Positions 1 through 64,000 of a DNA stretch of 64,000 nt are shown here, piece by piece. The notes under the pieces are model-generated. The model was not told where the DNA came from and did not search any database. It worked only from the letters and a program-made list of their open reading frames with translations. Location: assembly GCA_965649205.1 (NCBI GenBank), contig CBFGJV010000006.1, positions 26,015 through 90,014 of the forward strand, read 5' to 3'. Source of the stretch: a candidate division WOR-3 bacterium (GTDB taxonomy: Bacteria > Hydrothermota > Tepidihabitantia > Tepidihabitantales > Tepidihabitantaceae). The translations under genes were made by a program, and so were the position numbers. Position 1 is the stretch's first letter. Each line of letters opens with the position of its first letter.

Positions 1-538
1 CCAGGCGCGTGATTGTTTCCACCTCGGGGTAGCTGTCAAATCGGGCATGGCGGAAAAGAGGATGGCCCGACTTGCCCTTATCAATATAACTTGCAGCCCA
101 TTTTCCGTTCCTATCCATATATCCGTTTATTACTCTTCCTTCTGGCTTGAGAACACGATAGCACTCCTTCAGAACCTCAAACGGACGAGAGAGAAATTCC
201 CAGGTGGTGAGGAGGAAAACCGTGCCAAAGCTTTCCGCCCGAAAAGGTATTTCCTCGCCTTTTCCGTATAACACCTCAATCCCCCGGGCCCGCGCCTTTT
301 CCAGCAAGGCAACTGCGGGGTCAATACCGACAGGAATCCCAAGCGCCTGAGCAAAACGTCCTGTACCCACTCCAACTTCCAGCCATGGCTTGGGCAACCC
401 ATCAAGTAGAGGCCGCAGAGCCGCTAGCTCGGTTTCAAAGGCAATCCTGCCCTTAGTATCGTACCAGGCATCATACTTCTCGGCCAGCTCGTCGAAAGGA
501 GAAACTGCTTCCACTGCCCGCATCTTACCCTGTTTCAT
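1..538 (-). CDS. Class I SAM-dependent methyltransferase (UbiE/COQ5 type 11-like). 3' end truncated by the window edge; start at the ATG that is the reverse complement of 536-538
   Basis: Reverse-complement translation gives MKQGKMRAVEAVSPFDELAEKYDAWYDTKGRIAFETELAAL...LEVGVGTGRFAQALGIPVGIDPA...VLKPEGRV. The motif is a glycine-rich SAM-binding EVGVGTG. It is absent from the ORF track because the stop lies outside the window. Confidence 0.6.
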   Translation of the reverse strand, partial: MKQGKMRAVEAVSPFDELAEKYDAWYDTKGRIAFETELAALRPLLDGLPKPWLEVGVGTGRFAQALGIPVGIDPAVALLEKARARGIEVLYGKGEEIPFRAESFGTVFLLTTWEFLSRPFEVLKECYRVLKPEGRVINGYMDRNGKWAASYIDKGKSGHPLFRHARFDSYPEVETITRL

Positions 539-609
539 TCTGACCTGTCAAGTCTGCGGGTTTTCTTTGGCTTGACTTCTGCCGGCCGCTTGGCTAGATT
601 CTTCCGCTG

Positions 610-683
610 GCGCCCGTAGCTCAGATGGATAGAGCGGCAGACTCCGGATCTGCAGGCCACGCGTTCGACTCGCGTCGGGCGCT
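610..683 (+). tRNA. tRNA-Arg, anticodon CCG
   Basis: GCGCCCGTAGCTCAGATGGATAGAGCG...CTCCGGA anticodon loop...GGTTCGACTC T-arm. Perfect 7-bp acceptor stem GCGCCCG/CGGGCGC. No encoded CCA; followed by a TTTTT run. Confidence 0.85.
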
Positions 684-771
684 TTTTCCCGATGGGGTCT
701 GGCTTCACTCTCCGCATGCAAGCGACAGAGAAAAAGAAGCCCCCACGTAGTAAGCAGGACTTATATGGGAG

Positions 772-1296
772 GTGAGTATGGATTTCTATGAAGTTGTTCG
801 GCGGCGCTTGAGCGTCCGCTCCTACAGACCCGACCCAGTTCCTGAGGAAACTTTGAACCGCATTCTGGAAGCTGCCCGGCTTGCCCCTTCAGCAAAGAAC
901 CTGCAGCCATGGAAATTCATTGTGGTCAGAGACCGAAGCATAAGGAATCAGCTGGTTCCAGCCTGCCGAAATCAGCAATTCATTGCCGAGGCACCTCTGG
1001 TTATCTGCGGTTGTGCTCTGGAAAAGCAAGCTTGGCAAGGTATGGGGGGATACTGGAGTGCTGCCGCCGTGGATGTCACCATTGCGCTGGAGCACATAAT
1101 GCTGGCTGCCACAGCCGAAGGACTGGGCACCTGCTGGATTGGAGCTTTTCTGGAAGAAGAAGTCAGAAAGGTATTATCCATACCCGCAGACGTAAAACCG
1201 ATTGCTTTGACTCCTCTGGGCTACCCGGCCGGCACTTCGCTTCCGCGACCTCGCAAACCGCTCTCGGAAATTGTTTGCTACGACAGATTTGTTTAG
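772..1296 (+). CDS. Nitroreductase family protein (FMN-dependent NAD(P)H nitroreductase)
   Basis: 174 aa. Contains RRSVRSY...LEAARLAPSAKNLQPWKFIVV...GTCWIG, typical of the nitroreductase fold. Confidence 0.85.
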   Translation: MSMDFYEVVRRRLSVRSYRPDPVPEETLNRILEAARLAPSAKNLQPWKFIVVRDRSIRNQLVPACRNQQFIAEAPLVICGCALEKQAWQGMGGYWSAAAVDVTIALEHIMLAATAEGLGTCWIGAFLEEEVRKVLSIPADVKPIALTPLGYPAGTSLPRPRKPLSEIVCYDRFV

Positions 1297-1303
1297 CCGA
1301 GAA

Positions 1304-1783
1304 TCAGGCTGAAGGCGGCAGCAGGTCTTTTTCCATTATTACCGCATTATCCCGGTTGGCATAGTAGCCGGGGCGGACATAGGTCTGCACAAATCCCTGT
1401 CGCCGATAGAAAGCCTGCGCCCCTACATTGCTCTCTCTTACCTCAAGATAAACAGAACTCGCCCCCAATTCCCGCCCGAACTCCTCTACCTTCGCCAACA
1501 AAGCTGTCCCTATTCCCTTTCTGCGTTCTGCCGGTGCGACGGCAATATTGGCCAGATGCAACTCTCCTTGCACCCAGGCCACGGCATACCCCACCACACG
1601 CTCTGTTTTCCCTCCAGCCCCCTCGTCTCTCGTCACTGCCACTAGTGCCAGACTATGCGGTCTGTACACATCTCGACTGAAATATGTTCTAGGCCAGGGA
1701 TCAGGAAAAATCTCTCGTTCCAACTTCGCCACCTGATCCAGGTCTACCTCGGTCATGGGACGAATCGAAAATTCTGCTCTCAC
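1304..1783 (-). CDS. rimI: GNAT N-acetyltransferase, ribosomal-protein-alanine acetyltransferase RimI-like
   Basis: 159 aa. Contains LANIAVAPAERRKGIGTALL (acetyl-CoA-binding motif A) and the YLEVRESNVGAQAFYRRQGF motif. Confidence 0.75.
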   Translation of the reverse strand: MRAEFSIRPMTEVDLDQVAKLEREIFPDPWPRTYFSRDVYRPHSLALVAVTRDEGAGGKTERVVGYAVAWVQGELHLANIAVAPAERRKGIGTALLAKVEEFGRELGASSVYLEVRESNVGAQAFYRRQGFVQTYVRPGYYANRDNAVIMEKDLLPPSA

Positions 1784-1792
1784 CGCTCTGAC

Positions 1793-2419
1793 TTATCGGA
1801 TCAGACGCAACCAGTCGTGCAGCAGGAAATAGAAACGGCCTATCAAAAGAGAAATGCGGGCCATCACTGTGTAGCCGAAAGACGCACCGAAAGCCACCAT
1901 GATGAATATGATACCCACACGCGACACCACACCCAAAGCCCCTTTGTGCTCTCGAGAAAAATAGAAATAGAACAACGTGGCTACGACTCCGACATACACT
2001 ATAAAATTGTTTACCGTGATAAGTGGCCGCAAAGTATCGGAAATCTGTGGCAACAGATACCCCTGCACCGCCGCCACCAAGCCCAGCCCGGAGCCTATAC
2101 CTACAGTGAAAGAAATCGGCCAGCGGGAAATCCACTCTGACTTGGGAATAGACCGACACAGCATCATAATGCCCAGAATCGTCGGCACAACTAGTATCCA
2201 GGCCTCCCAGTAGTTACCCTGGGCCAGGTTAGTCCGAAATGCATCAACCAACATAGGATAGACATCAAAGGCCCAAGCATAGATAACCGCAAAACCAGCA
2301 GAAGTTCCCACATAGATATGTTCAGCCACCTTGTAAAAAGGATTGTCTTTGTAGAGAAAGGAAAGAATAGCCAGAGTCAAAGTAGCCGCCACCCAAGTAC
2401 CAATGATGTTCAGCAACAT
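1793..2419 (-). CDS. Hypothetical polytopic membrane protein (gene 4 of the uncharacterised envelope cluster)
   Basis: 208 aa with at least 5 hydrophobic spans. No recognisable motif. Tightly packed with the three upstream genes on the same strand. Confidence 0.6.
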   Translation of the reverse strand: MLLNIIGTWVAATLTLAILSFLYKDNPFYKVAEHIYVGTSAGFAVIYAWAFDVYPMLVDAFRTNLAQGNYWEAWILVVPTILGIMMLCRSIPKSEWISRWPISFTVGIGSGLGLVAAVQGYLLPQISDTLRPLITVNNFIVYVGVVATLFYFYFSREHKGALGVVSRVGIIFIMVAFGASFGYTVMARISLLIGRFYFLLHDWLRLIR

Positions 2420-2501
2420 AAGTCAAGAATCATACATAAGGTAGCAGGCGAACCAAAAATGGACGCATCCTTAGTTCTTCTGTGCCTGCTCACCCTGGGC
2501 T

Positions 2502-3335
2502 TCACTTTCGCCTCCTGGACAATAAAAATCCCACATTGCCGATAACCAGCAGCAAAAGAATGAGGCCATGCGCAGCAGATTGAGCCGGCATTCCCAGGGT
2601 TGCAGAACCCGCCTTTTCCACCAGAGTCTCGTATTCAGACGCTCCCTGCAGTCCGCCGATTAGGCCCTTGATCTGACCCGAATGTAAATACTGGTAGAGA
2701 TTAGGCGCATTCACGCCTGTACAGCCCACTATGATAGTCTGGTTGAAACGACCTCCCACGTATTGAATCCAAGCGTCAGCGACGGCTCCGTGCGCAAGAC
2801 TGACCAGTAAGCCGATATCCTTATAGTTATGCACTGAGCGCATAAAGGGAAAAGAATCTATCGGCACACCCCGGTAGTCAGTCCGGAAGTAGTCTCTTAT
2901 TTCCCGGCCGATGCCAACCATCATCGCGGTGAATCCGGGACGGTAACCAAGATTGACATAGTCTTCCCCGTACTCTTTTCCCATCTGGGGAGCCACCTCG
3001 GCCAACGCCATCTCGGCCAGAGGCAGACCCAGCGCCAGCTGTCCCATAACAACAACCTTGTGGCCTTTGCGGAAAGCATGCCGCAGCAGCGCCACAAGCA
3101 TCGGCTGTACTTCCGGGGCGGAGGAAGGGTCGTAATCAATAGAAATCATTATCGCCGAACCGGCCGGAAGCTGCTCCACTGCATTAAATGCACTCCGTAC
3201 CGGCTCAGAAACACGCACCCGGGTTTGGGGCTTTAGAATCAAGGGAACTGCCACAGACAGAGCAAGCAGAATATACAGAATCCTCCGGTCCACATTTGCT
3301 AGACGACTCCAGAATTCCTTCATTGCCATTCTCAA
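2502..3335 (-). CDS. Hypothetical bitopic protein with N- and C-terminal TM helices and a ~200-aa soluble domain (gene 3 of cluster)
   Basis: 277 aa. Has an N-terminal TM (ILYILLALSVAVPLIL) and a C-terminal TM (GLILLLLVIGNVGFLL). Overlaps the upstream gene by 4 nt, consistent with translational coupling. Confidence 0.6.
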   Translation of the reverse strand: MRMAMKEFWSRLANVDRRILYILLALSVAVPLILKPQTRVRVSEPVRSAFNAVEQLPAGSAIMISIDYDPSSAPEVQPMLVALLRHAFRKGHKVVVMGQLALGLPLAEMALAEVAPQMGKEYGEDYVNLGYRPGFTAMMVGIGREIRDYFRTDYRGVPIDSFPFMRSVHNYKDIGLLVSLAHGAVADAWIQYVGGRFNQTIIVGCTGVNAPNLYQYLHSGQIKGLIGGLQGASEYETLVEKAGSATLGMPAQSAAHGLILLLLVIGNVGFLLSRRRK

Positions 3336-4033
3336 GACATATAGGTCCGCTCGATACCAAGGATTATGCGCAAAGACATGGCAATACCGCCCAGCGCTAA
3401 ACCTATACCGATACCCCGGACCGCAGCTGCTGTGACAATAGACATAAGCCAGTCCTTGACCACCGCAAACAATTCTAGTCCGGCGAACTTGTCTGTTTCC
3501 AGACCGGGAATCATCAATCCGACCAGCTGGCCGATGCCCCGCCAGATGGCACTACCCAAGGGCACATTTCCGAGCATAACGAAACACGCCGCCACGAGCA
3601 ACAGAGTGGCGGCGAAATTGCGCACCCGAAAGGCTCTATACGCTGCCGAAACGATAAAAAAAGCCAGGCTGGCAAACATTGTCGCCTGCAGCGGCATTAT
3701 CACATAAGTGTAAAGCCACATGAAAGGAGCGCGCAAAGCAAACGGACTCTGGAAACGTATCCAGGAATAGAAACCCAACCCCATCGTCACAAACAAAGAC
3801 AAAACAAGCATCAGACTGTATGGCCAACCTTCCCTGCGCCGCCACACTCTGTTCAGGTGATGTCGCACCAACGAATCCAATCCTAAAAGAAAAGTGAAGC
3901 CCGATACTATCGCATACCAGTTGAGAAACCTGGATTCCAAGTCGCCAAACGGACGGTGGGGAATAGAGAATGCCACAATGAGCAGAAGCGCGGTAACAAA
4001 AACAATCAGAAGAGGGATATTCTTTTTCAACAT
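3332..4033 (-). CDS. Hypothetical polytopic membrane protein (gene 2 of cluster)
   Basis: 233 aa with about 6 TM spans. No known motif recognised. Confidence 0.6.
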   Translation of the reverse strand: MLKKNIPLLIVFVTALLLIVAFSIPHRPFGDLESRFLNWYAIVSGFTFLLGLDSLVRHHLNRVWRRREGWPYSLMLVLSLFVTMGLGFYSWIRFQSPFALRAPFMWLYTYVIMPLQATMFASLAFFIVSAAYRAFRVRNFAATLLLVAACFVMLGNVPLGSAIWRGIGQLVGLMIPGLETDKFAGLELFAVVKDWLMSIVTAAAVRGIGIGLALGGIAMSLRIILGIERTYMS

Positions 4034-4062
4034 AACCGGAATCTGAAAGTATCCATCTGGCC

Positions 4063-5217
4063 TCAGTAAGCTGGCGTTGCCCAGCGCACCACAGTCTCAA
4101 ACGCTTTTTGTAGCCAGGGGGCCTGCTGTTGCAGGATTGACGCCCCAGTTCCCAGCAGCACTACGGCGGTAATGAAAACAATCAGCCAGAAACGGATAAA
4201 GTCCTCTCCCTTGAGTGTACCCAGCATCACCGGTTCCGGCCGCAGATAACAGGAGGCCGCGTAAATCTCCTCGCCTATCATGGTATAGTCGCACGCAGCA
4301 ACGAAAAAAGGCAGCTGAGTAGTCTCGGTTGTACCCGCCAGCTGAATCGCCCCTACTGCATGACCGGTTTCAGCCATAATCAGCGACTCGGCGTAGAAGT
4401 AACCCAGCCAGAATATCGCTCCCGGCTTTTCCCGCAGAATAATTCCATCTACTCCGGCAGCGTATCCAAACTGATCAGAAGTCAGGAAGGTAATATTGTC
4501 CGGATTGTAGAAATCCGGCCGACCCATTTCGGTATAGGCTTCCTTGACCGTCTCCTGAGCCGCCGTCATTACTATCGGGTCAGAGTTAGGCACCAAAAGA
4601 CGGGTGGCATATTCCGCTGACTTCATTGCCACCTTGCGCAACAGGGGCAAAGCGGCTATGACCACCATATCCGTGATATAGCCCAGCCCAAAACTGAACA
4701 ATATCGGCCGTCCCATCTCCGTCGCCCGACCCAGGGCTTCATCAATCGCATCCAGACCGGCTATCTTGCGCACGTACATCTTCGCGCCCCTGCGTGCCCG
4801 GTAGATGTAAAAAAGAAACAAAGCAGAAATCGCCAAAGTCAGAACCAATATATTCATACGGCTGGAATTGAACCACTGAGCAGAAGGAACTACCGGTCCG
4901 ACCACAGCACTGGCTACTGAGTCGCCGTCAACAAGCATAAGCACGTAATAGTAATAAGAACTTCCATCCCGCAACGAGGAATCTGTATCAACAATCTCGG
5001 AACTCGCAGCCGGTTCCTCTGCAATCAGTACGAAACCCGTATCTGGTTTCTCTGACCGAAAAATCTTGTATGTTTTTACGGAAACAGATTCGGCGTTCAC
5101 AGCTTCCCATGTCACCAGTATTGCTCTCCCCTGGTCATTGGGATTATCCCTGGCTGAAACGGAAACGGATAATGCCCCCCAAAGGCCCTGCAGGAAGAGC
5201 AGCATAACCGTGAGCAT
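4063..5217 (-). CDS. Hypothetical exported/membrane-anchored protein with an FN3-like N-terminal ectodomain (gene 1 of cluster)
   Basis: 384 aa. Layout is signal peptide, a beta-rich ~110-aa segment (VSVKTYKIFRSEKPD...SSYYYYVLMLVDG), a TM, a ~230-aa domain, then a C-terminal TM. Confidence 0.6.
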   Translation of the reverse strand: MLTVMLLFLQGLWGALSVSVSARDNPNDQGRAILVTWEAVNAESVSVKTYKIFRSEKPDTGFVLIAEEPAASSEIVDTDSSLRDGSSYYYYVLMLVDGDSVASAVVGPVVPSAQWFNSSRMNILVLTLAISALFLFYIYRARRGAKMYVRKIAGLDAIDEALGRATEMGRPILFSFGLGYITDMVVIAALPLLRKVAMKSAEYATRLLVPNSDPIVMTAAQETVKEAYTEMGRPDFYNPDNITFLTSDQFGYAAGVDGIILREKPGAIFWLGYFYAESLIMAETGHAVGAIQLAGTTETTQLPFFVAACDYTMIGEEIYAASCYLRPEPVMLGTLKGEDFIRFWLIVFITAVVLLGTGASILQQQAPWLQKAFETVVRWATPAY

Positions 5218-5273
5218 AATTAGGCTACAATCCTAATACTGCTCTTTCTGCTGTCAAATTGTGAACTGTGAAC

Positions 5274-6032
5274 TCAGGCTTTCCGCCCACTATATCCTTC
5301 CGTCCGGTCTGCGGACCTGGCCAGTTCCTCAAATTTCTGCCGCATCTCAGCGTTAATGCGTTGCACCTCTGCGCGCAGACAAGGCCCGGAATTACAGAAA
5401 TCTTTTCTGGGATAAATCGGATCTCCAACCAAAATCTCAATCTCGGTATTGAAAAGGTTTTCGGCCACAGAAAGAAAACCGGTCCAGCACTCCGTCCATA
5501 CTGTAGTCTGAACTACTCGGCCGGCGTACCTCAGATTACGTATATACACCGGCAATACTGGCGCGCCGGTACGTGCCGCCAGATACGCGGCACCGTCCTT
5601 GATATCCCTGACTTGGCCGCTCAGGTTGAAAGTACCCTCCGGGTAAATACCCACACACCCACCCAGCCGCAGAACCTCCATACACCTCCGCACTCCTCCT
5701 ACATTGTACCACGGCTCTCCCGTTTCCACTGGAAACGCATCACATATATTGCGCATTATAAAACGGGAAAAAGGACCCCGAAACCATCGGCTGGAAGCTG
5801 CAAAGAAAAGCCTGGTACGCAGAGCTATCTGCAGTATGACCGAATCTGCCCCATTGAGATGGTTGGCTACAACTATAAATCCTTTCCGCAAGAGCACCGT
5901 AACGCGACCAACCACCCGGACGCGAACACATAAACTGTAGATGACCAAGAGCAGCTGTTTGATACGAGTCCAGACCGTAGCACGCACCAGCTGCAACCGG
6001 GACCGCTCTGAAACAGACATGGACCGCCGCAT
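5274..6032 (-). CDS. plsC: 1-acyl-sn-glycerol-3-phosphate (lysophospholipid) acyltransferase, PlsC family
   Basis: Contains the HX4D motif (ANHLNGADSV) and the YPEGT motif, which together are diagnostic of the LPLAT/PlsC family. Confidence 0.8.
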   Translation of the reverse strand: MRRSMSVSERSRLQLVRATVWTRIKQLLLVIYSLCVRVRVVGRVTVLLRKGFIVVANHLNGADSVILQIALRTRLFFAASSRWFRGPFSRFIMRNICDAFPVETGEPWYNVGGVRRCMEVLRLGGCVGIYPEGTFNLSGQVRDIKDGAAYLAARTGAPVLPVYIRNLRYAGRVVQTTVWTECWTGFLSVAENLFNTEIEILVGDPIYPRKDFCNSGPCLRAEVQRINAEMRQKFEELARSADRTEGYSGRKA

Positions 6033-6132
6033 CTCTTCGCCTTCGCTTCAGTGTACTACTCGCACTCCTGCTGTCAAGATACCCCGACTTGCCTTGACCG
6101 CTTCCCTTGTCGTTGTTACACTGGCACTGATT

Positions 6133-7248
6133 ATGAAAAAAGTATTACCTCTGCTTATACTGATACTGGCTTTTGTTCTGCCAGCCGTACTCTGCAGTGC
6201 CGGGCCTCAGAACCAGTCGTCCCGGGACCAGAATGTCAGTCTGAGCGAATCCCGCCGTACCGCCATCGTCCGAGCCGCCGAACTGGTGAGTCCCTCTGTA
6301 GTTTCGGTAGTCGTGACTCAAGTACAGGTAGTAACCTATGATCCGTTCGCAGGTCTCGGCCTGGATAACTTCTTCCGAGATTTCTTTCCGCCTCGTCAGT
6401 TTCGGCAAGAAGCAAAGTCCATGGGCTCGGGCGTAATAATTTCGGAAGATGGCGACATTATCACCAATGCCCACGTAGTACGCAACGCCACCCAGATAAA
6501 AGTTACTCTGCCTTCAAACCAGGAGTTTGATGCTGAACTGGAAGGCATTGACAACGTCCGGGACCTGGCCCTGCTCAAAGTAAGAGCAAAGAACCTCCCT
6601 TCTGCTCCGCTGGGCAACTCAGATGACCTGATGATAGGAGAGTGGGCGATTGCCTTCGGCAATCCTTTTGGATTTCTGCTGGAAGATGCTCAACCCACTG
6701 TTACGGTTGGCGTCATCTCCGCCCTGCACCGGGATGTAAAGACCGGACACGGCCAGGTTATGTCGGACATGATACAGACAGATGCCGCCATCAACCCGGG
6801 AAACTCTGGCGGCCCCCTGGTTAATGCTGCAGGAGAGGTAATTGGCATAAACACCTTCATTTTTACTCATTCAGGCGGCTCAGAAGGAATTGGCTTTGCC
6901 CGACCCATCAACGACGTAAAACAGTTCGTGGCTGAGGTACGCGGTACCGCCGCTACCCCCCGCTCAATTTCCACCCGACTGGGCTGCTCGGTGGCAAATA
7001 TTGAGTCCCGTCTGCGAGCACGCTTCAACCTCTCCTACGACCGGGGAGTGGTAATTACAGAAGTGTCCAGCAAGGGTATCGCCCAAGCTATGGGACTGGC
7101 GCCCGGTGACGTCATCCTCATGGCCCAAGGCCGGGTGGTGCGAGATGCAGCCAGTTTCCAAAAGATCTATGAAAAACTACCCGCCGTAGTGAATATCGTC
7201 ATAGACCGAGCAGGAGAACAGGCCCGGCTGGTCTATCCCCTGCAATGA
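6133..7248 (+). CDS. htrA: Periplasmic serine endoprotease DegP/HtrA (S1C) with PDZ domain
   Basis: Contains GSGVIISEDGDIITNAHVV (His), DLALLKV (Asp) and GNSGGPLVN (Ser), with a PDZ-like C-terminus. The ORF-track start at 5941 overlaps plsC. The internal MKKVLPLLILILAFVLPAV signal peptide at 6133 is taken as the true start. Confidence 0.85.
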   Translation: MKKVLPLLILILAFVLPAVLCSAGPQNQSSRDQNVSLSESRRTAIVRAAELVSPSVVSVVVTQVQVVTYDPFAGLGLDNFFRDFFPPRQFRQEAKSMGSGVIISEDGDIITNAHVVRNATQIKVTLPSNQEFDAELEGIDNVRDLALLKVRAKNLPSAPLGNSDDLMIGEWAIAFGNPFGFLLEDAQPTVTVGVISALHRDVKTGHGQVMSDMIQTDAAINPGNSGGPLVNAAGEVIGINTFIFTHSGGSEGIGFARPINDVKQFVAEVRGTAATPRSISTRLGCSVANIESRLRARFNLSYDRGVVITEVSSKGIAQAMGLAPGDVILMAQGRVVRDAASFQKIYEKLPAVVNIVIDRAGEQARLVYPLQ

Positions 7249-8543
7249 TAGAACGATACACCACGCCAGAAATGGCCGCGCTCTGGTCTGAGCAGGCCAA
7301 ATTTGAATCCTGGCTGCAGGTAGAAAAGGCAGTAGCCCAGGTGCAGGGCGAACTTGGACTTATCCCCCGTACCGCGGCCCGGGCTATTCAGCGTGCCAGC
7401 TTCAAACTGGAAGAAATAGCAGAATACGAAAAGGAAACAAACCACGATGTTATCGCCTTTGTCCGCAGCGTCGCCCGTAGCATAGGTCAGGCCGGCGCCT
7501 ACGTGCACTATGGCCTCACCTCCTACGACGTCGTGGATACGGCTCTGTCGCTGCGTATACTCGCCGGTCTGAAGGTTGTAAGCAAAGCTCTAGAGGAACT
7601 GCGGCGCCATATCCTTCACCTTGCACGGAAACACCGGCGCACGCCGATGATCGGCCGTACCCACGGCATGCATGCTGAACCTATTACTTTCGGTCTCAAA
7701 TGCCTTTCCTGGTCTGAAGAAGTCGGCCGTAATCTGACCAGACTGCGCCAAGCGGCAGAGGAAATGCGCCATGGCAAACTATCCGGCACAGTTGGAGCCT
7801 ATACCCAGCTTCCCCCCTCCTTTGAGGTTCGCGTTTTGAAGATTCTGAAACTGAAACCAGAGCCTGTATCCACTCAGGTCATTCCCCGTGATCGGCACGC
7901 CTATCTGCTCTGCGTACTCGCATTGGCAGCCACCGGTCTGGAACGGATTGCCACGGAAATCCGCAATCTGCAACGCCCGGAAATTGGCGAACTCGCCGAA
8001 CCTTTCACCCGGGGCCAACGCGGTTCATCTGCTATGCCGCATAAGCAGAATCCCATCATCTGTGAAAGAATCTGCGGCCTCGCTCGCGTTGTACGGGGAC
8101 TTACCGCAGTCGGATATGAAAACATCCCGCTCTGGCACGAACGAGACCTGACTAACTCTGCCCCGGAACGGATTGCCATCCCGGGGGCTTTTTCTCTGGT
8201 TCATTATATCACTCGCAAGCTCTCCGCAGTTATGTACGGACTGGTAGTGAGGCAGGACCGGATGAAAGAAAATCTGGAAGCATCGGGCGGTATTTTTTTC
8301 TCCCAGGGACTGATGCTCGCCCTGGTACGCGCTGGTCTGGATCGGGAAAGCGCCTATAAACTGGTACAGCGATTGGCTTTTGAAGCCCAGGAAACGGGCC
8401 GCCCGTTCACCGAACTGTGTCGTCAGAATCCAGTTATTCTCCAGAAGCTGGGCGAACGCAATCTGGCCCATGTGTTCGACCTGCAACACCTGCTCCGGCA
8501 CGTGGACGTGGTTTACCGTCGAACCGGTCTTACTCGCCGCTGA
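7245..8543 (+). CDS. purB: Adenylosuccinate lyase
   Basis: 432 aa. Has the fumarase/ASL signature GSSAMPHKQNP. The N-terminus MIERYTTPEMAALWSE is typical of PurB. Confidence 0.9.
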   Translation: MIERYTTPEMAALWSEQAKFESWLQVEKAVAQVQGELGLIPRTAARAIQRASFKLEEIAEYEKETNHDVIAFVRSVARSIGQAGAYVHYGLTSYDVVDTALSLRILAGLKVVSKALEELRRHILHLARKHRRTPMIGRTHGMHAEPITFGLKCLSWSEEVGRNLTRLRQAAEEMRHGKLSGTVGAYTQLPPSFEVRVLKILKLKPEPVSTQVIPRDRHAYLLCVLALAATGLERIATEIRNLQRPEIGELAEPFTRGQRGSSAMPHKQNPIICERICGLARVVRGLTAVGYENIPLWHERDLTNSAPERIAIPGAFSLVHYITRKLSAVMYGLVVRQDRMKENLEASGGIFFSQGLMLALVRAGLDRESAYKLVQRLAFEAQETGRPFTELCRQNPVILQKLGERNLAHVFDLQHLLRHVDVVYRRTGLTRR

Positions 8544-8561
8544 ACCTCAGTCTATGCTCTG

Positions 8562-9683
8562 ATGGATGCCGCCATTTCTAACACCGGTCGCTGTCTCATT
8601 GACGGTTCCCGCCTTATCGTCGAGTCCCTGGCTAGGGCTGGGGCTGATACCTTTTTAGGTTATCCGATAACGCCGGCCAATCTCATCTATCAGTACGCAT
8701 TTCGACGCATTCCCCTGGCCATAGCCGCCCCGGACGAAATCACCGCCTTGCAATGGATGGCGGGATTCGCAGCCTGCGGGAGGCTTCCCTTCACCGCCAC
8801 TTCCTACCCCGGTTTCGCCTTGATGGCTGAATCTATTGGCATGTCACATATGATGGAACTACCCATGGTCATAGTGCTAGCCCAACGTCTGGGACCTTCT
8901 ACCGGTAGTGCTACCGACAGTGCCCAAGGCGACCTGTTGCTGGTGCGCGGCCTGCTTTCTGGAGGCTACTCTCTTCCCGTGCTCTGTCCGTCCAGTTTTG
9001 CCGATTGCTGGGAGCTACCAGCTCTGGCTGTGCAGACTGCTCTTCGATTACGCAGCCCGGTCATATTGCTGACTTCCAAGGAGATGGTCATGACGCAGCG
9101 GGACTGGGACCTGTCCAGCTTGACCAGCATCACCCCAGCCAGACGTGATTTCTACTCCGGTTCTGCACCTTATGAAACATATGCTCCCCAGAGTAATCTG
9201 GTTCCTGCCTTCCTGCCTGTAGGCAACTCCTCGCACCAGGTACGTCTAAACGCCTCCACCCACGACACCAGAGGTCTTCCCGGACCTGCCGCGGGACCTG
9301 GTCTGGCTAACGCCTTGCGGCTGGAGAAAAAGGTGAGAAACAATCTGTCCGATTTTACCCGCTTCGATTTGGACGAACAGGCTGGAGCGCAAACAGTCAT
9401 TGTTTCCTGGGACATCACAGCCCTGGCGGCTCGCGAGGCTACCCTGCTCTTGCGCCGTCAAGGCCGGCAGGTGTCTCTGCTCATACCTAAAACACTTCTA
9501 CCTGTTCCCCCTATTTATCTGGAGATTCTGAACCGCTACTCCAGAATTGTGATTGCCGAAGAAAACTTCGGCGGACAGCTGAAGGAAATTATATTTGGCA
9601 CCTATGAACGACCAGGGGTCATACCCGTGAACGCGGTAGGTCGCTTGCTCACTCCGAATGAAATTGCCGAGGCAGCCGCATGA
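8562..9683 (+). CDS. 2-oxoacid:ferredoxin oxidoreductase, alpha subunit (KorA/PorA-like), without a ferredoxin domain
   Basis: Contains GYPITPANLI...FTATSYPGFALMAESIGMSHMMELPMVIVLAQRLGPSTGSATDSAQGDLL. This is the pyrimidine-binding/transketolase-like domain of OFOR alpha. Confidence 0.8.
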   Translation: MDAAISNTGRCLIDGSRLIVESLARAGADTFLGYPITPANLIYQYAFRRIPLAIAAPDEITALQWMAGFAACGRLPFTATSYPGFALMAESIGMSHMMELPMVIVLAQRLGPSTGSATDSAQGDLLLVRGLLSGGYSLPVLCPSSFADCWELPALAVQTALRLRSPVILLTSKEMVMTQRDWDLSSLTSITPARRDFYSGSAPYETYAPQSNLVPAFLPVGNSSHQVRLNASTHDTRGLPGPAAGPGLANALRLEKKVRNNLSDFTRFDLDEQAGAQTVIVSWDITALAAREATLLLRRQGRQVSLLIPKTLLPVPPIYLEILNRYSRIVIAEENFGGQLKEIIFGTYERPGVIPVNAVGRLLTPNEIAEAAA

Positions 9684-10951
9684 ACAACCGGTTTCTATCT
9701 GATGGAGACTTGCCCTTCTGCCCAGGCTGTGGCCACGCTCTTACTGTACGCAACACGGCGAGAGCGCTGGAAAAACTACAACTCGACCCTCTTGATGTGG
9801 TCTTGGTCACTGACATTGGCTGCCATGGCATCATTGATCGTAACTTTCATACCCATACGGTACACGGCATCCACGGTCGCTCGCTTGCCTTGTCCGCAGG
9901 CATAGCCTCCTGCCTGCCAGAAGGCAAGGTAGTCATCGCTTTCTTGGGAGATGGCGGGGCAATCATCGGTCTCCAGCATCTCTTTCAGGCCGCTCACTAC
10001 AACTTTCCCCTTACCGCTGTCGTTTTTAACAACATGCTTTATGGCATGACCGGCGGTCAACCCTCCGGACTTACTCCCTGCGGCTACCGCACGCCTACCC
10101 ACCCCACAGGTACCAGAGAAGCGGGGATTGACCTGTGTCGCTGGTTGCATGCCGCAGGAGCTGCCAGCGTGGAACGGGTCATCTGCCGCGGCGACTTCTC
10201 AGACGCAATTTCCCGGGCCATTTTGACACCCGGGTTTTCGCTCGTGGAAGTGATAGAACAATGTCCTAGCTACGGAATTAAGCACAACCCTGGCCGGTCT
10301 GTGGAAGAACTACTGGATGCCGCCGGCCTCTCCGTAGGTTTATGGCGCAACGAAAATGCCGTACCGACTCGCTTCTCACCCCGGGAAAACCTGGACTCGC
10401 TCCTGCATCTGGAACCCCTTGAGCAGAAGTATACCGCCACTCTGAACCGCCGCATCTCCATACTTGTTGGCGGCTCGGCTGGCGAGGGAGTACAATCTGC
10501 CGCCGAGATGTTCGCTCGTGCGGCCATTTCTTCCGGACTAAGCGCCACCAAACGGGGTTGGTACCCGGTAACTGTCGGCACCGGTTATTCGGCTGCAGAC
10601 ATCGTCATTTCCCCAGAACCAATTCTTTACGCGGGCGTAGTAGTACCGGACCTGGCCGTTCTTACTTCTGAAGACGGCTTCAAACGTTGTGCTTCTACCG
10701 TACGCCCTATGCCTTCCGGGTGGGTACTGCTTGATGATGACCTGCCCGAATTGGAAACCAGAGCCTGTCTAAAACGTGCCCCGCTTCGCCGAACCGCTGG
10801 CCGCCGTCAGGCAGCGTTGTATGCGCTTGCCCTCCTTTTACGCGAACACAAACTGTTTCCCCTTTCCGCCCTGCTGGAGGCACACAAACACAGCAAACTC
10901 GCAACTAAATTGGATCTGACCCGTCTTCTCTCTGCAGAGGAGAACGTATGA
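9680..10951 (+). CDS. 2-oxoacid:ferredoxin oxidoreductase beta subunit (TPP-binding) fused to a gamma-like C-terminal domain
   Basis: The N-terminus has CPGCGH...IGCHG...FLGDGG (TPP/Fe-S binding). The C-terminal ~170 aa (ILVGGSAGEGVQSAAEMFARAA...YPVTVGTGYSAADIVISPEPI) resembles the OFOR gamma subunit. It overlaps the alpha gene by 4 nt. Confidence 0.75.
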   Translation: MNNRFLSDGDLPFCPGCGHALTVRNTARALEKLQLDPLDVVLVTDIGCHGIIDRNFHTHTVHGIHGRSLALSAGIASCLPEGKVVIAFLGDGGAIIGLQHLFQAAHYNFPLTAVVFNNMLYGMTGGQPSGLTPCGYRTPTHPTGTREAGIDLCRWLHAAGAASVERVICRGDFSDAISRAILTPGFSLVEVIEQCPSYGIKHNPGRSVEELLDAAGLSVGLWRNENAVPTRFSPRENLDSLLHLEPLEQKYTATLNRRISILVGGSAGEGVQSAAEMFARAAISSGLSATKRGWYPVTVGTGYSAADIVISPEPILYAGVVVPDLAVLTSEDGFKRCASTVRPMPSGWVLLDDDLPELETRACLKRAPLRRTAGRRQAALYALALLLREHKLFPLSALLEAHKHSKLATKLDLTRLLSAEENV

Positions 10952-11027
10952 GTCAGAAAGCCTTTGTTTGCCTGCGTCAGTACGGTTTTTCGTTTTATTT
11001 AATCCTAAACAATAATCAGGAGGACTT

Positions 11028-12227
11028 ATGATAGACTTCTCTTTCACTGAAGAACAGAAGTTTGTACAAGACTTGGCGCGCAAGTGGGCCCAAGCCGAGG
11101 TGCTGCCTCTAATTCAGGAAAAAGACCAGAAAGCCGAATTCGACCCTGCGTTTCTTCGCGGCATGGCGGCGCTGGGGTTGCTGGGCCTTTCCCTGCCCTC
11201 AAGGTATGGCGGCATCGGCAATGACTATATCGCCCTAGGCTTGGCCTGCGAAGAACTGGAGTATGTTGATACCTCCCTGCGCGTCATTCTCTCGGTCCAC
11301 ATCGGACTAAACAGTCTCACCCTGCTCTCCTGGGCAACGGAAGAGCAGAAACAGCGCTGGCTGGTGCCACAGGCCAAAGGGGAAAAACTGGGCACCTTTG
11401 GTCTTACGGAACCTGCAGCTGGCAGCGACGCTCTCGGTATCCAGTGCACCGCCCGCAAAGACGGCACTGACTATGTGATCAGCGGCGAAAAAATGTGGAT
11501 TTCTCTGGCTGACATTGCCGACCATTTCATAATCCTTGCCTGGACCGATGCAGAAAAAAAGCAACGCCGCGACCACACGGGCATGTCTGCTTTTCTTCTC
11601 GAACGAGGTATGAAGGGCCTTTCAACAGCCACCATACACGGCAAATTGGGAGTGCGGGCGGGAAACACCGGTTCCATCGCCCTGGACGAGGTCCGCGTAC
11701 CAAAGGAAAACATCTTAGGCCAGGAGGGTGAAGGATTCCGCATCGCCATGTTTGCCATAGACCAGGGCCGCTACACCGTAGCCGCCGGCTCTACTGGCCT
11801 GATTCGCGCCTGCCTTGATGCATCAGTAGAATACGCTCAGACTCGCACCACCTTCGGCCGCCCCATAGCAGAGCATCAACTTATCAAAGAGATGATAGCG
11901 GAAATGGCTTCCGACTACGAAGCTGCCCGATTGCTCTGGCTAAAAGCCGGGTGGCTTAAGAACGAAGGACGGCGCAATACCCGCGAAACATCACTTGCCA
12001 AGATGTACGCCTGCCAGTGTGCGGAAAAAGCCGCTTCCAACGCGGTCCAGATTCATGGCGCCTATGGCTTCTCCAACGAATACAACGTGGAACGCTTCTA
12101 TCGCAACGCCAAAGGCGCACAGATATACGAAGGTTCGCGGGAAATACACAAACTCCTGCAAGCTGACTATGCACTCGGCTTGCGCCAGGATAAGCCCACC
12201 CGCTGCACACTGCCCAAACCTGAATAG
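11028..12227 (+). CDS. acd: Acyl-CoA dehydrogenase
   Basis: 399 aa. Contains GLTEPAAGSDA, YEGSREIHKLL and QIHGAYGFSNEYNVERFYRNAK, typical of the ACAD family. An AGGAGG SD lies 5 nt upstream. Confidence 0.9.
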   Translation: MIDFSFTEEQKFVQDLARKWAQAEVLPLIQEKDQKAEFDPAFLRGMAALGLLGLSLPSRYGGIGNDYIALGLACEELEYVDTSLRVILSVHIGLNSLTLLSWATEEQKQRWLVPQAKGEKLGTFGLTEPAAGSDALGIQCTARKDGTDYVISGEKMWISLADIADHFIILAWTDAEKKQRRDHTGMSAFLLERGMKGLSTATIHGKLGVRAGNTGSIALDEVRVPKENILGQEGEGFRIAMFAIDQGRYTVAAGSTGLIRACLDASVEYAQTRTTFGRPIAEHQLIKEMIAEMASDYEAARLLWLKAGWLKNEGRRNTRETSLAKMYACQCAEKAASNAVQIHGAYGFSNEYNVERFYRNAKGAQIYEGSREIHKLLQADYALGLRQDKPTRCTLPKPE

Positions 12228-12239
12228 AGAGGAGCAGAA

Positions 12240-12428
12240 ATGCCGGTCATATATCTGAAGTCTGGCGGCAGCGTGACCTGCGCCGCCTACACTCTCAAGG
12301 AAGGAATGATCCGCGCTGTAGACGTAAAGTTCAACGACGTACCCGGCATCCCGGAAGAAAAGTCAACCATGAGCAATGCGGACGTTTCTCCGGCTAACAT
12401 ACTATATATATTGCCGGGCAAGGTATAA
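12240..12428 (+). CDS. Small hypothetical protein (62 aa)
   Basis: Strong AGGAG SD 6 nt upstream of the ATG and 12 nt after the acd stop. No recognisable motif. Confidence 0.4.
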   Translation: MPVIYLKSGGSVTCAAYTLKEGMIRAVDVKFNDVPGIPEEKSTMSNADVSPANILYILPGKV

Positions 12429-12466
12429 CCGCACAACTCTCGGATTCATACCTCCTTTATGACTGA

Positions 12467-13579
12467 ATGAGCGCTACGTCCCCTCGCGTTCTGGTACGCC
12501 GGGTGGGCGACTTGGCGAATGCCGTCGACGAAGCCTTGGACTTTATCGGCTACGACTTTGCCGGCAAGAAGGTATGGGTCAAACCTAACCTGCTGGGCCC
12601 TCACCCGCCAGAACGGTCAGTTACCACCGCACCAGAACTTGTCCGTCATGTTGTCCGTGCTCTCCGCGCTCGCCAAGCTACAGAAATCTGGGTAGCAGAC
12701 AATCCGGCTGGAGGACTTCAACGTCACATCGCCGAATACCTTGCCCCTACGGGCGTAGTCCAGGCTAGCGAAGGCTGTTTTCGCAGCATATCTGAAACGC
12801 CCGTCACGCTGCGACTGCAATCCCGCTTTATTCCTGAGATAGTAGTTTCCCGCATCATCACTGAAGCAGATGTCATTCTCAATCTCCCCGTGTTCAAAAC
12901 CCATGCCCTCACTATACTCACTGGAGCAGTAAAAAACCTGTTTGGCATTATTCCTGGTGGCCAGAAATCTGCCCTGCACATGCTTGCCCGCTCTGGTGAC
13001 GATTTTGGCGAACTTCTGGTTGATATCTACCAGGCTATCCCAATCCCGGTGCTTACAATAATGGATGCGTTACGCGGTATGGACGGCCTCAACGGTCCTT
13101 CTAGCGGACGCGTACTGTCTTTGGGCAGAATCTTATCCTCGCCCGACCCTGCCGCTCTGGATCTGGTAATGGCTAAGCTGGCTGGCGCAGACCCCCAAAG
13201 AATTCCCACGGTAAGAATTGCCGCTCAACGTGGACTTGGCCCTGCTCACCTAAACGAGATAAACTTGGCAGGCGACTGGGAACCGATACGCGGATTCAAA
13301 CTACCTCCGACCCGGCTCGCCACCAGTCTTACAGGCATCTCCTCCCTGCTCGCCTATCCCCTTCTCCGTCGCTGGCCCCTGCTCAAACCCCACCGCTGTA
13401 TCAAATGTAGCCGCTGCACTGATAACTGCCCAGTTAAGGCTATCAAGCTGATCCCCTTTCCCCAAATAGACCGTTCCAGATGCATACTCTGCTATTGTTG
13501 CGCGGAACTATGTCCAGTGAGCGCCATGCATGTCCCCGGTCAATTCCAAGCGCTGGTGCAAAACCTGCTCCGCCGCTAG
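12467..13579 (+). CDS. DUF362-domain protein with a C-terminal 2x[4Fe-4S] ferredoxin domain
   Basis: The C-terminus has CIKCSRCTDNCP and CILCYCCAELCP (two CxxCxxCxxxCP motifs). The N-terminal ~300 aa matches the DUF362 architecture. Confidence 0.7.
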   Translation: MSATSPRVLVRRVGDLANAVDEALDFIGYDFAGKKVWVKPNLLGPHPPERSVTTAPELVRHVVRALRARQATEIWVADNPAGGLQRHIAEYLAPTGVVQASEGCFRSISETPVTLRLQSRFIPEIVVSRIITEADVILNLPVFKTHALTILTGAVKNLFGIIPGGQKSALHMLARSGDDFGELLVDIYQAIPIPVLTIMDALRGMDGLNGPSSGRVLSLGRILSSPDPAALDLVMAKLAGADPQRIPTVRIAAQRGLGPAHLNEINLAGDWEPIRGFKLPPTRLATSLTGISSLLAYPLLRRWPLLKPHRCIKCSRCTDNCPVKAIKLIPFPQIDRSRCILCYCCAELCPVSAMHVPGQFQALVQNLLRR

Positions 13580-13917
13580 TAGTTTCTGCCTTCCCGGCTG
13601 TATGCTGACTTGTGTGCCCCCCACTGACAAGAACCCTCCACCCAATGACTTCGGAGCCTACCCCGACTTCCAACCGCAGGACATAGCACGCAACCCACCT
13701 ACTCTTCCTGCCGCCATTGATATCCTACGCCAGTTCCCAACTGCCATGACCACTTAACCCGTTACCATCACGTCAGTTACAGCCAAAACTCTTTTTCTGA
13801 TTCGTACTCGTATTCGTTCCCCCCCCCTCTCCTGAACCTGCTGACCGACTCAGTGGGGGAGTCACTCCCCCATCAATTTCCGTGCCAATTTTGCCGTCTT
13901 CGGGCCGTTCTCTTGTC

Positions 13918-14847
13918 TCAAACAGAAACCTGGGGAATATCTTTCGGGCGACTTACTGCCAGGTAGATAGCAAAAAGTATGACAACCCCGCCTATCACCT
14001 CCCAAGTTTTGGGCGGTTCTCGCAGCAGAAGCCAGCCCAAAAGCGAAGCCCCGACCGGTTCAAATAGGATGACCATCGCTACCACAGGTGCGGGCAAATA
14101 ACGAAGTGCCCAGTTGAAACTGGTATGACCTATCAATTGAGGACCAAGTCCCAGAAGCAGTATCAACATGTAACTTTTGCCTGAATACCCGACCACAGGC
14201 AAGCCCGCAACCGCCACAACCCCCAATAACAAGAGGGCGGCTACGGTGTACATCACGTAAACATAGCCCACCAGTCCCACCCGCTGTCTCACCCTTCTCC
14301 CCAGGAGAAGATACCCTGCCGCACATACAGCTCCTCCTATAGCCAGAAGATTTCCACTAGTAACAAGACTCGAGCCCAACCCCGGTCCGGCAATGAGAGC
14401 AGCACCCGCAACTCCCATGCCTGTAGCCAGATACAGACGCCAGGAAGTCTTTTCTCGCAAGAACAGGGGTGCAGCTAGAGCGACAAACACGGGGTCCATT
14501 GCCACAAGTACAACCGAACTGGTTATCGACGTACGTCTCAACGACTCTATCCAGAAGGCAAAGTGCAAAGCCAGAAAGACACCTGCGGCAATGGAAAACA
14601 TCCAATCTCTGGCTTGAAACTGTACCCTCATAAGCCGCCATCGTGTCCAGAAAAAAGGAGCAAGAAACAGCGCGGCAACAACCAGCCTGCCCGCCGCTAT
14701 TATCAGTGCCGGAGCTACCACAAGCCGGATTATGATGGCAGCAAAAGAAAGAGTGGTCACTCCTGCGGCCAAAACCAGTCCGGGGTTGACCTGCGCCTTT
14801 TTGTTTGCTGGCACAGTTTGTTCTAGCAAGTTCTGCCCGTCGGTCAA
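13918..14847 (-). CDS. EamA/DMT-family transporter (10 TM)
   Basis: 309 aa with two EamA-like halves, highly hydrophobic. Confidence 0.75.
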   Translation of the reverse strand: MTDGQNLLEQTVPANKKAQVNPGLVLAAGVTTLSFAAIIIRLVVAPALIIAAGRLVVAALFLAPFFWTRWRLMRVQFQARDWMFSIAAGVFLALHFAFWIESLRRTSITSSVVLVAMDPVFVALAAPLFLREKTSWRLYLATGMGVAGAALIAGPGLGSSLVTSGNLLAIGGAVCAAGYLLLGRRVRQRVGLVGYVYVMYTVAALLLLGVVAVAGLPVVGYSGKSYMLILLLGLGPQLIGHTSFNWALRYLPAPVVAMVILFEPVGASLLGWLLLREPPKTWEVIGGVVILFAIYLAVSRPKDIPQVSV

Positions 14848-14906
14848 GACGATTAATCGGGAAAAAGCCCGTTTGACTTACCAGTTGGTATTTCTAAGAT
14901 TCCGCC

Positions 14907-17165
14907 ATGCCTTGGTTCCTGCTGCTGCTTTCCAGTCAAACTCCTCTCACGAGCCCCGGAGTACTGATTTTCTCGGACACCGTTTTCTACGGCGGTAAAT
15001 TGGTACGTTTCTACAGCCGCACGGAAGAAGTGGTACTTTTGGATTCTGCCTGGGTCCGGTATCGGGATATGACTGTGTATTCTGATTCCATTCACTACCA
15101 CGTGGGAAAACACAGATTGACCGCAACCGGAGACGTACTCTTTGTCGCCGGCGAACAGAATGTCACCGGTTCCCTATTGCAGTATGATATTGACACCCGC
15201 AAAGGCTGGATGCGACAGGCACGCACCCGGGTAGAAAATGGTTTTTTCTGGGCCAGGGAACTCTGGCTGGTAAAAGAAAGAGTGCTGCACGCCCGCACCG
15301 GTTATTACACAACGTGTGATCATTACCCTCCTCATTACTATTTTCTGGGTCCGCGCACCAAGTTGCTTATGCATGATGTGGCTATCGCTGAACCCGTGGT
15401 GTTGAAGATTCTTGGTATGCCGGTACTGGCTGCTCCCTTCTGGCTGGTACCAGTCTCAGAAAAGCGTAAGTCAGGACTCATGTCCTTCAAAGTAGGAAAC
15501 GCCAAAGACCAGGGACTGTATGCCAAGAATCTGGCTTACTACTGGGTCATAAACGACTACGCAGACGCCACTTTCTACTGCGACGTAATGACCCGAAAAG
15601 GAATCCAGCCGCGGCTGGAGGCTGTGTACATAGTGAACCCCTATGCCCGCGGCTCTCTGCAAGGTTCTTTCATCCAGGAGTGGGATACCCGACGCAGACG
15701 GTACAGCGTAAACGCGGCTCACAACTCGCGCTTTTTCTTTGGTTCCGAACTGGCCGCCAAGGTTGACTACATCTCAGACCGCTCCTATGCGCCCGATTAC
15801 GCCGAGGAAAGATTGGAATGGCTGAAACAGGACGTACTGTCTTATGCCGAACTCGTACGCAGTTTCGGTCGTACCGCTCGAAGCTCAGCCCGAATTGAGT
15901 ATCAAAATGACTTCGCTCGCCATCGTCGTTTCATCAGCTTGCCCTCCGCCCGAGTAAGTTTCAGCGCTCGACCTCTGGCTGGGGGCTGGACGGCGAGCCC
16001 CAATCTTTCCGCCACAAACCTAATTTCGGTGTACTCTGATTCCCTCGGCAATGATACGGCGACGGTTGTCAACCGCAACGGAAAAACCAGCTTGGGAATC
16101 TCCAGCCCGCAGTATTCTTTAGCCCAGTTCGGCAATCTGAGCCTTTCCTGGGATTTGAGCTTGGCCGAGATGCGCTCTTGGCGCAATAGTCTGATCGCCT
16201 CCGCTTCCCGGCCGGCCACGCTTGGTTTCAACCTGCAGACTTCCCAAAAACTGGCCGGCTCTTTCCAGTTCTACGAAGACCTGAATTTTTCGCGCACCGA
16301 TAACCTGCTTGATTCAACTGCAGCTCCACCTGATTACTCGGCTTCACTTTCTTCCAGCTTCTCACTGTTCCGCATCTATGCTCTTGAAGCACTCGGACTT
16401 TACGGTGTCCTGCACACCGCTCGCCCCCTTATTCAAATTCGCTACTCACCGCAAGTCACAAGTTCCGGCTTCTTTGGTCGGTTGACCCCTCTCAACCCCG
16501 CAGCCGCAGCCGTCGATTTGGCCTTAGACAACGGATTTGAAGCTAAAACCGGAAAAGAAAAAAGCAAGTTCGACCTTGGTCGGCTAAGCCTGAACACAAA
16601 CTATGACCTGTTAAGCGGCAAATTGTCGCCGCTGCGGGCCGATGTCGCTGTTACACCCCTCAGTTTCGTGTCTGGCCTCCAGCTCCAGATAAACGCAGGA
16701 ACGAGCTTGAACTTTGCTACAAGACGTGTGAGCGAAGACTATTCATTTCTGACCACTTTGAACTGGAACAAAAGCGTATCCTGGAGACAAGCACGGCAAA
16801 CTCCGACAAACAAAGAAGAGTCGTTGCCCAAGTCGCCTGATTCTTCTCCTCCAGCTCCACAGCCCGGCATGGACATCGGGGTGAGCCTGAACTACGTTCT
16901 GACCAGAACCAGCAATATGCTTACCGGTAACATAACCATCTCTTTTCCCGGCTGGAAAGTTTCCGTAGGTAGTTTTGGTTACAACTTCGCCACCTCTCAA
17001 CTCACCAACTACAGTCTGACTATCTGGAAAGACCTACACTGTTGGGAGGCTATCGGAGAGCTGCGCAGACTTGGCAACAGATGGACCTACGATTTTCAGG
17101 TGCGTATCAAACTGTTGCAGGATGTGAGATTCAGCAAAAGTATGTTTGGTGCTTTCCTTCCATGA
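14907..17165 (+). CDS. lptD: LPS-assembly outer-membrane protein LptD (OstA family)
   Basis: 752 aa. An N-terminal OstA-like jellyroll is followed by a long beta-barrel region with alternating hydrophobic residues and a C-terminal aromatic residue (…FGAFLP). Confidence 0.6.
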   Translation: MPWFLLLLSSQTPLTSPGVLIFSDTVFYGGKLVRFYSRTEEVVLLDSAWVRYRDMTVYSDSIHYHVGKHRLTATGDVLFVAGEQNVTGSLLQYDIDTRKGWMRQARTRVENGFFWARELWLVKERVLHARTGYYTTCDHYPPHYYFLGPRTKLLMHDVAIAEPVVLKILGMPVLAAPFWLVPVSEKRKSGLMSFKVGNAKDQGLYAKNLAYYWVINDYADATFYCDVMTRKGIQPRLEAVYIVNPYARGSLQGSFIQEWDTRRRRYSVNAAHNSRFFFGSELAAKVDYISDRSYAPDYAEERLEWLKQDVLSYAELVRSFGRTARSSARIEYQNDFARHRRFISLPSARVSFSARPLAGGWTASPNLSATNLISVYSDSLGNDTATVVNRNGKTSLGISSPQYSLAQFGNLSLSWDLSLAEMRSWRNSLIASASRPATLGFNLQTSQKLAGSFQFYEDLNFSRTDNLLDSTAAPPDYSASLSSSFSLFRIYALEALGLYGVLHTARPLIQIRYSPQVTSSGFFGRLTPLNPAAAAVDLALDNGFEAKTGKEKSKFDLGRLSLNTNYDLLSGKLSPLRADVAVTPLSFVSGLQLQINAGTSLNFATRRVSEDYSFLTTLNWNKSVSWRQARQTPTNKEESLPKSPDSSPPAPQPGMDIGVSLNYVLTRTSNMLTGNITISFPGWKVSVGSFGYNFATSQLTNYSLTIWKDLHCWEAIGELRRLGNRWTYDFQVRIKLLQDVRFSKSMFGAFLP

Positions 17166-17235
17166 GCGGAACAAACGCACTGCTTTCTCGCTTGCTCTTT
17201 CCCGTTCTTCCCGGTAGGTTCAACCACTGTCTCTG

Positions 17236-17808
17236 ATGTTGTATTTGGCTTCCACCTCTCCCCGCAGACGTCAGATAATGCGAATGCTGGCCATTCCTTT
17301 CCGGGTTATCCCGCCCCGCTGGAATGAACCTGAACCTTCAGCCGGCACCGACCCGGCGGCTTATGTTCTCACCAATGCCAGAGCTAAAGCTGGTTCGGTC
17401 GGTATAAGAAAACCTGAGGCTCTGATTATTGGCGTGGATACTGCCGTAGTTCTGGGAAATACTGTCTTGGGCAAGCCTACCGGTCCTGCCCAAGTAATGG
17501 AAATGATGAAAATGCTGTCCGGGCGCACGCACCAAGTAATCACAGGCGTCTCCGTTCTTGCTGTTGCCCGACAGGTCACTTGGTCTGGAACAGAAATCAG
17601 CCTTGTGACTTTCCGCCGGCTCAATGCTCGGGAACTCTGTAATTACTCCCGCTTGCGAGAACCCTTAGACAAAGCCGGTGCCTATGCCATACAGGGATAC
17701 GCCGGCAGATTCATCACCGACCTTTCCGGAAGCTATTTCAATATAGTAGGACTGCCGGTCATGCTTCTGGTTAAACTGCTGATTCGCGCCGGCTACAACC
17801 CAGGGTAA
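17236..17808 (+). CDS. maf: Maf-like nucleoside triphosphate pyrophosphatase
   Basis: Contains LYLASTSPRRRQIM...IIGVDTAVVLGNTVLGKP...AYAIQG, which are Maf family signatures. Confidence 0.85.
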   Translation: MLYLASTSPRRRQIMRMLAIPFRVIPPRWNEPEPSAGTDPAAYVLTNARAKAGSVGIRKPEALIIGVDTAVVLGNTVLGKPTGPAQVMEMMKMLSGRTHQVITGVSVLAVARQVTWSGTEISLVTFRRLNARELCNYSRLREPLDKAGAYAIQGYAGRFITDLSGSYFNIVGLPVMLLVKLLIRAGYNPG

Positions 17809-17815
17809 GGTCTCT

Positions 17816-18526
17816 TCAGGGAGTTCTCTTCTTTAAAACAAAATGCAGGTCCTTGTCCCGACGCTCATCGTTATTTTCCAGCACGAACGCATATACATCG
17901 CTTGTTCGCAGACTGAAACGCAACGAATCCTCCCGAACCCGTATCCTACTGGCTAGAGTTTCGCAAGGTTGCCGTTGTAGCCAATGTCCGTAATTAGCCC
18001 GGTCAAACACAAGAACCGATACAGCCGGGGTATCCACAGCGAAAAAGACCTCTACTTCGTATCCTGCAGACAGACTCTCATGCCAGACCCGGAAAGTGCC
18101 AGCTTTTACTGCGCCCCAGTAGTCCATCAGCACAGTGGTTCGTCGGTTCACCCATATCACTATACTGTCGCTCGTCTTCAGACCTTCCTGGTCTGTCACT
18201 GTGCAACGTAACAATGCATACCCGGAAGACTCCGGCGCATACCACTTCACCCTGAACAAAGAGTCCCACGCCAGTCGACCGCGTGTTGCTTGCCAGGAGT
18301 AGACTACTGGTCCGCCTCCCCAATCCCAGGCCAGACAGTCATACTGAGCGCTGTCCAACGCAAGTACCACAGAATCACCCTTTATGTATTCAAGATGCGG
18401 GGGCTTGCCTTTCACGCAACCGGAGTATCCCCAAATCCCCAGAATCAGGAAAAACCAGGCTAACCGACAGACAGAAGACACAGGTGGCACTTCAAAGAAG
18501 TGTAACCGGCCCGACCGCCGTTTCAA
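17816..18526 (-). CDS. Hypothetical secreted/lipoprotein
   Basis: 236 aa. The N-terminal hydrophobic segment ends in GYSGC (lipobox-like). No other motif. Confidence 0.45.
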   Translation of the reverse strand: MKRRSGRLHFFEVPPVSSVCRLAWFFLILGIWGYSGCVKGKPPHLEYIKGDSVVLALDSAQYDCLAWDWGGGPVVYSWQATRGRLAWDSLFRVKWYAPESSGYALLRCTVTDQEGLKTSDSIVIWVNRRTTVLMDYWGAVKAGTFRVWHESLSAGYEVEVFFAVDTPAVSVLVFDRANYGHWLQRQPCETLASRIRVREDSLRFSLRTSDVYAFVLENNDERRDKDLHFVLKKRTP

Positions 18527-18573
18527 GAGCCGGAGGTCTTAGAATGCGATTTTGGACAGAAACCAAAAATGCC

Positions 18574-18601
18574 TTGACTTCGCTCTAGGCTCAAATATCC
18601 T
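18574..18601 (+). promoter_or_regulatory. Candidate sigma70-type promoter for the gap-pgk-tpiA operon
   Basis: TTGACT (18574-79), a 16-nt spacer, then TATCCT. AAAGGAGG SD 7 nt before the TTG start of gap. The 13-mer CCTTGACTTCGCT is shared with the secG upstream region. Confidence 0.3.
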
Positions 18602-18626
18602 TAGGCCAGACTGAAAGGAGGTCTAT

Positions 18627-19634
18627 TTGGCAGCCAGAATCGCAATCAACGGCTTCGGACGTATCGGCCGACTCGTAGCCCGCCTGACCGTTGATCATCC
18701 TCGTCTCACTCTGGTGGGCATCAACGATGTCACCGACTCCAAAACCTTGGCACACCTGCTCAAATACGACTCCGTACATGGCCGACTCCAAGTTGATATC
18801 ACTGCGCGCGAGAACGAAATCGTCATTGCCGGCCGCCCGGCCCGAGTTACAGCAGAGAAAGACCCGCAGAAGCTTCCCTGGCGAGAGCTGGGCGTGGATA
18901 TTGTCATTGAATCAACTGGAGTGTTTCGTTCCCAGGAAAAAGCCGGTTCCCACTTAGCTGCAGGTGCCAAAAAGGTGATTATTTCCGCTCCCCCAAAAGG
19001 CGAAGGAGTAAAATCTTTTGTCGTGGGCGTAAATCACACTACCTATAATCCCGAAACCGACCACATTATCTCCAATGCTTCTTGCACTACTAACTGCGTC
19101 GTACCAGTGGCCAAAGTCCTGCATGACAACTTTGGCATAAAAAGCGCATACATGACTACGGTTCACGCCTACACCAATGATCAGCGCATTCTGGATTTGC
19201 CTCACTCCGACCTGCGCCGAGCTCGAGCTGCTGGACTCTCCATGATTCCCACCTCCACCGGGGCCGCAAAACTCATCGGCGTCATATTTCCCGAGCTCAA
19301 AGGCAAAGTAGATGGAATGGCCATCAGAGTTCCCACCGCTAATGTTTCCCTTGTAGACCTCAGCTGTATAACAGAGAAAAAGACCACGGTAGAGGAAGTG
19401 AACGCTGCTTTCCAAGCGGCTGCCTCAGGTTCTCTCAAAGGCATTCTGGAATACGTAACCGAACCACTTGTATCTGTGGATTTCAACGGCAATCCGCACT
19501 CTGCCTGTTTCGACTCCAGCCTTACTGCGGTCGTGGACGGAAACCTGGTCAAGACCTATTCCTGGTACGATAATGAGTACGGATACTCCTGCCGTCTGGT
19601 AGATTTAGCCTGTTACATCGCTACGTACCTATGA
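18627..19634 (+). CDS. gap: Glyceraldehyde-3-phosphate dehydrogenase (type I), TTG start
   Basis: Contains INGFGRIGR (NAD-binding) and the SCTTNC active site. 335 aa. Confidence 0.92.
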   Translation: MAARIAINGFGRIGRLVARLTVDHPRLTLVGINDVTDSKTLAHLLKYDSVHGRLQVDITARENEIVIAGRPARVTAEKDPQKLPWRELGVDIVIESTGVFRSQEKAGSHLAAGAKKVIISAPPKGEGVKSFVVGVNHTTYNPETDHIISNASCTTNCVVPVAKVLHDNFGIKSAYMTTVHAYTNDQRILDLPHSDLRRARAAGLSMIPTSTGAAKLIGVIFPELKGKVDGMAIRVPTANVSLVDLSCITEKKTTVEEVNAAFQAAASGSLKGILEYVTEPLVSVDFNGNPHSACFDSSLTAVVDGNLVKTYSWYDNEYGYSCRLVDLACYIATYL

Positions 19635-20812
19635 ACAAATTAACAGTTAGAGACTTAGACGTACGGGCAAAACGCGTCTTTCTGCGCGTAGATTTCAATG
19701 TGCCCATGTCAGAAAATGGCCGGATACGTGACTTGGCACGTATTGTGGCCGCTCTGCCAACACTACAGTATCTCTTGGACCACGGAGCTGGGGTAATTCT
19801 GGCTTCCCATCTGGGTAAAGCCAAAGGCAGACCAGACCCCAGATATTCGTTGCACCCTATTCTACCAGTAATAGCCCAGCTGGTAGGTAGCCCGGTCGGC
19901 TATACCCCGGTCTATACTGGTGAAAACGCCGCTCAGGTAAGAGCCAGAGCCTTACCGGGCACTGTAACGTTACTAGAAAACCTACGTTTCCACCCCGGAG
20001 AAACAGCCAATGACCCCGGTTTCGCTAAGGAGCTGGCTTCCCTTGCCGACCTGTATGTCAACGACGCCTTTGGCGCCGCCCATCGCGCCCATGCGTCCAC
20101 AGTAGGGGTACCGAAGTTCTTTGGTCAGCCAGCAGCCGGTCTACTCATGGAAACAGAAATCTGTCGCCTTTCTCGCCTTCTCAATAATCCAGCCAGACCC
20201 TTTGTGGCCATAATCGGGGGGTCTAAAATATCTGACAAGGCCGGAGTACTTGCCAAGCTGCTTCCTCAGCTTGATCAAGCCATAATCGGCGGTGCAGCGG
20301 CTTTCAACTTCCTCAAAGCCCGAGGCATAAGTATAGGACGCTCTCTTTGGGAACCAGAGATTAGCGACACACTTGCCCCTCTCGCTCACGACCCCAAGCT
20401 AGTACTGCCCACCGATGTGGTAGTAAGCACCAGTCCGGACAACGAAGCCGGCGCCCTGGTTGTACCGGTAACGCGCATACCAGACGACCGCATGGGCCTA
20501 GACATCGGACCGCAATCTGCCGAGTTGTTTACCAAGGTACTACAGAAAGCCCAGACTATCGTGTGGGCAGGTCCGATGGGCGTGTTCGAACGGACAGCGT
20601 TTGCTTCCGGCACTCTGGCTGTAGCCAAAGCTATGGCCGAAGCAACGGAGAATGGCGCCAACACGGTAGTGGGAGGTGGCGACACAGGGGCTGCACTAAG
20701 CAAGTTCGGCTACGCACTCAAAATGACCCATGTTTCTACAGGCGGCGGCGCTTGCCTAGAATTTCTGCAGGGACGGGAACTTCCCGGGATAGCTGCACTG
20801 GCAGACAGGTGA
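19631..20812 (+). CDS. pgk: Phosphoglycerate kinase
   Basis: 393 aa. Contains RVDFNVP, the canonical PGK N-terminus, and GGGDT. Overlaps gap by 4 nt. Confidence 0.92.
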
Positions 20813-21579
20813 ATCCGAAAAGAATTCCTCTCATCGCCGCAAACTGGAAGATGCATTTTTCCGCCTCTGAGGCACGAGCCTTTATCATTACTCTCAAACC
20901 TTTTCTAAAGAATTTGCGTGATCGAGAAGTAGCTATCTTTCCCCAGTTTACCGCTATCGCTGCTGTCAGTGAAGAATTGCGTGACCCCAATATTACCTGC
21001 GGAGGTCAAGACCTGTACTGGGAAGCACAGGGACCTTACACCGGAGAAGTGTCTGCTTCCTCTCTTACTGACTTGGGCTGTGTTTATGTTCTCGTGGGTC
21101 ATTCAGAAAGACGCCGTCTTTTCGGCGAAACTGATGAAACTTGCCGACTCAAGATTCGCGCCGCACTCGGCGGCAAACTTACCCCAATTCTCTGCATAGG
21201 TGAAACTCTTGAGGAAAGAGAAACCGGCAATACGAAAATAGTATTAGAAAGGCAGATTAGAACCGCTCTTGCCGACGTTAATGAGCAAGACACGCTGGTC
21301 ATAGCCTATGAGCCGGTGTGGGCCATAGGCACCGGTCGCAATGCCAGTCCAGAACAAGCCCAGGAAATACATGCTTGGGCTAGGGAACTTATCGGTCAAA
21401 TCATCGGTTCCCACAGCGCCCAAGAAACGAGAATACTGTACGGCGGGTCGGTTAATCCTGCGAATATCGATGACCTGATGGCTCAACCAGACGTAGACGG
21501 CGTACTGGTGGGCGGAGCCAGTCTGGATGTTCAATCATTCAGCCGAATCGTATGGTTCCGTAAAACACCAGCAGTCTGA
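20809..21579 (+). CDS. tpiA: Triosephosphate isomerase (GTG start overlapping the pgk stop)
   Basis: Contains [14 protein letters not shown] and [11 protein letters not shown], the TIM signatures. The ORF-track ORF 20563-21579 is an upstream extension overlapping pgk in another frame and was trimmed to the GTG at 20809. Confidence 0.88.
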
Positions 21580-21605
21580 AGCGAGTCTTTGCTCTGCTCC
21601 AACGA

Positions 21606-22364
21606 CTAGAAAATACTGATTCGAAAGTAACGCCTAGGATTTGACTTTATGTCTATAAGAAGAGACTGTAATTTTTCGTTTGTGGCCCTCAACTCCTGAT
21701 ATAGCTCTTCTGAGCGCAGCAACTTACCTAATGTGGAAGGTGCTTCCAGTAACCCAACTAAACTATCCAGACGACAAGATATGGCCTGCAAACTACGATC
21801 AGCCTCCTCCAGCCCGACGCCGAGCCGGTCTACCCCTACGGCGAAATTCCGAATCTCACAGGCGAAGCTATCCAGAAACAAACGGGCTTTTTCTTCTATA
21901 TCCTTTTCCAGAGAAACGGGGTCAAGACTCTCTAACATTCTGTCCAGCCGCAAGAAGGTACTTTCCAAGCTGAGCACCTCGTTTGTTCCCTCGAACACAT
22001 ATCCTGGTCTCGCCTCCGGCCCGGAACCTGTGGTAACCATTAAGTAGCGGTCACTACCCAGATAGCTTACGGACCTTATGGCAAACTTCGTATCCTCTGT
22101 AAGCTTCACGTCGCCATCAATGGCAACCACACATTTAACCTTGGCTTTCTCCAGCGTAAGCGCTAGGACTCTGCCTTTGGGCAACCCCCTCACCTCCACC
22201 GGATCACCTGCTCTGAGGCCGGACACATCGTCGAACATCACCACCACCCTATACCGTCTCGCCGAAACTATTCTCCCCGAAAGCCACAGATAGGCAGCTA
22301 CCCCAAGGCCAAAACCCAAAACCAGAAACATAACCACCATTACCTCACGTGCGGACTTGCTCAT
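21606..22364 (-). CDS. mlaD: MCE-family protein MlaD (lipid asymmetry maintenance)
   Basis: N-terminal TM followed by an MCE domain (VVVMFDDVSGLRAGDPVEVRGLPKGRV). Confidence 0.8.
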   Translation of the reverse strand: MSKSAREVMVVMFLVLGFGLGVAAYLWLSGRIVSARRYRVVVMFDDVSGLRAGDPVEVRGLPKGRVLALTLEKAKVKCVVAIDGDVKLTEDTKFAIRSVSYLGSDRYLMVTTGSGPEARPGYVFEGTNEVLSLESTFLRLDRMLESLDPVSLEKDIEEKARLFLDSFACEIRNFAVGVDRLGVGLEEADRSLQAISCRLDSLVGLLEAPSTLGKLLRSEELYQELRATNEKLQSLLIDIKSNPRRYFRISIF

Positions 22365-23043
22365 AATCCTCCTTTCTCACCTGACTCAAAGGCAATACTT
22401 TCCCCTCGCGCAACATCAGAACCTCATCAGCTACAGCCGTAACTGCTTCCAAATCGTGCGTCACCACTATCTCGGTTTTACCCTCTTCGCCTCGCAAACT
22501 GCCCAGAAGGCTACATATTCTCTCTCTCATTATCGGGTCGAGCCCGGAAGTGGGCTCATCAAGAAAAAGATAGCGTGGGTTCATTACTAGGGCTCGTGCC
22601 AGAGCTACCAACTTTATCATTCCGCCCGACAACTCCCTAGGCTTGAAATGGGCGCATCCCCGCATACCTACCTTTTCTAACGCCATGGCGACCCGTTGCT
22701 CTACAACTCTTTTGTCCAACCACTCGTTCTCTACCAGGGGTAGAGCTACGTTACCGAATACATCTAGAGAATCAAACAGCGCCCCTCCCTGAAATACAAA
22801 ACCGATCTGCTGTAATATACGTTGATTATCAGCAAAGGCTCCATAATGTATCGGCACGCCATCGTAACTTACTCCGCCCGTATCAGGCTTAAGCAGGCCC
22901 GTCATAATCCGAAGTAAAACACTCTTTCCCGCACCAGAGGCTCCCAGAATCACTAGAACGCGAGCATCAGCTACATTAAAGGTAACCCGATCCAGAACCA
23001 GACGAGAACCAAAACGCTTGGAAACTTCCCGTACTTCTACCAT
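22345..23043 (-). CDS. mlaF: ABC transporter ATP-binding protein MlaF
   Basis: Walker A GASGAGKS, signature LSGGM, Walker B LFLDEP. 232 aa. Confidence 0.85.
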   Translation of the reverse strand: MVEVREVSKRFGSRLVLDRVTFNVADARVLVILGASGAGKSVLLRIMTGLLKPDTGGVSYDGVPIHYGAFADNQRILQQIGFVFQGGALFDSLDVFGNVALPLVENEWLDKRVVEQRVAMALEKVGMRGCAHFKPRELSGGMIKLVALARALVMNPRYLFLDEPTSGLDPIMRERICSLLGSLRGEEGKTEIVVTHDLEAVTAVADEVLMLREGKVLPLSQVRKEDYEQVRT

Positions 23044-23867
23044 GCCCTGAAGAATATTAGGGCCACGACAAAATCGACAGCCAGTATCATTATGGAAGAA
23101 CTTACCACCGCCTTTGTCGTTGCCCTTCCTACCTGTTCTGCCCCTCCCCTGACAGCAAATCCAGCATAACAGCCGTTGGTACCAATGACCAAACCAAATA
23201 TCAAGGCCTTCACCAAACCCCCGAAAAAATCTCGGTCAAGAAAGAAACGGGTGACACCATAGACGAAGGTATGGGACGAGATATTCAAAACCGTGGACGA
23301 TACCCAGAGTGCCATACCAAGTGCCACTACCTCCATGAACACCACAAACACGGGCAAAACCACTGTCAGAGCTACTATTCTTGGCAGACAGAGGAAACGG
23401 TACGGATTTACCCCCATAACCATAAGCGCATCAATCTGCTCCGAAACCCGCATCGAACCGAGTTCGGCCGCAATGGCAGAAGCCGATTTCCCCGCAACCA
23501 CAAAAGCACTGAAAACCGGCGCCAACTCAATCAGCACCAACCGCCCCACACCCATACCTACAAAGTACTTAGGCACTACTCCCAGTAACTGATAACTTGT
23601 CTGTACCGCGGTTGTAAGCCCCACAAATACCCCGGCTACAAGCAATATCGGCAAAGCCTCCAGTCCCTGCTGACAAATTTGCTCCACTACCCGCGGCCAA
23701 GTACGACGCAAATCCCAGGGTTGGAAAACAGTCTTAGCCAGAAAAACAATATATCTGGCGGGAACGCCGACCCAGCTCACAGGCGCTATGTTAGCTCCGC
23801 CCTTCCAGGTGTCAATTCCAGTGACAGTAATCTTCAGCCCGCTTGACAACAAAAAGAAAGCTGCCAA
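23037..23867 (-). CDS. mlaE: ABC transporter permease MlaE
   Basis: 276 aa, polytopic. The order mlaF-mlaE-mlaD on one strand with 4-20-nt overlaps is the conserved Mla core. TTG start. Confidence 0.85.
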   Translation of the reverse strand: MAAFFLLSSGLKITVTGIDTWKGGANIAPVSWVGVPARYIVFLAKTVFQPWDLRRTWPRVVEQICQQGLEALPILLVAGVFVGLTTAVQTSYQLLGVVPKYFVGMGVGRLVLIELAPVFSAFVVAGKSASAIAAELGSMRVSEQIDALMVMGVNPYRFLCLPRIVALTVVLPVFVVFMEVVALGMALWVSSTVLNISSHTFVYGVTRFFLDRDFFGGLVKALIFGLVIGTNGCYAGFAVRGGAEQVGRATTKAVVSSSIMILAVDFVVALIFFRAW

Positions 23868-24038
23868 GATTCTCTCATAGTACGCGATTTAGTCATAGAA
23901 GCCGCCTCACCCCACCTTGCGCAGATACAGTTTGTAGCTTCGGAATTAGTACGCAGAGGCTGGGCCGAAGCCAATGCCGGTAACTTTTCTATTCGCGTAA
24001 CTGAAATCCATCCACCTGGGAAATCCAAACATCCATTA

Positions 24039-25178
24039 GTGCCACCACGCCCAGCCTTGGCCAACCAGACTTTGCTCATCAAGCAAGCCGGGGGCAGAAT
24101 GCGCGACCTTGCTATCAACCCTTTACCCAACCTGTGTGTTATATCTATATCTGAAACTGGCGACACTTACGAGCTACTGGGTGATAGTCCACCATCGAGC
24201 GAACTTCCTGCTCATCTTGCCATTCACGAAACACTGCTACACTTTCGACCTGCCCACGTCTGCGTGCTGCACAGTCATCCCACTGCCCTTGTGGCCTTGA
24301 GCCTCCGTTATCCCGAACCGGAAAGTCTACTCGCTCTGCTTTTTCGAGCCCATGCAGAAATGTCATTGGTACGAGATGAGATTTACGCTCTACCCTTCTT
24401 GGCACCTGGCACTCAAGCGCTGGCCGAAGCTACCGGCAAAGCTTTCTGTAAACATTCGGGGGTCGTCTGGTCACGCCACGGCATGATTGCATCCGGCTCG
24501 GACCTGTATAAAGCGCTGGACCTACTGGAACTATGTGATAAAGCAGCCCAAATCTCCCTTCTTGCTGGTGCTCCCCCACCGGTTAGAAACGTTACCCCCC
24601 CCCCCAGCAAGCTATCTAAACGCGGCTTCCTCGCAGCAGACGGCCTGGAAACATTCTACGACGTTAAATCTCTTGACTCTACGCTGCCTTGGGAGGAATT
24701 CAAACGCCTACCTCGCATTCCGGTAAGCTTGGTACTAGATAACCTTCGTTCTGCCTTTAATGTCGGCTCCATTTTCCGTCTGGCTGATGCCGTACGTGTC
24801 AAGGAGATAATCACTTGTGGATATACCGCCCATCCTCCGCATCCAAAACTAGAACAAACCGCACTAGGTGCAACCGCCTTTGTTCCTTGGCGCGCTGTTC
24901 CTCAGACAACTACGGCTTTACAAGAACTCAAAGCAAATGGTGTACAAGTTGTGGCTCTGGAAACCGCAGCGAATGCACAGCCCTACGACCATTTTCCCTT
25001 CAGAGCACCGTTGGCATTAGTTTTAGGGAATGAAGCACTGGGAGTATCTCAATCCACCCTCCAGGCCTGCGAGGCAATAATTGCCCTGCCCGTATTCGGA
25101 TTTAAGAATTCCATCAATGTAGCGGCAGCCGCAGCAGTAGTACTGTACGACCTTGTCCGCCGATACCGCTGGCTCTGA
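24039..25178 (+). CDS. Fusion protein of a class II aldolase/adducin-like N-domain and a SpoU/TrmH-family 2'-O-RNA methyltransferase C-domain. Probably N-terminally extended to about 23880 with no canonical start codon
   Basis: The C-terminal domain has LVLDNLRSAFNVGSIFRLADA...LVLGNEALGVS...INVAAAAAVVLYDL (SpoU motifs). The N-terminal domain has the HSHP metal-binding motif of class II aldolases. The frame is open and conserved upstream (…ELVRRGWAEANAGNFSIRV, matching the aldolase GN(V/F)S motif) back to the stop at 23844. It contains no ATG, GTG or TTG. Confidence 0.7.
   Translation: MPPRPALANQTLLIKQAGGRMRDLAINPLPNLCVISISETGDTYELLGDSPPSSELPAHLAIHETLLHFRPAHVCVLHSHPTALVALSLRYPEPESLLALLFRAHAEMSLVRDEIYALPFLAPGTQALAEATGKAFCKHSGVVWSRHGMIASGSDLYKALDLLELCDKAAQISLLAGAPPPVRNVTPPPSKLSKRGFLAADGLETFYDVKSLDSTLPWEEFKRLPRIPVSLVLDNLRSAFNVGSIFRLADAVRVKEIITCGYTAHPPHPKLEQTALGATAFVPWRAVPQTTTALQELKANGVQVVALETAANAQPYDHFPFRAPLALVLGNEALGVSQSTLQACEAIIALPVFGFKNSINVAAAAAVVLYDLVRRYRWL
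24595..24605 (+). repeat. C11 homopolymer inside the aldolase-SpoU interdomain linker
   Basis: gttaCCCCCCCCCCCagc encodes TPPPS. This is the longest homopolymer noticed in the window. Confidence 0.6.
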
Positions 25179-25199
25179 CCTCCAAGACCAGCCAATCTC

Positions 25200-27542
25200 C
25201 TACGGAAGGACTAAGAAACTAACTTCCTCACTAGTATGCCCTGCCGCCAATAATCGCAACCTGTGTTTACCCGGTTCCAGACGCCAGAAGCAAGCATAAG
25301 GAGGCCCAACTACGGCCAATTCTCTTTCATCGAGTATCCATCTTGCTTCAGTAGCGCCGGCAGGTACAACCGCTCTGAAAAGAACTGCCTGAAATTCCCG
25401 GCTAAGGTCGGGGTCAATCTTGAACACATCTCCTTCGTCAGGGAAAAGCACAACCGGCTGTGAGCAAACTGTACGTGCCTGAGTTTGAGTTAAACCCGTC
25501 ACCGGAGGCAACGGCAAACCGTTGTCCGCCATCCAGGCCCAGTACTCCGGAGGATATACCTCATATACCTTATCCTGTATTAACAGATGAACCGAGCAAG
25601 TTTCTCTGGGCAGTCTGGAAGCAATGAATTTTTCCTGTACCGCTGCTGGACAATGTGGACCCGGGATTAAACCAGATTTGGGACACACCGCACACAACAC
25701 TATACCCGGAGGAAGGTCAAATCCGGAAGGCGAGCGTGTTTGCGCTGCCAGCATCACATCACGAAAAAGCGGACCGGCTCCTGTTACGCCCGAAACCCGG
25801 TGCATCGGCGAACCATCAAAGTTTCCCACCCATACACCTACCACATAATCGCGGGTGTAACCTACAGCCCAATTGTCCCGGTAATCCTTGGAGGTACCGG
25901 TTTTAACCGCACAAGGAAAAGGTAATGACAAACATGAGAACTGTCCAAAAGCGGGTGCACGTGCCTGATTATCGCAAAGAATATCTGTCACCAGATAAGC
26001 AGATTGGGGACTGAATACGCGAATCTGCGATCCACCAGTCCGCAATCCTGTTTCTGGTTCCGCATCAGACATTATCACCCGCACCTCTGAAAACTCTCCG
26101 TAGTTTGCCAGAACACGATATGCGTTTACCAGCTCCAGCAAACGTACATCACCCACCCCCAAACTCAGAGCCAAACCATAATAACCAGGTTCCCTCCGCA
26201 AACTGGTCAACCCACACTGACGAAGAACAGTAAGCAGACGGTCAACCCCCAGCTCCTCAGCAAGCCTCACGGCCGGAACATTGTAAGACGAACCAAGTGC
26301 CACCCGGCAACTCACAGGACCGCGAAATTGTCGGTCATAGTTACGGGGCACAAAATCGCCGGCCAGTTCTGCAAAATGGCCAGGCAAGTCAGGTACTATC
26401 GCGGCTGGAGACTTTTCCTGTTCAAATGCAAGGGCGTAAACAAAAGGCTTCAACGCCGAACCTGGCTGCCGCAGGCTCAAGCAAGCATTCACCTGCCCGG
26501 CATCCGGGGAAAAATAATCCCTTGAACCTACCATGGCCAAGACCTCCCCGGTAGCACGATCAAGAACCACGACAGCAGCGTTGGTAACGTGGTAGGAAGC
26601 AAATTGCCGCAGATGCACCTCAACCAAATCCTCACACTGCTGCTGAAGTCGGTAGTCGAGGGTAGTACGGAGCAGACGTTCTCTACCTCGCCAAGCTCCC
26701 TTTGGAAGACCTGTAGAAAGAACAAAATCAACGAAATGAGAGGCTTTGAATGGCCTGCGAGGACGACATGGTGTAATGCTTTCAGCCAACGCCGCCTCAA
26801 AATCAGAAAGTTTTATCCGGCGCCGTGCCAGCAGATTTTCCAAAATCCACCGTTGTCTTCGGCGACACCTTTCAAAGTGACGATATGGGTCACACTCTCC
26901 AGGTGAACGCAGCACTCCAGCCAGGAAACACGCCTGCGCCAGCGACAAACGGTCAGCGCTTCGATTGAAATAGGTCCGGGCAGCAGCATCAATACCATAG
27001 AGTTGGTTACCGAACCAGACCCGATTCACATACGCTTCCAAAATCTCCCGCTTCGACAAATGAAGTTCTAGGCGTATTGCACCAAGCAGTTCGCCCAGTT
27101 TTGTCGCTATTCCCCGTCGCCCAGAATGACGCAGAACACGCACAAGTTGCTGGGTGATAGTTGAACCCCCTGACACTACCCGACCTGCCCGCAGATTTGT
27201 CAGCGTGGCACGCACCAAAGCCAGCAGATCCACTCCACAATGACGCCAGAATCTTCTGTCTTCCGCGACTATTACCGCTTCCACAAACCAAAGACTCACC
27301 TGGTCAAGTTCCACCCAGTGGTTCACGCCATATTCGGAAGAACAGACTTCCCTCAGTGGTTCTCCTCTGCGGTCGGTAACTACCAGTGTAGCCAGTTGCT
27401 CCCCGCGTACGTAGCTGCGGCTCAACGGCAATAACAAGAATAAACCAACGCCCAGCCATAACAGCTGAACTATACTACACCCTACGGCTAGGACTCCGAT
27501 GGTAACTGTGTGCCTAGCTGCGGTAAATTTTACTCTCCTCAC
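25200..27542 (-). CDS. pbpC: Penicillin-binding protein 1C (bifunctional glycosyltransferase/transpeptidase)
   Basis: N-terminal TM, GT51 motifs (EDRRFWRHCGVD, GGSTITQQL), a transpeptidase domain and a C-terminal PBP1C-type extension. Its start codon directly abuts the stop of the alpha-2-macroglobulin gene. Confidence 0.85.
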   Translation of the reverse strand: MRRVKFTAARHTVTIGVLAVGCSIVQLLWLGVGLFLLLPLSRSYVRGEQLATLVVTDRRGEPLREVCSSEYGVNHWVELDQVSLWFVEAVIVAEDRRFWRHCGVDLLALVRATLTNLRAGRVVSGGSTITQQLVRVLRHSGRRGIATKLGELLGAIRLELHLSKREILEAYVNRVWFGNQLYGIDAAARTYFNRSADRLSLAQACFLAGVLRSPGECDPYRHFERCRRRQRWILENLLARRRIKLSDFEAALAESITPCRPRRPFKASHFVDFVLSTGLPKGAWRGRERLLRTTLDYRLQQQCEDLVEVHLRQFASYHVTNAAVVVLDRATGEVLAMVGSRDYFSPDAGQVNACLSLRQPGSALKPFVYALAFEQEKSPAAIVPDLPGHFAELAGDFVPRNYDRQFRGPVSCRVALGSSYNVPAVRLAEELGVDRLLTVLRQCGLTSLRREPGYYGLALSLGVGDVRLLELVNAYRVLANYGEFSEVRVIMSDAEPETGLRTGGSQIRVFSPQSAYLVTDILCDNQARAPAFGQFSCLSLPFPCAVKTGTSKDYRDNWAVGYTRDYVVGVWVGNFDGSPMHRVSGVTGAGPLFRDVMLAAQTRSPSGFDLPPGIVLCAVCPKSGLIPGPHCPAAVQEKFIASRLPRETCSVHLLIQDKVYEVYPPEYWAWMADNGLPLPPVTGLTQTQARTVCSQPVVLFPDEGDVFKIDPDLSREFQAVLFRAVVPAGATEARWILDERELAVVGPPYACFWRLEPGKHRLRLLAAGHTSEEVSFLVLP

Positions 27543-30500
27543 TCACTTAATTTCTAGATACTGCTGACCAGTGTGGCCAAAAACCTCAGGTGTATACATT
27601 TCCTCCACCCGCGTGGGTGGAAGGAAAAATCTGCCGCTTGTAAGCGCTCTAACCCGATAAGTCTCCGTGTGCACACCCTTGGTAAGGTAAGTAGCCACCA
27701 GAAGGTAACGGTCATGGTATGTTTCTTCGTAGTTAAAGCCGCCCCACCACTGTTTGTTCGATTTCGTAGAAAGAGGTTGAGTCTGACGTTCAGTGGCAAA
27801 GGAAGTATTAACTATCTCCCAGCCCGCAGGCAGAGGGTCGTCCAGCACCACAAATATCCGGTCCTGAGCAGTGTGTACTTTCAAAGTTATGATATACTCT
27901 GCTCCGCGTACGTAACCTGATACCTTGCCCACGGGCCTGATAACTTTCTCTACTCGGAATCCCTGATCCTTGGCCTTTAGCTCGCCCTTGCGGGCATAAT
28001 AAAGCCTGAGTCCATAATACATTCTGCCCTGTCCCTTTCTGCTGATGTTTACTGGCAAGGTCGTTTTTGCCAAACTATCAATCGGCAGGAAACGACGAGC
28101 AGTCTTCAACGAACGACCAGAGAATACTGCACTGAGCACGTCTTTACCTGCAATCCTGACTGAAGCTCTGAAATTCGGCCTCTCCTTTTCATACGTGCGG
28201 TAGAAAGTTGCCAACGCATCAAAAACACAGGCATTTTCTTGGGTCGTACGCCAACGGCCAACCCTACGCTCCGCAATCAGCCACCTGACTATTTTCTCTG
28301 CAAACTCAATCTGCCCTTGATGTTCTAGTAGCGCTTGCAGTACCACAGCCGTGGTTCGCACATCTGAATGAAACAGCCATCCTCCTTCTCTTTCTTCCTC
28401 ATAGTGTGCCATAGTCGGCTCGAGCTTGAGTTTGTTATTCATCGCCCGTATAAGATTACTCCTTGCCTCCGCATATACAGACTTAGGAAGCAAAGCTAGC
28501 GTCTTCAACAGGTATGCTTTACCATACACTGACATTTGGTCAACTTGGTCAAGCAAGAAAGGTAGGTGAGATTCTACTTTCTCCCCCCATAGCGCAATTG
28601 CATACACAGCCAGACTGCGGGCAGTGAGATACTCATCTGTTGAATACGGCCAGTCTGTCCCACGTTTACCGTAGTTGAGCCAGTTCGTCAGGTAACTCTT
28701 GCCTCGCTCGCTAACCCGGGAAGCCACTTGGAAACCCTTCTTCTCTGCCAGTGCCAGAACGTACATGGTATAAGCTGAAAGCCAAGGAGAAGGCTTTTCG
28801 TAGGCATAAGACTCGAGGTCTGGCCAGAAGTAAAAGCCGCCAGATTCATCCTGGTATCTGCTTACCACATCCAATTCAGCCTGCACAAACTTACGCAAAG
28901 CCGAGCCCCGCAACTCAGACAAACCAAATTGGTTTATCACATCCTCCCCGACAATAAAAGGCAGTATTTTGCTCATCCGCTGCTCCAGACATTCATAAGG
29001 ATACGTACGCAAGAATTCCAGCCCTCTTTCCAGTCCTGTGAGTCCCGAAGAAGAAACTGCAACCTCCAGCCCCCCGACTCCCGCAAAGACGTCAGGCGGC
29101 ACACTCACCGTCTGTTGTATCACTGAATCCATTGTCTGCTCGTACAGAGCCACTGCTTCTGAAACTACAGAAGGTATTGCTGGCAAAGTTACACGCAACC
29201 TGTCCCTTGCTCCCTCCCCACTCGCCTCAAAGGTAAACTCTGCCTCGCCTGCACCGATACAAAGGTAGTCAAACACAACTTCCACAGGACGGTTCGGCTC
29301 TACTTCCACTTGCCGACTTGTACTGCCATCAATCCTCACTCCCTTGGCAGCTGTTGCTTTCACCGTAACTTTCATCTTCTTGTCAGTGCGATTGTGCACC
29401 ATTACGCCGGCCGAAAAACGGTCCTCAGGCCGTATGAAACGCGGTAAAGAACTCACCAGAAGCAGCGGTTTATTAGTCTGAAACTTGCTTTCGCCCGAAC
29501 CAAACTTGTCAACTGTTGCCGCCACGGCCATTATCTGCCAAGTGGTGAGATTATCTGGCACACGAAAACGGACACGAGCTCTGCCGTTCTCATCGCTTCT
29601 CAAAGACGGTATCCAAAGCGCCGTTTCGAGAAACTTCTGCCGGTAGGCATAATCATACCCACCATCAAGCCCTACCCCATCTAATCCGCCACCACCTGCA
29701 GCCTCACCTTTCTCACCGTAATTGCGCTGACCAATCACATGCAGCCTGGACTCAGCTGTTACCACCGAAAGAGATCGAGAGGCGTAAAACATACTGAACG
29801 GATCCGGCGTCCTGTAGCCAACCAGCTTTAAGACGCCAAGATCAACGACCGCAAGCGATACTTCTGAGCGAACTCCTCTACCTTTCTTGTCCAAGACTTG
29901 CAAGTCAATTTCTACCTCCTGCCCTGGCTGGTACTCGGTCCGCCCCGTTTTCACAACCACCGTCAACTTCTTGGCTTCCGGATCAACTGGCAACTCTACA
30001 TATCCAATCTTGAAGCCCGGTTTACCCAGGTCCTGGCCTTCGTCTCCAAAGCTGTTATAGGCAGTTCTCCCTTTCAGCAGAACTACCGAAACAAATACGT
30101 TGGGAAGATACTCTTCTTTTATCGGTATTCTGATCAAATCCGCATTGCCGCTAATCTCTGTTCCAAAGTAGTCCAGTACCAGCTCCCGCTCAACCGTCAC
30201 CATAGCCTTAACCCCGGTCCACGGTGATTTTACAAGTATCTTCGCAGTATCGCCTGGCTTATAAGCATTCTTATCCCTCACCAACTCAATCAGGTCGTCA
30301 TCTCGTATCATCCACGCAGCTTCGCCCTTGCCTGCAACCCAGAACTCCAGATCGGTTCTCGCAGTATTATTCCGTCTGTCTCTCATTTCACACTTGCACC
30401 AGTATTGACCTGGCTTGTCCGGTCTGAACCACTTGCGCACCGCTTCGGACTCTGTTCTGACCTCGAAAGTGGCTACTTTCTCGTCTACTTTCTCGCTCAA

Positions 30501-33197
30501 CCAAGAATACCTACCCCCGGTCTGAGCCTTACGCGCCGAACGCCATATCCGCCGGAACACCGTAACCGTCACGTTTTCACCACTGGCTGGTCTACCGTCT
30601 GGGAACGCAGCCACTAAATCTAAACCTACAGAATCACCCAGTTCTACCATACCCCTGGTCATCTTTACGCCTACATAGCGTTCTGCTCGGTGGACGATAT
30701 ACGATTCTCGACCGGTAATACTCCTCTGGTTAGTGGCAGTAACCGTCGCTTCGCAGGTCACACGACAGCTGGAAAGCCGCCTCCCTAAATTCAGCTTAGT
30801 TTGTACCTGCAAATGCCCCTGGACGTCTAATTTGCCGCTCCCTGAACTCAGCAGACTTATTGCTTGTTCAGTCTCATCCATGTACGCGCCCCAGCTGAAC
30901 CCTTCGTATCCGGGAGGCGAGAAAGACGTAGGTTCCAAACTCACCGTCCAATCCACCTGTTCGCCTGCCATCTGAGCTCCAAACAGATATCTGGCGTTGA
31001 TATGCGCCGTGAACATGTCACCCGCAACATAGCTATCTTTGTCGCCCTTTACTGTGACTTCGAACTCTGCTGGCCTGTATGCCTCAACCCGAAAATGTCC
31101 ATAGAATTCGTGCTCACCCTGAGAAAAAACAATACTGTAGTAACCGGTGAAAGCCTCTGCCCCCAGTGGCAAAGAAATATCAAAGCTACCCCAGTCAGAC
31201 AATCTCACCCGCCGGGTGAAAATCTCCTCATCCCGCGAATCTGTTACTCGTACCAACCCATCCCTGCGACTGGGAATAATCCACCTGCCTCGCTGCTTGT
31301 GGCGGATAATACCCTTAATGCGAACCGTATCCGCCTGTTTGTACAGCCCCTTTTCGGTGTAAATGAAGCCCGAAGGTTCGGTAGGGTCAGGAGACCAATC
31401 ATAGCTCACGCCAAGCTCATAAGGATGAATTCCAGTGCCCCATTCCGAATGCACAAAACCTTCTCCTCCCGGTTCCCGGACAAACATCCACAAACGAGGA
31501 CTATCCCACTCGCTTCGCGCCTTAACACCCAGCATAGCCCATCCAGGGAACACCACAAACCCGTTCTTATCCGTGCGACCAGTCCAGACGGACCGGTTGG
31601 CATCATCTCGCAACTCAACTGTGACTCCTGCTACAGGTGCGCCGTCAACCAGACGAGTCACATAACCTAGCCCGTTTTCTGGTGAAAACTTTGCTGTCAG
31701 CCCAAACGGTGATACCTGCAGAAAAGCTCGACGATACCTTGCACCCCGTTCTGGTTGGTGAAGCATATCCAGTTCACAGAACAAAAAGCCGGATTTCCTT
31801 CCTCCTAATCCGGGCGCTATATCCAGAGGCAGTAGCGTACGTCTGTTCCTGACCAGCTTTGGTCTCCAAACAGTCTGATAATTAAAACCGGTCTGCCAGA
31901 TTCGCTCCAATTCGCCAGGCTTCTCTTTCTCCTCCTCCCCATGACCTTCGTACCGCTTCCGCCAGAAGGGAATAACTTCCCCGGCCTCCAGCCTCCTCAT
32001 CCTTACCTTCACTGATTCTACATTCACCATCCATACCGGATGACGCAACTCTGTGGCAGACTCCACAATACCCAAACCAACAGGCATACCCAGGGCTGGG
32101 CGATAGGAGACTGTCTTCAGTCGCAAACGGACGTCTTTACCCAGGCGATTGCCAAAACGGTCAGTAAGCTGGCGGGAAAGAATTACCTCGTACTGCGTCT
32201 CTGGAGCAAGTTCTACATAGAGGTACTGCTGCGTGGTTGCAAAATCATATTCGTACCGAGGCAACTTCACTGGAGGAGAGAATTTCACGTGCCTGAGTAA
32301 CTCTTCTTGCGCTACAGGATTGGAAAAAACAAATACCAGCGGATCTTCCGGGTGATGAGCGGACGCCCTCTCCAATCTTTCCAGCCGAAAGTGATTGAAG
32401 GTACGAAACTCTATTCTGCGTTCCTTCTCTAATCCCAAGTTGCCCTCAGCCGCCAATAATCCCTCCGCCAGGATAATCTGGTACTGAGTCTGTTTTCTCA
32501 ACTGCACTTTCGAGGTAAGCACTAACACCGAACTAAGTTTTTCTGGTTCATACCACCATGCATCTTCCGTTCTCTCCTTGGGTCTTGGATGACGGAGTCG
32601 AAAAGGCACCCTGGTTCCGTCGCCCGCCACCAACTGCAGAAATTTCTGGGCACGTTTTGGGTCCATCGGCATGTTAAAGTGAAGCCAGATGTTTGGCTTG
32701 AGTGTTACAAACTCCGCACCATGAAAGGGAACAGAATATTCCAGGCTAGGTCTCACAGTCTCAAACTCAAACTCGTAGTCCTGCTTGAGCATCCGTCCAC
32801 TCAACGAACGGACGCCTCGCGGTATTTTCACTTTAAATCTGGTCGCTGTGGGTAGAACAGTCGCCGGGCGAAAGACGACAGTATTTGGACTCAACCAGTC
32901 ACAAAAACCTGGGACTTCCGGGTCAAGGAGCAGTGGAAAATTCTCCTCCTCAGAGACTTCGCCAAGAGACACCATGGCATCATCGAAAGTCACCAGGATT
33001 TCGCTTGCCTCTTCTGTTTTCTCCAGCACCCCTACGGGTGTCGCAGCCACAATCCGCAGAGAATCGGCCCGACGCAATTCCTCTTCACTAAATACAGGCA
33101 TCGCTACACGCCGAGCCAAGGGCTGTCTAGGTTTCTCGCGGGGACAACTACCGACAACAACTAGGACAGCGCACAGAACCCATGCTCTTGTCCTCAC
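27543..33197 (-). CDS. yfhM: Bacterial alpha-2-macroglobulin (YfhM/ECAM-like) with intact thioester motif; probable lipoprotein
   Basis: 1884 aa. Contains the CLEQ thioester motif (…TYPYECLEQRM…). The N-terminus (VVVGSC) is lipobox-like. GTG start with AAGGAGGA SD. Paired with pbpC as in Proteobacteria. Confidence 0.85.
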   Translation of the reverse strand: MRTRAWVLCAVLVVVGSCPREKPRQPLARRVAMPVFSEEELRRADSLRIVAATPVGVLEKTEEASEILVTFDDAMVSLGEVSEEENFPLLLDPEVPGFCDWLSPNTVVFRPATVLPTATRFKVKIPRGVRSLSGRMLKQDYEFEFETVRPSLEYSVPFHGAEFVTLKPNIWLHFNMPMDPKRAQKFLQLVAGDGTRVPFRLRHPRPKERTEDAWWYEPEKLSSVLVLTSKVQLRKQTQYQIILAEGLLAAEGNLGLEKERRIEFRTFNHFRLERLERASAHHPEDPLVFVFSNPVAQEELLRHVKFSPPVKLPRYEYDFATTQQYLYVELAPETQYEVILSRQLTDRFGNRLGKDVRLRLKTVSYRPALGMPVGLGIVESATELRHPVWMVNVESVKVRMRRLEAGEVIPFWRKRYEGHGEEEKEKPGELERIWQTGFNYQTVWRPKLVRNRRTLLPLDIAPGLGGRKSGFLFCELDMLHQPERGARYRRAFLQVSPFGLTAKFSPENGLGYVTRLVDGAPVAGVTVELRDDANRSVWTGRTDKNGFVVFPGWAMLGVKARSEWDSPRLWMFVREPGGEGFVHSEWGTGIHPYELGVSYDWSPDPTEPSGFIYTEKGLYKQADTVRIKGIIRHKQRGRWIIPSRRDGLVRVTDSRDEEIFTRRVRLSDWGSFDISLPLGAEAFTGYYSIVFSQGEHEFYGHFRVEAYRPAEFEVTVKGDKDSYVAGDMFTAHINARYLFGAQMAGEQVDWTVSLEPTSFSPPGYEGFSWGAYMDETEQAISLLSSGSGKLDVQGHLQVQTKLNLGRRLSSCRVTCEATVTATNQRSITGRESYIVHRAERYVGVKMTRGMVELGDSVGLDLVAAFPDGRPASGENVTVTVFRRIWRSARKAQTGGRYSWLSEKVDEKVATFEVRTESEAVRKWFRPDKPGQYWCKCEMRDRRNNTARTDLEFWVAGKGEAAWMIRDDDLIELVRDKNAYKPGDTAKILVKSPWTGVKAMVTVERELVLDYFGTEISGNADLIRIPIKEEYLPNVFVSVVLLKGRTAYNSFGDEGQDLGKPGFKIGYVELPVDPEAKKLTVVVKTGRTEYQPGQEVEIDLQVLDKKGRGVRSEVSLAVVDLGVLKLVGYRTPDPFSMFYASRSLSVVTAESRLHVIGQRNYGEKGEAAGGGGLDGVGLDGGYDYAYRQKFLETALWIPSLRSDENGRARVRFRVPDNLTTWQIMAVAATVDKFGSGESKFQTNKPLLLVSSLPRFIRPEDRFSAGVMVHNRTDKKMKVTVKATAAKGVRIDGSTSRQVEVEPNRPVEVVFDYLCIGAGEAEFTFEASGEGARDRLRVTLPAIPSVVSEAVALYEQTMDSVIQQTVSVPPDVFAGVGGLEVAVSSSGLTGLERGLEFLRTYPYECLEQRMSKILPFIVGEDVINQFGLSELRGSALRKFVQAELDVVSRYQDESGGFYFWPDLESYAYEKPSPWLSAYTMYVLALAEKKGFQVASRVSERGKSYLTNWLNYGKRGTDWPYSTDEYLTARSLAVYAIALWGEKVESHLPFLLDQVDQMSVYGKAYLLKTLALLPKSVYAEARSNLIRAMNNKLKLEPTMAHYEEEREGGWLFHSDVRTTAVVLQALLEHQGQIEFAEKIVRWLIAERRVGRWRTTQENACVFDALATFYRTYEKERPNFRASVRIAGKDVLSAVFSGRSLKTARRFLPIDSLAKTTLPVNISRKGQGRMYYGLRLYYARKGELKAKDQGFRVEKVIRPVGKVSGYVRGAEYIITLKVHTAQDRIFVVLDDPLPAGWEIVNTSFATERQTQPLSTKSNKQWWGGFNYEETYHDRYLLVATYLTKGVHTETYRVRALTSGRFFLPPTRVEEMYTPEVFGHTGQQYLEIK

Positions 33198-33353
33198 AAC
33201 TCCTCCTTAGATTAGCTAGTTAGAATACCACAATAATGATATGAGACAGACCGTTTTTGTCTTTGAGCCTCATGACTAACTATCGCTGCCCCCATCATAA
33301 GTTGGGAGGGTCGGTACAATCTACGACCACAGCCGGCTTAGGGCTACAACTTA

Positions 33354-34451
33354 TTAATCTAAGCGAATCGGCATAAGTAGGAATATTATCTCTCGCTCAG
33401 GGTTTTGCTCCTCCGGTTTCATCAAACCAGGAGCAAGTGGATTCTGGAGCTCGAGAACAAGCCGTTTCCCAGGCAGATGTCGCAACGCCTCAAGTATATA
33501 ACCAACATTGAAACCAATCCTTATCGGTTCTCCCTGGTACTCACACGGCATCTCTTCCTCACTTGAACCTACATCCGGCGTTTCAGCACTAACTCGTAGT
33601 TTATTTTGCGAAAACTCGAGAGTAACTGGTCTACCGAGCGGATTGACAAAAACGGCCGCACGCCTTACGCAAGCAAAGAAAGCGTCGTGCTCCAGCACAG
33701 CGCGCATAGGATATCCCTTTTGGGGCAGGACTCGTTCATAGTCAGGAAATGTCCCTTCCAAGGGGCGGCTGATGGCCAAAGTGTTCTCTGTGACAAAAGA
33801 AATCCTGCCCGGGTCCACTCGGAAGGTGGCCGTTTTTTGCTCTCGGGGCAAGAGTGCAAAGAATTTGGGGACAACCGTCGTCTTAAAGGTAGTAGTGAAT
33901 TCTCCCTTGTGGTTGACAAAAGCGAGGCGATGGCCATCAGTAGCAACCATCCGCATTGAATTCTTATGCACTTCCCAATTCAATCCCGCCATGGCCGGAC
34001 GAGACTCGTCTGTGGAAACGGCGAAAGACACAAAATCCACCATCTCCGTCAGGGTGGCGATTGACAGGTCAAGAGCCGCTGCCTCAGGTAATTTGGGCAT
34101 TTCCGGAAACTCAGCCGGGTCCGGGCTTGCTAAAGTCGCCTTGCTATTGCCCGAGCGAAAATGCACGTTTGTATTCTTTGTCTGGCAGGTCACAGTTTCT
34201 CCCGCGAATTCGCGACACATTTCTGATAGTTTCCTGAAAGGAAGCAGACACTTGCCTTCTTCGGAGTCACCGGAAAGAACGAGTTGTTTCTGCACGAACG
34301 TGTCTAAATCAGTCCCAGAAATGTACAGCTTCCCGTCTGTGACTTCCAGCAGCACATTCTGCAGTACCTGATATACAGCTCGGGAAGGTATTACATTCCC
34401 AACCGCGGCCAACATTCCAGAAAGCAGGCTTCGTTCGATCTCAAAACGCAT
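33354..34451 (-). CDS. dnaN: DNA polymerase III beta sliding clamp
   Basis: 365 aa. Contains MRFEIERSLLSGMLAAVGNVIPSRAV...LLEVTDGKLYISGTDLD, the canonical DnaN N-terminus, and three clamp domains. Confidence 0.9.
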   Translation of the reverse strand: MRFEIERSLLSGMLAAVGNVIPSRAVYQVLQNVLLEVTDGKLYISGTDLDTFVQKQLVLSGDSEEGKCLLPFRKLSEMCREFAGETVTCQTKNTNVHFRSGNSKATLASPDPAEFPEMPKLPEAAALDLSIATLTEMVDFVSFAVSTDESRPAMAGLNWEVHKNSMRMVATDGHRLAFVNHKGEFTTTFKTTVVPKFFALLPREQKTATFRVDPGRISFVTENTLAISRPLEGTFPDYERVLPQKGYPMRAVLEHDAFFACVRRAAVFVNPLGRPVTLEFSQNKLRVSAETPDVGSSEEEMPCEYQGEPIRIGFNVGYILEALRHLPGKRLVLELQNPLAPGLMKPEEQNPEREIIFLLMPIRLD

Positions 34452-34808
34452 TCTGTCTCCTTTCGCAACGCTTAGTGAACTTCACCCAATACTACTATCG
34501 TAAACGCAGCCCAAGTCAAGCCCAGAACTCCGCCCGACTTACTATCCAGCGGTGCAAAACTGCACCTTACTGCCTAAGAGCCAACCGAGGCATCCTGTAG
34601 CCCTGCCTGATTGTTATGCCTTTTCTATGACGTACAATACACATTGAGCCGTTATCTCCCGTTGACTATTGTTGTCGCAATTGGAGTACTTTTGCTCCGC
34701 GCTGTGTCAGAAGTAGTACCTACTCTCGCTTGGGCAAGGTAATCGCGCGACTTCCTGACGTAATACCACTGGTCGCTACGCATTGAAAGCCAAGAGTTTG
34801 GACTAAGG

Positions 34809-34836
34809 TTGACTACCGTCCCCTCCTTTCTATAAT
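34809..34836 (+). promoter_or_regulatory. Candidate sigma70 promoter upstream of tRNA-Leu
   Basis: TTGACT (34809-14), a 16-nt spacer, then TATAAT (34831-36). The tRNA starts about 65 nt downstream. Confidence 0.35.
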
Positions 34837-34901
34837 CCCTCAGTGACAGGAGACGATCGGGAACCTCTCGCGGGCTTCACGGTCGTGTTACCAACCGCTG
34901 A

Positions 34902-34984
34902 GCCGGGGTGGTGGAATTGGCAGACACGCTTGGTTGAGGGCCAAGTGCTTCACGGCATGCAGGTTCAAATCCTGTCCCCGGCAT
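34902..34984 (+). tRNA. tRNA-Leu, anticodon GAG (long variable arm)
   Basis: GCCGGGGTGGTGGAATTGGCAGACACGCTTGGTTGAGGGCCAAG…long variable arm…GGTTCAAATCCTGTCCCCGGCA. 7-bp acceptor stem. No encoded CCA. Confidence 0.85.
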
Positions 34985-35096
34985 CCAGCCTCCAGAGGTG
35001 CTGTCAGAAACGCAGGCCTTCACTCCGTTGCGCTTCAACCGATAGAACTATTCGCAGACTCCCTTGCCGGACTACAAACCAATCAAGGAACCCAGC

Positions 35097-36299
35097 GTGA
35101 ACCGGGTCACTATTCTACTATTGGACGGGGTCGGCTGCGGCGAAATGCCTGACGCTGCCAAGTATGGAGACGAAGGCTCCAATACACTGGCCAACATCGC
35201 TTCAGCAGTCGGCGGTCTGCATCTTCCCAATCTCGCCACACTAGGCTTAGGCAACATAATCCCTGTACTGGGTGTGCCGGCACAAACCTCACCGAGCGCC
35301 TGCTTTGGCAAGATGGCCGAAGCTTCGGCCGGCAAGGATTCGACCACAGGACACTGGGAAATAGCCGGTCTGATTACTGACCGGCCTTTTCCTGTTTTCC
35401 CACACGGTTTTCCGCCGGCCTTCATCAAGCAATTCGAACAAGCCATCGGCCGCGAGACTCTAGGTAACGTAGCAGCATCCGGTACAGAAATTATCAATCG
35501 TCTGGGGGCAGAGCATATCAGAACCGGAAAGCCTATCGTCTACACCTCGGCTGACAGCGTTTTTCAGATTGCCTGTCACGAAGAAGTAGTACCTGTTGGG
35601 GAACTATACCGTTACTGCGCAATAGCCCGCGAAATGCTCAAAGGTCCCTGGTGCGTAGGTCGCGTTATCGCCAGACCTTTCGTGGGCCGACCGGGCTCCT
35701 TTGTACGTACCCCGAGACGGAAAGACTTTTCGTGTCCTCCACCCAGGCCTACTTTGCTCGACCTCACAAAAGAAGCAGGAATGCCCGTGATTGCCATCGG
35801 TAAGGTGGACGACCTATTTGCAGGTCGCGGTTATACCCGGGCGTACCACCCCGTAAGTAATCAGGAGTGTGTCGACCTGACCCGGGAAGTATTGGCAAGT
35901 CTCGAAGCCGGATTGGTGTTCACCAATTTTGTCCAGTTTGATATGGACTGGGGCCACCGGAACGACATCGCCGCTTTTGCCGCCGGTCTGGAAGAGTTTG
36001 ACAGAACCTTACCTGACATTTTGTCTCACTTAAGAAAAAACGACCTGCTCTTCATTACCGCTGATCACGGCAACGACCCAACAACGCCTTCAACCGATCA
36101 TTCCCGCGAATACGTGCCTCTCCTGGTATACAGTCCGATTTTAAAAAGAGGAATACATCTGGGCACGCGTTCTACCTTCGCTGACCTGGGTCAAACTGCT
36201 GCCGAGTTTCTCGGCACAAAGCCTACCCCGTATGGCACCAGTTTTCTTAAAAAGATTTTGAATCAAGGAGCCCAACGTGAACACAATTCTAACGGCTAG
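35097..36299 (+). CDS. deoB: Phosphopentomutase (GTG start; the ORF-track TTG at 35064 is a likely over-extension)
   Basis: [17 protein letters not shown] aligns with the E. coli DeoB N-terminus (AFIMVLDSFGIGA). Also [16 protein letters not shown] and [14 protein letters not shown] lies 7 nt upstream of the GTG. Confidence 0.88.
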
Positions 36300-36681
36300 A
36301 TTATTGCGTGCTGCCTGTAGTGCTTCAAGCCGGGCATACGCACCCTATTCCGGATTCAAAGTAGGAGCCGCCCTTCTTGATGAAAAGGGGCGTGTACATG
36401 CAGGCTGTAATGTAGAAAATTCATCCTATGGCCTGACAATCTGTGCAGAACGGGCCGCTATATGCAAAGCCGTGTCTGCAGGCGCAAAACAGATAAGAGC
36501 CATTGCGGTCTATGCGCAGTCGCCGGTACTCACCTATCCTTGCGGCGCCTGTCTGCAGGTGATATTTGAGTTTGGCCCGCAGGCCGAAGTGATCCTATCC
36601 AACGGCACGCAGATAAGACAGTACTCTATGCCTAAACTGTTGCCTTGTGGTTTTCGCCTTGCCCCAGCCCGCAGCGAATAA
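36277..36681 (+). CDS. cdd: Cytidine deaminase
   Basis: Zinc-binding motifs CAERAAI and PCGACLQ. 134 aa. Overlaps deoB by 23 nt. Confidence 0.85.
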
Positions 36682-36704
36682 GGATTGCTTGGCGGTAGAA
36701 TTTT

Positions 36705-37955
36705 TCAGTCTATTCTTTCCAGCCCGGACATATAAGGCCGCAGAACTGGGGGAATCAAAACTGAACCGTCAGCCTGCTGATAGTTCTCCAATATCGCCAC
36801 AAAAATACGGGGCAAAGCCAGAGCGGAAGCGTTCAATGCGTGCGGATAGTAGGTAATGCCCTCATCGGTTCTGACTCTTATGTTCCCCCGTCGAGTCTGA
36901 TAGTCCTCACAATTCGAAGCCGAAGAAACCTCCAACCACCGTGCCACGCCCGCCGCCCATACCTCCAAATCATACGTTTTGGCTGATTGGAAAGCAATAT
37001 CCCAAGCAGCCAGCCGCTTCACCCGATAGGGCAATCCCAAATCACGCAGAAGACTTTCTGCCTCTGAACGCATCTCTTCCAGTGCAGCATATGATTCTTC
37101 GGGTTTCACCAGGCGCACTATCTCCACTTTGTCAAACTGATGAATCCTTATCATCCCGCGTACGTCCTTGCCGTACGAACCGGCTTCGCGTCTGAAACAG
37201 GGAGTGTAAGCTACGTACTTCAGAGGCAGGTTTGCTTCTGGGATTGTCTGGCCACGATGATAACTCACCAGTTGCGGCTCAGCCGTAGGAATAAGATAGA
37301 AGCTGTCATCCCGCGTTGTATACATTTCTGTCTCCAAATGAGGTAACTGCCCAGCAGCTTCCAGCGTAACAACATTAGCCAGTACTGGCGGTGCAATCTC
37401 CGTATAACCATGACGTCTGACATTGACATCGAGAAAATAGTTGATGAGAGCTCGTTCCAGTAATGCCCCCTTGCCTCTGAACACCACAAACCTGGAGCCA
37501 GACAACCGAGCTGCTGCTTCCAAGTCAATTATGTTCAGAGCTGCGCCCAAATCCCAATGTGCCAGCGGCTCGAAGCTGAAACTCGGCAATTCGCCCCATT
37601 CTCCCACAATTTCTTCCTCTGCCGTCACCGATTCATGTACTCGATTAGGAAGAGCCCTTACCATATTTTCCAGCTCCGCATCCAGGGCGGCCAGCTCGGT
37701 TTCCAACCGCTTTATCTCATCTGAAAGTTGTCGAGCCTCTGCCTGCATTTCTGCGCAATCCCTGCCGGCACGTCTTTCCTGAAAAACTCGTTCCGATACC
37801 TGTTTTTGCTTATGACGCAATTCATCCCTTGTGGCCGATATTTTCCTCCGTTTTGCATCCAGCTCCAGCATACGGTCCAAGTCGTGCTTAAACCTGCGCA
37901 ACTCCAGCATACGGCGGACTTCTTCCGGCCGTTCACGCACCAGTTTCAAATTCAT
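36705..37955 (-). CDS. serS: Seryl-tRNA synthetase
   Basis: 416 aa. N-terminal coiled-coil arm plus class II aaRS core (FRREAGSYGKDVRGMIRIHQFDKVE). Confidence 0.92.
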   Translation of the reverse strand: MNLKLVRERPEEVRRMLELRRFKHDLDRMLELDAKRRKISATRDELRHKQKQVSERVFQERRAGRDCAEMQAEARQLSDEIKRLETELAALDAELENMVRALPNRVHESVTAEEEIVGEWGELPSFSFEPLAHWDLGAALNIIDLEAAARLSGSRFVVFRGKGALLERALINYFLDVNVRRHGYTEIAPPVLANVVTLEAAGQLPHLETEMYTTRDDSFYLIPTAEPQLVSYHRGQTIPEANLPLKYVAYTPCFRREAGSYGKDVRGMIRIHQFDKVEIVRLVKPEESYAALEEMRSEAESLLRDLGLPYRVKRLAAWDIAFQSAKTYDLEVWAAGVARWLEVSSASNCEDYQTRRGNIRVRTDEGITYYPHALNASALALPRIFVAILENYQQADGSVLIPPVLRPYMSGLERID

Positions 37956-38580
37956 AGGGTATTCTATGAGACACTTCTTTTCTCGTCAATTTCTCCGCCC
38001 GGGAAATCATCTCCGCAGCTGCCTTTACCAGAAAATCATATTCTACATTCACCTTGCTCCCTCCTCTCAATTCCTTCAGGTTTGTATTCTCCCAGGTATA
38101 CGGAATCACATTGACGTGGAAGCAAGTTTGAGTTACAAGGGCCACGGTCAGACTCACACCATTCACGCACACAGAACCGCGGTCAACCAGAACTCGTGCT
38201 CCTCTGCTGGTGAGCTGCAGACTAATCTCCCAGTACCCCGACCTACGCTCCACCTTACGTACCTGCAGCACTTCATCCACATGTCCCTGAACAAAGTGTC
38301 CTCCCAGCCGTTCGCCCACCATCAGAGCCCGCTCCAGATTCACCCGCGAACCTACCTTCAGACTGCCTAACGTAGTTGCTTTCAGTGTAGCCGCCACCGC
38401 CTCTACCTCAAAACTTTGTCCAGTTGCCTTCACCACCGTCAGACAGCATCCGTCTACGGCGACGCTGTCACCCTGCCTCAGCTGCCCTGCGAACTTTGCG
38501 GCAACACGCAAGCTGCGGTTATCTCCGAGTCCTGAAATTCGCAGAACCTTGCCAACTTCCTCTATGAGCCCGGTAAACAC
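37933..38580 (-). CDS. ribE: Riboflavin synthase alpha chain
   Basis: MFTGLIEEVG…GDSVAVDGCCLTV and a second lumazine-binding repeat (VNGVSLTV). Confidence 0.88.
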   Translation of the reverse strand: MFTGLIEEVGKVLRISGLGDNRSLRVAAKFAGQLRQGDSVAVDGCCLTVVKATGQSFEVEAVAATLKATTLGSLKVGSRVNLERALMVGERLGGHFVQGHVDEVLQVRKVERRSGYWEISLQLTSRGARVLVDRGSVCVNGVSLTVALVTQTCFHVNVIPYTWENTNLKELRGGSKVNVEYDFLVKAAAEMISRAEKLTRKEVSHRIPYEFETGA

Positions 38581-38582
38581 TG

Positions 38583-39695
38583 TTAGTTCATAACTTTCAT
38601 GGACCTAGCCGGACCGACTACATACCCTTCAGTCAACACATCCTCGCCAAAACACCTGTGCCGGACCTTCTGCAGAACCAGTGCCCGTCCAAAGCTACGC
38701 GGCTTCATCCTGGCACCAAAACTTCGACCCGGTCCTATAATTTTCGGAGCGTGAAAGAAACATATCTTGTCCACGATGCCGGCATCCATAGCCGTGGCGG
38801 CCACCATTGCCCCACCTTCCACCAAAACCGACATAACTTCCCGACGATATAACTCGGCCAAAATGCGAGACCACGACAAAATTCCTGACTTATTTCCCCT
38901 GCCTATCGCCACCACCTCTGCTCCAGCTCGTTCCAACAGCTCTCTCCGTTTCTGGTCGCGCGAACTGGTAAACACCAGCGCAATTCCTTTACCTCTTAGA
39001 AATCGGCTGCGAGAGGAAACTCTCAACTCAGAATCCAGCACCACCTTCAACAAGGGCCGCCTCCGATTCAACCGACAATCCAAACTGGGGTCATCATATA
39101 GTATCGTTCCCGCTCCCACGAGCACTGCGTCCGACGCCTGCCGCAGTTTCTGCACTTCTCTCCTTGCCTTTTCACCTGTAATCCACTGCGACTCCCCCCT
39201 GCTAGTTGCCACCATGCCATCCAGACTCAGAGCCAGTTTCAGAGTGACAAAAGGCCTGTGCCGCGTATGGTAACTAAAATACCCCTCATTCAGACGTTTC
39301 GCCTCTTCGGTCAGCATCCCCACCTGTGTAAATATCCCAGCCTCAGACAAACACTTCATTCCCCGACCCCGGACTCGAGGATGAGGGTCCAGCGTAGCCG
39401 CAAAAACGCGTCTTACGCCGGCTCGTATCAAAGCATCGGTGCAAGCACCGGTCTTACCGCAAAAACAACAAGGCTCCATGGAAACGAAGAGGTCAGCCCC
39501 GCGAGCCCTGGCTCCCGCCTGCTTTAGAGCTTCAATCTCTGCATGTGGCCCACCGAAACGGCGATGATAACCACATCCAACTAACTTGTTTCCCTTGACC
39601 AGTACTGCTCCCACCATTGGATTTGGAGAAGTGAAACCCTGGCCGCGTCGCGCCAGACGCAAAGCCAGACGCATCATCTGCTCGGACACGGCCAA
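38583..39695 (-). CDS. ribD: Bifunctional riboflavin biosynthesis deaminase/reductase RibD
   Basis: CMP/dCMP-type deaminase motifs (HAEIEAL, MEPCCFCGKTGAC) plus a RibD C-terminal reductase domain. Confidence 0.88.
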   Translation of the reverse strand: MAVSEQMMRLALRLARRGQGFTSPNPMVGAVLVKGNKLVGCGYHRRFGGPHAEIEALKQAGARARGADLFVSMEPCCFCGKTGACTDALIRAGVRRVFAATLDPHPRVRGRGMKCLSEAGIFTQVGMLTEEAKRLNEGYFSYHTRHRPFVTLKLALSLDGMVATSRGESQWITGEKARREVQKLRQASDAVLVGAGTILYDDPSLDCRLNRRRPLLKVVLDSELRVSSRSRFLRGKGIALVFTSSRDQKRRELLERAGAEVVAIGRGNKSGILSWSRILAELYRREVMSVLVEGGAMVAATAMDAGIVDKICFFHAPKIIGPGRSFGARMKPRSFGRALVLQKVRHRCFGEDVLTEGYVVGPARSMKVMN

Positions 39696-39763
39696 TCATA
39701 GAACTGCTTCCCTCGATGTCAAGCACGGGCAGGATAGGGCCTTGGAACGAAGAGAAATTCTAC

Positions 39764-40807
39764 TTATCTGTCTGCATCGCCGGGCTGGCTCTGGCTTTCC
39801 TGCCTGCGCCCGGAATCTAACTTGGGGAAAAAGGCCTCATCGGCCCGAAAAAACTGCGGAACTGTTATCCAGCTTCTCACCTTCCGACCCTCTTTTATGG
39901 CCGGTCGAAATTTGGCCCTTTGTACATTGAGCAAGGCAATCGTGTCCAGAAACCTGACTCCGCTGGAACGCTCAAGTTCCAACCGGGAAACAGACCCATC
40001 TGGTTCTATCAGCGCCCTGACGAGAACAGTAGCCGTGTCTTCAGGTTTTACTCTGGGCAACTCGGCAATACTGACAACCTCTGCCGGCTGGTCAACCGGT
40101 GCCGGTATCGGCAAAGGCAAAACTGCAGAAGGTTTCTCCGCCGGTGTACTTACACCTCGAGCAACTGTTACAGCTCCCTTTTCGGACGCAATCCGCACCT
40201 TTGCTACAGTGACCACCGCTTCTGGTTGAGAATCTGTGCCTGGTGCACTAGTGGCGGAGTGATATTCACGGCGAGAAGGCTGACTCTCAACCTCCGCCTC
40301 TGTCCTGTTTTCATAGTCTTTTACAGCGGAAACTACATTTTTCAACGACTCTGGAGCCCTCCTACCACGACCAGATTCCTCCGTCAGTGACATAGAATCC
40401 GGCGTGCGTGACGCTGTCCCGTCGACACCCGGTTTCTGCGTTCCGCTCCATAACTGCCACCCGATAACCGCCAGAACCACTATAACCGCCAGCCCGCCAG
40501 CCAAGACTGCTACCCGAAACCACGAAAACACCGGTTCGAATGTCTGGTGAAGTCGTCTCCTGCCCATCCCGCGGATACGTTTCCACACCTGTTGTCTGTG
40601 CCAGTCCCAGTAGTCATCAGCCAATTCCGGGCCGGTGTCTCTCTCCTTCACTAATCGGTACAGGGTTTCCAGTGTCGCCAGCTCGGCCCGACAGCCCGCA
40701 CAAACCCGCAGGTGTTCCTCCACTCGTAACCTGTGAATGGTATCCAGCTCTCCATCCAGATAGGCTCCCAACCATTGCAAACAACTCTGACAGTCGTGCT
40801 TCATCAC
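39764..40807 (-). CDS. Anti-sigma factor (zinc-finger N-domain) with TM helix and TonB C-terminal-like domain
   Basis: The N-terminus has CQSCLQW…HLRVCAGC (HxxxCxxC zinc-binding anti-sigma motif). A TM helix (VAVLAGGLAVIVVLAVIGW) and a Pro/Ala-rich linker follow. The C-terminus (LVRALIEPDGSVSRLELERSSGVRFLDTIALLNVQRAKFRP) resembles TonB-C. Overlaps the sigma gene by 4 nt. Confidence 0.7.
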   Translation of the reverse strand: MMKHDCQSCLQWLGAYLDGELDTIHRLRVEEHLRVCAGCRAELATLETLYRLVKERDTGPELADDYWDWHRQQVWKRIRGMGRRRLHQTFEPVFSWFRVAVLAGGLAVIVVLAVIGWQLWSGTQKPGVDGTASRTPDSMSLTEESGRGRRAPESLKNVVSAVKDYENRTEAEVESQPSRREYHSATSAPGTDSQPEAVVTVAKVRIASEKGAVTVARGVSTPAEKPSAVLPLPIPAPVDQPAEVVSIAELPRVKPEDTATVLVRALIEPDGSVSRLELERSSGVRFLDTIALLNVQRAKFRPAIKEGRKVRSWITVPQFFRADEAFFPKLDSGRRQESQSQPGDADR

Positions 40808-41373
40808 GATGGTAAATAGTCTTTCAACAATTCTCGCAACTTAAGCCGTGCCCGGTTGAGACGGGACATCACCGTCCCAACCGGAATCCTCAAAGAGTGT
40901 GCTATTTCACTGTAGCTCAATTCATCCCTGACGCGCAATACGAAAACCGCTCGCTGGTCAGGAGGTAGCCGGGTTAGAGCTCTGTCCAAGTCACGGGAAA
41001 GCTCCGCCTCGGCTGGAGACCCTGCCGGATCTGGTACGTCCTGCCATTCCGCCCCGGCTTCACCCGCAGGCAACGGTACGGTGCGCTGCTGTCTGTTACG
41101 TTTGAAATGGTTCATGCACAAATTCACGCAGATACGGTGCAACCAGGTGTAGAATCGGTAATGTTCGTCGTACCGACCTATAGCGCGATAGGCGCGCACG
41201 AAGGTCTCCTGACAAATGTCTTCTGCATCCGGGTGGCTGCGTACCAGCGAATAAGCCAACCGATAAATAGCTTGATTGTATCGTCTCATGAGTTCATCGA
41301 AAGCCCGGGTATCGCCTTTCTGCACCAGCCGGATAAGTTCCAGGTCCGACACTGTGCCTTGTGGTTCACCCAT
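40804..41373 (-). CDS. ECF (group IV) RNA polymerase sigma factor
   Basis: Sigma-70 region 2 (FDELMRRYNQAIYRLAYSLV…DICQETFVRAY) and region 4 (LSYSEIAHSLRIPVGTVMSRLNRARLKLR). Confidence 0.88.
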   Translation of the reverse strand: MGEPQGTVSDLELIRLVQKGDTRAFDELMRRYNQAIYRLAYSLVRSHPDAEDICQETFVRAYRAIGRYDEHYRFYTWLHRICVNLCMNHFKRNRQQRTVPLPAGEAGAEWQDVPDPAGSPAEAELSRDLDRALTRLPPDQRAVFVLRVRDELSYSEIAHSLRIPVGTVMSRLNRARLKLRELLKDYLPS

Positions 41374-41380
41374 ATATATT

Positions 41381-41406
41381 TACGATTGTACCGCTGCAAT
41401 TATTCC
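41381..41406 (-). promoter_or_regulatory. Candidate ECF-type promoter (GGAAT-N17-CGTA) immediately upstream of the ECF sigma gene
   Basis: The minus-strand sequence GGGAATAATTGCAGCGGTACAATCGTAAATATATATG fits the AAC/GGAAT…CGT pattern of ECF-dependent promoters. It lies very close to the start codon, so the transcript may be leaderless. Confidence 0.25.
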
Positions 41407-41427
41407 CTGATAAGTGACGGCCCATCT

Positions 41428-41461
41428 TGTAAAAAAGACAAACCGCTTCCTGGTGAAGCGG
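41428..41461 (-). terminator. Rho-independent terminator after secY
   Basis: On the minus-strand transcript: CCGCTTC-ACCAG-GAAGCGG (7-bp perfect stem) followed by TTTGTCTTTTTTAC. Confidence 0.55.
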
Positions 41462-41523
41462 CATCTGTGGGAACGAGTCTTTCTAGGTTTTCCGGCTGCA
41501 GCTTCCGTAGTCGTCAGTCCCGA

Positions 41524-42834
41524 CTAGCCGAACCTGCGTCCTTGGAACTTGCCGCCCTTGATTAATCCTTCGTAATGGCGCATAACCAGATGTGCTTCTA
41601 TCTGCTGTAGGGTATCCAGAGCCACACCCACAATAATCATCAGAGTTGTACCGCCAAAGTAAAAGGGAACCCTGAATACGTTCATCAGATACAAGGGCAG
41701 AAGCGCCATAACCACCAGAAAAAGAGCCCCAGGCAGAGTGATAAGAGACAGCCGCCGGTCTATGTAACGGGCCGTATTCTCACCCGGCCTGATTCCGGGA
41801 ATAAACCCTCCATACCGCTGCATGTTATCAGCCAAGTCCAGAGGATTAAATACTACCGAAGTATAAAAGTAGGTGAAAAAGATAATCAGCGCTGCAAACA
41901 GCAGATTATATAGCCATCCGCCAGCAGACAGAATGCTGGCCAGTGTTTGGAAAAACGGAAGTTTGATAAGTCCCGCCAAGGTGGAAGGAAACACCACCAG
42001 ACTCTGAGCAAAAATAATGGGGATCACCCCAGCGGTGACCACGCGCAAAGGAATGTGAGTTGACTGTCCCCCGTACATCTTGCGGCCGACAATGCGCTTC
42101 GGATACTGAACCGGTATCTTGCGTACGGCCATCGTCATCATTACCACACCGGCATACACGCCAAACACCATAAGACCAATGATGATGAGCGCCAGCCAGG
42201 AAAGCTCGCCTGCCCGCACCATGGCAAAGGCTCGACCAATATCAGCTGGAGTAGAATCCAGACAACCTACAAGTATCAGGAAAGAAATACCGTTGCCAAT
42301 TCCCCGGTCCGTTATCTGCTCGCCCAGCCACATAACAAATATGGTACCGGCGGTAAGAGTGAAAACTGTCATCAGACGAAAGAAAAAGCCCGGGTTCATC
42401 ACGATGGGTCCGAATGCGGTCGGCGCCTGATTCTCCAGGTAAACTGCAATGCTGGCCGATTGAATAATAGCCAGCCCAACCGTGGCATAACGAGTGTATT
42501 GGTTTATCTTCTTACGCCCTTCTTCATCGCGCTGCAGCTTTTCCAAATAGGGAAAAACCGAACCCATGAGCTGGAAAATAATGGAAGCGGAGATGTAAGG
42601 CATCACCCCTAACGCAAACACCGAAGCACGGGAAAGCGCACCCCCTACAAAAATGTCGTACAGACCGAACACTGTCCCCCGCAACTGACCCAGAAGATAA
42701 CCCAGAGCCTGACCATTGATACCGGGTACTGGGACATGAGTACCTAACCGGTAGACCACTATCATGGCCAGAGTAAAAATTATCTTCTTACGCAGATCTG
42801 GAATCTTGAATATATTGGGAGCGCTGCCCAGCAT
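41524..42834 (-). CDS. secY: Preprotein translocase subunit SecY
   Basis: 436 aa, 10 TM. Conserved IPLRVVTAGVIPIIFA and the N-terminal LRKKIIFTLAMIVVYRLG. Confidence 0.92.
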   Translation of the reverse strand: MLGSAPNIFKIPDLRKKIIFTLAMIVVYRLGTHVPVPGINGQALGYLLGQLRGTVFGLYDIFVGGALSRASVFALGVMPYISASIIFQLMGSVFPYLEKLQRDEEGRKKINQYTRYATVGLAIIQSASIAVYLENQAPTAFGPIVMNPGFFFRLMTVFTLTAGTIFVMWLGEQITDRGIGNGISFLILVGCLDSTPADIGRAFAMVRAGELSWLALIIIGLMVFGVYAGVVMMTMAVRKIPVQYPKRIVGRKMYGGQSTHIPLRVVTAGVIPIIFAQSLVVFPSTLAGLIKLPFFQTLASILSAGGWLYNLLFAALIIFFTYFYTSVVFNPLDLADNMQRYGGFIPGIRPGENTARYIDRRLSLITLPGALFLVVMALLPLYLMNVFRVPFYFGGTTLMIIVGVALDTLQQIEAHLVMRHYEGLIKGGKFQGRRFG

Positions 42835-42839
42835 CTCAG

Positions 42840-43292
42840 TTACTTCCCTGCCGCAATGGGCACTACTTCAGCTTTGCCGCCAACCGCTTCGATCTTTTCT
42901 TTCGCCGTCTTGGAAAAAGCGTGAGCCTGCACCACAATTGGCCCGGCCAACTCTCCGTCTCCAAGTATCTTAACCCGGTTGCCGCGCTTCACCACGCCCC
43001 GCTCGCGCAATACTTCGGGGGTAATCTTGTCAGTCTGCATCTTGGCCAGACTGGCCAGATTCACCACCTCGTATTCCTGCCGGCAGTAATTCTTAAATCC
43101 CCGTTTGGGGATGCGGCGATAGAAAGGCATTTGGCCGCCCTCAAAGCGGGCGTCAAATTCAGGTGCAGAATGTTGACCTGCGCCTTTGTGGCCCCGGCCT
43201 GAAGTCTTGCCGTGACCAGACCCCGGCCCACAACCGCGCCGCTTACGTCGCTTGGTCGCTCCGGGATTAGGAGACAACTCTACCAGTCTCAC
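42840..43292 (-). CDS. rplO: 50S ribosomal protein L15
   Basis: Gly/Arg-rich N-terminus (KRRKRRGCGPGSGHGKTSGRGHKG). 150 aa. GTG start. Confidence 0.9.
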   Translation of the reverse strand: MRLVELSPNPGATKRRKRRGCGPGSGHGKTSGRGHKGAGQHSAPEFDARFEGGQMPFYRRIPKRGFKNYCRQEYEVVNLASLAKMQTDKITPEVLRERGVVKRGNRVKILGDGELAGPIVVQAHAFSKTAKEKIEAVGGKAEVVPIAAGK

Positions 43293-43467
43293 AATTCCTC
43301 CACCTTTACCAGGTGCTTAACCTTGAACAACATACCTCTAATAAGCGGTTCATCTCTGTGCACGCGCACCATCCCCCTTCGCCGCAAACCCAGGGCCAGA
43401 GCCGTCTTTCTGACCCCCGGTTTCTGATCAATCAGGCTACGCACCAGTGTAACTTTCAACTGTTTCA
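43289..43467 (-). CDS. rpmD: 50S ribosomal protein L30 (59 aa; below the ORF-track size cutoff)
   Basis: Manual translation [59 protein letters not shown] aligns with E. coli L30. Confidence 0.8.
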
Positions 43468-44000
43468 TGAGCTCTTTCCCTTTTCACAAAATGAGAAATC
43501 GGCTTGTTGCAGGCACGGGCCACCTGGTCGATGGTACGAAGTTTCTTCAGCGCAATAATTGTGGCGCGCGCCGTACTGTAGGGATTGCGCGACCCCAGAG
43601 ACTTAGATAAGGCATCCTTCAGCCCCACCGCTTCCAGCACTGCGCGTACGTGACTGCAAGCAATCAGACCGGTACCAGCTGCTGCCGGTCTTACCAACAC
43701 CTTGCTAGCCCGGAACTTACCATAGGTTTCATGCGGTATCGTACGACCCTTGACTGAAACCTTGACCATATCTTTCTTGGCACGGGCTGTAGCCTTGCGC
43801 ACCGCAGCCGCCACTTCGGACGACTTGCCATGACCCAACCCCACCTGACCCGCACCGTCTCCTACGACAACCGCGGCGGAAAGCTTCATCCGCTTGCCGC
43901 CTTTCACAACCTTGGATACGCGCTTTATGTCTATAACCCGTTCAATGAGCTCTTGCTCAGGCAGGCTCAGTTCGTTTTCGGTATCGTGCTGTTCAATCAA
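43437..44000 (-). CDS. rpsE: 30S ribosomal protein S5
   Basis: [34 protein letters not shown]… is the S5 dsRBD/S5 domain. A C-terminal extension overlaps rpmD by 31 nt. Confidence 0.9.
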
Positions 44001-44389
44001 AACTTCAGTCCTCCTTCGCGCGCGCCATCAGCCACAGCCTTTACGCGACCGTGATAATTATAGCCCGCGCGGTCAAAAACCACGGCGGTTATGCCCAGCT
44101 CTTTTGCTTTAGCCGCAATTAACCGCCCTACTTCCTTGGCCGCTTCCATCCGCTTCAGCTTTTTCTCTCTTATCGCCGGTGTCAAAGAAGAAACACCGGT
44201 CAGAACCCTACTTGCGGAATCATCCACCAGTTGGGCAAACATATTGGCATTACTACGCTTTACGCAAAGACGGGGACGCTCGGCTGTGCCGACCACCCGC
44301 TTGCGTATATGCAGGTGACGTCTTTTTCTGGGATTCCGAATCATTCTGGCAATACTATCCGAAAAACCATTTTTGTCAACCTCATTCAA
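43997..44389 (-). CDS. rplR: 50S ribosomal protein L18 (the true start may be the internal Met at about 44344)
   Basis: [37 protein letters not shown]…[26 protein letters not shown] aligns with E. coli L18. Confidence 0.85.
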
Positions 44390-45333
44390 TCCAACGTCTG
44401 GGCGAGTATCCGAAATATCAACTCATCATAGGAAATGCCTGCAGCCTGGGCCTCGGCCGGCAGGTCCGACATATCTGTAAGACCGGGAAGCGTGTTAATC
44501 TCCAGAAAATAGGGATGTTTTCCATCTTTTACTATCAGGTCCAGTCGGGCAAACCCGCGGCAGCCTATCAAGCGGAAAGCCTCCAACGCCATTTCTGATA
44601 CCCGTTCCGCAGTTTTCGCGTCCAGACGTGCCGGAACAATGAACTCTGTTTCTCCTCGCGTATACTTTGCCTGAAAATCGTAGAACTGCTGCCGCTTGGG
44701 TACCAGCTCCAGAATAGGTAGTGCCTTGTCCTCCAGAATGCCCACTGTAGCAATCATACCAGATATGAAAGGTTCAATGATAATGTCGCCGTAGCCCCGG
44801 TGCACCTTCAGGCAGATATCTTCTGCCCCTCTCTTGCCAGAAATTACCTCCACGCCCACACTTGAACCTTCGGAACGGGGCTTGACAATCATCGGATAAC
44901 CAAATTTCTTTTCTGCTGTAACAAGTGCTGGCGCAATCTCCTGTTCGGTACGCACGGCCACAAAGTCAGGAGTGGGGATACCCGCCTGCCTGAGCAGCAT
45001 TTTCGTCAGCAACTTATCCATTCCAACGGCCGAGGCGGTAACGCCGGAACCGGTATAGGGTATTCCCTCCAACTCGAGGAAACCCTGGATGGTACCGTCC
45101 TCGCCCGGGCGGCCATGCAGAATAACAAACGCAATGTCAATCTTCGCTTTCTTTATCTGAGTGGCAAAACCCCGCGTGATGTCTATGCCGATGCCAGTCA
45201 AACCTTGGTCAGCCAGAGACTTCAACACCCGTTGACCAGAACGGAGAGAAATTTCTCTCTCGCTCGACCACCCGCCCATAAGGACGCCGATCCGGCGCTT
45301 TCTCAACCTGCGCAACAAATCGCTTCTACTCAT
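44386..45333 (-). CDS. ddl: D-alanine--D-alanine ligase
   Basis: ATP-grasp. Contains [31 protein letters not shown] and [10 protein letters not shown]. Confidence 0.88.
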
Positions 45334-45372
45334 AGTGTCTCACCTCTTCAGCATAAAGAACGAGTCCATATT

Positions 45373-46740
45373 CTACCATACCCCGGTTTTCAAATACTCG
45401 TCTATGGAATTCGCCGCCAATCGGCCGGCGCCCATCGCCAGAATAACCGTTGCCGCACCTATCACTATATCTCCGCCAGCGAAAACACCCTTCTTGGAGG
45501 TCCTGCCGGTCTTGGGATCGGCTACAATCGTGCCCCATTTGGATATCTCCAGACCAGGTGTTGTCTGCGGGATCAGCGGATTAGGACCGTTGCCGATCGC
45601 AACCACAACGGTGTCAACAGGAATACGAAACTCCGAACCGGGAATAGGAACTGGCCGTCTGCGACCGGACGCATCCGGTTCCCCCAGCTCCATCCGCAAA
45701 CACTCTATCTCCCTCACCCACCCTTTTTCGTCTGTAACGTACCGCACGGGATTGGTCAGAAATAAGAATTCTATCCCTTCTTCCTCAGCGTGATGTATCT
45801 CCGCTGCTCGTGCCGGCATCTCCTCCCTGGACCGTCGGTAGATTACAAGGGACCGCTCTGCTCCCAGTCGCAACGCGGTACGAGCTGCATCCATAGCCAC
45901 ATTTCCGCCACCAATGGTTGCCACTTGCCTGCCCCGCACTATGGGCGTGTCATAATAGGGAAATAGATAAGCCTTCATAAGATTGGAACGGGTCAGGTAT
46001 TCATTAGCGGAATAAATACCCAGAGCATTTTCTCCTGGTATCCCCATAAACCAAGGGCGGCCCGCGCCAGTCCCGATAAACACCGCATCAAATTCCTCCA
46101 GCAGCTCATCCACCGTCTTCGTCATGCCCACCACGTAATTCAATACCAGCTTGGCACCGGTGCGGCACACAAAATCAACTTCTCGCTGTACTATCGCTTT
46201 GGGCAAACGGAATTCCGGTATGCCATACACCAGAACTCCACCCGGTTTATGCAAAGCTTCAAAAATGGTTACCTCGTGTCCCAGTTTCAGACAATCACCA
46301 GCCACGGTCAACCCGGCAGGCCCTGAACCTACTACTGCCACATTCTTCCCGGTCGGAGGCAACTTCTCGCACATCACGCATTCTGCCTGCTCTGCTTCCC
46401 AATCGGCGATGAACCGTTCCAGATTGCCGATAGCCACCGGTTCCATCTTCTTGCCCAAAACGCACTCACCTTCGCATTGCGTCTCCTGAGGGCAGACTCG
46501 TCCGCATATAGCCGGCAGCACATTCGTCCGTTTCATTATCTTCATCGCCTCCAGGAAGGCACCCTCGGCAATCTGACTCACGAACCCCGGTATGTCCACT
46601 TCTACCGGACAACCCTTCACACAGGAAGGCTTTCGACACTGCAGACACCTCTGGGCTTCGGCTATGGCTTCTTCCGGCGTATATCCGTACGGCACCTCGT
46701 CAAAATTACGTGCCCTCAGCTTGGGGTCCTGCTCTCGCAT
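45373..46740 (-). CDS. nfnB: NADPH-dependent glutamate synthase beta-chain-like oxidoreductase (NfnB/SudA-type). Start taken at the internal Met (MREQDPKLRARNFDEVPYGY)
   Basis: Two N-terminal Cys clusters (CLQCRKPSCVKGCPV, CGRVCPQETQCEGEC). FAD/NAD(P) Rossmann motifs (VAVVGSGPAGL, VATIGGGNVAMD). The ORF-track start at 46821 would overlap nfnA by 59 nt. Confidence 0.8.
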   Translation of the reverse strand: MREQDPKLRARNFDEVPYGYTPEEAIAEAQRCLQCRKPSCVKGCPVEVDIPGFVSQIAEGAFLEAMKIMKRTNVLPAICGRVCPQETQCEGECVLGKKMEPVAIGNLERFIADWEAEQAECVMCEKLPPTGKNVAVVGSGPAGLTVAGDCLKLGHEVTIFEALHKPGGVLVYGIPEFRLPKAIVQREVDFVCRTGAKLVLNYVVGMTKTVDELLEEFDAVFIGTGAGRPWFMGIPGENALGIYSANEYLTRSNLMKAYLFPYYDTPIVRGRQVATIGGGNVAMDAARTALRLGAERSLVIYRRSREEMPARAAEIHHAEEEGIEFLFLTNPVRYVTDEKGWVREIECLRMELGEPDASGRRRPVPIPGSEFRIPVDTVVVAIGNGPNPLIPQTTPGLEISKWGTIVADPKTGRTSKKGVFAGGDIVIGAATVILAMGAGRLAANSIDEYLKTGVW

Positions 46741-46762
46741 CGGCGTACGTTTGGGATTTGGT

Positions 46763-47638
46763 CTAGCCACGACAACCGCCCTTTCCGCCGCAGCAACTGC
46801 GCTTGGCCTGCCGCGTTTCAAACATCTCCAGAGACTGTTTCTCTTCAGGCAGGTACAGTTGCAAACGCTGCATCAGCAAATCAAAGTCAACTTTGTGGCC
46901 GTCAAACTCCGGCCCGTCAACACAGGCCAGCCTGGTCTCGCCATCCACCTCCACCCGACATGCGCCGCACATTCCGGTCGCGTCCAGCATAATAGGATTG
47001 AGACTGACAACGGTGGGAATCGCATACGGCTGGGTCAGCTTGGAAACCATTTTCATCATTATCACCGGCCCTACCGCAAATACCCGGTCTACTTTCCTGC
47101 CACGTTCAATCACCGCTTTCAGAGCATCAGTCACAAGACCTTTCTGACCATAACTACCATCATCTGTCATCACTATGAGCTCATCTGAGACTTTTCTCAT
47201 TTCCTCTTCCATCATACGCAGACCGCCATGACGGAAACCGAGTATGGAAACAACGTAGTTTCCCGCTTGCTTCAACCCCCGCGCCACCGGGTAAATCTCC
47301 GGAGTACCCACTCCTCCGGCAACGCACACTACGGTTCCAAAATTTCTGATGTCTGTGGGTCTGCCTAGCGGACCAATGAAGTCAAGAATAGAATCCCCCG
47401 CTTCTAAAGTGCCCAGAAGCTTGGTCGACTTGCCAACTTCCTGAAATACTATGACCACCACCCCCTCATCTGGTCGCAAATCGCCAATAGTTAAAGGGAT
47501 TCTTTCGCCCTGCTCGTGTATACGCAGCACCACAAATTGACCCGGCCTGGCTTTGCGGGCTATTTCTGGTGCCTCCAAATCCATTCTTTTAATACCGGGC
47601 GCCAGAACTTCCTTTCGCAGTATTTTAGTCAAATGCAC
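46763..47638 (-). CDS. nfnA: Ferredoxin-NADP+ reductase-like subunit (NfnA/SudB; PyrK-like, [2Fe-2S])
   Basis: FAD-binding FNR-like fold (RPGQFVVLRI…) and the C-terminal Cys cluster CGACRVEVDGETRLACVDG. Confidence 0.8.
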   Translation of the reverse strand: MHLTKILRKEVLAPGIKRMDLEAPEIARKARPGQFVVLRIHEQGERIPLTIGDLRPDEGVVVIVFQEVGKSTKLLGTLEAGDSILDFIGPLGRPTDIRNFGTVVCVAGGVGTPEIYPVARGLKQAGNYVVSILGFRHGGLRMMEEEMRKVSDELIVMTDDGSYGQKGLVTDALKAVIERGRKVDRVFAVGPVIMMKMVSKLTQPYAIPTVVSLNPIMLDATGMCGACRVEVDGETRLACVDGPEFDGHKVDFDLLMQRLQLYLPEEKQSLEMFETRQAKRSCCGGKGGCRG

Positions 47639-48132
47639 TCCTTCGAAACTTCCTCAAATAGACTGCAAATAATAAATGACTGCGCCGGCATACGCCGGCA
47701 CCTTCCGGAACAACCGTTTCTCTCAGTTAGCACCGGAAAACTGCCAAAGAGATACTGATTATACCGGCGGCCGGCTGTCGGTCAAGACCGCCCGACAAAA
47801 ACGCTCGTCGTAGTCGCCTGCTCAATGGGATGCAGCCTCAGCAGTACGCTATCAGCCACATATCAAAGGAATCTGCTGGTATGCTACAGGAACTGACCCG
47901 CCCGCCAGCCCAGCTCTGTTTCATGGCACCGGCCGACGCTCCTTCACGACCCGCAGAAAATGTATAGTCCGAACTCGCAGCAGAAGACAAACTTCCATCG
48001 GCTCACCAGCGCTGAAACTGCCAATCTGACTGCACATTCCCGTCTTCAAATAATGCTCATCAGTATTATTCTCCGTCTGGGCTTATTACCGACTAACTGC
48101 CTTACCAGCAATAAGATAGGCCAAACCACATC

Positions 48133-48185
48133 TTGCCCCCCCCTCCCCAGCCCCCCAGCCACTCCCCCAGTCGTTGCCTCCCCAA
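48133..48185 (-). repeat. G-tract cluster (C-rich on the + strand) fitting a G-quadruplex motif
   Basis: Minus strand: GGGGG-N7-GGGGGG-N2-GGGG-N1-GGGGGGGG. It lies in the 960-bp non-coding region between nfnA and secG. Confidence 0.3.
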
Positions 48186-48601
48186 CCTAATCTGTGGCTC
48201 TCAGGCATGGCATCTGACTCTCTCGCCCTGCCAACCACCCGGACGCATTCCCTACGATAGGACAGAACACTCAGAAAGCAGTCAGTCTGGTTCTCATCCG
48301 GGCCAAAATCAGTTTCAGGGGTATTGAAGAATACTGTGCCCCTCACCGACCAGTTTCGCCCATCAGGGTCTGGAGCAAAAAGCAGTTAACCTACAGGATA
48401 GGTTTCTGTTTGATTTGGTTGCAGGCCTACTGCATCGCAGGGACAAAACGCATCTGCATCTGACACTGTAATCTCTTTGTTTCCCTCGTCCTCGAGGACA
48501 AACTGACCATCTTCTTCGGGCGAAACCAGGTACGTCCTTGACTTCGCTTTCACTTATAGTAAGCTTCCAAATAAAGATAAAGATAATAAGGAGCAACCTC
48601 A

Positions 48602-48922
48602 ATGTACGGTGTTTTAATATTTATTCACCTGCTTGTGGCGGTGCTGCTGATTCTCGTGGTGCTCATACAACAACCACAGAAGGGAGGCATGGCTACCATC
48701 ATGGGCGGTGGAGAGACAATCTTTGGCGGCTCCGGGGCGGCGCCATTTATGACCAGACTGACTTCAATTCTGGCCATTCTTTTCATGCTGACTTCCATCG
48801 GTCTTGTCCTAACTTCGCCCAGCAGGGCCCGGACAGCAATCCCGACCCAGACCGTTCCTGCTGAAGCCACTCCGCCCCAGCCGGAACCAGAACAACCTGC
48901 TGTACCAACAGGAGGTGAATAG
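48602..48922 (+). CDS. secG: Preprotein translocase subunit SecG
   Basis: 106 aa with two TM helices. Contains LIQQPQKGGMATIMGGGETIFGG, the conserved SecG Gly-rich loop. AAGGAG SD. Confidence 0.75.
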   Translation: MYGVLIFIHLLVAVLLILVVLIQQPQKGGMATIMGGGETIFGGSGAAPFMTRLTSILAILFMLTSIGLVLTSPSRARTAIPTQTVPAEATPPQPEPEQPAVPTGGE

Positions 48923-49257
48923 TGTACGCAGTACTACGTATAGCCGGATTTCAATACCTGGTAAAGGAAGGCGATGTAGTTACGGTTCCACATCTCGGAC
49001 TAGAACCCGGGGCTCGTCTGCGCCTGGAGGACGTGCTTTTTCTCCGTACCGCCAACCAGGCCATCGCAGGACGCCCGCATGTGCCCGAACCGTCAGTAGA
49101 AGCAGAAGTTGTAGAAAACTTGCGTGGGCCCAAGCTGCATGCCTTCAAATTCCGCCGTCGTGAGAACTACAGACGCAAACTTGGGCACCGCCAGCTTCTT
49201 ACCAAGTTGCGCATCTCCAAGATAGACTATATGGCAGATTCAACCATCAAAGGCTAA
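48922..49257 (+). CDS. rplU: 50S ribosomal protein L21 (GTG start overlapping the secG stop by 1 nt)
   Basis: MYAVLRIAGFQYLVKEGDVVTVPHL… aligns with bL21 (MYAVIETGGKQYRV…). GGAGGT SD. Confidence 0.88.
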   Translation: MYAVLRIAGFQYLVKEGDVVTVPHLGLEPGARLRLEDVLFLRTANQAIAGRPHVPEPSVEAEVVENLRGPKLHAFKFRRRENYRRKLGHRQLLTKLRISKIDYMADSTIKG

Positions 49258-49275
49258 CCCCGAAGGAGGTAAGTA

Positions 49276-50127
49276 ATGCGCCTTGCTGTAATAACAGCCT
49301 TTGCAGTCTGCGCCTCGGCACTGACCGTTCGAGCAAATCTCCTGGTAAATCCGGATTTTTCCGGATGGACCAATCCGAACAGACCTACAGGCTGGTTTGT
49401 GGAAGACACAACCAAAGCCAGGGTCGAACAAGCTACTAACCCGGTCCGTAGCGCTCCCTATGCGGTTAAACTGACCCGGCGTGTAGCAGGCACTGGCAAC
49501 AACGCCGGTATCATACAATATGTAGCGGTATCTCCCAATCTCGACTATACGCTATCCGTATGGTTTCTGGACGACGACGTGAACGCCAGCGGCGGCTGCG
49601 GCATCAGTTGGTACACCCAAGATACTACCTTTATATCAAGTACCACCAATGCCTATACCGATTCGGCTATTCGCACCTGGCAGAAAGTAGTAAAAACGGC
49701 CACTGCACCGGCCACTGCGGCTCTGGCTAAAGTATACTTCCGAGTGTACGGCTTCACTGGCAGCCCGGCCGGGGGAGTAGTCTATCTGGATGACGCCAGT
49801 TTTGTGCAGGGGTCAGGTGTAACAGAGGACAAATTCTACCCTGCCGCACAGACCTGTCGACTAAGAATCAGCCCCAATCCGACACCAGGCCAAACTGTAA
49901 TGCAGGTAACTCTGACTCAGCGAGAACAAGTTAAACTCGCGGTATACGATCTGACTGGCAGAATCGTCTCCTCTGTTTTCTCTGGCGTCCTGAATGCGGG
50001 TTCGCATTCTTTCTCCTGGAAAGCAATTGATCTGGATAACAAACCTCTGTCTAACGGTCTTTATTTCGTGTTAATGTCAGACGCCAGCGATAAGGTTGCC
50101 GTAGCCAAGCTGCTCATCGAACGCTAG
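49276..50127 (+). CDS. Secreted CBM4/9-like carbohydrate-binding protein with a T9SS (Por) C-terminal sorting domain
   Basis: Signal peptide. NLLVNPDFSGW…YTLSVWF…VYLDDASF is the CBM_4_9-like jellyroll. The C-terminal ~80 aa (KLAVYDLTGRIVSS…NGLYFVLMSD…KLLI) match the T9SS CTD pattern. GAAGGAGG SD 6 nt upstream. Confidence 0.7.
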   Translation: MRLAVITAFAVCASALTVRANLLVNPDFSGWTNPNRPTGWFVEDTTKARVEQATNPVRSAPYAVKLTRRVAGTGNNAGIIQYVAVSPNLDYTLSVWFLDDDVNASGGCGISWYTQDTTFISSTTNAYTDSAIRTWQKVVKTATAPATAALAKVYFRVYGFTGSPAGGVVYLDDASFVQGSGVTEDKFYPAAQTCRLRISPNPTPGQTVMQVTLTQREQVKLAVYDLTGRIVSSVFSGVLNAGSHSFSWKAIDLDNKPLSNGLYFVLMSDASDKVAVAKLLIER

Positions 50128-50142
50128 AAAACCGGCGTTGAA

Positions 50143-50658
50143 GTGTCTAAACCGAACAAAACGATGAAGGCCAGACAACCAACTGCTCTGGAAGCAATAA
50201 ACAAGCTTGGCAAGAAAGTTGCTACCATGACCCAGGCCGAGCTGGCGCGAGCGGTAGGTGTATCCCGCGAACGAATTCGTCAGCTGGTGCCGCGTATGAA
50301 GATAAAACCAGGCCGGCGGGTGCGCGCCTGGCATCGGACCTTGTCAAAAAAGGTCTGTGCTGAGATGGCACGCCTGCATGACAAGGGGAAATCTCTGGCT
50401 GAAATCGGCCGGCAGTTCGGTGTGAGCGACTACCACGTACGCGAAGCCATACGGCAGGTACGCCTGCAAATCGAACCAGCAGGGAAGATTCAACGCCTGC
50501 GCCGACTGGACGCTCTACGTCGACTTCTGGACCAGGGACTCACCTTTGAGCAGGCCTGCGACAAGCTGGGATTCAGTGCGTTGCAGCGACGGCGCTATCG
50601 TCGCCAACTGGGTCTGTGCTGGGACGGAAAGAAAACTGTTCCGGAGAAAAAAGCGTAG
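50143..50658 (+). CDS. Hypothetical DNA-binding protein with three tandem helix-turn-helix motifs
   Basis: 171 aa, highly basic. Repeats: MTQAELARAVGVSRERIRQL, KSLAEIGRQFGVSDYHVREAIRQV and LTFEQACDKLGFSALQRRRYRRQL. Confidence 0.55.
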   Translation: MSKPNKTMKARQPTALEAINKLGKKVATMTQAELARAVGVSRERIRQLVPRMKIKPGRRVRAWHRTLSKKVCAEMARLHDKGKSLAEIGRQFGVSDYHVREAIRQVRLQIEPAGKIQRLRRLDALRRLLDQGLTFEQACDKLGFSALQRRRYRRQLGLCWDGKKTVPEKKA

Positions 50659-50686
50659 CGTATCTTCGGCACGCTCCTTCTTTTCT
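50657..50686 (+). terminator. Weak candidate intrinsic terminator after the HTH gene
   Basis: AGCGT-atcttcggc-ACGCT (5-bp stem) followed by CCTTCTTTTCT. Confidence 0.25.
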
Positions 50687-50792
50687 GGCCGCATAGGAAT
50701 TTTTAATCGATGCTATGTACTTGACTGTGGGAGCACGTAGCTATTTGCTGTCGAAACCAACCCCCAACGAACCAGACACCAAAAAACAAAAA

Positions 50793-50866
50793 TGGGCGAT
50801 ACAAGAGTTGAACTTGTGACCTCTGGTATGTGAGACCAGCGCTCTAACCAACTGAGCTAATCGCCC
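50793..50866 (-). tRNA. tRNA-Val, anticodon CAC
   Basis: Reverse complement: GGGCGATTAGCTCAGTTGGTTAGAGCGCTGGTCTCACATACCAGAGGTCACAAGTTCAACTCTTGTATCGCCCA. 7-bp acceptor stem. Followed on its strand by a TTTTTGTTTTTT run. Confidence 0.85.
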
Positions 50867-50929
50867 TCTAAAAAGTATTTTAGCCAGCGGCCATAGTTAG
50901 TCAACTACCAGCCGATACCCTCGGCCTGG

Positions 50930-50967
50930 GAAGTAGACAAAGAGGGCGGCGCCGAGACGCCGCCCTC
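50930..50967 (-). terminator. Rho-independent terminator of the RRM-protein gene
   Basis: Perfect 10-bp stem GAGGGCGGCG/CGCCGCCCTC with a 6-nt loop, 17 nt after the TAA stop. Followed on the minus transcript by UUUGUCUACUU. Confidence 0.55.
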
Positions 50968-50983
50968 CTGCTTCAGGTCTTAC

Positions 50984-51274
50984 TTACCAGCGGTTGCCGG
51001 AATCACCGCCAGACCTGCCGCCTTCCTTGCGCGAACGCGCCTCGTTAACGGTCAGGGCTCGGCCGTTCATCTGGTAACCGTTCAGGGCAGAAATAGCTGC
51101 CTGAGCTGCTTCGTTGTTTGCCATCTCTACGAAGGCAAAACCACGCGAACGGTCGGTGAATTTGTCTTTGACTATCTCAGCCGAAGTTACTTCACCATGC
51201 TTGCTGAACAGCTCATGCAGCTGCTCTTCTGTAGCGCTGAAGGGAAGATTCCCTACGAAAATGCGCTGACCCAT
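50984..51274 (-). CDS. RRM-domain RNA-binding protein
   Basis: RNP-2 IFVGNL and RNP-1 RGFAFVEM. Gly/Arg-rich tail. 96 aa. Confidence 0.85.
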   Translation of the reverse strand: MGQRIFVGNLPFSATEEQLHELFSKHGEVTSAEIVKDKFTDRSRGFAFVEMANNEAAQAAISALNGYQMNGRALTVNEARSRKEGGRSGGDSGNRW

Positions 51275-51605
51275 CGAAAAACCTCCGATGTATTTTTGCT
51301 TGGGAGTCGCTAAAGGACACTACGGCTCAGGACTCAGGCGCTAACACGGTCCGGACTCATAGGCCAATGAACGAACACAAGCTGCTTAGTGGACCTCTTC
51401 TTACTTTTCCTTAGAGCTGGATGTGAGGTCCCTCCACAACCAACTGATTGTATTATAGAGGCCATAACTCTCTCTGTCAAATTCTACGCCTACCTGTAAA
51501 TAGGCCGGTAACTTGACATCTGCTGGCGGCGGATGCTACAACAATTCAGTGCCGCTAGATGTAAGAGCAAGCCATTTACCTAATAGCCCGAAAAGATGAG
51601 GTAGC

Positions 51606-53765
51606 TTGAACAAAGTGCTGACCGCGGTCCTGCTTACTGCTGGTGTGCTGCTAACAGCCGCACAGGGTAACCTGTTGACCAATGGCGACTTTGAACAGCC
51701 GCTCACGGTCGGCTGGAGCCAAGAGTTTGATGATAGCCAGGGGTCATACGTAATCACCCGTGATACAACACTGCAACCAGACCCGGATTTCGAAGTGCGC
51801 ATATATAAGTACTTGCGCTACTACGCCAGGTTGAAACAAACAGTAGCCGTGCCTGGTACAAACGTGCGTTTCTCTGGCGCGGCCAAACTGGTTGCCACTA
51901 AAGGTCCGACCAGCGGTTACTATGCCTATGCTGCCATAATTCTGGAATATCAGAACGCCGGCGGAGAAGTTCTGGGCCGTACCTGGATAATGAAAAAGAT
52001 AGGCGACTTCAATCCCCAGAATACCCCCACTCAGCACTACATACTGACTATAAGCGATGTTTGGGAGAACTACGGTTTTGTTCTCGCTGATGAGTTAGCC
52101 AATCTGCCAGGCATCAACCCCCGGGATATTTCCCGGGTAAGTGTCGTTGTGGAAAGCTACGGCACCGGCGCTTCAGGTTGAGGGGGATGTGAAACCACGA
52201 CGGAGGTCTCCGCCGATGACATAGCCCTCACATACCTGGGCGCTGCTCCATTTCTCACCTACCAGTCAAACACAATTATTGACCCGCCACCCGGAAGAAA
52301 TAACAACGGCCGATTTGATCCGGGCGAGAGCGGCGATATACGTGTGAAAGTGAAGAATGTAGGCAACCAGGAGGCACACACTGTCACCGCAGTTCTGCGG
52401 TCAGGGCATGATCTGTTTGTCGTCACCGACTCTACCGGTAGTTTTGAAGACATACCAGCCGGTGGCAGTGCTGAGAACGATGCGGACCGGTTCTCAATTC
52501 AAGTCAACAGCAGCATGCGTCCCGGCACGACAGTCCTCTGCACCCTCCTGCTGCACTGCGAGAACTGGGGATACGACTGGAAGTATGTTTTCACCCTCCA
52601 GGTAGGCACGGCACCGCGGCCAGGCCAATACGTGGTTACGCTAGATACCGGCTCAGTTTCGCTTTCAGTCTGTGCCATAGGCTCGCTGGGCTTCAACGAG
52701 CCTGGCGGAACTGGTAACGGCTTCCGCGTGCCCAAGACCGTCGCCAACACTCTTTACTATGGTAGCATAATGGCTGGGAATTCAGACGCCTATCTGGTTG
52801 ACCACTTCTTCTCGCGACCTGCTTCTGGTCCCACACACAAGGACTGGGCGATGGAAGAGAGCTTCAGGTTCATATTCCCCGGTTCACCGGCAGATATGCA
52901 CTGGATGAACACAATGAACGATGCAGGTCACACTTCGCCCCGCCGGCTGCGGACAGAGCAGCACTGGTATATGAATGCCAATCCCACTAATTCCAACTGG
53001 ACAGTTGTAACGCTGGAACTGAAGAACGACGGCACCAGCCCGCTGAATGAAATGTACGCCGGCATCATAGGCGATTTTGATGTTGGGTCTTCGCCTACGA
53101 CCAATATTGTCGGTTCAGATGAAACCCGGCGTGCGATCTGGATGGCACAGGCCACAAGCGAAAACCCCACAGTAGGCTTTGTTCTCCTGGACCCGCCGAT
53201 GTTCGCCAACCTGACTGCGGTAGACCACGCGCGCTATGTGTATCCTGATTCGGCTATGACCGATGGTATGAAGTGGCGTCTGCTCAATGGTACCATCTCT
53301 TTACGTCAGTCTAATCGCAGCTATGACTGGTCAGTGCTGGTCTCGGCCGGACCGTTCAACCTGCCAATTGGTTCAAGTCAGAAACTGGCCTTCGCAGTTG
53401 TAGGAGCAACAAGCCGGGCCGGCTGGTTTGCCGCGGTCGAGAGCGCGCAGAAGTGGTACGACGCTAACCTGGTAGGTGTAGAGGAAGAAAAACCGTGCCC
53501 TGCCTACATCGAACAGTCTCTGCTACTTCGGCCCAATCCTTTCTCTCGTGCCACTTACGTGTACTACTTCGCACCGACAGCATCCCGCGTATGCCTGTCC
53601 GTGTATGACATCTTGGGCCGGGAAATAGAACGAACGTATTTTGATGCTGGTGCAGGCGTAAACCGCTACGTCTGGCAACCTAAAAACGTTACTCCTGGTA
53701 TCTACTTCGTGAAAGCGACCACACCAAACCACGAAACTACAGCTAGAGCTCTTCTGCTGGAATAA
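51606..53765 (+). pseudogene. T9SS cargo protein (CBM4/9-like N-domain, CARDB-like middle, Por C-terminal sorting domain) interrupted by a single in-frame TGA at 52179-52181
   Basis: The ORFs 51606-52181 and 52344-53765 are in the same frame. The frame reads open across the gap, and the translation remains protein-like (…GESGDIRVKVKNVGNQEAHTVTAV…). Signal peptide with an NLLTNGDFEQP N-terminus. The C-terminus (LLLRPNPFSRATYVYYFAPT…GIYFVKATTPNHETTARALLL) matches the T9SS CTD. Confidence 0.7.
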
Positions 53766-53858
53766 GAAGATCCGCTCGGTGTTATGGATGGGGCGCTCTG
53801 CGGAGCGCCCCCGACTTTCTGTGCCATTTTGACTTACAGCCAGCCGGTACTATTGTTT

Positions 53859-56243
53859 ATGAACAAGGCAGAGATGTCTATGATGTCGGCACTAGTGCTG
53901 GCCGGAGCGGCTCTGGCGCAGCCGATTGGTGCGGACGCGGCCATCAAATGCAGAGGCGGGCGAGCCGGTGGAGTTCGCGGACGCTGTCCTGTACTCGCTG
54001 CCGGACGGCTCCCAGGTGCAGGGCACGATCACAGATAAAACTGGCAGTTTCGCCCTTACCGCGCTTCGTCCCGGACGTTACTATCTAGAGGTCTCTTTCA
54101 TCGGATATCAGACGAAAACAGTGGACAATATTGAATGCGCGGAGGGAGCCAGACTGGACCTGGGTCGGCTGGAATTGCAGGCAAAGCCGGTACCGGTAGA
54201 AGGCGCGGAGGCAACAGCTACCACTCTTACCATTTCTCGCAAGCTGGACAAGATTGTGATTGACGTTACCAAACTGCTCAATGCCGGGTCGGGCACCGCG
54301 GTGGATGCTCTGAAAAACGCGCCGTCGGTGAAGGTGAACATTGACGACAACGTCACCCTGCGCGGCAGTTCCAACTTCAAGGTACTGGTGGACGGCAGAC
54401 CGAGCGAGCTGGAGCCACAGGACGCCTTGAAGCAGATTCCGGCCGCGACGATCGACAATCGGCCAGGTACGAGGCGGATGGGCCCGCGGGTATCGTCAAC
54501 ATACTGCTGAAGAAGCAGAAGGGTCCGGGCATCAGCGGGATGGCTAACGCCAACGCAGGTCTGAACAACCGGTATGGCACTGACCTCCTGGCCGGGTATC
54601 GTGAGGGGAAAGTCAACGTCTACGGCGGCGGCAACATCAACCGCTTCTCGTGGCTGAACCGCAGTGAGTCAAAGAGGAAGATAGTCACAGGAAGCGATAC
54701 TCTTGTTACAGCGAGCAAGGGTTCGGGCCGCGGGGGCCCGGTCTTTGGTGGCGGCCGGGCTGGTGGAGACATCGAGCTGGGGCCCAGGGATAAGGTCGGT
54801 CTGTCGTGCCGGATGCGCGGTTTTCGCACCGGCGGTGTCTGCGGTTCGGATGCAACAGAGCGTCGTCTGCCTCAAAATTCGGTCAGGCACTATACGACCG
54901 AGGAAACCTGGCTTTGGACCGGCACAGCACTGTTCGGCATGGCCGATTACGAGCACGGGTTTGATACCAGCGGCCAGAAGTTGACCGGACGGCTCTACCT
55001 CATCAATCGTTCCGGCGGCTCCAGCGGGTTGCGCCAGGAGATGGAAGCAAAAGATACAGTCTATGGTAGACGCAATGAGCAGGGAAGGCCGTGGCTGCGT
55101 CTTACCGGTGAACTGGGGTACGAGAAACCGGCACTGGCCGGCGGCAAGCTGGAATCGGGCTACGAAGGTAATCTGGAACGCACGTCGGACGATATGAAGC
55201 AGTGGCAGTACGATACAGCCGCGCACGCCTACGAGCCGGATACATTGTCCAATCACTCCAACTCTGGAGCAGACCAGGTGCACGCGGCGTACGCCACATG
55301 GTCAACAGAGTGGCGCGGGCTGGGAATACAGCCCGCTCTGCGCGTGGAGTATGAGGGCCGCGCGGTCGAGGTATTGGACACGGATTCGACCTACCTGGTG
55401 AACCGATGGGACGCATTTCCCAGCCTGCACTTGTCTTACGGCCTGCCCGCGAATCAGCAAGTGAGCGCGAGCTATTCCCGTCGGGTGAACCGGCCAAGCA
55501 TCTGGGAGCTGGACCCGTTCCCGAACTGGCAGGGGCCGCACAGCGTGTACCAGGGCAACCCGCTGCTTTCCCCTGAGTTCACCGATTCCTGGGAGGCCGG
55601 GTACGAGTTGTCGTTCGGACAGAACTCGGTCAACGCGGGTCTGTACTACCGTGTCACGCGCGACCTGTTTCAGTGGGTGACGATGAAGTATGCTCCGGAC
55701 ACGGCTGCACTCTTGACTACACCGCGCAATGTGGGACAGGACTATTCGCTGGGAGGCGAGTTCTCAGCCAATCTCAATCCGTGGAAGTGGCTGACGCTCG
55801 CGCCCAGCGCGGACCTGTACGACTATCGCGTTACCGGCAATCTGCTCGGCCAGGACTTCGCCCGTTCGAGTTTCGCCTGGAGCAGTTCCCTCAGCCTGAC
55901 TCTGCGCGCACCCTTTGGCACACAGGTACAGTTGGATGGAAACTACACTGCTCCAACGGTCACGTCTCAGGGCAGAGAAGGAGGCTGGTTCGATACCGAT
56001 GTGGCGGTCAGGCAGATGTTCTTGAACCGGACATTGTCAGTTACCCTACGGATCGGACACATCTTCGGCGGTGTGCCCTGGAGAACTGAATCAGCGGGCC
56101 CGGGGTTTTCCGCCAGCTCATCCTATTTCCACGACGAAAGGGTGGTGACTCTTTCCATAAGCTACAACCTGAACAACTTCCGGCCCAACCCGAAAATGCG
56201 CGCTGGCGAAGGCGAAGAAATGCAAGGTGGTCCGGGTCGCTGA
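53859..56243 (+). pseudogene. Outer-membrane TonB-dependent-receptor-like beta-barrel protein (CarboxypepD_reg + plug-like + barrel) disrupted by two frameshifts
   Basis: Three consecutive ORFs lie in frames 0/1/0. The first carries the signal peptide (MSMMSALVLAGAALAQPIGADAA). The second carries the carboxypeptidase-regulatory-like and plug motifs (VQGTITDKTGSFAL…; DALKNAPSVKVN…LRGSSNFKVLVDGRP). Frame 0 resumes upstream of the third ORF's ATG with conserved …ARYEADGPAGIVNILLKKQ, and the barrel ends …SISYNLNNF. Confidence 0.6.
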
Positions 56244-56307
56244 GTTGCAACTTCGGTTCTGGTCTGCTTGACACGGGGCAGGTGGTTTCTATCATAACTT
56301 TCTTACC

Positions 56308-57216
56308 TTGAGTACCAAAAGCGAATCTGTTTCGCCCCAGTCCATCCGGCCCTATGTGTACTATCCGGGCTGCACGCTCTACACCAAGGGACGGAGTCTG
56401 GACCTGTGCGCGCGCAAGGCAGCGGAGCGCGTAGGATTCAGTCTGGCTGAGATGCAGTCGTGGACCTGCTGTGGAGCGATATACAACACCAATTCAGACG
56501 ATTTCGCGGCGCAGGTTGGGCCGGTGCGTAATCTGGCCAGGGCGAGTCAGGCAGGCGACAAGCTGGTTACCCTGTGTGCCGCGTGTTACAACGTGCTGAA
56601 ACGGGCGAATGACAACCTGAATGCGAGGGGAAACGAGGAGACGCGGGACAGGCTGCTGGCATTCGTGGACGAAAAGTTCGAGCGGCCGGTAGAAGTGGTG
56701 CATTATCTGGATGTGCTGAAAACTGACATAGGCTGGGAGAATCTGAAGCAGAAGGTGACAAAGTCTCTGGCTGGACTGAAGGTGGCGTCCTACTACGGCT
56801 GTCTGATGGTGCGCCCGGCCTCGGTGCTGAGCTTCGACGACCCGGACAATCCCAGCGTGATGGACGAACTGGTGTCAGCTCTAGGCGGCCAGCCGGTAGA
56901 CTATGATTTCAAGACAGAATGTTGCGGCGGGTATCTGGTTACGAACCAGCGCGCCACCGCGGTGGAGTGTTCGCGCCGAGTATTGGACAACGCGGCCCAG
57001 ACCGGTGCAGAGGTGGTGGTGACTACCTGTCCTCTTTGTCAGTACAACTTGGACGCGTTGCAGAAAGATATGGGCCGGGAAAGCCAGATGCCGGTTTTGT
57101 ACTTCACCCAGCTTCTCGGGCTTGCAGTCGGGCTGGACGAGTCAGAGCTTGCCTTGGACTATAACCAGACAGATGCGAGGCCGCTCTTGAAGTCCAAGGG
57201 TCTGCTTACCGCGTGA
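56308..57216 (+). CDS. hdrB: Heterodisulfide reductase subunit B-like protein (two CCG domains)
   Basis: YYPGCTL…C…CCGAIY and YYGCLMVRP…CCGGYL…CPLCQ are the two Cys-rich CCG domains. The TTG start is uncertain. Confidence 0.78.
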   Translation: MSTKSESVSPQSIRPYVYYPGCTLYTKGRSLDLCARKAAERVGFSLAEMQSWTCCGAIYNTNSDDFAAQVGPVRNLARASQAGDKLVTLCAACYNVLKRANDNLNARGNEETRDRLLAFVDEKFERPVEVVHYLDVLKTDIGWENLKQKVTKSLAGLKVASYYGCLMVRPASVLSFDDPDNPSVMDELVSALGGQPVDYDFKTECCGGYLVTNQRATAVECSRRVLDNAAQTGAEVVVTTCPLCQYNLDALQKDMGRESQMPVLYFTQLLGLAVGLDESELALDYNQTDARPLLKSKGLLTA

Positions 57217-57220
57217 GGTT

Positions 57221-58540
57221 GTGAGCATGGCAACCACCAGAAAGGCATTGGTCATCGGCGGCGGCATAGCGGGCATTCAGGCGGCTCTGGACATAGCCAA
57301 CGCAGGAGTAGAGGTAGTGCTGGTGGAACGCAAGTCATCTATCGGCGGGCATATGGCGCAGTTGTCCGAGACTTTCCCCACCCTGGACTGCTCGCAGTGC
57401 ATCCTCACGCCGAAGATGGTGGACGCGGCTCAGCACCCGCGCATCAGGCTGATGACCTACTCCGAAGTGGAATCGGTCAGCGGCTCGACCGGCGATTTCC
57501 AGGTACGGATCAGGCAGAAGGCCAAATATGTGGACTGGGATGTATGCAACGGTTGCGGCCTGTGTATGACCAAGTGTCCGGGCAGGACAGAGTCTGAGTT
57601 CAATGAGGGACTGGAGAAACGCACGGCGATACACAGGCTATTCCCTCAAGCAGTACCGAACAAACCGGTCATAGATCGCAACTCGTGCATCTATCTGCAG
57701 AAGGGCAAATGTCGGGTATGCGAGAAAATCTGCCCGCCCCAGGCAATAAGGTTCGAGGACCAGGACCGGCTAGTTCAAGAAAACGTTGGCGCTATCGTAG
57801 TAGCTACCGGATTTGAGCTGCTTCACCTTAAAACTTATGGTTCCTACGGACTGGAACGGCATCCGGACGTTCTCACCGGTCTGGAGTTTGAGCGGCTGCT
57901 ATCAGCGTCCGGCCCGACCAAGGGAGAAGTGAAGCGACCTTCGGACGGCAAGGAACCCAAACGTGTTGTGTTTGTGAAGTGCGCGGGCTCAAGAGACAGG
58001 GAACGGGGCGTACCATACTGCTCCAAGGTGTGCTGCATGTACTCGGCCAAGCACGCGCTTCTGTACAAGCACCGGGTGCACGACGGCGAGGCCATCATTT
58101 TCTACATTGACGTGAGGACAGCGGGTAAGGACTTTGAGGAGTTCTACAAGCGGGCAACAGACGAGGGTGTTATCTATGTGCGCGGCAAAGTGTCCAAAAT
58201 TTTCCGCCGGGGCGACAAGATGGTGGTATGGGGTTCGGATACGGTCGCAGGCCGGAAAATGGAAGTGGAAGCTGATTTGGTGGTATTGGCCACAGCGATG
58301 ATTCCAGATTCCCATGCCAGCTCGATAGCAGATATGCTGGGTATCCAAGTAGATCAGTATGGATTCTTCACTGAAGCGCAGTACAAACTGAAACCGGTAG
58401 AAACAAACCGGCCAGGCATATTCCTAGCTGGCGCTTGCCAAGGGCCGAAGGATATTCCAGAAACAGTAGCTCAGGGCTCAGCCGCTGCAAGCAAGGTTCT
58501 GGAGCTTCTGGCACAAAGACAGGAGGAGAAGCGTGGCTAA
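57221..58540 (+). CDS. hdrA: Heterodisulfide reductase subunit A-like FAD/Fe-S oxidoreductase (short form, no MvhD or C-terminal ferredoxin domain)
   Basis: FAD motif ALVIGGGIAGIQAALD. Inserted ferredoxin-like clusters CNGCGLCMTKCP and CRVCEKICPP. 439 aa. Confidence 0.78.
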   Translation: MSMATTRKALVIGGGIAGIQAALDIANAGVEVVLVERKSSIGGHMAQLSETFPTLDCSQCILTPKMVDAAQHPRIRLMTYSEVESVSGSTGDFQVRIRQKAKYVDWDVCNGCGLCMTKCPGRTESEFNEGLEKRTAIHRLFPQAVPNKPVIDRNSCIYLQKGKCRVCEKICPPQAIRFEDQDRLVQENVGAIVVATGFELLHLKTYGSYGLERHPDVLTGLEFERLLSASGPTKGEVKRPSDGKEPKRVVFVKCAGSRDRERGVPYCSKVCCMYSAKHALLYKHRVHDGEAIIFYIDVRTAGKDFEEFYKRATDEGVIYVRGKVSKIFRRGDKMVVWGSDTVAGRKMEVEADLVVLATAMIPDSHASSIADMLGIQVDQYGFFTEAQYKLKPVETNRPGIFLAGACQGPKDIPETVAQGSAAASKVLELLAQRQEEKRG

Positions 58541-59522
58541 GCCGAGGTTCGGATTTTACTGGGCGGCGTCGTGCGGCGGATGCGAAATTTCAGTATTGGA
58601 CACGAACGAAAAGCTTCTGGACATTGCGGCCAGGGCTGAAATCCTGCTCTGGCCAGTGGCAATGGATACCAAAAAGGCGGATGTGGAGAAGATGCCGGAC
58701 AAGCACCTAGACACAGTGTTCTTCAATGGTTCGGTGCGTAACTCAGAGCAGGAGGAATGGGCGCACCTGCTTCGGCGCAAGGCTAAGACACTGGTGGCGT
58801 TCGGATCCTGCGCGCATCACGGCTGCATCCCCGGACTGGCCAACCTCTATAGCCGAGAGGAAATCTTCCGCACTATTTATCGCAACGAACCCTCGCTCGA
58901 CGAATCAAGGGGAATCGAACCGAAGACAAAAGTTACAGTAGCGGAGGGAGAGTTGACCCTGCCGGAGTTCTTTGACCTGGTTAGACCGCTGGACCAGGTA
59001 GTGGAAGTTGACTATTATCTCCCGGGGTGTCCACCGCCAGTACCGATTGTCCTAAAAGCGATGGACACAATAATATCCGGTAGTCTGCCGGCAAAAGGCA
59101 CTGTGCTTGCGCCGACCAAAGCGTTGTGCGACGAGTGCTCGCGGAACGAAAGTCTGCCTAAGAAGATGCCGGACGTGAAACGTACCTGGGAAGTGCAGGC
59201 AGACCCCAAGGTGTGCTTTCTGCGGCAGGGCATCATCTGTATGGGCCCGGCTACGCGCTCCGGGTGCGAGCAACGTTGTATCAACGGCAACTGGCCCTGT
59301 ACCGGTTGTATGGGCCCGGTTCCGGAGGTGAAAGACCAGGGCGCAAAGATGATTTCCGCCCTGGGTGCAATACTCGCTTTAGACGAGGAAGCAAAACTCA
59401 CTGAAGACCAGACCAAAGCTCTGATAGCGAAAGTCAAAGATCCGGTAGGCACGTTCTATATGTACGGCTTGGCCAGTGCAACCATAAACAAAAGACAACG
59501 GAAAGAGTCTGCTGGAGCTTAG
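58533..59522 (+). CDS. mvhG: [NiFe]-hydrogenase small subunit, MvhG-like (group 3c)
   Basis: Proximal-cluster motifs CGGCE, GSCAHHGC and GCPP. C-terminal medial/distal cluster cysteines. Overlaps hdrA by 8 nt. Confidence 0.8.
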   Translation: MAKPRFGFYWAASCGGCEISVLDTNEKLLDIAARAEILLWPVAMDTKKADVEKMPDKHLDTVFFNGSVRNSEQEEWAHLLRRKAKTLVAFGSCAHHGCIPGLANLYSREEIFRTIYRNEPSLDESRGIEPKTKVTVAEGELTLPEFFDLVRPLDQVVEVDYYLPGCPPPVPIVLKAMDTIISGSLPAKGTVLAPTKALCDECSRNESLPKKMPDVKRTWEVQADPKVCFLRQGIICMGPATRSGCEQRCINGNWPCTGCMGPVPEVKDQGAKMISALGAILALDEEAKLTEDQTKALIAKVKDPVGTFYMYGLASATINKRQRKESAGA

Positions 59523-59523
59523 T

Positions 59524-61002
59524 ATGGACAGACGCATAACTGTTGACCCGATTACACGACTGGAAGGACATGGAAAGATAGAAATCTTTTTGGACGAGCA
59601 CGGCGAGGTAGACAACGCCTATCTCCAAGTTCCTGAACTACGTGGTTTCGAGCAGTTCTGCGTGGGCAGGAAGGCTGAAGATATGCCCCAGCTTACCTCA
59701 CGCATCTGTGGTGTCTGTCCGGTCGCCCACCACTACGCTGCTACCAAGGCACTGGATATGGCCTTTGGCGTAGAACCAACCGCAACCGCAAGGAAGCTGC
59801 GCGAGCTCATCTACGCCGGTTATATCATCTATGATCACATTTTGCACTTCTACTTTCTGGCCGGGCCGGATTTTGTGTTAGGACCGGACGCACCCAAGGA
59901 AAAGCGGAATATCCTCGGTGTTATAGAAAAAGTAGGACTGGATGTGGCAAGAGAAGTAATTAAGCACCGAGCCTATGGTCAGAAGATAACAGAGATTCTC
60001 GGGGGCAAACCAACCCATCCTGTGTCGGGCGTTCCCGGAGGCCAGACCAAATCACTAGACGAAGATGGACGGAAGCAAATAGAAGAAATGGCGAAGTCCT
60101 GCGTAGCATTCGCTGAATTCAGTTTGGAGCTTTTCCGCAAGACGGTATTGGAAAACAAACAGTATATGAACCTTGTCACTGACCCCCGTTTCAGTCTCAA
60201 ACTGTACAATATGGGTCTTGTAGACGAGAAGAACCGGGTGAACTTCTACGACGGCAAAGTACGCGTAACTACCCCAAACGGTGAGGAGTACCTCAAATTT
60301 GAGTTAAAGGATTACCTGAAGCATATCCGGGAACACGTTCTGGAATGGAGCTATGTGAAGGTACCTTACCTTGCGGCAATTGGCTACAGGGGACTCACTG
60401 ATGGCCCGGAATCTGGCATCTATCGTGTAGGACCTCTAGCTCGCTTGAATGCGGCCGAAGGAATGGCAACACCCAAAGCAGATGCTGCATACCGAGAAAT
60501 GTACAACACTTTCGGCACCAAACCGGTACACTCTACGCTTGCATTCCACTGGGCTAGGCTTATAGAATTGCTCTACGCTTCCGAACTAGCGCTTGCACTT
60601 GCCTCGGACACCAACATCACCGGAACAGACATCCGCAATATGGACTACAAGATGCAGGAGCAGGGCATCGGCGTGGTAGAGGCGGCGCGGGGAACTCTGT
60701 TCCATCACTACTGGCTGGATGAAAACAGATTGGTGAAGAAAGTGAATCTGATTGTGGCCTCAACCAACAATATGGGCCCGATCTGTATGTCAGTCCGAGA
60801 CGCAGCAAGGAGTCTAATCCACGCCGGCAAGGCAGACGACGGACTGTTGAATACGGTAGAAATGTTCTTCCGTGCCTACGACCCGTGCTTTGCCTGTGCT
60901 AGCCACACCCTCGGAAGCGCACCGCTGGAAGTCAACCTGCGCCTCTCAGATGGCACATTACTAGAGACCCTGACAAACCAATCCAACCGGGATACACATT
61001 AA
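59524..61002 (+). CDS. mvhA: [NiFe]-hydrogenase large subunit, MvhA-like
   Basis: N-terminal RICGVC and C-terminal DPCFACASH Ni-Fe ligand motifs, plus RLEGHGKI. 492 aa. Confidence 0.88.
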
Positions 61003-61119
61003 AACCAGGAAAATTCTATATCAGTTACAAACCACCAGCGCTCCACAGTCTAATTAAACCGCACTGGTCTTTCCAAATTAGAACGTAGAGCTGGTACTAA
61101 GCCTTCGTGACCCGCCTGC

Positions 61120-62190
61120 CTACCAGCGGATAACCACTCCGCCCCAGGTGAGGCCAGCACCGAAAGCTACCATAACTACGGCATCTCCGGCGTGTATTCT
61201 GCCACTGCGTCTGGCTTCATCCAGAGCAATAATTGTAGAAGCGGAAGATGTATTGGCGTATTTTTCTATGTTAACAAAGACTTTCTCTTTCGGAAAGCCC
61301 AGCATCTTGGCCACCGCCTCAATGATGCGCAGGTTCGCCTGGTGCGGAATGAGCAACTTGATATCCTCGGCCTTAAGCCGGGCCATATCCAAGAGCCGTC
61401 TCACCGCATCACTCATACTCCGTACGGCCACCTTAAATATAGCGTTGCCGTTCATCTTTAGGTAATGAAGTCGTTCCTTGACCGATTCCACTGTGGCTGG
61501 TATGCGGGAACCGCCCGCGGGCATCATCAGATCGGGACCACGTGAACCATCCGCAGCCAGATAGCTCGCTATAATACCACGACCCGTATCTCCTTCCGCC
61601 CTGACCACTGCCGCACCCGCCCCATCTGCAAGCAGTACACAAGTCCCGCGGTCAGTCCAGTCTGTAATCTTGGAAAGTATCTCCACCCCTACGACCAGAA
61701 CTGTTTTGTAGGTTCCGGCCGCTATGAACTGCCGAGCTGTGGCTAGTGCGTAGATAAACCCGGTGCAGCCAGCAGAGACGTCCATCGCCGCCGCTTTCTT
61801 CGCACCCAGTCGGTTCTGCAGTATGCAAGAAGTAGAAGGAAACAGCATGTCACCGGTCACAGTCGCCACCAATATCAGGTCCAGGTCTTCAGGATGCACT
61901 TTGGCGTCAGCCAGTGCTTTCTGAGCAGCCCGGAGAGCGAAGTCCGACGCTGCCTCGTCCGGCCGCGCAATCCTGCGTTCTCTCATCCCGGTACGCTCTA
62001 CGATCCATTCATCAGAAGTGTCTACCAGCTTCTCCAAATCGGCATTGGTCATAATCCGCTCCGGCACATCAAAGCCGGTGCCGGAAATTATGGCCGCGGG
62101 CCGACTCACTACATTCACAGCAAGAGAAGAAAAAAGATGCGGCTCTTCCTTCGCCGCCAGGGACTCCGGGTCAATAGCTACTTTGTTCAC
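61120..62190 (-). CDS. fabH: 3-oxoacyl-ACP synthase III (true start possibly GTG at about 62118)
   Basis: AIISGTGFDVPERIMTNADLEKLVDTSDEWIVERTGMRER aligns with E. coli FabH residues 5-45. Cys-His-Asn triad context (AGCTGF, HQANLRI, NTSSAS). Confidence 0.88.
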   Translation of the reverse strand: MNKVAIDPESLAAKEEPHLFSSLAVNVVSRPAAIISGTGFDVPERIMTNADLEKLVDTSDEWIVERTGMRERRIARPDEAASDFALRAAQKALADAKVHPEDLDLILVATVTGDMLFPSTSCILQNRLGAKKAAAMDVSAGCTGFIYALATARQFIAAGTYKTVLVVGVEILSKITDWTDRGTCVLLADGAGAAVVRAEGDTGRGIIASYLAADGSRGPDLMMPAGGSRIPATVESVKERLHYLKMNGNAIFKVAVRSMSDAVRRLLDMARLKAEDIKLLIPHQANLRIIEAVAKMLGFPKEKVFVNIEKYANTSSASTIIALDEARRSGRIHAGDAVVMVAFGAGLTWGGVVIRW

Positions 62191-62255
62191 GACTGCTAAA
62201 TACTACCATGCTGTTCCGCTGTGTCAAATCGCCTGCTCTCGCAGTTTTGGTTCTA

Positions 62256-63011
62256 CTAGCTTTTCGGCGACGCTGACCAACCTCTTTCTGCCAACCGTTC
62301 TAGGAACTGCTCTATCCGCCGTTGGTTCAAAAAATACCCAACAGAAAGCGCAGCCGCGATCAAACCAAGCAACGCCCACTGCTGCCAACCGAAGCGAGTT
62401 GCACCTGCCCCCAGGGCACATTCTATCAGGTTCGATGGCAACCGCGCCACAAGCACCAATATCAGGAACACAGGCAACGGTAACGGGGTCAGACCGGCAA
62501 GGTAATATATCCAGTCCCCAAACGGATTAGGCACCAGGAGCAAAAGAAACACATAAAAGGTACCCCGACGCAGTATTACTGCATCCAACCGCCGCAGTTG
62601 CTCAGCCGGGACTAGATACTTGAGTAACCTACGACCCAAAAGCCTGGTCAAAAGAAAATCTACAGTCGCTCCCAAGAGCACACCCAACATCAACCAGATA
62701 ATAGTGGGCCAGGTACCCAGCGCATAACCGCAGGCGAATGCAACCACATTACCAGGAAGCGGCGCCACAGCTATCTGCACTGCCTGAAGAATAATAATGC
62801 CCACAGGGGCCCAGCCTCCCCATCCCTTTACCAATGCCCTGAGTTCCAATGGATTGCGGAAGCAATGCCACACCTGCCTGCCGCCTGCAGCGATAGCCAG
62901 AGCCAGAACCACAATGAGTAGAAACAGAAGCCCAACTGAAATCCGCCTACCCGCCACTCTGCTTTCCCTCACATCTCTACGATTATTGACGGTTCTGCTG
63001 CTAGAAAACAA
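62256..63011 (-). CDS. DedA/TVP38/TMEM64-family membrane protein
   Basis: Polytopic. The conserved motif (LLLVPNPFGDWIYYLAGLT) is typical of the SNARE-associated/DedA family. Confidence 0.65.
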   Translation of the reverse strand: MFSSSRTVNNRRDVRESRVAGRRISVGLLFLLIVVLALAIAAGGRQVWHCFRNPLELRALVKGWGGWAPVGIIILQAVQIAVAPLPGNVVAFACGYALGTWPTIIWLMLGVLLGATVDFLLTRLLGRRLLKYLVPAEQLRRLDAVILRRGTFYVFLLLLVPNPFGDWIYYLAGLTPLPLPVFLILVLVARLPSNLIECALGAGATRFGWQQWALLGLIAAALSVGYFLNQRRIEQFLERLAERGWSASPKS

Positions 63012-63122
63012 AGGGAGAAAATTGGCATTGGTACCCTATATCTAGCTCAGTCCAATACAAAGTCAAGTATGCATTCAGGGTTTGTGTTGACGTTGTCTGG
63101 CTCATGGTTATCCTGAGCTTGT

Positions 63123-64000
63123 ATGCATCAAACAGGAAGATTACTGATAGGCGGCAAGTGGGTTAAGACAGAAAAAACGATGCCAGTGAGAAATCCCTAC
63201 GATGACTCTGTTCTCGCCGAAGTTGCAGTCGCCGGTCCGAACGAAGTCGAACAAGCTCTAACCTCCGCGGAAGCCGGCGCCGAGGAAATGCGCCGCTTAC
63301 CTACACACCGCCGCACCGGCATCCTTACGCGCTGCGCCGAGTTGGTCGAAACCCGCAAGCAAGAGTTCACAGATACCATCATTGCTGAAGCTGGCAAACC
63401 CCGCCGCTACGCAGAAACCGAGGTTAACCGGGCCATAGAAACCTTACGCCTTGCTGCAGCTGAAGCCTCCCGCCTTCACGGCGAAACAATACCGATGGAT
63501 GCGTGCGTCGGTTCTGAAAACCGCCGGGGATTCTTCATTCGCGTGCCCCTCGGTGTAGTCGCAGCTATAACACCTTTCAACTTTCCCTTAAACCTCGTCG
63601 TCCACAAGGTCGCGCCAGCACTCGCGGCCGGCAACTCAGTAGTCTTAAAGCCAGCCAGTGCGACTCCCTTGTCCGCGCTCAAACTCGGAGAAACCCTCCT
63701 CGAGGCCGGTTTACCAGTCCAAGCTCTGAACATCTTGGTTGGATCAGGCAACACGTTAGGGGCCATGCTAGTTAAAGACCGCCGGGTACGTATGGTAACC
63801 TTCACCGGCAGCGCCGCGGTGGGAGAAAAAATCAAGACTTCATCCGGACTGAAGCGAGTAACACTTGAACTCGGTTCCAACTCTGGAGCCATCATTGACG
63901 AAACGGCGGACTTCAACAAGGCACTTGGCCGCTGCTTAGTCGGGGCTTTCTCCTATTCCGGACAGGTGTGTATCCACACCCAGCGACTGTATGTACACCA
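63123..64000 (+). CDS. NAD(P)-dependent aldehyde dehydrogenase (3' end truncated by the window edge)
   Basis: MHQTGRLLIGGKWVKTEKTMPVRNPYDDSVLAEV is an ALDH N-terminus. Also FTGSAAVGEKI and ELGSNSGAIID. The catalytic Cys lies in GQVCIHTQRLYVH at the window edge. Confidence 0.8.
   Translation, partial: MHQTGRLLIGGKWVKTEKTMPVRNPYDDSVLAEVAVAGPNEVEQALTSAEAGAEEMRRLPTHRRTGILTRCAELVETRKQEFTDTIIAEAGKPRRYAETEVNRAIETLRLAAAEASRLHGETIPMDACVGSENRRGFFIRVPLGVVAAITPFNFPLNLVVHKVAPALAAGNSVVLKPASATPLSALKLGETLLEAGLPVQALNILVGSGNTLGAMLVKDRRVRMVTFTGSAAVGEKIKTSSGLKRVTLELGSNSGAIIDETADFNKALGRCLVGAFSYSGQVCIHTQRLYVH

Follow-up and report, generated by a model that had tools for sequence, protein, structure and literature searches.

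Type II secretion systems and type IV pili have inner-membrane platforms that combine an actin-fold protein (PilM/GspL), bitopic proteins (PilN/O/GspM), and a polytopic subunit (PilC/GspF). ExbB-ExbD-TonB and MotAB are small multi-subunit inner-membrane modules with a periplasmic arm of variable length, often present in several paralogous copies, and polysaccharide co-polymerases (Wzz/PCP) carry a periplasmic domain between two transmembrane (TM) helices. For the four-gene cassette described here (g1 to g4), the closest catalogued family is DUF6754, a Pfam entry that describes g1 but none of its three partners; no description was found that mentions the cassette context, the arrays of paralogues, or the associated ATPase trio (T1-T2-T3).

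The cassette comes from a genome of candidate division WOR-3, within a 64-kb stretch of DNA analyzed as a whole (the window), and most likely matches no characterized system, as judged from profile and structure searches. Like the secretion and pilus platforms, it combines a cytoplasmic actin-fold protein (T2, in many lineages), singly or doubly anchored proteins with predicted periplasmic domains, and polytopic subunits, but linked pilins, a secretin, and a hexameric ATPase are missing, no family match was obtained, and T2 belongs to the GlmL branch and not to the PilM/FtsA branch. The arm and the paralogous copies recall ExbB-ExbD-TonB and MotAB, but matches to MotA_ExbB, ExbD, and TonB/TolR were absent from all cassette subunits, and no conserved acidic residue was evident inside the helices of g2 or g4 in 60-sequence alignments, so that an ion path is not suggested. 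ECF transporters follow a similar logic, one shared soluble module (here T1-T3) beside one to three membrane cassettes, which is an organizational analogy only, since the cassette has no ABC ATPase and no homology to EcfT or S components. The topology of Wzz/PCP proteins is common to g3, but g3 had no Wzz match and has an alpha/beta domain, not a long helical hairpin.

The initial annotation had, as far as recognizable by eye, set the four genes apart from the ABC, Mla, Lpt, Gld, and T9SS core sets and from any known family. The former statement was borne out, as g1 to g4 matched neither ABC_tran nor ABC2_membrane nor the curated NCBIfam or Pfam models of the T9SS/Gld, Mla, and Lpt sets, and the cassette encodes no ATPase. 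The latter applies to g2, g3, and g4, for which no Pfam, NCBIfam, PADLOC, or PDB-sequence family match was found, but not to g1, which belongs to the catalogued, though uncharacterized, DUF6754. Profile searches, including 60 g2 and 60 g4 members, assigned none of the four to a characterized system and returned DUF6754 and FN3 only; in PDB sequences, searched with all four proteins and their profiles (phmmer and hmmsearch), FN3 was the single match. A defense system was considered and rejected, with no PADLOC match for g1 to g4 at E values up to 1.

Organization of the locus

All four genes are encoded on the minus strand in 3.4 kb, with ORF calls for g1 at 4063 to 5217 (384 aa), g2 at 3332 to 4033 (233 aa), g3 at 2502 to 3335 (277 aa from a TTG codon), and g4 at 1793 to 2419 (208 aa). 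The ORFs lie exactly at the limits first proposed, and the proposed flanks were matched by profiles, rimI beside g4 (1304 to 1783) by TIGR01575 with 106.8 bits versus a cut-off of 86.4, and a PlsC-like acyltransferase gene beside g1 (5274 to 6032) by PF01553, with a score below the TIGR00530 cut-off. Membership of rimI and plsC in the unit was rejected because other genomes have different flanks. A 100%-identical database protein of 380 aa indicates that the annotated g1 start is probably at 5205, and the database twin of g3 (P0121, 273 aa) that g3 probably starts at the ATG at 3323, not at the TTG at 3335.

The spacing of -4 to +30 nt given originally applies to g1-g2 (29 nt) and g2-g3 (-4 nt, or +8 nt if g3 starts at ATG 3323), but not to g3-g4, where the spacer is 82 nt, since g4 cannot begin any further upstream than 2419; g4 and rimI are 9 nt apart. 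A tentative sigma-70-like promoter match lies on the minus strand in the 56 nt that separate g1 from the plsC-like gene (TTGACA-16-TAGGAT, 5230 to 5257, 10 of 12 positions in a consensus scan only), but such a consensus match does not count as evidence of function. No second cassette is present elsewhere within the 64-kb window. LptD, LptC, and PorV-like proteins are encoded by separate genes, located in other parts of the window or in loci related to this one.

Conservation, tandem arrays, and coevolution

The gene order is kept in other genomes: 82 loci, selected on g1 in species-representative genomes of about a dozen phyla, contain 87 complete cassettes with g1-g2-g3-g4 on one strand. Neither outcome named originally as refuting the proposed system, a profile assignment of all four proteins to a well-characterized one or a lack of synteny, was thus observed. 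Carriers include WOR-3, Zixibacteria, Ignavibacteria, Poribacteria, Fermentibacteria, Cloacimonadota, and Armatimonadota, and, according to the locus titles, the carrier phyla are mostly uncultured candidate lineages. In 77 of the 82 loci g2 adjoins g1, in 71 g4 follows g3, and the cassette genes of relatives overlap or stand 1 to 29 nt apart, whereas the flanking genes are unrelated from locus to locus. True ExbB genes were separate neighbors in some loci. The cassette family occupies at least 588 loci in species-representative genomes, and searches with g1 gave 7010 homologues and, counted separately at 50% identity, 2386 clusters. For both g1 and g3, homologues with E < 1e-100 number in the hundreds to thousands, and about 95 to 100 homologues each of g2 and g4 were retrieved in the fetched loci, mostly with E values of about 1e-74 to 1e-98; on these comparisons, g1 to g4 are not chance ORFs.

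Tandem arrays of two or three cassettes are frequent, some of the cassettes being ancient paralogues in fixed order, and the triple arrays of Zixibacteria and Ignavibacteria cluster by array position. The distance matrices of the four proteins correlate for all pairs (r = 0.57 to 0.72) and more closely for within-locus paralogues (0.84 to 0.94), a pattern by which the cassettes appear to evolve and duplicate en bloc. An autonomous conserved unit, or operon, of g1 to g4 is thus strongly supported by comparative sequence data. The view that g1 to g4 are unrelated neighbors or a lineage-specific accident of gene order could draw on the 82-nt g3-g4 spacer in the window and on three solo g1 genes without g2 to g4 (in L013, L021, and L082), but the fixed order with unrelated flanks, the duplication en bloc, and the correlated distances leave it next to no probability and effectively refute it.

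Domain architecture of g1

The architecture first described for g1, a signal peptide, an FN3-like ectodomain, a TM helix, a domain, and a C-terminal TM helix, agrees with hydropathy and Pfam. On the minus strand, the hydrophobic N-terminus at 5149 to 5217 forms a putative signal peptide of about residues 1 to 23, with the cleavage site placed by eye between SVSA and RD, and is followed at 4888 to 5148 by an exported FN3 domain (about residues 24 to 110), a seven-strand beta sandwich superposable on FN3 structures that contains the SSYYYY strand. The region at 4132 to 4857 encodes, by hydropathy, TM1 (residues 121 to 139), the alpha/beta part of DUF6754 (140 to 342), and TM2 (343 to 362). Residues 112 to 357 matched DUF6754 (PF20539) with E = 2e-107 and 358.5 bits versus a cut-off of 27, passing the gathering threshold over model positions 2 to 247 of 257. 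The positive cluster RARRGAKMYVRK directly follows TM1, and the alpha/beta part is predicted to face the cytoplasm. The "one exported partner" of the initial annotation was therefore imprecise, as g1 does have an exported FN3 arm but stays membrane anchored with a predicted cytoplasmic DUF6754, and the domain of g3 is also predicted to be periplasmic.

Across phyla, the DUF6754 part shows a roughly estimated identity of about 45 to 58%, and g1 has 28 invariant columns, including R150, R164, E167, R262, E277, E283, Q301, C309, D310, E316, E317, and D339. The literature search found no paper on DUF6754 or PF20539, and the family has no function or structure on record. The AF2 model is poor in DUF6754 (pLDDT < 50 at residues 241 to 335), and with this part unreliable, the fold search matched the FN3 domain only.

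DUF6754 sits C-terminally in every g1 relative, and the exported arm, a single FN3 domain here, is missing in some relatives and in others consists of HEAT repeats or of multiple FN3 repeats, which number four to five in the long proteins examined; such extra repeats account for the long forms. Whatever their length, all examined g1 variants whose N-termini seem complete keep an N-terminal signal peptide, among them lipoprotein-type ones in front of HEAT repeats. Fusions to segments of g2, g3, g4, or T1-T3 were found in none of 150 g1 cluster representatives and the earlier g1 and g3 matches (390 proteins in total).

Membrane subunits g2, g3, and g4

Topologies were derived from hydropathy and K/R counts rather than from a dedicated predictor. 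As originally stated, g2 has six TM helices (TM segments and K/R distribution in the 60-sequence alignment; predicted N-in/C-in), g4 at least five (five to six from hydropathy of its 60-sequence alignment), and g3 a domain between N- and C-terminal TM helices. Over the four proteins, about 15 to 16 helices are predicted, of which g2 and g4 supply about 11 to 12. Sixty diverse g2 and 60 diverse g4 sequences, compared with Pfam at E values up to 1, gave no more than low-level hydrophobic noise; TMD0_ABC matched 15 of the 60 g2 members weakly (best E = 8.7e-5), which we read as compositional. Paralogy of g2 and g4 was rejected (hhalign probability 0.3%), as was homology between DUF6754 of g1 and g3 as clamp domains (1.5%).

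The g3 domain of about 210 aa was modeled with a pLDDT of 86 as a generic Rossmann-like, doubly wound alpha/beta fold, for which the Foldseek matches were at noise level (E of 1e-3 or worse). K/R clusters are present at both g3 termini, and a periplasmic location is predicted for the domain. KTN/RCK (TrkA-N) domains, by contrast, are cytoplasmic Rossmann domains in which strand 1 is followed by a glycine-rich nucleotide-binding loop, and g3 did not show this combination. A C-terminal sorting signal was also rejected, the PEP-CTERM match having E = 0.54 and g3 being a core subunit and not a cargo.

The TM-domain-TM topology of g3 is that of polysaccharide co-polymerases, and a biosynthetic or remodeling machine for an envelope polymer or lipid has been considered, in which DUF6754 would be catalytic, g2 and g4 a flippase or channel, g3 co-polymerase- or transferase-like, and the FN3 arm a guide for the product. 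The many invariant acidic residues of DUF6754 would suit such a role, as would the envelope and lipid genes near the cassette in some genomes, among them the PlsC-like gene here and a lipid A acyltransferase with glycosyltransferases in one locus (L163). These flanks differ between lineages, however, the structural matches of g3 do not rise above noise, and no glycosyltransferase, Wzz, Wzx, or Wzy family was matched by g1 to g4 or by the 60 g2 and 60 g4 members. An identity of about 45 to 60% across phyla is also far above what is usual for polysaccharide machinery, and we consider this reading improbable.

The cytoplasmic trio T1-T2-T3

A cytoplasmic trio, T1-T2-T3, immediately precedes the cassette in many lineages. 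T2 is an actin-fold ATPase of the GlmL family (PF13941, E = 1e-125; in L011, 420.5 bits versus a cut-off of 27), and since the L011 protein fails the NCBIfam GlmL equivalog cut-off (226.6 versus 475), it belongs to the family without being orthologous to the accessory protein of glutamate mutase. We know of no actin-fold ATPase that powers transport, and the literature search on PF13941 or GlmL as an actin-like membrane-linked protein found nothing. T3 combines a barrel-sandwich domain, an alpha/beta domain, and a KOW-like domain.

The trio was adjacent in about 14 of the 82 g1-selected loci. In the reverse test, cassette genes were present in 28 of 80 T3-selected metagenome loci, and the g1 start was at most 1.5 kb from the T3 stop in 19 of the 67 that could be assessed. 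The placement of the trio varies by locus, upstream or downstream on the same strand or divergent. WOR-3 has T3 homologues, but the trio is absent from the 64-kb window, and about 380 kb separate T3, which has no T2 next to it, from the cassette on a WOR-3-type contig, assuming that two equally long JGI records represent one contig. In over half of the T3 loci no cassette is nearby, and T3 is often found among housekeeping genes; the link may therefore be facultative or lineage specific.

A self-sufficient multi-subunit secondary transporter would fit this stand-alone state, which holds for most loci, this window included; g2 and g4 would form the permeation path, g3 a tethered binding or gating domain, and DUF6754 a cytoplasmic regulator, with the trio a mere metabolic neighbor. 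The number of predicted helices and the high conservation of the membrane subunits speak for it, and the carrier candidate lineages are largely anaerobic and fermentative, and mostly uncultured, so that novel uptake systems in them are plausible. On the other hand, the 120 scanned members gave no transporter-family match, not even a weak and recurrent one, a nucleotide-gated RCK role makes no sense for a domain predicted to be periplasmic, and the variable FN3/HEAT arm and the repeated linkage to the trio are left unexplained. Such a transporter is, in our assessment, unlikely.

The N-terminus of T3 matched RnfC_N weakly (E = 3e-4), and some homologues carry precomputed RnfC_N or NQRA matches, which raises a distant architectural analogue of Rnf/Na+-NQR, with g2 and g4 in the place of NqrD/E (RnfA/E), g3 of NqrC/RnfG, and T3 of NqrA/RnfC. 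The subunits of these complexes are comparable in size and topology to g2, g4, and g3, that is, two 6-TM proteins of about 200 to 230 aa and one anchored protein with a periplasmic domain, and high conservation is typical of bioenergetic complexes. Yet no sequence relationship was found and g1 has no counterpart there; PF02508 did not figure among the families listed for the 60 g2 and 60 g4 members at E values up to 1, g3 has a Rossmann-like fold and no FMN_bind match, no cysteine stands among the invariant or nearly invariant columns of g2 and g4, unlike the iron center of NqrD/E, Fe-S and flavin motifs are absent, and barrel-sandwich folds are widespread and not specific to these complexes. 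This analogy is very unlikely to reflect the function of the cassette.

A proposed four-subunit membrane complex

We consider it highly probable that g1 to g4 encode a conserved four-subunit complex of an uncharacterized family. That this "DUF6754 cassette" encodes an obligate complex of the cytoplasmic membrane that works as outlined below is our leading explanation, held as a whole with slightly less than even confidence; a translocase or transducer coupled to an ATPase module is possible but more tentative. We infer the physical assembly of the four proteins, and we propose a working mechanism from subunit architecture and gene neighborhood only, because for none of the subunits was a relative with a known function detected.

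The proposed complex would transmit conformational work, or carry a substrate, through the inner membrane. Its clamp subunits would be g1 and g3, in each of which two TM helices enclose an alpha/beta domain. Catalysis or docking may take place at the very strongly conserved cytoplasmic DUF6754 domain, the g3 domain, anchored on both sides and predicted to be periplasmic, may be the receiving or handing-over site, and the FN3 arm of g1 a periplasmic spacer or adaptor. The trio-cassette operons of many phyla suggest that T1-T2-T3 docks on the cassette and energizes or feeds it, a single soluble module possibly serving one to three paralogous cassettes. The cassette, with the trio where present, may then represent a so far unrecognized class of modular machine of the cytoplasmic membrane, common in FCB-related and other candidate phyla, in which an actin-fold ATPase module drives one to three four-subunit units and moves substrate or mechanical work into the periplasm via FN3 or HEAT arms; we regard this as a plausible, still tentative, proposal. 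If true, it would be a new kind of translocase or of motor in the envelope, with no relation to ABC, Sec, Tol/Ton, Rnf, or the secretion-system platforms.

Its compact size makes the cassette tractable for heterologous expression, cryo-EM, and complex prediction, and even if it is later tied to a known kind of transporter or synthase, three families now without assignment would gain an annotation. A four-subunit system kept at roughly 45 to 60% identity over a dozen phyla points to strong constraint and thus likely has a central role in the envelope or in bioenergetics. With about 2,400 clusters the family is large, and it has been multiplied into ordered arrays. Most of its carriers, among them WOR-3, Zixibacteria, Poribacteria, and Fermentibacteria, are lineages of sediments or symbionts that have not been cultured. 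Their physiology is reconstructed almost wholly from annotated genes, and a common machine that is not annotated is therefore a blind spot in it.

The g1-g4 genes in the window

All four minus-strand genes that the initial annotation had placed at 1793-5217 were present in the ORF listing: g1 (4063-5217, 384 aa), g2 (3332-4033, 233 aa), g3 (2502-3335, 277 aa from a TTG) and g4 (1793-2419, 208 aa), together spanning 3.4 kb and termed the cassette. Since the 100% identical database twins of g1 and g3 are shorter (380 and 273 aa), g1 probably starts at 5205 and g3 probably at the ATG at 3323. The cassette is followed downstream by rimI (1304-1783; TIGR01575, 106.8 bits against a cutoff of 86.4) and preceded upstream by the gene of a PlsC-like acyltransferase (5274-6032; PF01553, with a TIGR00530 score below the cutoff). 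Spacers measured 29 nt (g1-g2), -4 or +8 nt (g2-g3), 82 nt (g3-g4) and 9 nt (g4-rimI). The spacing of -4 to +30 nt claimed previously is wrong for g3-g4, as g4 has no possible start further upstream than 2419.

Gene calls in relatives have the four cassette genes overlapping or 1 to 29 nt apart. At the g3-g4 junction, relatives show a 4-nt overlap or a distance of 3 nt, and the window an 82-nt gap (2420-2501) with a weak hairpin at 2484-2500; as the window g4 is full-length, this gap was attributed to inserted non-coding sequence. A sigma-70-like match, to the consensus only, lies at 5257-5230 in the 56-nt gap ahead of g1.

Elsewhere in the window, an LptD-like gene (14907-17165), a gene for a protein with a weak T9SS C-terminal sorting tail match below the Pfam threshold (52344-53765), an outer-membrane beta-barrel gene (54540-56243) and a NiFe-hydrogenase large subunit gene (59524-61002) are together consistent with a diderm, outer-membrane-bearing host. 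The gene for a bacterial alpha-2-macroglobulin (1884 aa) is directly upstream of that for a PBP1C-type bifunctional penicillin-binding protein (780 aa) at 25200-33197 on the minus strand, the known gene pair for periplasmic defence and repair.

Family assignment

None of the four proteins had initially been considered assignable to a known family. This held for g2, g3 and g4, which matched no Pfam or NCBIfam family, gave no PADLOC match and had no sequence relative in the PDB, profile searches included, but not for g1, which belongs to the catalogue family DUF6754 (PF20539, E = 2e-107), itself uncharacterised and without a mention in the literature searched. Scans of 60 diverse g2 and 60 diverse g4 proteins, each at E up to 1, returned scattered hydrophobic noise alone. 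Homology of g1 with g3 and of g2 with g4 was rejected, hhalign finding no relationship. Within the reach of these searches, no cassette subunit appears related to a characterised system, and the cassette would represent no known kind, with g1 alone in a named family. The chance that HHpred, an AlphaFold database search, confident models of DUF6754, g2 and g4, and complex prediction would tie it to a known transporter, synthase or stator class is put at roughly even.

Distribution, gene order and evolution of the cassette

A word-indexed search yielded 7010 g1 homologues and an exhaustive search 2386 g1 clusters at 50% identity; the closest g1 and g3 homologues were from candidate division WOR-3 by source name. 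The locus scan, with one genome per species, gave at least 588 loci, and the best 80 of these represented WOR-3, Stahlbacteria, Zixibacteria, Ignavibacteria, Poribacteria, Fermentibacteria/Aegiribacteria, Cloacimonadota, Coatesbacteria, Edwardsbacteria, Latescibacteria, Eisenbacteria, Armatimonadota and one 'Deltaproteobacteria' MAG.

Gene order in related genomes, to which the initial annotation had tied its proposal, was kept. Iterated HMM searches of six-frame ORFs of 82 loci from species-representative genomes (L-numbers here and below denote loci from other genomes or metagenomes) identified 87 complete g1-g2-g3-g4 cassettes, invariable in order and on a single strand. One cassette was found in 56 loci, two in tandem in 8 (L010, L017, L025, L030, L037, L056, L073 and L079) and three in 5, and incomplete cassettes were accounted for by contig ends or N-masked stretches. 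Three partnerless g1 genes (L013; L021, 5962-7041; L082, 5902-7035), with sequence present downstream and no g2-g4, may be orphan or decayed copies.

The distance matrices of the four proteins correlated over all pairs (r 0.57-0.72, 75 cassettes) and among paralogous cassettes of one locus (r 0.84-0.94). Cross-phylum mean pairwise identities were about 48-62%, rough values somewhat inflated by gap handling. Chance adjacency of g1-g4 is excluded, because cassette order is kept across lineages and the four proteins evolve together; they form a conserved autonomous four-gene unit evolving en bloc. In the g3 neighbor-joining tree, cassettes of the Zixibacteria and Ignavibacteria triple arrays (L051, L076 and L077) clustered by place in the array, first with first, second with second and third with third, and these cassettes are ancient paralogues in retained order; g1 of the third type has no ectodomain. 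The WOR-3 triple array L036 is a recent triplication.

Flanking genes vary by lineage, including a T9SS-tailed C25 peptidase (L001), a two-component pair (L163), acyl-CoA dehydrogenases (L014) and DHQ synthase (Poribacteria), so the rimI and plsC neighbors in the window are regarded as incidental. In a more distant WOR-3 lineage, the gene of the gingipain-like C25 peptidase with its T9SS C-terminal sorting domain (L001, 4499-7993; L002, 1-2595) shares the strand of g1 and stops 8 nt short of it. In a WOR-3/Stahlbacteria clade (L014, 9129-9995, plus strand; also L016, L019 and L031), g4 overlaps at its end with the gene for a DUF4388-domain protein.

Protein architecture

The architectures initially described for the four proteins were borne out by hydropathy, charge counts, from which topologies were derived, and the g3 model. 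Six hydrophobic segments were found in g2, with alternating K/R-rich loops that fit an N-in/C-in arrangement, and five to six in g4. In the g3 model, which is good (pLDDT 86, pTM 0.80), a doubly wound alpha/beta domain sits between one TM helix at the N-terminus and another at the C-terminus, the latter helix preceding SRRRK; as both termini are K/R-rich, the alpha/beta domain is predicted to be periplasmic. The g1 model was unreliable in its DUF6754 part (pLDDT <50, residues 241-335), which is why the fold search gave FN3 alone.

Among g1 relatives, DUF6754 is always C-terminal, and differing N-terminal regions bring the whole proteins from about 300 to 1,341 residues. A 32-sequence multi-phylum alignment of DUF6754 contained 28 invariant columns, many of them charged. 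Long relatives have multiple FN3 repeats (the longest of those examined show four to five stretches) or HEAT repeats. The HEAT forms begin with lipoprotein-type signal peptides and the shortest forms also begin with a signal peptide, and the N-terminal region is therefore predicted to be exported family-wide, leaving DUF6754 cytoplasmic. In the database proteins P0281 and P0382, long HEAT-repeat regions replace FN3 behind such lipoprotein-type signals, and HEAT would therefore be periplasmic, an unusual location.

Two of the cassette proteins are polytopic; the other two are anchored at both ends and carry alpha/beta domains, predicted on opposite membrane faces, and the g1 arm is variable and exported. 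Of the dedicated inner-membrane complex proposed initially, the cassette counts and correlated distances support the conserved gene unit; that the four proteins make up one such complex we infer to be very probable.

An associated cytoplasmic trio

Neighbor clustering revealed a conserved trio of cytoplasmic genes, T1-T2-T3, adjoining the cassette in about 14 of the 82 loci (L011, 2221-5789, plus strand; also L010, L012, L025, L038, L041, L054, L067, L073, L076 and L077). T1 (~132 aa) has no family. T2 (~605 aa) matched PF13941 'MutL' of the GlmL family of actin-fold ATPases (E = 1e-125), with a score under the NCBIfam GlmL equivalog cutoff. T3 (~373 aa) has barrel-sandwich, alpha/beta and KOW-like parts, only weak matches to the RnfC_N and Biotin_lipoyl barrel-sandwich families, and no relative in the PDB. 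An ion-motive analogue like Rnf/NQR was considered for the cassette, but tests for family membership, a cofactor domain and conserved cysteines each came out negative. The functionally unassigned T3 family counts at least 8000 proteins, at least equals the g1 family in size and includes WOR-3 members.

In the reverse direction, 80 metagenome loci picked via T3 (L083-L162) contained cassette genes in 28 cases (32 complete cassettes). Of the 67 loci with enough downstream sequence, 19 had g1 starting no more than 1.5 kb from the T3 stop, 7 more had the cassette elsewhere in the locus, and T2 preceded T3 in 41 of 57 assessable loci. The trio was placed upstream or downstream on the same strand, or divergently, and this variation favors a functional link over frozen synteny. 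The association has exceptions, many T3 genes lying among housekeeping genes (accA, era and lpxB). A second DUF4388 protein is encoded three genes past T3 in an unrelated locus (L095, 7856-8488).

Ahead of T1, 12 loci encode T0, a small protein with 2 TM segments and about 150 aa, itself preceded by glycine-cleavage P-protein genes in about 11 loci and an H-protein gene in about 4. This neighborhood upstream of trio and cassette (L010, 212-2293; L012, L025, L038, L067, L088, L090, L098 and L115-L117) could reflect a metabolic link or merely the gene order of shared ancestry.

The trio was absent from the 64-kb window. In an 827,070-bp WOR-3-type contig, two JGI records of equal length being assumed to be one contig, the cassette lies at 69-82 kb and T3, without adjoining T2, at 450-471 kb.

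Possible role of the cassette

A self-contained secondary transporter and a machine for an envelope polymer or lipid are rival readings of the same unit. Our own, tentative proposal is that the complex would convey either a substrate or conformational work from one side of the inner membrane to the other, with DUF6754 as a putative catalytic or docking domain on the cytoplasmic side, and that, where the trio is present, its actin-fold ATPase module may serve one to three cassettes by feeding or energising them.

Follow-up and report, generated by a model that had tools for sequence, protein, structure and literature searches.

A Predicted Delta-Less 2-Oxoacid:Ferredoxin Oxidoreductase with a Fused Beta-Gamma Subunit beside an Acyl-CoA Dehydrogenase in a WOR-3 Bacterium

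The window analysed here is a 64,000-nucleotide stretch of DNA from a candidate division WOR-3 bacterium. Its positions 8562–10951 almost certainly encode a complete 2-oxoacid:ferredoxin oxidoreductase (OFOR) that lacks delta and has a permuted layout, in which alpha carries domains I and II, while a fused beta-gamma subunit carries domain VI, with the TPP site and one [4Fe-4S] cluster, and then domain III. The best explanation of the data as a whole, to which we give a little less than even confidence, is that this single-cluster OFOR would convert 2-oxoadipate to glutaryl-CoA.

Gene Layout

All five open reading frames of the region lie on the + strand at the positions given by an earlier, sequence-only reading. 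The alpha gene (8562–9683, 373 aa) overlaps the beta-gamma gene (9680–10951, 423 aa) by 4 nt (ATGA). An acyl-CoA dehydrogenase (ACAD) gene with AGGAGG upstream follows (11028–12227, 399 aa; all four ACAD Pfam domains), then orf62 (12240–12428), which encodes a small conserved WOR-3 protein, and the gene for DUF362-Fd (12467–13579, 370 aa). Upstream in the same conserved WOR-3 block are two overlapping, co-directional genes, for an htrA-like protease (5941/6133–7248; Trypsin_2 match) and for purB (7245–8543; Lyase_1/ADSL_C matches), which are probably co-transcribed with the downstream genes and probably have no functional relation to the OFOR and ACAD genes.

The Two OFOR Subunits

In Pfam searches, alpha matched POR_N (108 bits) and, weakly, PFOR_II. 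It aligns to positions 189–560 of the 561 positions of TIGR03710, a gamma-alpha model, so that the gamma part is absent from alpha. The closest solved structures are 1YD7, 6N2N_A (residues 216–543) and 8YS5_A. The subunit has the YPITP motif (residues 34–38) and a conserved Arg109; across 57 orthologues, G33-Y-P-I-T-P38 and R109 are at least 95% conserved.

The beta part of the fused subunit (9680–10354) matches TPP_enzyme_C over residues 45–191 (94 bits) and contains the GDGG...NN TPP-binding motif together with Cys14, Cys17, Cys48 and Cys195 for a single proximal [4Fe-4S] cluster. These cysteines and the GDGG/NN residues are invariant in 22 homologues, and the cysteines align with those of the CxxC, GC and C-P motifs of StOFOR, HpOorB and the MmOGOR beta subunit. 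A linker of variable sequence (residues ~226–258; 10355–10453), poorly conserved by column and nearly devoid of secondary structure in the AlphaFold model (pLDDT 86), leads to the CoA-binding gamma part (10454–10951), in which residues 267–365 match POR/PF01558 (31.5 bits against a cut-off of 27.4) and residues 259–375 align to positions 2–117, that is, to the gamma part, of TIGR03710. The family motifs here are GSAGEGVQ and YPVTVG(T/V)G(Y/F)S. Foldseek matched the N-terminal half of the model to OFOR beta chains (8YS5_C, 6N2N_B, 5B46_B) and the C-terminal half, over ~165–178 columns, to stand-alone gamma subunits, with TM scores of 0.71 for 3G2E (OorC) and 0.74 for both 9BT4 (PorC) and 3ON3, and a range of 0.67–0.74 over the OorC, PorC and gamma chains 3G2E, 8YS5_B, 9BT4_E/F, 3ON3 and 2RAA. 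Pfam found no Fer4 domain in alpha or beta-gamma, hence no delta. The sequence-only reading had described alpha as standing alone, beta and gamma as fused and delta as missing, and the Pfam matches, the TIGR03710 alignment and the structural comparisons bear this out; the check with domain HMMs that it proposed indeed found the C-terminal domain of the beta gene to be gamma-like.

A sequencing artefact cannot account for the fusion, since all of the 80 loci taken from other genomes contain the same continuous ORF of ~420 aa, and since the best 120 database relatives of beta-gamma all have both Pfam domains. Alpha adjoins beta-gamma in 79 of these 80 loci. By sequence similarity, the window OFOR is almost certainly a member of one well-conserved family (45–61% identity; 139 clusters at 50% identity, E <= 1e-30) that extends across WOR-3, Bacteroidota, Ignavibacteriota, Chloroflexota, Gemmatimonadota, Spirochaetota, Acidobacteriota and other phyla.

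Gene Context in Other Genomes

The 80 loci come from other species, and their contexts are largely clade-specific, so that they are far from being independent observations. Acyl-CoA-handling genes, that is, those for a glutaryl-CoA dehydrogenase (GCDH), a family III CoA-transferase, Ptb/Buk or another ACAD, lie beside the OFOR in 51 of them. A true GCDH (447 bits to 3EOM against at most 254 bits to other ACAD classes) is found within 8 kb in 19 loci from taxa that include Bacteroidales, Melioribacter and Ignavibacteriales; it is transcribed divergently from alpha, shares its operon (L033) or lies downstream, and in 16 of these loci there is no CoA-transferase within 8 kb. The family III CoA-transferase, for which the best NCBIfam model is succinate–glutarate CoA-transferase, likewise occurs nearby in 19 loci from several separate clades and phyla, in most of them upstream of alpha and usually with an SSF transporter. 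Ptb/Buk are present in eight loci, as BUK-PTB-(SSF)-alpha-beta-gamma operons, and L033 and L030 have an additional Bcd-like ACAD and a thiolase. Over the 80 loci, neither TCA-cycle genes nor, outside WOR-3, a delta or ferredoxin-domain gene recur beside the OFOR pair.

In WOR-3, the order htrA-purB-(OFOR)-ACAD is found in L001, L003, L051 and L081–L088, and the block htrA-purB-ACAD-orf62-(DUF362Fd)-uvrB is kept whether the OFOR is present or not. Six other WOR-3 arrangements lack the OFOR pair and keep purB-ACAD-orf62 (the OFOR-lacking sample being seven loci, L082–L088, in which L083 and L085 repeat L082 and L084). The ACAD is a core WOR-3 gene. The sequence-only reading had linked the OFOR to the ACAD in a compact fermentation unit: the link gains from the acyl-CoA genes near the same family in other species, whereas the unit is too strong a description of a cluster that sits in a conserved block also holding htrA, purB and uvrB.

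orf62 and DUF362-Fd

The nine orf62 orthologues share 21 invariant positions (43–85% identity). A profile search retrieved 80 proteins, mostly of 57–63 aa, plus five of 34–42 aa that are apparently truncated; those bearing an organism name are all from WOR-3, and none of the matches has any Pfam domain. In L081–L088, orf62 directly follows the ACAD gene. By this conservation, its product is a real small protein confined to WOR-3.

DUF362-Fd matches PF04015 (150 bits; residues 36–236) and Fer4 families (a ferredoxin domain at ~304–356), and its eight invariant cysteines form two CxxCxxCxxxCP motifs for 2x[4Fe-4S]. In Foldseek comparisons of its model (pLDDT 89), the tail resembles ferredoxins and the DUF362 part resembles 4NAR and the LarA-family enzymes 9Q3J, 2YJG and 5HUQ (TM 0.36–0.43). 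By this comparison, the fold of the DUF362 domain is that of LarA-like enzymes and not that of a carrier; DUF362 and DUF2088/LarA belong to a common Pfam clan, CL0471 (PMC11770544).

That DUF362-Fd might stand in for the missing delta as a dedicated electron acceptor or carrier, as the sequence-only reading proposed, now appears very improbable. It does lie in the same co-directional cluster as the OFOR, and its two-cluster domain weakly resembles PorD/KorD (TIGR02179, 25 bits, E 1e-5), but this score is below the cut-off of 60 bits and is to be expected of any dicluster ferredoxin. Moreover, the co-occurrence analysis which that reading called for showed that few of the 80 loci have DUF362-Fd next to the OFOR and that these few all belong to a WOR-3-like set of seven (six by tblastn), and ACAD-orf62-DUF362Fd is kept in four of the six WOR-3 arrangements without the OFOR. 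The LarA-like fold, of a catalytic type, also makes up the greater part of the protein. Nor does a delta-less OFOR need a built-in ferredoxin, since characterised single-cluster OFORs reduce free ferredoxin directly (PMC5020499). By locus comparison, orf62 and DUF362-Fd are a WOR-3-specific set with the ACAD and not OFOR subunits.

Substrate and Possible Mechanism

The window ACAD is Bcd-like overall: its best solved relatives are the butyryl-CoA dehydrogenases 4L1F and 5OL2_C, with 3MPI and 3EOM scoring lower, and it is below the NCBIfam cut-off for the glutaryl-CoA dehydrogenase Acd (307.8 against 470). However, in its VDTSLRV motif, invariant in 15 of 15 WOR-3 orthologues whether or not an OFOR adjoins, the Arg aligns with an Arg of the GCDH 2EBA, where Bcd-type enzymes have Gly or Ala. 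We take this residue to be the equivalent of the carboxylate-binding Arg94 of human GCDH. Together with the gene context and with the active-site features of the beta subunit described below, this Arg suggests, tentatively, that the preferred substrate of the OFOR may be 2-oxoadipate or another C5–C6 dicarboxylic 2-oxoacid, with glutaryl-CoA as the product.

In line with the established scheme for single-cluster OFORs, TPP in the alpha/beta active site would decarboxylate a 2-oxoacid, CoA held by domain III would accept the acyl group, and the two electrons would pass singly through the one cluster to a free ferredoxin whose gene lies elsewhere. Glutaryl-CoA might, according to lineage, be oxidised by GCDH, undergo CoA transfer by the family III transferase or yield acid and ATP through Ptb/Buk; in the window, it might be taken by the Arg-bearing ACAD encoded immediately downstream. 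Several observations go against 2-oxoadipate, for which gene context is in any case an indirect guide. The family alignments reveal no family-specific basic residue in the pocket for a distal carboxylate, and in the beta pocket Ile51 and Met123 are hydrophobic. Ptb/Buk are known for C4–C5 monocarboxylic acyl-CoAs and not for glutaryl-CoA. An OFOR making succinyl-CoA from 2-oxoglutarate would suit the CoA-transferase neighbourhood equally well. Finally, an Arg-type ACAD with the same motif lies next to purB in WOR-3 genomes without an OFOR there, and the block includes unrelated genes, which makes adjacency in WOR-3 weak evidence.

A rival explanation, the one given by automatic annotation, would be an ordinary 2-oxoglutarate:ferredoxin oxidoreductase (KorAB), which has succinyl-CoA as its product or substrate in a branched TCA cycle and which, in Bacteroidota, feeds succinyl-CoA to the neighbouring succinate–glutarate-type CoA-transferase that activates glutarate for GCDH. 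In source databases, homologues carry the name "2-oxoglutarate ferredoxin oxidoreductase subunit beta"; OorA and OorB are among the best named NCBIfam models, HpOorDABC and MmOGOR are the best-matching solved structures, and the type of CoA-transferase agrees. This explanation is nonetheless distinctly unlikely: the 2-oxoglutarate equivalog scores are far under the cut-offs (151.6 against 579; 107.2 against 364), most GCDH loci have no CoA-transferase nearby, TCA-cycle genes do not recur, and succinyl-CoA is no ACAD substrate, so that the WOR-3 arrangement would be a coincidence. Moreover, the three 2-oxoglutarate-using enzymes have a basic residue at the Lys49b position of StOFOR1 (Arg in HpOorB and MmOGOR), whereas the window OFOR has Ile51, at least 90% conserved in the family, and the K49bI mutation abolishes the 2-oxoglutarate activity of StOFOR1 (PMC5020499). 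The hydrophobic pocket, which recalls Ile843 of the pyruvate-specific DaPFOR, is consistent with a broad-specificity or a branched- or short-chain, VOR-like OFOR of amino-acid fermentation, close to the sequence-only reading, whose acyl-CoA would yield ATP by way of Ptb/Buk or be passed to a short- or branched-chain ACAD. The Ptb/Buk operons and the overall similarity of the window ACAD to butyryl-CoA dehydrogenases agree with this. Such an enzyme is unlikely, however: the commonest ACAD neighbour is the glutaryl-CoA-specific GCDH, the Arg of the window ACAD is atypical of short- and branched-chain ACADs, the score for the VorB model, 128, falls short of its cut-off of 399, and the active-site stretches on the beta side hardly vary between any of the context groups, which argues for one substrate class and against substrates that differ between clades.

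Another possibility, somewhat unlikely, is that there is no functional module and that the OFOR pair lies in a conserved WOR-3 housekeeping block through insertion or ancestral position, with OFOR and ACAD in unrelated pathways. Besides the conservation of the block regardless of the OFOR, this is favoured by the 4-nt overlap of purB and ACAD where the OFOR is absent, and by an ACAD that is more conserved in WOR-3 than purB (72–83% against 50–69% identity). On the other hand, in other phyla the same OFOR family is independently tied to ACADs and further acyl-CoA enzymes, the ACAD Arg fits a glutaryl-type substrate, and the OFOR is always in the slot exactly upstream of the ACAD, in nine of the nine WOR-3 loci that have it there.

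Comparison with Known OFORs

The alpha plus beta-gamma layout is neither rare nor previously unseen: in a one-genome-per-species collection it is present in at least 399 species-representative genomes, and another class of proteins, of 470–500 aa, has the same domain order as beta-gamma. The layout is widespread, in a family that is biochemically uncharacterised. According to the sequence-only reading, it is alpha to which gamma is joined in the known two-subunit OFORs. This is true of the characterised enzymes (PMC5020499), but beta-gamma fusions are common in sequence databases, and one, the archaeal korB-korC fusion, is already in print (PMC11237513).

Domain Organization of the Two-Gene OFOR

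Two adjacent genes of the window, alpha (8562-9683) and beta-gamma (9680-10951), encode a 2-oxoacid:ferredoxin oxidoreductase (OFOR). The sequence-only reading had proposed an alpha subunit standing alone, a fused beta-gamma subunit, and no delta (ferredoxin) subunit, and this arrangement was confirmed with Pfam, with TIGR03710, and by comparison of an AlphaFold2 model with the PDB. The alpha subunit (domains I-II) matches POR_N (108 bits, Pfam) and has a YPITP motif at residues 34-38, while its R109 aligns with Arg344 of StOFOR2, the arginine for the substrate carboxylate; domain II is weak by Pfam (PFOR_II, 20.8 versus 27 bits), and the protein can be aligned over its full length with 1YD7 and 8YS5_A. 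Alpha covers TIGR03710, a gamma-alpha model of 561 positions, only at positions 189-560, from which it follows that it lacks gamma.

In beta-gamma, Pfam places TPP_enzyme_C at residues 45-191 (94 bits) and the POR domain (PF01558) at residues 267-365, above the cut-off, and residues 259-375 align with the gamma part of TIGR03710. The AlphaFold2 model of this protein, built on 22 homologues (pLDDT 86), was searched against the PDB: its N-terminal half matches the OFOR beta chains 8YS5_C, 6N2N_B, and 5B46_B, and its C-terminal half resembles gamma subunits that occur as separate proteins, along nearly all of their length (3G2E, 8YS5_B, 9BT4_E/F, and 3ON3, with TM scores, normalized to the target, of 0.67-0.74). 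The proposal that the C-terminal domain of the beta gene is gamma-like thus holds on both the PF01558 match and the fold. The TPP motif (G90-D-G-G93 and N117-N118) is invariant, as are Cys14, Cys17, Cys48, and Cys195, which align with cysteines of the beta subunits of StOFOR, H. pylori OorB, and the M. marinus OGOR; the equivalent cysteines in StOFOR hold a single [4Fe-4S] cluster (PMC5020499). No ferredoxin domain (Fer4) was matched by Pfam in either alpha or beta-gamma. On the grounds of the domain matches, the catalytic motifs, and the missing ferredoxin domain, the pair is, as judged from sequence and model, a complete single-cluster OFOR with the domain order I-II plus VI-III.

Distribution of the Beta-Gamma Fusion

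The layout had been presented as unusual, which proved wrong: it is widespread. All of the best 120 database relatives of beta-gamma have both Pfam domains within 411-450 aa, and the named sources among them include WOR-3, Bacteroidota (Tenuifilum, Odoribacter), and Chloroflexota. Scanning 185,579 species, each represented by a single genome, gave 399 relatives, and when 1.84 billion cluster representatives were searched exhaustively, 139 clusters were found at E <= 1e-30 as well as a second, more distant beta-gamma class of 470-500 aa with TPP_enzyme_C followed by POR. Members of this longer class (P0438, P0435, and P0467, one of them from Planctomycetota) mostly have a full canonical gamma domain and are distinct from the window family of about 420 aa. 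A fusion of korB with korC has also been reported in a survey of archaeal gene fusions (PMC11237513).

In 80 loci of the OFOR family fetched from other genomes, alpha lies directly upstream of beta-gamma in 79, the remaining locus being cut by a contig end. A frameshift or mis-assembly as the origin of the fusion is excluded, the beta-gamma ORF being continuous in all 80. The permutation of the subunits is thus genuine and occurs widely in enzymes that are uncharacterized; its newness is confined to the fact that members of its family are unstudied. The fold, the cofactors, and the chemistry are standard.

The Gene Run and the Rest of the Window

The OFOR genes are part of a tight, co-directional gene run on the forward strand (5941-13579), and the gene coordinates of the sequence-only reading match the ORFs read from the window. 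At the upstream end is the gene for an htrA-like protease, with a listed start at 5941, which is overlapped by 4 nt by purB (7245-8543); alpha follows, and beta-gamma overlaps alpha by another 4 nt. Next, 76 nt further on and behind an AGGAGG ribosome-binding site, comes the acyl-CoA dehydrogenase (ACAD) gene (11028-12227), then a 62-aa ORF (orf62; 12240-12428) and the DUF362-ferredoxin gene (12467-13579), all on the forward strand; the next gene, for an EamA transporter (13918-14847), is convergent with the run. Within the run, a consensus scan gave no promoter or terminator match that convinces, and it yielded no usable operon boundaries. The listed start of the htrA-like ORF overlaps a divergent, acyltransferase-like gene (5274-6032), directly downstream of which lies a gene for a 384-aa protein on the reverse strand (4063-5217; DUF6754, 358 bits). 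The true htrA start is likely Met65 (at about 6133), which would open the signal-peptide-like stretch MKKVLPLLILILAF; a promoter-like match (6094-6122) is found just before it.

Elsewhere in the window, a gene for a GltD/NfnB-like protein (Fer4_20 plus Pyr_redox_2, 482 aa) adjoins one for an NfnA-like protein (DHODB_Fe-S_bind, 291 aa) on the reverse strand (45373-47638), and this pair probably forms a ferredoxin:NAD(P) oxidoreductase of the NfnAB type. On the forward strand (56308-61002), genes for a CCG-domain (HdrB-like) protein, an FAD/Pyr_redox_2 protein, and the small (Oxidored_q6) and large (NiFeSe_Hases) subunits of a [NiFe]-hydrogenase stand in a row, which resembles an Mvh/Hdr-like cytoplasmic hydrogenase cluster. 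The NfnAB-like pair and the hydrogenase cluster point to ferredoxin-based metabolism in the window; none of its 43 other ORFs of 150 aa or more was found to be an ETF gene, a result for the window rather than for the whole genome. On the reverse strand (25200-33197), a gene for a 1884-aa bacterial alpha-2-macroglobulin (MG domains, bait region, and TED) adjoins a 780-aa ORF, to which the transglycosylase and transpeptidase matches of a pooled scan most likely belong; if so, the two would form a classic A2M-PBP1C pair.

A WOR-3 Gene Set Separate from the OFOR

Another proposal was that the DUF362-ferredoxin is the electron acceptor of the OFOR, in place of a delta subunit. This was rejected after comparison of the 80 loci and eight additional WOR-3 loci (L081-L088), which were retrieved via homologues of the DUF362-ferredoxin or of orf62: the gene lies beside an OFOR only in WOR-3, and it is kept where the OFOR is absent. 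The order purB, alpha, beta-gamma, ACAD, orf62, DUF362-ferredoxin was found only in the 7 WOR-3-like loci of the 80, two of them truncated. Pfam scans of the genes around the OFOR pair, 94 of them upstream and 125 downstream, detected no ferredoxin or delta gene that recurs; Fer4 matches occur in 5 of the downstream genes, and the four neighbours that carry DUF362 are taken as four of those five. The tail of the DUF362-ferredoxin reaches only 25.4 bits, versus a cut-off of 60, on the PorD/KorD model TIGR02179, and the protein is an unlikely replacement for delta.

Among the additional loci, L081 has the full set. In L082-L088, which represent six gene arrangements, the ACAD gene comes directly after purB (with a 4-nt overlap) and is followed by the homologue of orf62, and there is no OFOR between purB and ACAD; the DUF362-ferredoxin gene comes next in L082-L085 and L088 and does not in L086 and L087. 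The WOR-3 ACAD gene and the ORF of about 60 aa are always adjacent (3-27 nt) and always behind purB, and the DUF362-ferredoxin gene follows in most genomes. The DUF362-ferredoxin and orf62 belong, therefore, with ACAD and not with the OFOR. Among WOR-3, ACAD is more conserved than purB (72-83% versus 50-69% identity), and ACAD with orf62, and often with the DUF362-ferredoxin, seems to form a core gene set specific to this lineage. The orf62 family has 21 invariant positions; a profile search gave 80 proteins without Pfam domains, mostly of 57-63 aa (five are shorter and apparently truncated), and all those with an organism name are from WOR-3.

The DUF362-ferredoxin itself matches PF04015 (150 bits versus a cut-off of 24). 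In its model (pLDDT 89), the first 280 or so residues match 4NAR from T. maritima as well as nickel-pincer enzymes of the LarA family, and the tail matches dicluster ferredoxins. Its fold class is that of the LarA superfamily of nickel-pincer-nucleotide 2-hydroxyacid racemases and epimerases (Foldseek E 5e-6 to 8e-4, TM about 0.4), and DUF362 and the DUF2088 of LarA are in one Pfam clan, CL0471 (PMC11770544). The likeness is one of fold and clan, with 11-17% identity, and the LarA C-terminal domain is missing, a 2x[4Fe-4S] domain being present instead. Our literature searches found DUF362 only as an outgroup for LarA.

The window ACAD has the helix motif VDTSLRV, in which the arginine aligns with that of the T. 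thermophilus glutaryl-CoA dehydrogenase (GCDH) 2EBA (VDSGLRS), a position occupied by Gly or Ala in enzymes of the butyryl-CoA dehydrogenase (Bcd) type and which we take to be that of Arg94, the gamma-carboxylate-binding residue of human GCDH. This arginine is invariant in 15 WOR-3 orthologues, while the second, Bcd-like ACAD of the Bacteroidales locus L030 and of L033 has Ala. The arginine in VD(T/S)xLR is what the window ACAD shares with glutaryl-CoA dehydrogenases as a group (decarboxylating GCDHs such as 3EOM, 2EBA, and 1SIQ, and the non-decarboxylating Acd of Desulfococcus, 3MPI), and the glutaryl-CoA dehydrogenase Acd is the second-best NCBIfam model for the window ACAD, at 307.8 bits versus a cut-off of 470; the protein reaches no NCBIfam cut-off. 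It is, however, nearer to butyryl-CoA dehydrogenases (4L1F, 297 bits; 5OL2, 291) than to 3MPI (262) or 3EOM (244), and the GCDH motifs TEPNxGSDP and TYEGTHD are missing from it. It is improbable, though conceivable, that the Arg-type ACAD, the 62-aa protein, and the protein with the LarA fold and 2x[4Fe-4S] domain constitute a system that transfers electrons without ETF for an ACAD of the glutaryl type, in which the DUF362-ferredoxin would be the redox partner or a coupled enzyme acting on a 2-hydroxyacid or 2-oxoacid. Now that the WOR-3-specific set has been separated out, it is worth study in its own right.

Gene Neighbourhoods and the Substrate

The neighbours of the OFOR in the 80 loci were analysed by ORF clustering, Pfam and NCBIfam scans, and tblastn. 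A GCDH gene lies within 8 kb in 19 loci and a family III CoA-transferase gene, mostly immediately upstream of alpha, in 19; an SSF transporter gene is found in 23, genes for Ptb and/or Buk in 8, the WOR-3 ACAD gene in 7, and at least one acyl-CoA-handling neighbour in 51, counts that overstate independence because, in a neighbour-joining tree, the gene contexts are largely clade-specific; the CoA-transferase link nonetheless recurs across several separate clades and phyla. The best model for this transferase is that of the succinate--glutarate CoA-transferase (278 bits, under the cut-off of the model). The assignment of the GCDH neighbour is firm (447 bits against the Burkholderia GCDH versus at most 254 against other ACAD classes). 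Its gene may be divergent from alpha, downstream of the pair, or within one operon, as in L033, where the order is thiolase, Bcd-like ACAD, GCDH, SSF transporter, CoA-transferase, alpha, beta-gamma. The taxa concerned include Bacteroidales, Melioribacter, and Ignavibacteriales. In two Bacteroidales loci with GCDH (L030, 3239-4003; L021, from 3248), a gene for a carbon-nitrogen hydrolase precedes the operon of the SSF transporter, the CoA-transferase, and the OFOR; it may encode an amidase that acts in the same catabolic route.

The OFOR does not attain the 2-oxoglutarate equivalog cut-offs PRK09627 (OorA, 151.6 versus 579 bits) and PRK09628 (OorB, 107.2 versus 364), nor those for the 2-oxoisovalerate-type VOR, PRK07119 (VorB, 128 versus 399) and PRK11864 (VOR-beta, 53.3 versus 405); on these scores, it cannot be demonstrated to be a KOR or a VOR member. 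In StOFOR1, Lys49b lines the substrate pocket, and the K49bI mutant loses its activity on 2-oxoglutarate while keeping that on pyruvate (PMC5020499). At the aligned position, H. pylori OorB and M. marinus OGOR have Arg, and the window family has Ile51, which is at least 90% conserved. A reading of the substrate from the alpha residue after GPSTG-x-x-T, which is Lys or Arg in the M. marinus, H. pylori, and S. tokodaii enzymes and Asp in the window, was abandoned, this position being uninformative because it is variable within the family. The beta active-site stretches VTDIGCHGIIDxxFxTHTVHGLHGRS and HNNMLYGMTGGQPS are almost invariant in all context groups, which suggests one substrate class with differing downstream fates.

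From gene context, the substrate that best unifies these neighbourhoods is 2-oxoadipate, with glutaryl-CoA as the product, an assignment that we make tentatively and would not be surprised to see overturned. The CoA-transferase context is equally compatible with an enzyme that supplies succinyl-CoA. Against 2-oxoadipate are also the Ptb and Buk neighbours, for which we know of no use of glutaryl-CoA, and the beta pocket, which is hydrophobic and in which no basic residue was found for a distal carboxylate. Moreover, the WOR-3 ACAD adjoins purB in a conserved block with or without the OFOR.

Proposed Mechanism and Implications

By analogy with single-cluster OFORs, the putative activity would begin with a TPP-dependent decarboxylation at the alpha/beta interface; CoA, bound in domain III, would then take over the acyl group, and the single cluster would pass two electrons, one by one, to a free ferredoxin. 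If 2-oxoadipate is the substrate, the glutaryl-CoA might then be oxidized by GCDH (in the window, by the Arg-type ACAD), passed to the CoA-transferase, or converted by Ptb/Buk. That the family is a dedicated 2-oxoadipate:ferredoxin oxidoreductase, an anaerobic counterpart of the 2-oxoadipate dehydrogenase complex, is a similarly tentative proposition; no 2-oxoadipate:ferredoxin oxidoreductase turned up in literature searches.

OFORs are central to anaerobic carbon and electron flow. To our knowledge, nearly all two-gene OFORs in genome-based reconstructions are labelled 'KorAB' and read as a step of the TCA cycle. The present family, with several hundred host species or more across phyla that include Bacteroidota, Ignavibacteriota, WOR-3, and Chloroflexota, is set apart by a layout unlike that of all characterized two-subunit OFORs, by the lack of a residue that StOFOR1 requires for 2-oxoglutarate turnover, and by neighbours that are enzymes of glutaryl-CoA, and its physiological role is probably mis-annotated. 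Were its substrate 2-oxoadipate, or another outside the TCA cycle, a TCA step would be mis-assigned in many published reconstructions, and in the former case an oxygen-independent route from lysine or 2-aminoadipate via glutaryl-CoA to butyrate would acquire the enzyme that it lacks. In addition, the permuted order of domains, I-II plus VI-III, offers a natural test of the freedom with which OFOR domains can be reconnected. The outcome is a testable functional hypothesis for an OFOR family, together with a distinct WOR-3 gene set.

Comparison with Known Systems

The 2-oxoadipate dehydrogenase (E1a/DHTKD1-type) complex converts 2-oxoadipate and CoA into glutaryl-CoA and CO2 upstream of GCDH. 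If the substrate assignment is right, the window OFOR would catalyse the same net conversion, which is a functional analogy only: the complex belongs to an unrelated class and, unlike the OFOR, is lipoate- and NAD-dependent, oxygen-tolerant, and multienzyme.

Closer in layout are the 470-500-aa beta-gamma class (P0438, P0435) and the archaeal korB-korC fusions, in which TPP_enzyme_C precedes POR, as in the window. The longer class is distant from the window family (32-44% identity over two separate matched stretches, with longer linkers), and its gamma domain is more canonical, with 96-122 bits in the three best examples, versus 31 in the window; two others of the class have 23-29. The VOR of Methanothermobacter has a 477-aa VorA that is also a beta-gamma fusion, in the presence of a delta subunit.

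OorDABC of Helicobacter pylori (8YS5), one of the four-subunit OFORs, provides the best solved match of the beta part (8YS5_C, E 2.5e-24), and its gamma chain 8YS5_B agrees well in fold with the gamma part; both enzymes have a stand-alone I-II alpha. It differs in that OorC (gamma) is a separate polypeptide, in that OorD (delta, 2x[4Fe-4S]) is present, and in that it is specific for 2-oxoglutarate, with Arg at the Lys49b position where the window OFOR has Ile.

StOFOR1/2 of Sulfolobus tokodaii (5B46-5B48) and the OGOR of Magnetococcus marinus (6N2N) are, like the window OFOR, encoded by two genes, and they share with it domains I, II, III, and VI and one [4Fe-4S] cluster held by the same four cysteines; they likewise have no delta or ferredoxin domain and have YPITP and the carboxylate-binding arginine (PMC5020499). 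Between the window beta and the solved beta chains, the identity in structural alignments is about 20-30%, and the Lys49b position is Lys or Arg in these enzymes and Ile in the window. In the characterized two-subunit OFORs, gamma is on alpha (PMC5020499), and the contrast that the sequence-only reading had drawn with them is correct: StOFOR and the M. marinus OGOR carry domain III N-terminally on alpha (III-I-II plus VI), the window OFOR C-terminally on beta. The latter would work like the class of StOFOR and the M. marinus OGOR but departs from the layout that defines it, gamma on alpha.

Follow-up and report, generated by a model that had tools for sequence, protein, structure and literature searches.

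A fused aldolase-SpoU frame without a canonical start codon

The stretch of DNA analyzed here (the window; 64,000 nt from a candidate division WOR-3 bacterium) carries on its forward strand a frame that reads through 443 sense codons without interruption (23847-25178) and is bounded upstream by an in-frame TGA at 23844-23846. Within this frame, we propose a coding sequence that would begin at an ATA and run from 23877 to 25178, encoding 433 aa plus a stop as an aldolase domain, a flexible linker and a SpoU domain. Divergent from it on the reverse strand lies mlaE (23037-23780; Pfam MlaE), which encodes 247 aa and most likely starts at GTG 23780. In an independent relative, L001 (92% amino acid identity, from another sequencing run; dS versus the window ~0.4), mlaE is called as 247 aa with an ATG at the equivalent position. 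The mlaE start has leaderless geometry too: on the reverse strand, TTGACA (23815-23810) is followed after 16 nt by TAACAT (23793-23788) and, after another 7 nt, by the GTG.

None of the 64 codons that precede GTG 24039 (24039-24041), the first canonical in-frame codon, is ATG, GTG or TTG. Together these codons make up 6.7% of codons within the window's genes, and at window codon frequencies the probability of 64 sense codons without any of them is ~0.012. An earlier, sequence-only reading of this locus had described the start-less frame and had seen in it the N-terminus of a class II aldolase; translation, Pfam and the NCBIfam RhaD model all bear this out. That reading had also named ATA and ATT codons as possible starts. 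The only in-frame near-cognates upstream of 24039 are indeed ATA codons, at 23877, 23895 and 23925, but no ATT is in frame. Its placement of these candidates ~20-30 nt past the mlaE start probably does not hold, as mlaE most likely begins at GTG 23780 rather than at TTG 23867, leaving an intergenic region of 96 nt and not ~10.

The public annotation starts further downstream still, at an ATG (24099-24101; P0001, 359 aa). This codon, which the gene caller picked for both P0001 and P0002, encodes the family-conserved internal Met of an AGxRMRD motif, and a start there loses 74 residues; the annotation truncates the aldolase-SpoU protein.

Other accounts of the frame were tried and rejected. ATA is not a rare codon here but an ordinary one, accounting for 33% of Ile codons. 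A start upstream in another frame, or a programmed frameshift, fails in that TTG 23843 is out of frame; the short upstream ORFs are unlike each other (46 aa in the window versus 12 aa in L001), with a 1-nt indel between TTG 23843 and the ATA. Extension of the frame itself further upstream is not possible in the window, where the -35 hexamer contains the in-frame TGA, and the longer open frame of L001 is unconserved.

The N-terminal extension belongs to an intact aldolase domain

The RhaD-like class II aldolase domain (PF00596) spans 23877-24566 on the forward strand, or approximately residues 1-230 counted from ATA 23877. In the 443-residue translation, Pfam Aldolase_II matches residues 30-237 and profile positions 6-182 of 183, with 95.3 bits where the gathering score is 22.2. 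RhaD alignments (NCBIfam) set in at residue 21 of this translation and 6 residues past ATA 23895, so homology begins well upstream of 24039. The extension is aligned throughout in 20 full-length orthologues, all of which begin 22-33 codons before the GW motif (GWAEANAGN). No orthologue has its start at a position matching 24039 or 24099, and the alignment of orthologue starts, the check suggested by the sequence-only reading, speaks for the longer protein.

The best structural relative is E. coli RhaD (L-rhamnulose-1-phosphate aldolase; PDB 1GT7, 1OJR; E = 4e-25), with which the Zn ligands, catalytic Glu and phosphate-site residues align. E109, H132, H134 and H201 correspond to E117, H141, H143 and H212 of the E. 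coli enzyme (H201 by its WxxHG motif), and the G-N site corresponds to G31-N32. These four residues and G35-N36-x-S38 are invariant among 21 family members. Unlike E. coli RhaD, the WOR-3 aldolase is ~30 residues shorter at its C-terminus and is always paired with or fused to a SpoU methyltransferase. It also misses the RhaD equivalog cut-offs (155.1 versus 170 for NF002963 and 108.7 versus 400.95 for TIGR02624), and no rha genes adjoin the aldolase-SpoU locus in the window, L001, L162 or L163. By these measures the domain is RhaD-like, and not demonstrably a RhaD orthologue.

In an AF2 model, a helix (residues 2-27) and strands 36-41, 51-53 and 65-70 lie inside the aldolase core, at pLDDT 71-97 and with most of the domain above 80. 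The helix and the first two of these strands are encoded upstream of GTG 24039, and a start at that codon would lose 54 residues comprising helix 1, strands 1-2 and the GN phosphate site. Counted from ATA 23877, residues 1-54 include the peptides IEAASPHLAQIQFVASELVR and GWAEANAGNFSIR. The model suggests that the aldolase N-terminus is structurally needed. The sequence-only reading had offered, as one of its two options, a disrupted 5' end and a degenerate, non-catalytic aldolase module. The invariant active-site positions and the strong purifying selection described below contradict this option: judged from sequence conservation, the metal and catalytic residues are intact and the domain is not degenerate.

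The aldolase and SpoU genes form a conserved pair in WOR-3

The inter-domain linker (24585-24671; residues 237-265) shows little conservation, and AF2 predicts it to be disordered (pLDDT <50). It contains a window-specific C11 homopolymer (24595-24605) coding for Pro-Pro-Pro, in place of which L001 has AACCTTACCCATCCC. Beyond it, the SpoU/TrmH (SPOUT) methyltransferase domain (24723-25148, forward strand; PF00588) matches the structures of TrmH, AviRb and RlmB, with E values of ~1e-14 for AviRb and TrmH. Pfam SpoU_methylase scores 111.1 bits against 29.7, with residues 293-434 of the 443-residue translation matched to positions 2-142 of a 142-position profile, and HMM searches thus confirmed both domains that had been named from the sequence (Aldolase_II at 95 bits, SpoU_methylase at 111 bits). 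The domain shares the NxGxxxR, GNE and KNSxNV motifs of the TrmH/RlmB/AviRb 2'-O-methyltransferases. It differs from them in scoring under all equivalog cut-offs (NCBIfam RlmB, 86.9 versus 160; TrmH, 73.9 versus 227) and in having a conserved extension of ~35 residues, DGIETFYDVRSxDS, which recurs in relatives that stand alone, from MAGs bearing the labels Latescibacterota, Gemmatimonadota and Fibrobacterota.

In 32 loci the two genes are separate and overlap by ATGA or GTGA; in 14 they are fused. The ATGA junction of the split orthologues falls in the linker region. On this distribution, the fusion is the derived form of what appears to be a translationally coupled gene pair general in WOR-3. 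The sequence-only reading had not recognized the fusion as a described architecture. We likewise found no description of it in the literature; it is not unique to this genome, however, as public databases already contain ~20 such fusions from WOR-3 MAGs, all named automatically. The context beyond the pair varies among the window, L001, L162 and L163, and no conserved neighbors there hint at a function. Conservation across a candidate phylum, coupling or fusion, and two intact active sites point to an uncharacterized functional partnership between an aldolase-type and an RNA 2'-O-methyltransferase-type enzyme, and the two enzymes may act as one system with a shared role that is so far undescribed.

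The ATA occupies the start position of a promoter geometry that suggests leaderless mRNAs

A TTGACA hexamer at 23843-23848 on the forward strand, conserved in L001, resembles a -35 element, and the TGA inside it is the in-frame stop that closes the frame. After a 16-nt spacer comes a -10-like CAAGAT (23865-23870), with a TGc before it that recalls an extended -10; its role as a -10 is suggested by consensus geometry. An alternative register reads AAGATT (23866-23871) with a 17-nt spacer. The CAAGAT/AAGATT hexamer is common to the window, L001, L005, L006 and L086, and most other orthologues have CAATAT. Across the family, TTGAC[ACT] with a NANNAT hexamer at 16-17 nt occurs in ~45 of 47 distinct orthologous loci, giving the consensus TTGACA, 16-17 nt, CAAnAT. 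This promoter context, which sets the start codon near the predicted transcript end, had been overlooked in the sequence-only reading.

In nearly all of these ~45 loci, a canonical in-frame ATG, GTG or TTG lies 27-33 nt past the -35 and 4-10 nt past the -10. The window has an ATA at this position (23877-23879; TTGACA-16-CAAGAT-6-ATA), 28 nt past the -35 (29 nt in L001), and the GW motif follows 27 codons later. The geometry is equal to that of L086, with TTGACC-17-AAGATT-5 nt-ATG there and TTGACA-17-AAGATT-5 nt-ATA in the window. The same promoter-to-start geometry is seen at 8 other real gene starts in the window, that of the divergent mlaE included, and 23877 is the window's sole match to the leaderless pattern with ATA.

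No GGAGG-like site was found within 25 nt upstream of ATA 23877, in a window whose other genes have strong GGAGG, and the predicted mRNA 5' end is unstructured (MFE -2.7 kcal/mol, open centroid). An Rfam scan of the window returned three tRNAs only, none with a CAU anticodon; ahead of the aldolase-SpoU gene it detected neither a leader nor a riboswitch. Because the start codon follows the conserved -10 by 4-10 nt, we infer that the mRNAs of the family are leaderless or nearly so, with the transcription start placed by likeness to the consensus promoter. The locus thus combines a fixed, short promoter-to-start distance and no Shine-Dalgarno sequence with, in the window and L001, an ATA where leaderless genes have a 5'-terminal AUG or GUG. 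About a quarter of the orthologues have GTG or TTG at this position, so non-AUG starts would be tolerated in the clade if the mRNAs are indeed leaderless.

Translation might instead begin at the second in-frame ATA (23895-23897), or at some other near-cognate, behind a short mRNA leader of ~15-20 nt (~18 nt for this ATA). The codon is ATA in L001 as well, lies 21 codons before the GW motif, near the shortest orthologue N-termini (22 codons), and aligns near residue 3 of E. coli RhaD. Unlike 23877, however, it is off the family's conserved promoter-to-start distance, it is not preceded by a Shine-Dalgarno sequence, and short leaders of this kind inhibit initiation in tested systems (PMC8459731). 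We consider a start there quite unlikely.

The start-less segment is under constraint

L001 retains the same open frame, also without a canonical start, and has ATA at the equivalents of both 23877 and 23895. The locus might also be a recent pseudogene that has lost its start, or its ATA the product of a sequencing or assembly error, but we hold either to be very improbable. No route to gene inactivation is simpler than losing the ATG through one transition, and the C11 tract in the linker could hide an indel. Yet the ATA is common to two genomes at a dS of ~0.4, and between them the whole gene has an omega of ~0.1 and no stops or frameshifts. As for error, two independent data sets agree on the ATA; since L001 is independently start-less with the same codon, we take a fault in the sequence or assembly to be ruled out.

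Between the window and L001, 15 of the 162 sites in 23877-24038 differ, without an indel, against ~50 expected from the gene's synonymous divergence (P = 2e-11); of 123 nonsynonymous sites, 8 have changed (P = 2e-11). This N-terminal segment has an omega of 0.33, above the 0.088 of the remaining aldolase domain; it is 0.26 in the linker and 0.048 in the SpoU domain. By codon position, the substitutions in the segment fall 4:4:7, and the synonymous excess is marginal (P = 0.048); with only two ATA-bearing genomes, the comparison has low power to detect selection at the codon level. Nucleotide constraint of another cause, such as a 5' UTR element, could formally also act on 23877-24038. A protein search, a metagenome scan and a GTDB genome scan turned up no relatives between 92% and ~64% identity. 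Features to be looked for at an AUN start are present, in that homology and constraint both extend upstream of all canonical starts and ATA 23877 and 23895 are both conserved between the two available genomes.

These comparisons bear directly on a start at one of the internal canonical codons, GTG 24039 or ATG 24099. Such a start would yield a working SpoU enzyme attached to a truncated, non-functional aldolase remnant, with the upstream homology being a relic or part of the promoter or 5' UTR. These are the only canonical codons available, the second is the choice of the gene caller, and AUA is a poor start codon in tested bacteria. GTG 24039 has no Shine-Dalgarno-like sequence upstream; a GGGGGC 4-9 nt before ATG 24099 could act as a weak one, and the flexible linker in the model would allow the SpoU domain to fold alone. 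However, the 54 upstream codons are open and indel-free in both lineages, with ~3-fold less divergence than synonymous sites, and the family-invariant N-terminal residues are all kept. If the remaining aldolase, metal ligands included, were a mere relic without helix 1 and two or three core strands, its low omega would be surprising. Met 24099 is a conserved internal residue used as a start by no orthologue, and because the AGxRMRD motif is conserved in the family, its Gly codons explain the G-rich run. We judge an internal start to be unlikely.

A model for initiation at a 5'-terminal AUA

We lean towards the view, from comparison of the orthologous sequences, that an ancestral leaderless ATG became ATA and that the fused gene is still translated from ATA 23877. 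A sigma-70-type promoter would set the start codon at, or a few nucleotides from, the 5' end of the mRNA. A single G-to-A transition in the codon at 23877 would have turned ATG into ATA in the common ancestor of the window genome and L001, and the gene has stayed under purifying selection after this change. With such selection, translation most likely still begins at the 5'-terminal AUA, which may be read by near-cognate pairing with the initiator tRNA, probably at a low level. The product would be a 433-aa protein in which a flexible linker connects a RhaD-like class II aldolase to a TrmH/SpoU 2'-O-methyltransferase. We infer the use of AUA 23877 rather than AUA 23895, the level of expression and the biochemical role of the pair. 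Of the two options in the sequence-only reading, non-canonical initiation is the one that gains support, from orthologues that start 22-33 codons before GWAEANAGN and from L001, which also has ATA and no ATG.

More tentatively, and with the chances falling a little short of even, a free-living WOR-3 lineage may naturally translate a functional, selection-maintained gene from the 5'-terminal AUA of a leaderless mRNA, with the aldolase-SpoU pair perhaps serving a joint function not yet described. If true, this would imply relaxed start-codon discrimination in WOR-3 leaderless initiation. If borne out, such natural use of AUA as the start of a bacterial leaderless mRNA would inform how strictly 70S ribosomes select start codons on mRNAs of this kind beyond the model organisms. 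The case matters in practice, too: gene callers have cut 74 residues from public records P0001 and P0002, and they probably mis-call other WOR-3 leaderless genes.

Comparison with known systems

Leaderless initiation in E. coli strongly prefers AUG. The same preference holds in tested bacteria, and in Caulobacter leaderless reporters AUA and other near-cognates drastically lower expression (PMC8459731). Among the leaderless mRNAs of Mycobacterium, Deinococcus and Caulobacter, GTG is accepted beside ATG in some clades (PMC9094748, PMC4007540, PMC8459731). The window gene resembles bacterial leaderless genes in that a sigma-70-type promoter puts the start at the 5' end without a Shine-Dalgarno sequence, with the transcription start in our case predicted from sequence; it differs in its ATA, as the start codons known from bacterial leaderless genes are AUG and GUG, with UUG being rare. 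In the literature consulted, we found no natural, selection-maintained 5'-AUA among bacterial leaderless cases, and the combination was found only in mitochondria. Mammalian mitochondrial leaderless mRNAs with AUA or AUU starts do combine leaderless structure with AUA initiation (PMC11775629, PMC8459731). In mitochondria, however, AUA is read as Met through a modified tRNA-Met and a specialized IF3, and nothing suggests such machinery in the window genome.

A second parallel is provided by the AUU start of infC and the AUG-to-AUA mutant of T4 rIIB, in which the initiator tRNA uses a near-cognate AUN codon at lower efficiency. In the E. coli cases cited in PMC5499595, AUA supports ~7.5-15% of AUG expression. 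The infC and T4 rIIB mRNAs have Shine-Dalgarno-containing leaders, whereas that element is absent before the window ATA. In systems of this type IF3 discriminates against near-cognates, and expression of the window gene may be IF3-sensitive as well.

An aldolase-SpoU frame with a canonical start missing

The region 23847-25178 on the plus strand is one open frame of 443 sense codons (23600-25400 was read and the frame translated), closed upstream by a TGA at 23844-23846 that falls inside a -35 hexamer. The sequence-only reading had assigned class II aldolase and SpoU domains to the product, and Pfam bore out both (Aldolase_II, 95 bits; SpoU_methylase, 111 bits). Alignment to the NCBIfam RhaD model begins at residue 21 of the extended translation, and neither domain reached the NCBIfam equivalog cut-offs for RhaD, TrmH or RlmB. 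From sequence, both active sites look intact. That the N-terminal extension has no canonical start, as first noticed, is also correct: the earliest ATG, GTG or TTG in frame is GTG 24039, followed by ATG 24099. Because these three codons make up 6.7% of codons within window genes, 64 sense codons without any have P~0.012. Together, the domain matches and the lack of such codons before 24039 indicate that the homology and the missing start are both real. ATA codons do occur in frame (23877, 23895 and 23925), while the ATT codons also put forward as near-cognate candidates do not.

Orthologues start upstream of the GW motif

Among 5.8 billion proteins searched, about 20 full-length matches share this domain pair (426-480 aa, 48-64% identity to the query); every one that carries a name is from a candidate division WOR-3 MAG. 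Without exception they align across the N-terminal extension, and they begin with Met (Val in one), with called starts 10-25 residues ahead of GWAEANAGN (GW motif), a landmark in the aldolase N-terminus. About 60 further loci came from scanning metagenome contigs and the genomes of GTDB species. Mapping orthologue starts, a check the sequence-only reading had proposed, placed a canonical start 22-33 codons before the GW motif in every locus with sufficient upstream sequence, with the extension aligned. The only orthologues with no canonical start upstream of this motif are the window gene and its counterpart on L001, a contig of a relative.

Public records of these two genes are truncated calls: P0001, identical to the window, is called at 359 aa from ATG 24099, and P0002, the L001 protein (92% identity), at 360 aa. 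Calls for P0005, P0006 (480 aa) and the orthologous locus L083 instead begin 30-50 residues upstream of the promoter-consistent start, at a distant ATG or TTG within or before the TTGACA box. Annotation of N-termini across the family errs both ways, too short and too long. Separately, a distant stand-alone aldolase homologue on a GC-rich metagenome contig (L074, 2941-3045) has no ATG, GTG or TTG from its upstream stop codon as far as the GW motif. Its CTG 2959, preceded by GGGAG and 28 codons before the motif, sits exactly where its relative L077 has ATG, and may represent a further, independent case of a non-canonical start within the wider family.

ATA 23877 occupies the family start position

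When upstream DNA was aligned, TTGAC[ACT], mostly a perfect TTGACA, was present in about 45 of 47 distinct orthologous loci, with a NANNAT hexamer 16-17 nt beyond it (CAATAT in most; CAAGAT/AAGATT, CAACAT or CAGTAT elsewhere). Nearly all these loci have an in-frame ATG, GTG or TTG 27-33 nt past the -35, equivalent to 4-10 nt past the -10, a spacing that corresponds to an mRNA with no leader or almost none. On the plus strand of the window, TTGACA (23843-48) is followed after 16 nt by the -10-like CAAGAT (23865-70), then tctctc and the proposed start, ATA 23877, 28 nt after the -35 (29 nt in L001). The orthologous locus L086 reads TTGACC, 17 nt, AAGATT, 5 nt, ATG, and the window, set in that register, has TTGACA, 17 nt, AAGATT, 5 nt, ATA. 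Lying at the family promoter-to-start distance, as the L086 ATG does, ATA 23877 is therefore the positional homologue of the family start codon, from which it is one transition away. No SD-like sequence precedes it, and the 50 nt beginning at 23877 have essentially no predicted structure. In about a quarter of orthologues the codon at this leaderless-type position is GTG or TTG; provided that the mRNAs do lack leaders, starts other than AUG would be tolerated by the clade. Initiation at ATA 23895 on an mRNA with a short leader would also use an in-frame ATA, one that L001 shares, but it is 23877 that lies at the family distance, and we consider 23895 improbable.

The same promoter-to-start geometry recurs in the window at eight further genuine gene starts. 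Seven, at 514 (-), 14907 (+), 37955 (-), 39689 (-), 44344 (-), 62190 (-) and 63123 (+), sit 5-9 nt downstream of a promoter-like site of the form TTGACN-16/18-NANNNT. The eighth is that of the divergent neighbour mlaE (promoter and start at 23780-23815, minus strand: TTGACA 23815-10, 16 nt, TAACAT 23793-88, 7 nt, GTG 23780). Its start had been placed at TTG 23867, that of the longest ORF, but is most likely GTG 23780, where L001 mlaE, called as 247 aa, has ATG. Both promoters of the divergent region are kept between the window and L001, and the stretch between them has diverged, with indels. The position of these promoter-like sites suggests leaderless mRNAs; since strong GGAGG sites precede many other window genes, the organism seems to mix leaderless and SD-led initiation. 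For some leaderless-type genes (e.g., 38583..39695), the longest ORF probably overshoots the true start by a few codons.

The N-terminal extension is under constraint

A missing start could also reflect a pseudogene or sequence error. L001, sequenced in an independent run, matches the window in gene order; in its upstream region the frame is likewise open and lacks a canonical start, and the two homologous positions both carry ATA. Compared by Nei-Gojobori, the two genes have a dS of ~0.41 overall, with omega 0.33 for the 54 codons from ATA 23877 to GTG 24039, 0.088 for the remainder of the aldolase domain, 0.26 for the linker and 0.048 for the SpoU domain. In the upstream segment the two genes differ at 15 of 162 sites and by no indel, against ~50 expected from the gene's synonymous divergence of 0.31 (P=2e-11); nonsynonymous changes there number 8 per 123 sites (P=2e-11), and the synonymous excess within this short segment is marginal (7/15, P=0.048). 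We regard a pseudogene or sequence error as very unlikely, the least probable of the alternatives.

Counting residues from ATA 23877, E109, H132, H134, H201, G35, N36 and S38 are invariant in 21 sequences, aligning with E117, H141, H143, H212 and the G31-N32 site of E. coli RhaD. With this invariance and an omega of 0.088, the earlier suggestion of a degenerate aldolase module is rejected. Initiation at ATG 24099 or GTG 24039, the first canonical codons in frame, would give a truncated protein. In an AlphaFold model built from the family alignment (mean pLDDT 86), helix 2-27 and strands 36-41, 51-53 and 65-70 form part of the aldolase core; initiation at 24039 would remove the helix and first two strands, and a start at 24099 also the third. 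Without this N-terminus, the selection seen on the remaining aldolase residues would be difficult to account for. We therefore consider truncation unlikely, though it is the strongest of the competing readings. Non-canonical initiation, one of two options initially left open, is supported by the homologous, constrained extension and by L001, with ATA 23877 on a leaderless mRNA as the proposed start.

The fusion derives from a conserved gene pair

The two domains form a single ORF in 14 of 46 distinct loci and two separate genes in the other 32 (split loci include L010-L030 and L089-L109). In almost all split loci the SpoU start overlaps the aldolase stop by 4 nt, as ATGA or GTGA (e.g., L013, 3690-3693), a classic translational-coupling arrangement. 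The junction is highly conserved, with the SpoU start 54-55 codons ahead of an LDNLRSAFN motif. The fused linker (residues 237-265) shows little conservation (omega 0.26) and has predicted disorder (pLDDT <50). These features indicate that the fusion is the derived state of a phylum-wide conserved gene pair, and because neighbours beyond the pair vary between loci, the pair is its own transcription unit. Our literature search found no description of an aldolase-SpoU architecture.

The linker contains a C11 run (24595-24605) encoding Pro-Pro-Pro, where L001, at 92% identity, has no such run and reads AACCTTACCCATCCC. Judged from the sequence, slippage by +1 would bring the aldolase ORF to a stop within a few codons and leave SpoU out of frame. 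The tract could be a phase-variation site or an assembly error. The window has two other long C runs, at 13819-13827 and 48136-48143.

Stand-alone SpoU proteins with a DGIETFYDVRS-type conserved N-terminal extension (~50% identity) occur at loci L111-L161, in MAGs labelled Latescibacterota, Gemmatimonadota, Fibrobacterota, KSB1 and Chitinivibrionia; the aldolase part had no match within the matched regions of these loci. Eukaryotic proteins, including algal ones (e.g., Prymnesium), were also among the protein-search matches.

A model for initiation at a leaderless AUA

The account we find best supported is that the mRNA of this family is leaderless, with its transcription start placed by promoter resemblance only; that the start codon, originally ATG, changed to ATA before the lineages of the window organism and L001 separated; and that translation would persist, probably weakly, at a 5'-terminal AUA through near-cognate pairing, the use of AUA being inferred. 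If confirmed experimentally, leaderless AUA initiation would be notable; its present basis is two genomes and promoter geometry.

The literature points both ways on AUA at a leaderless start. Initiation at AUA is possible in bacteria but less efficient: in E. coli, AUA gave 7.5% of the AUG level for a phage murein hydrolase, and an AUG-to-AUA mutation in T4 rIIB lowers translation by ~85% at 25 °C (PMC5499595). Expression of leaderless reporters in Caulobacter fell drastically with AUA and with the other near-cognates (PMC8459731), and mammalian mitochondria are the sole documented case of leaderless AUA use in the literature we found (PMC11775629, PMC8459731). On this model, the gene combines known phenomena: leaderless translation, non-AUG initiation and the domain fusion of an operon pair.
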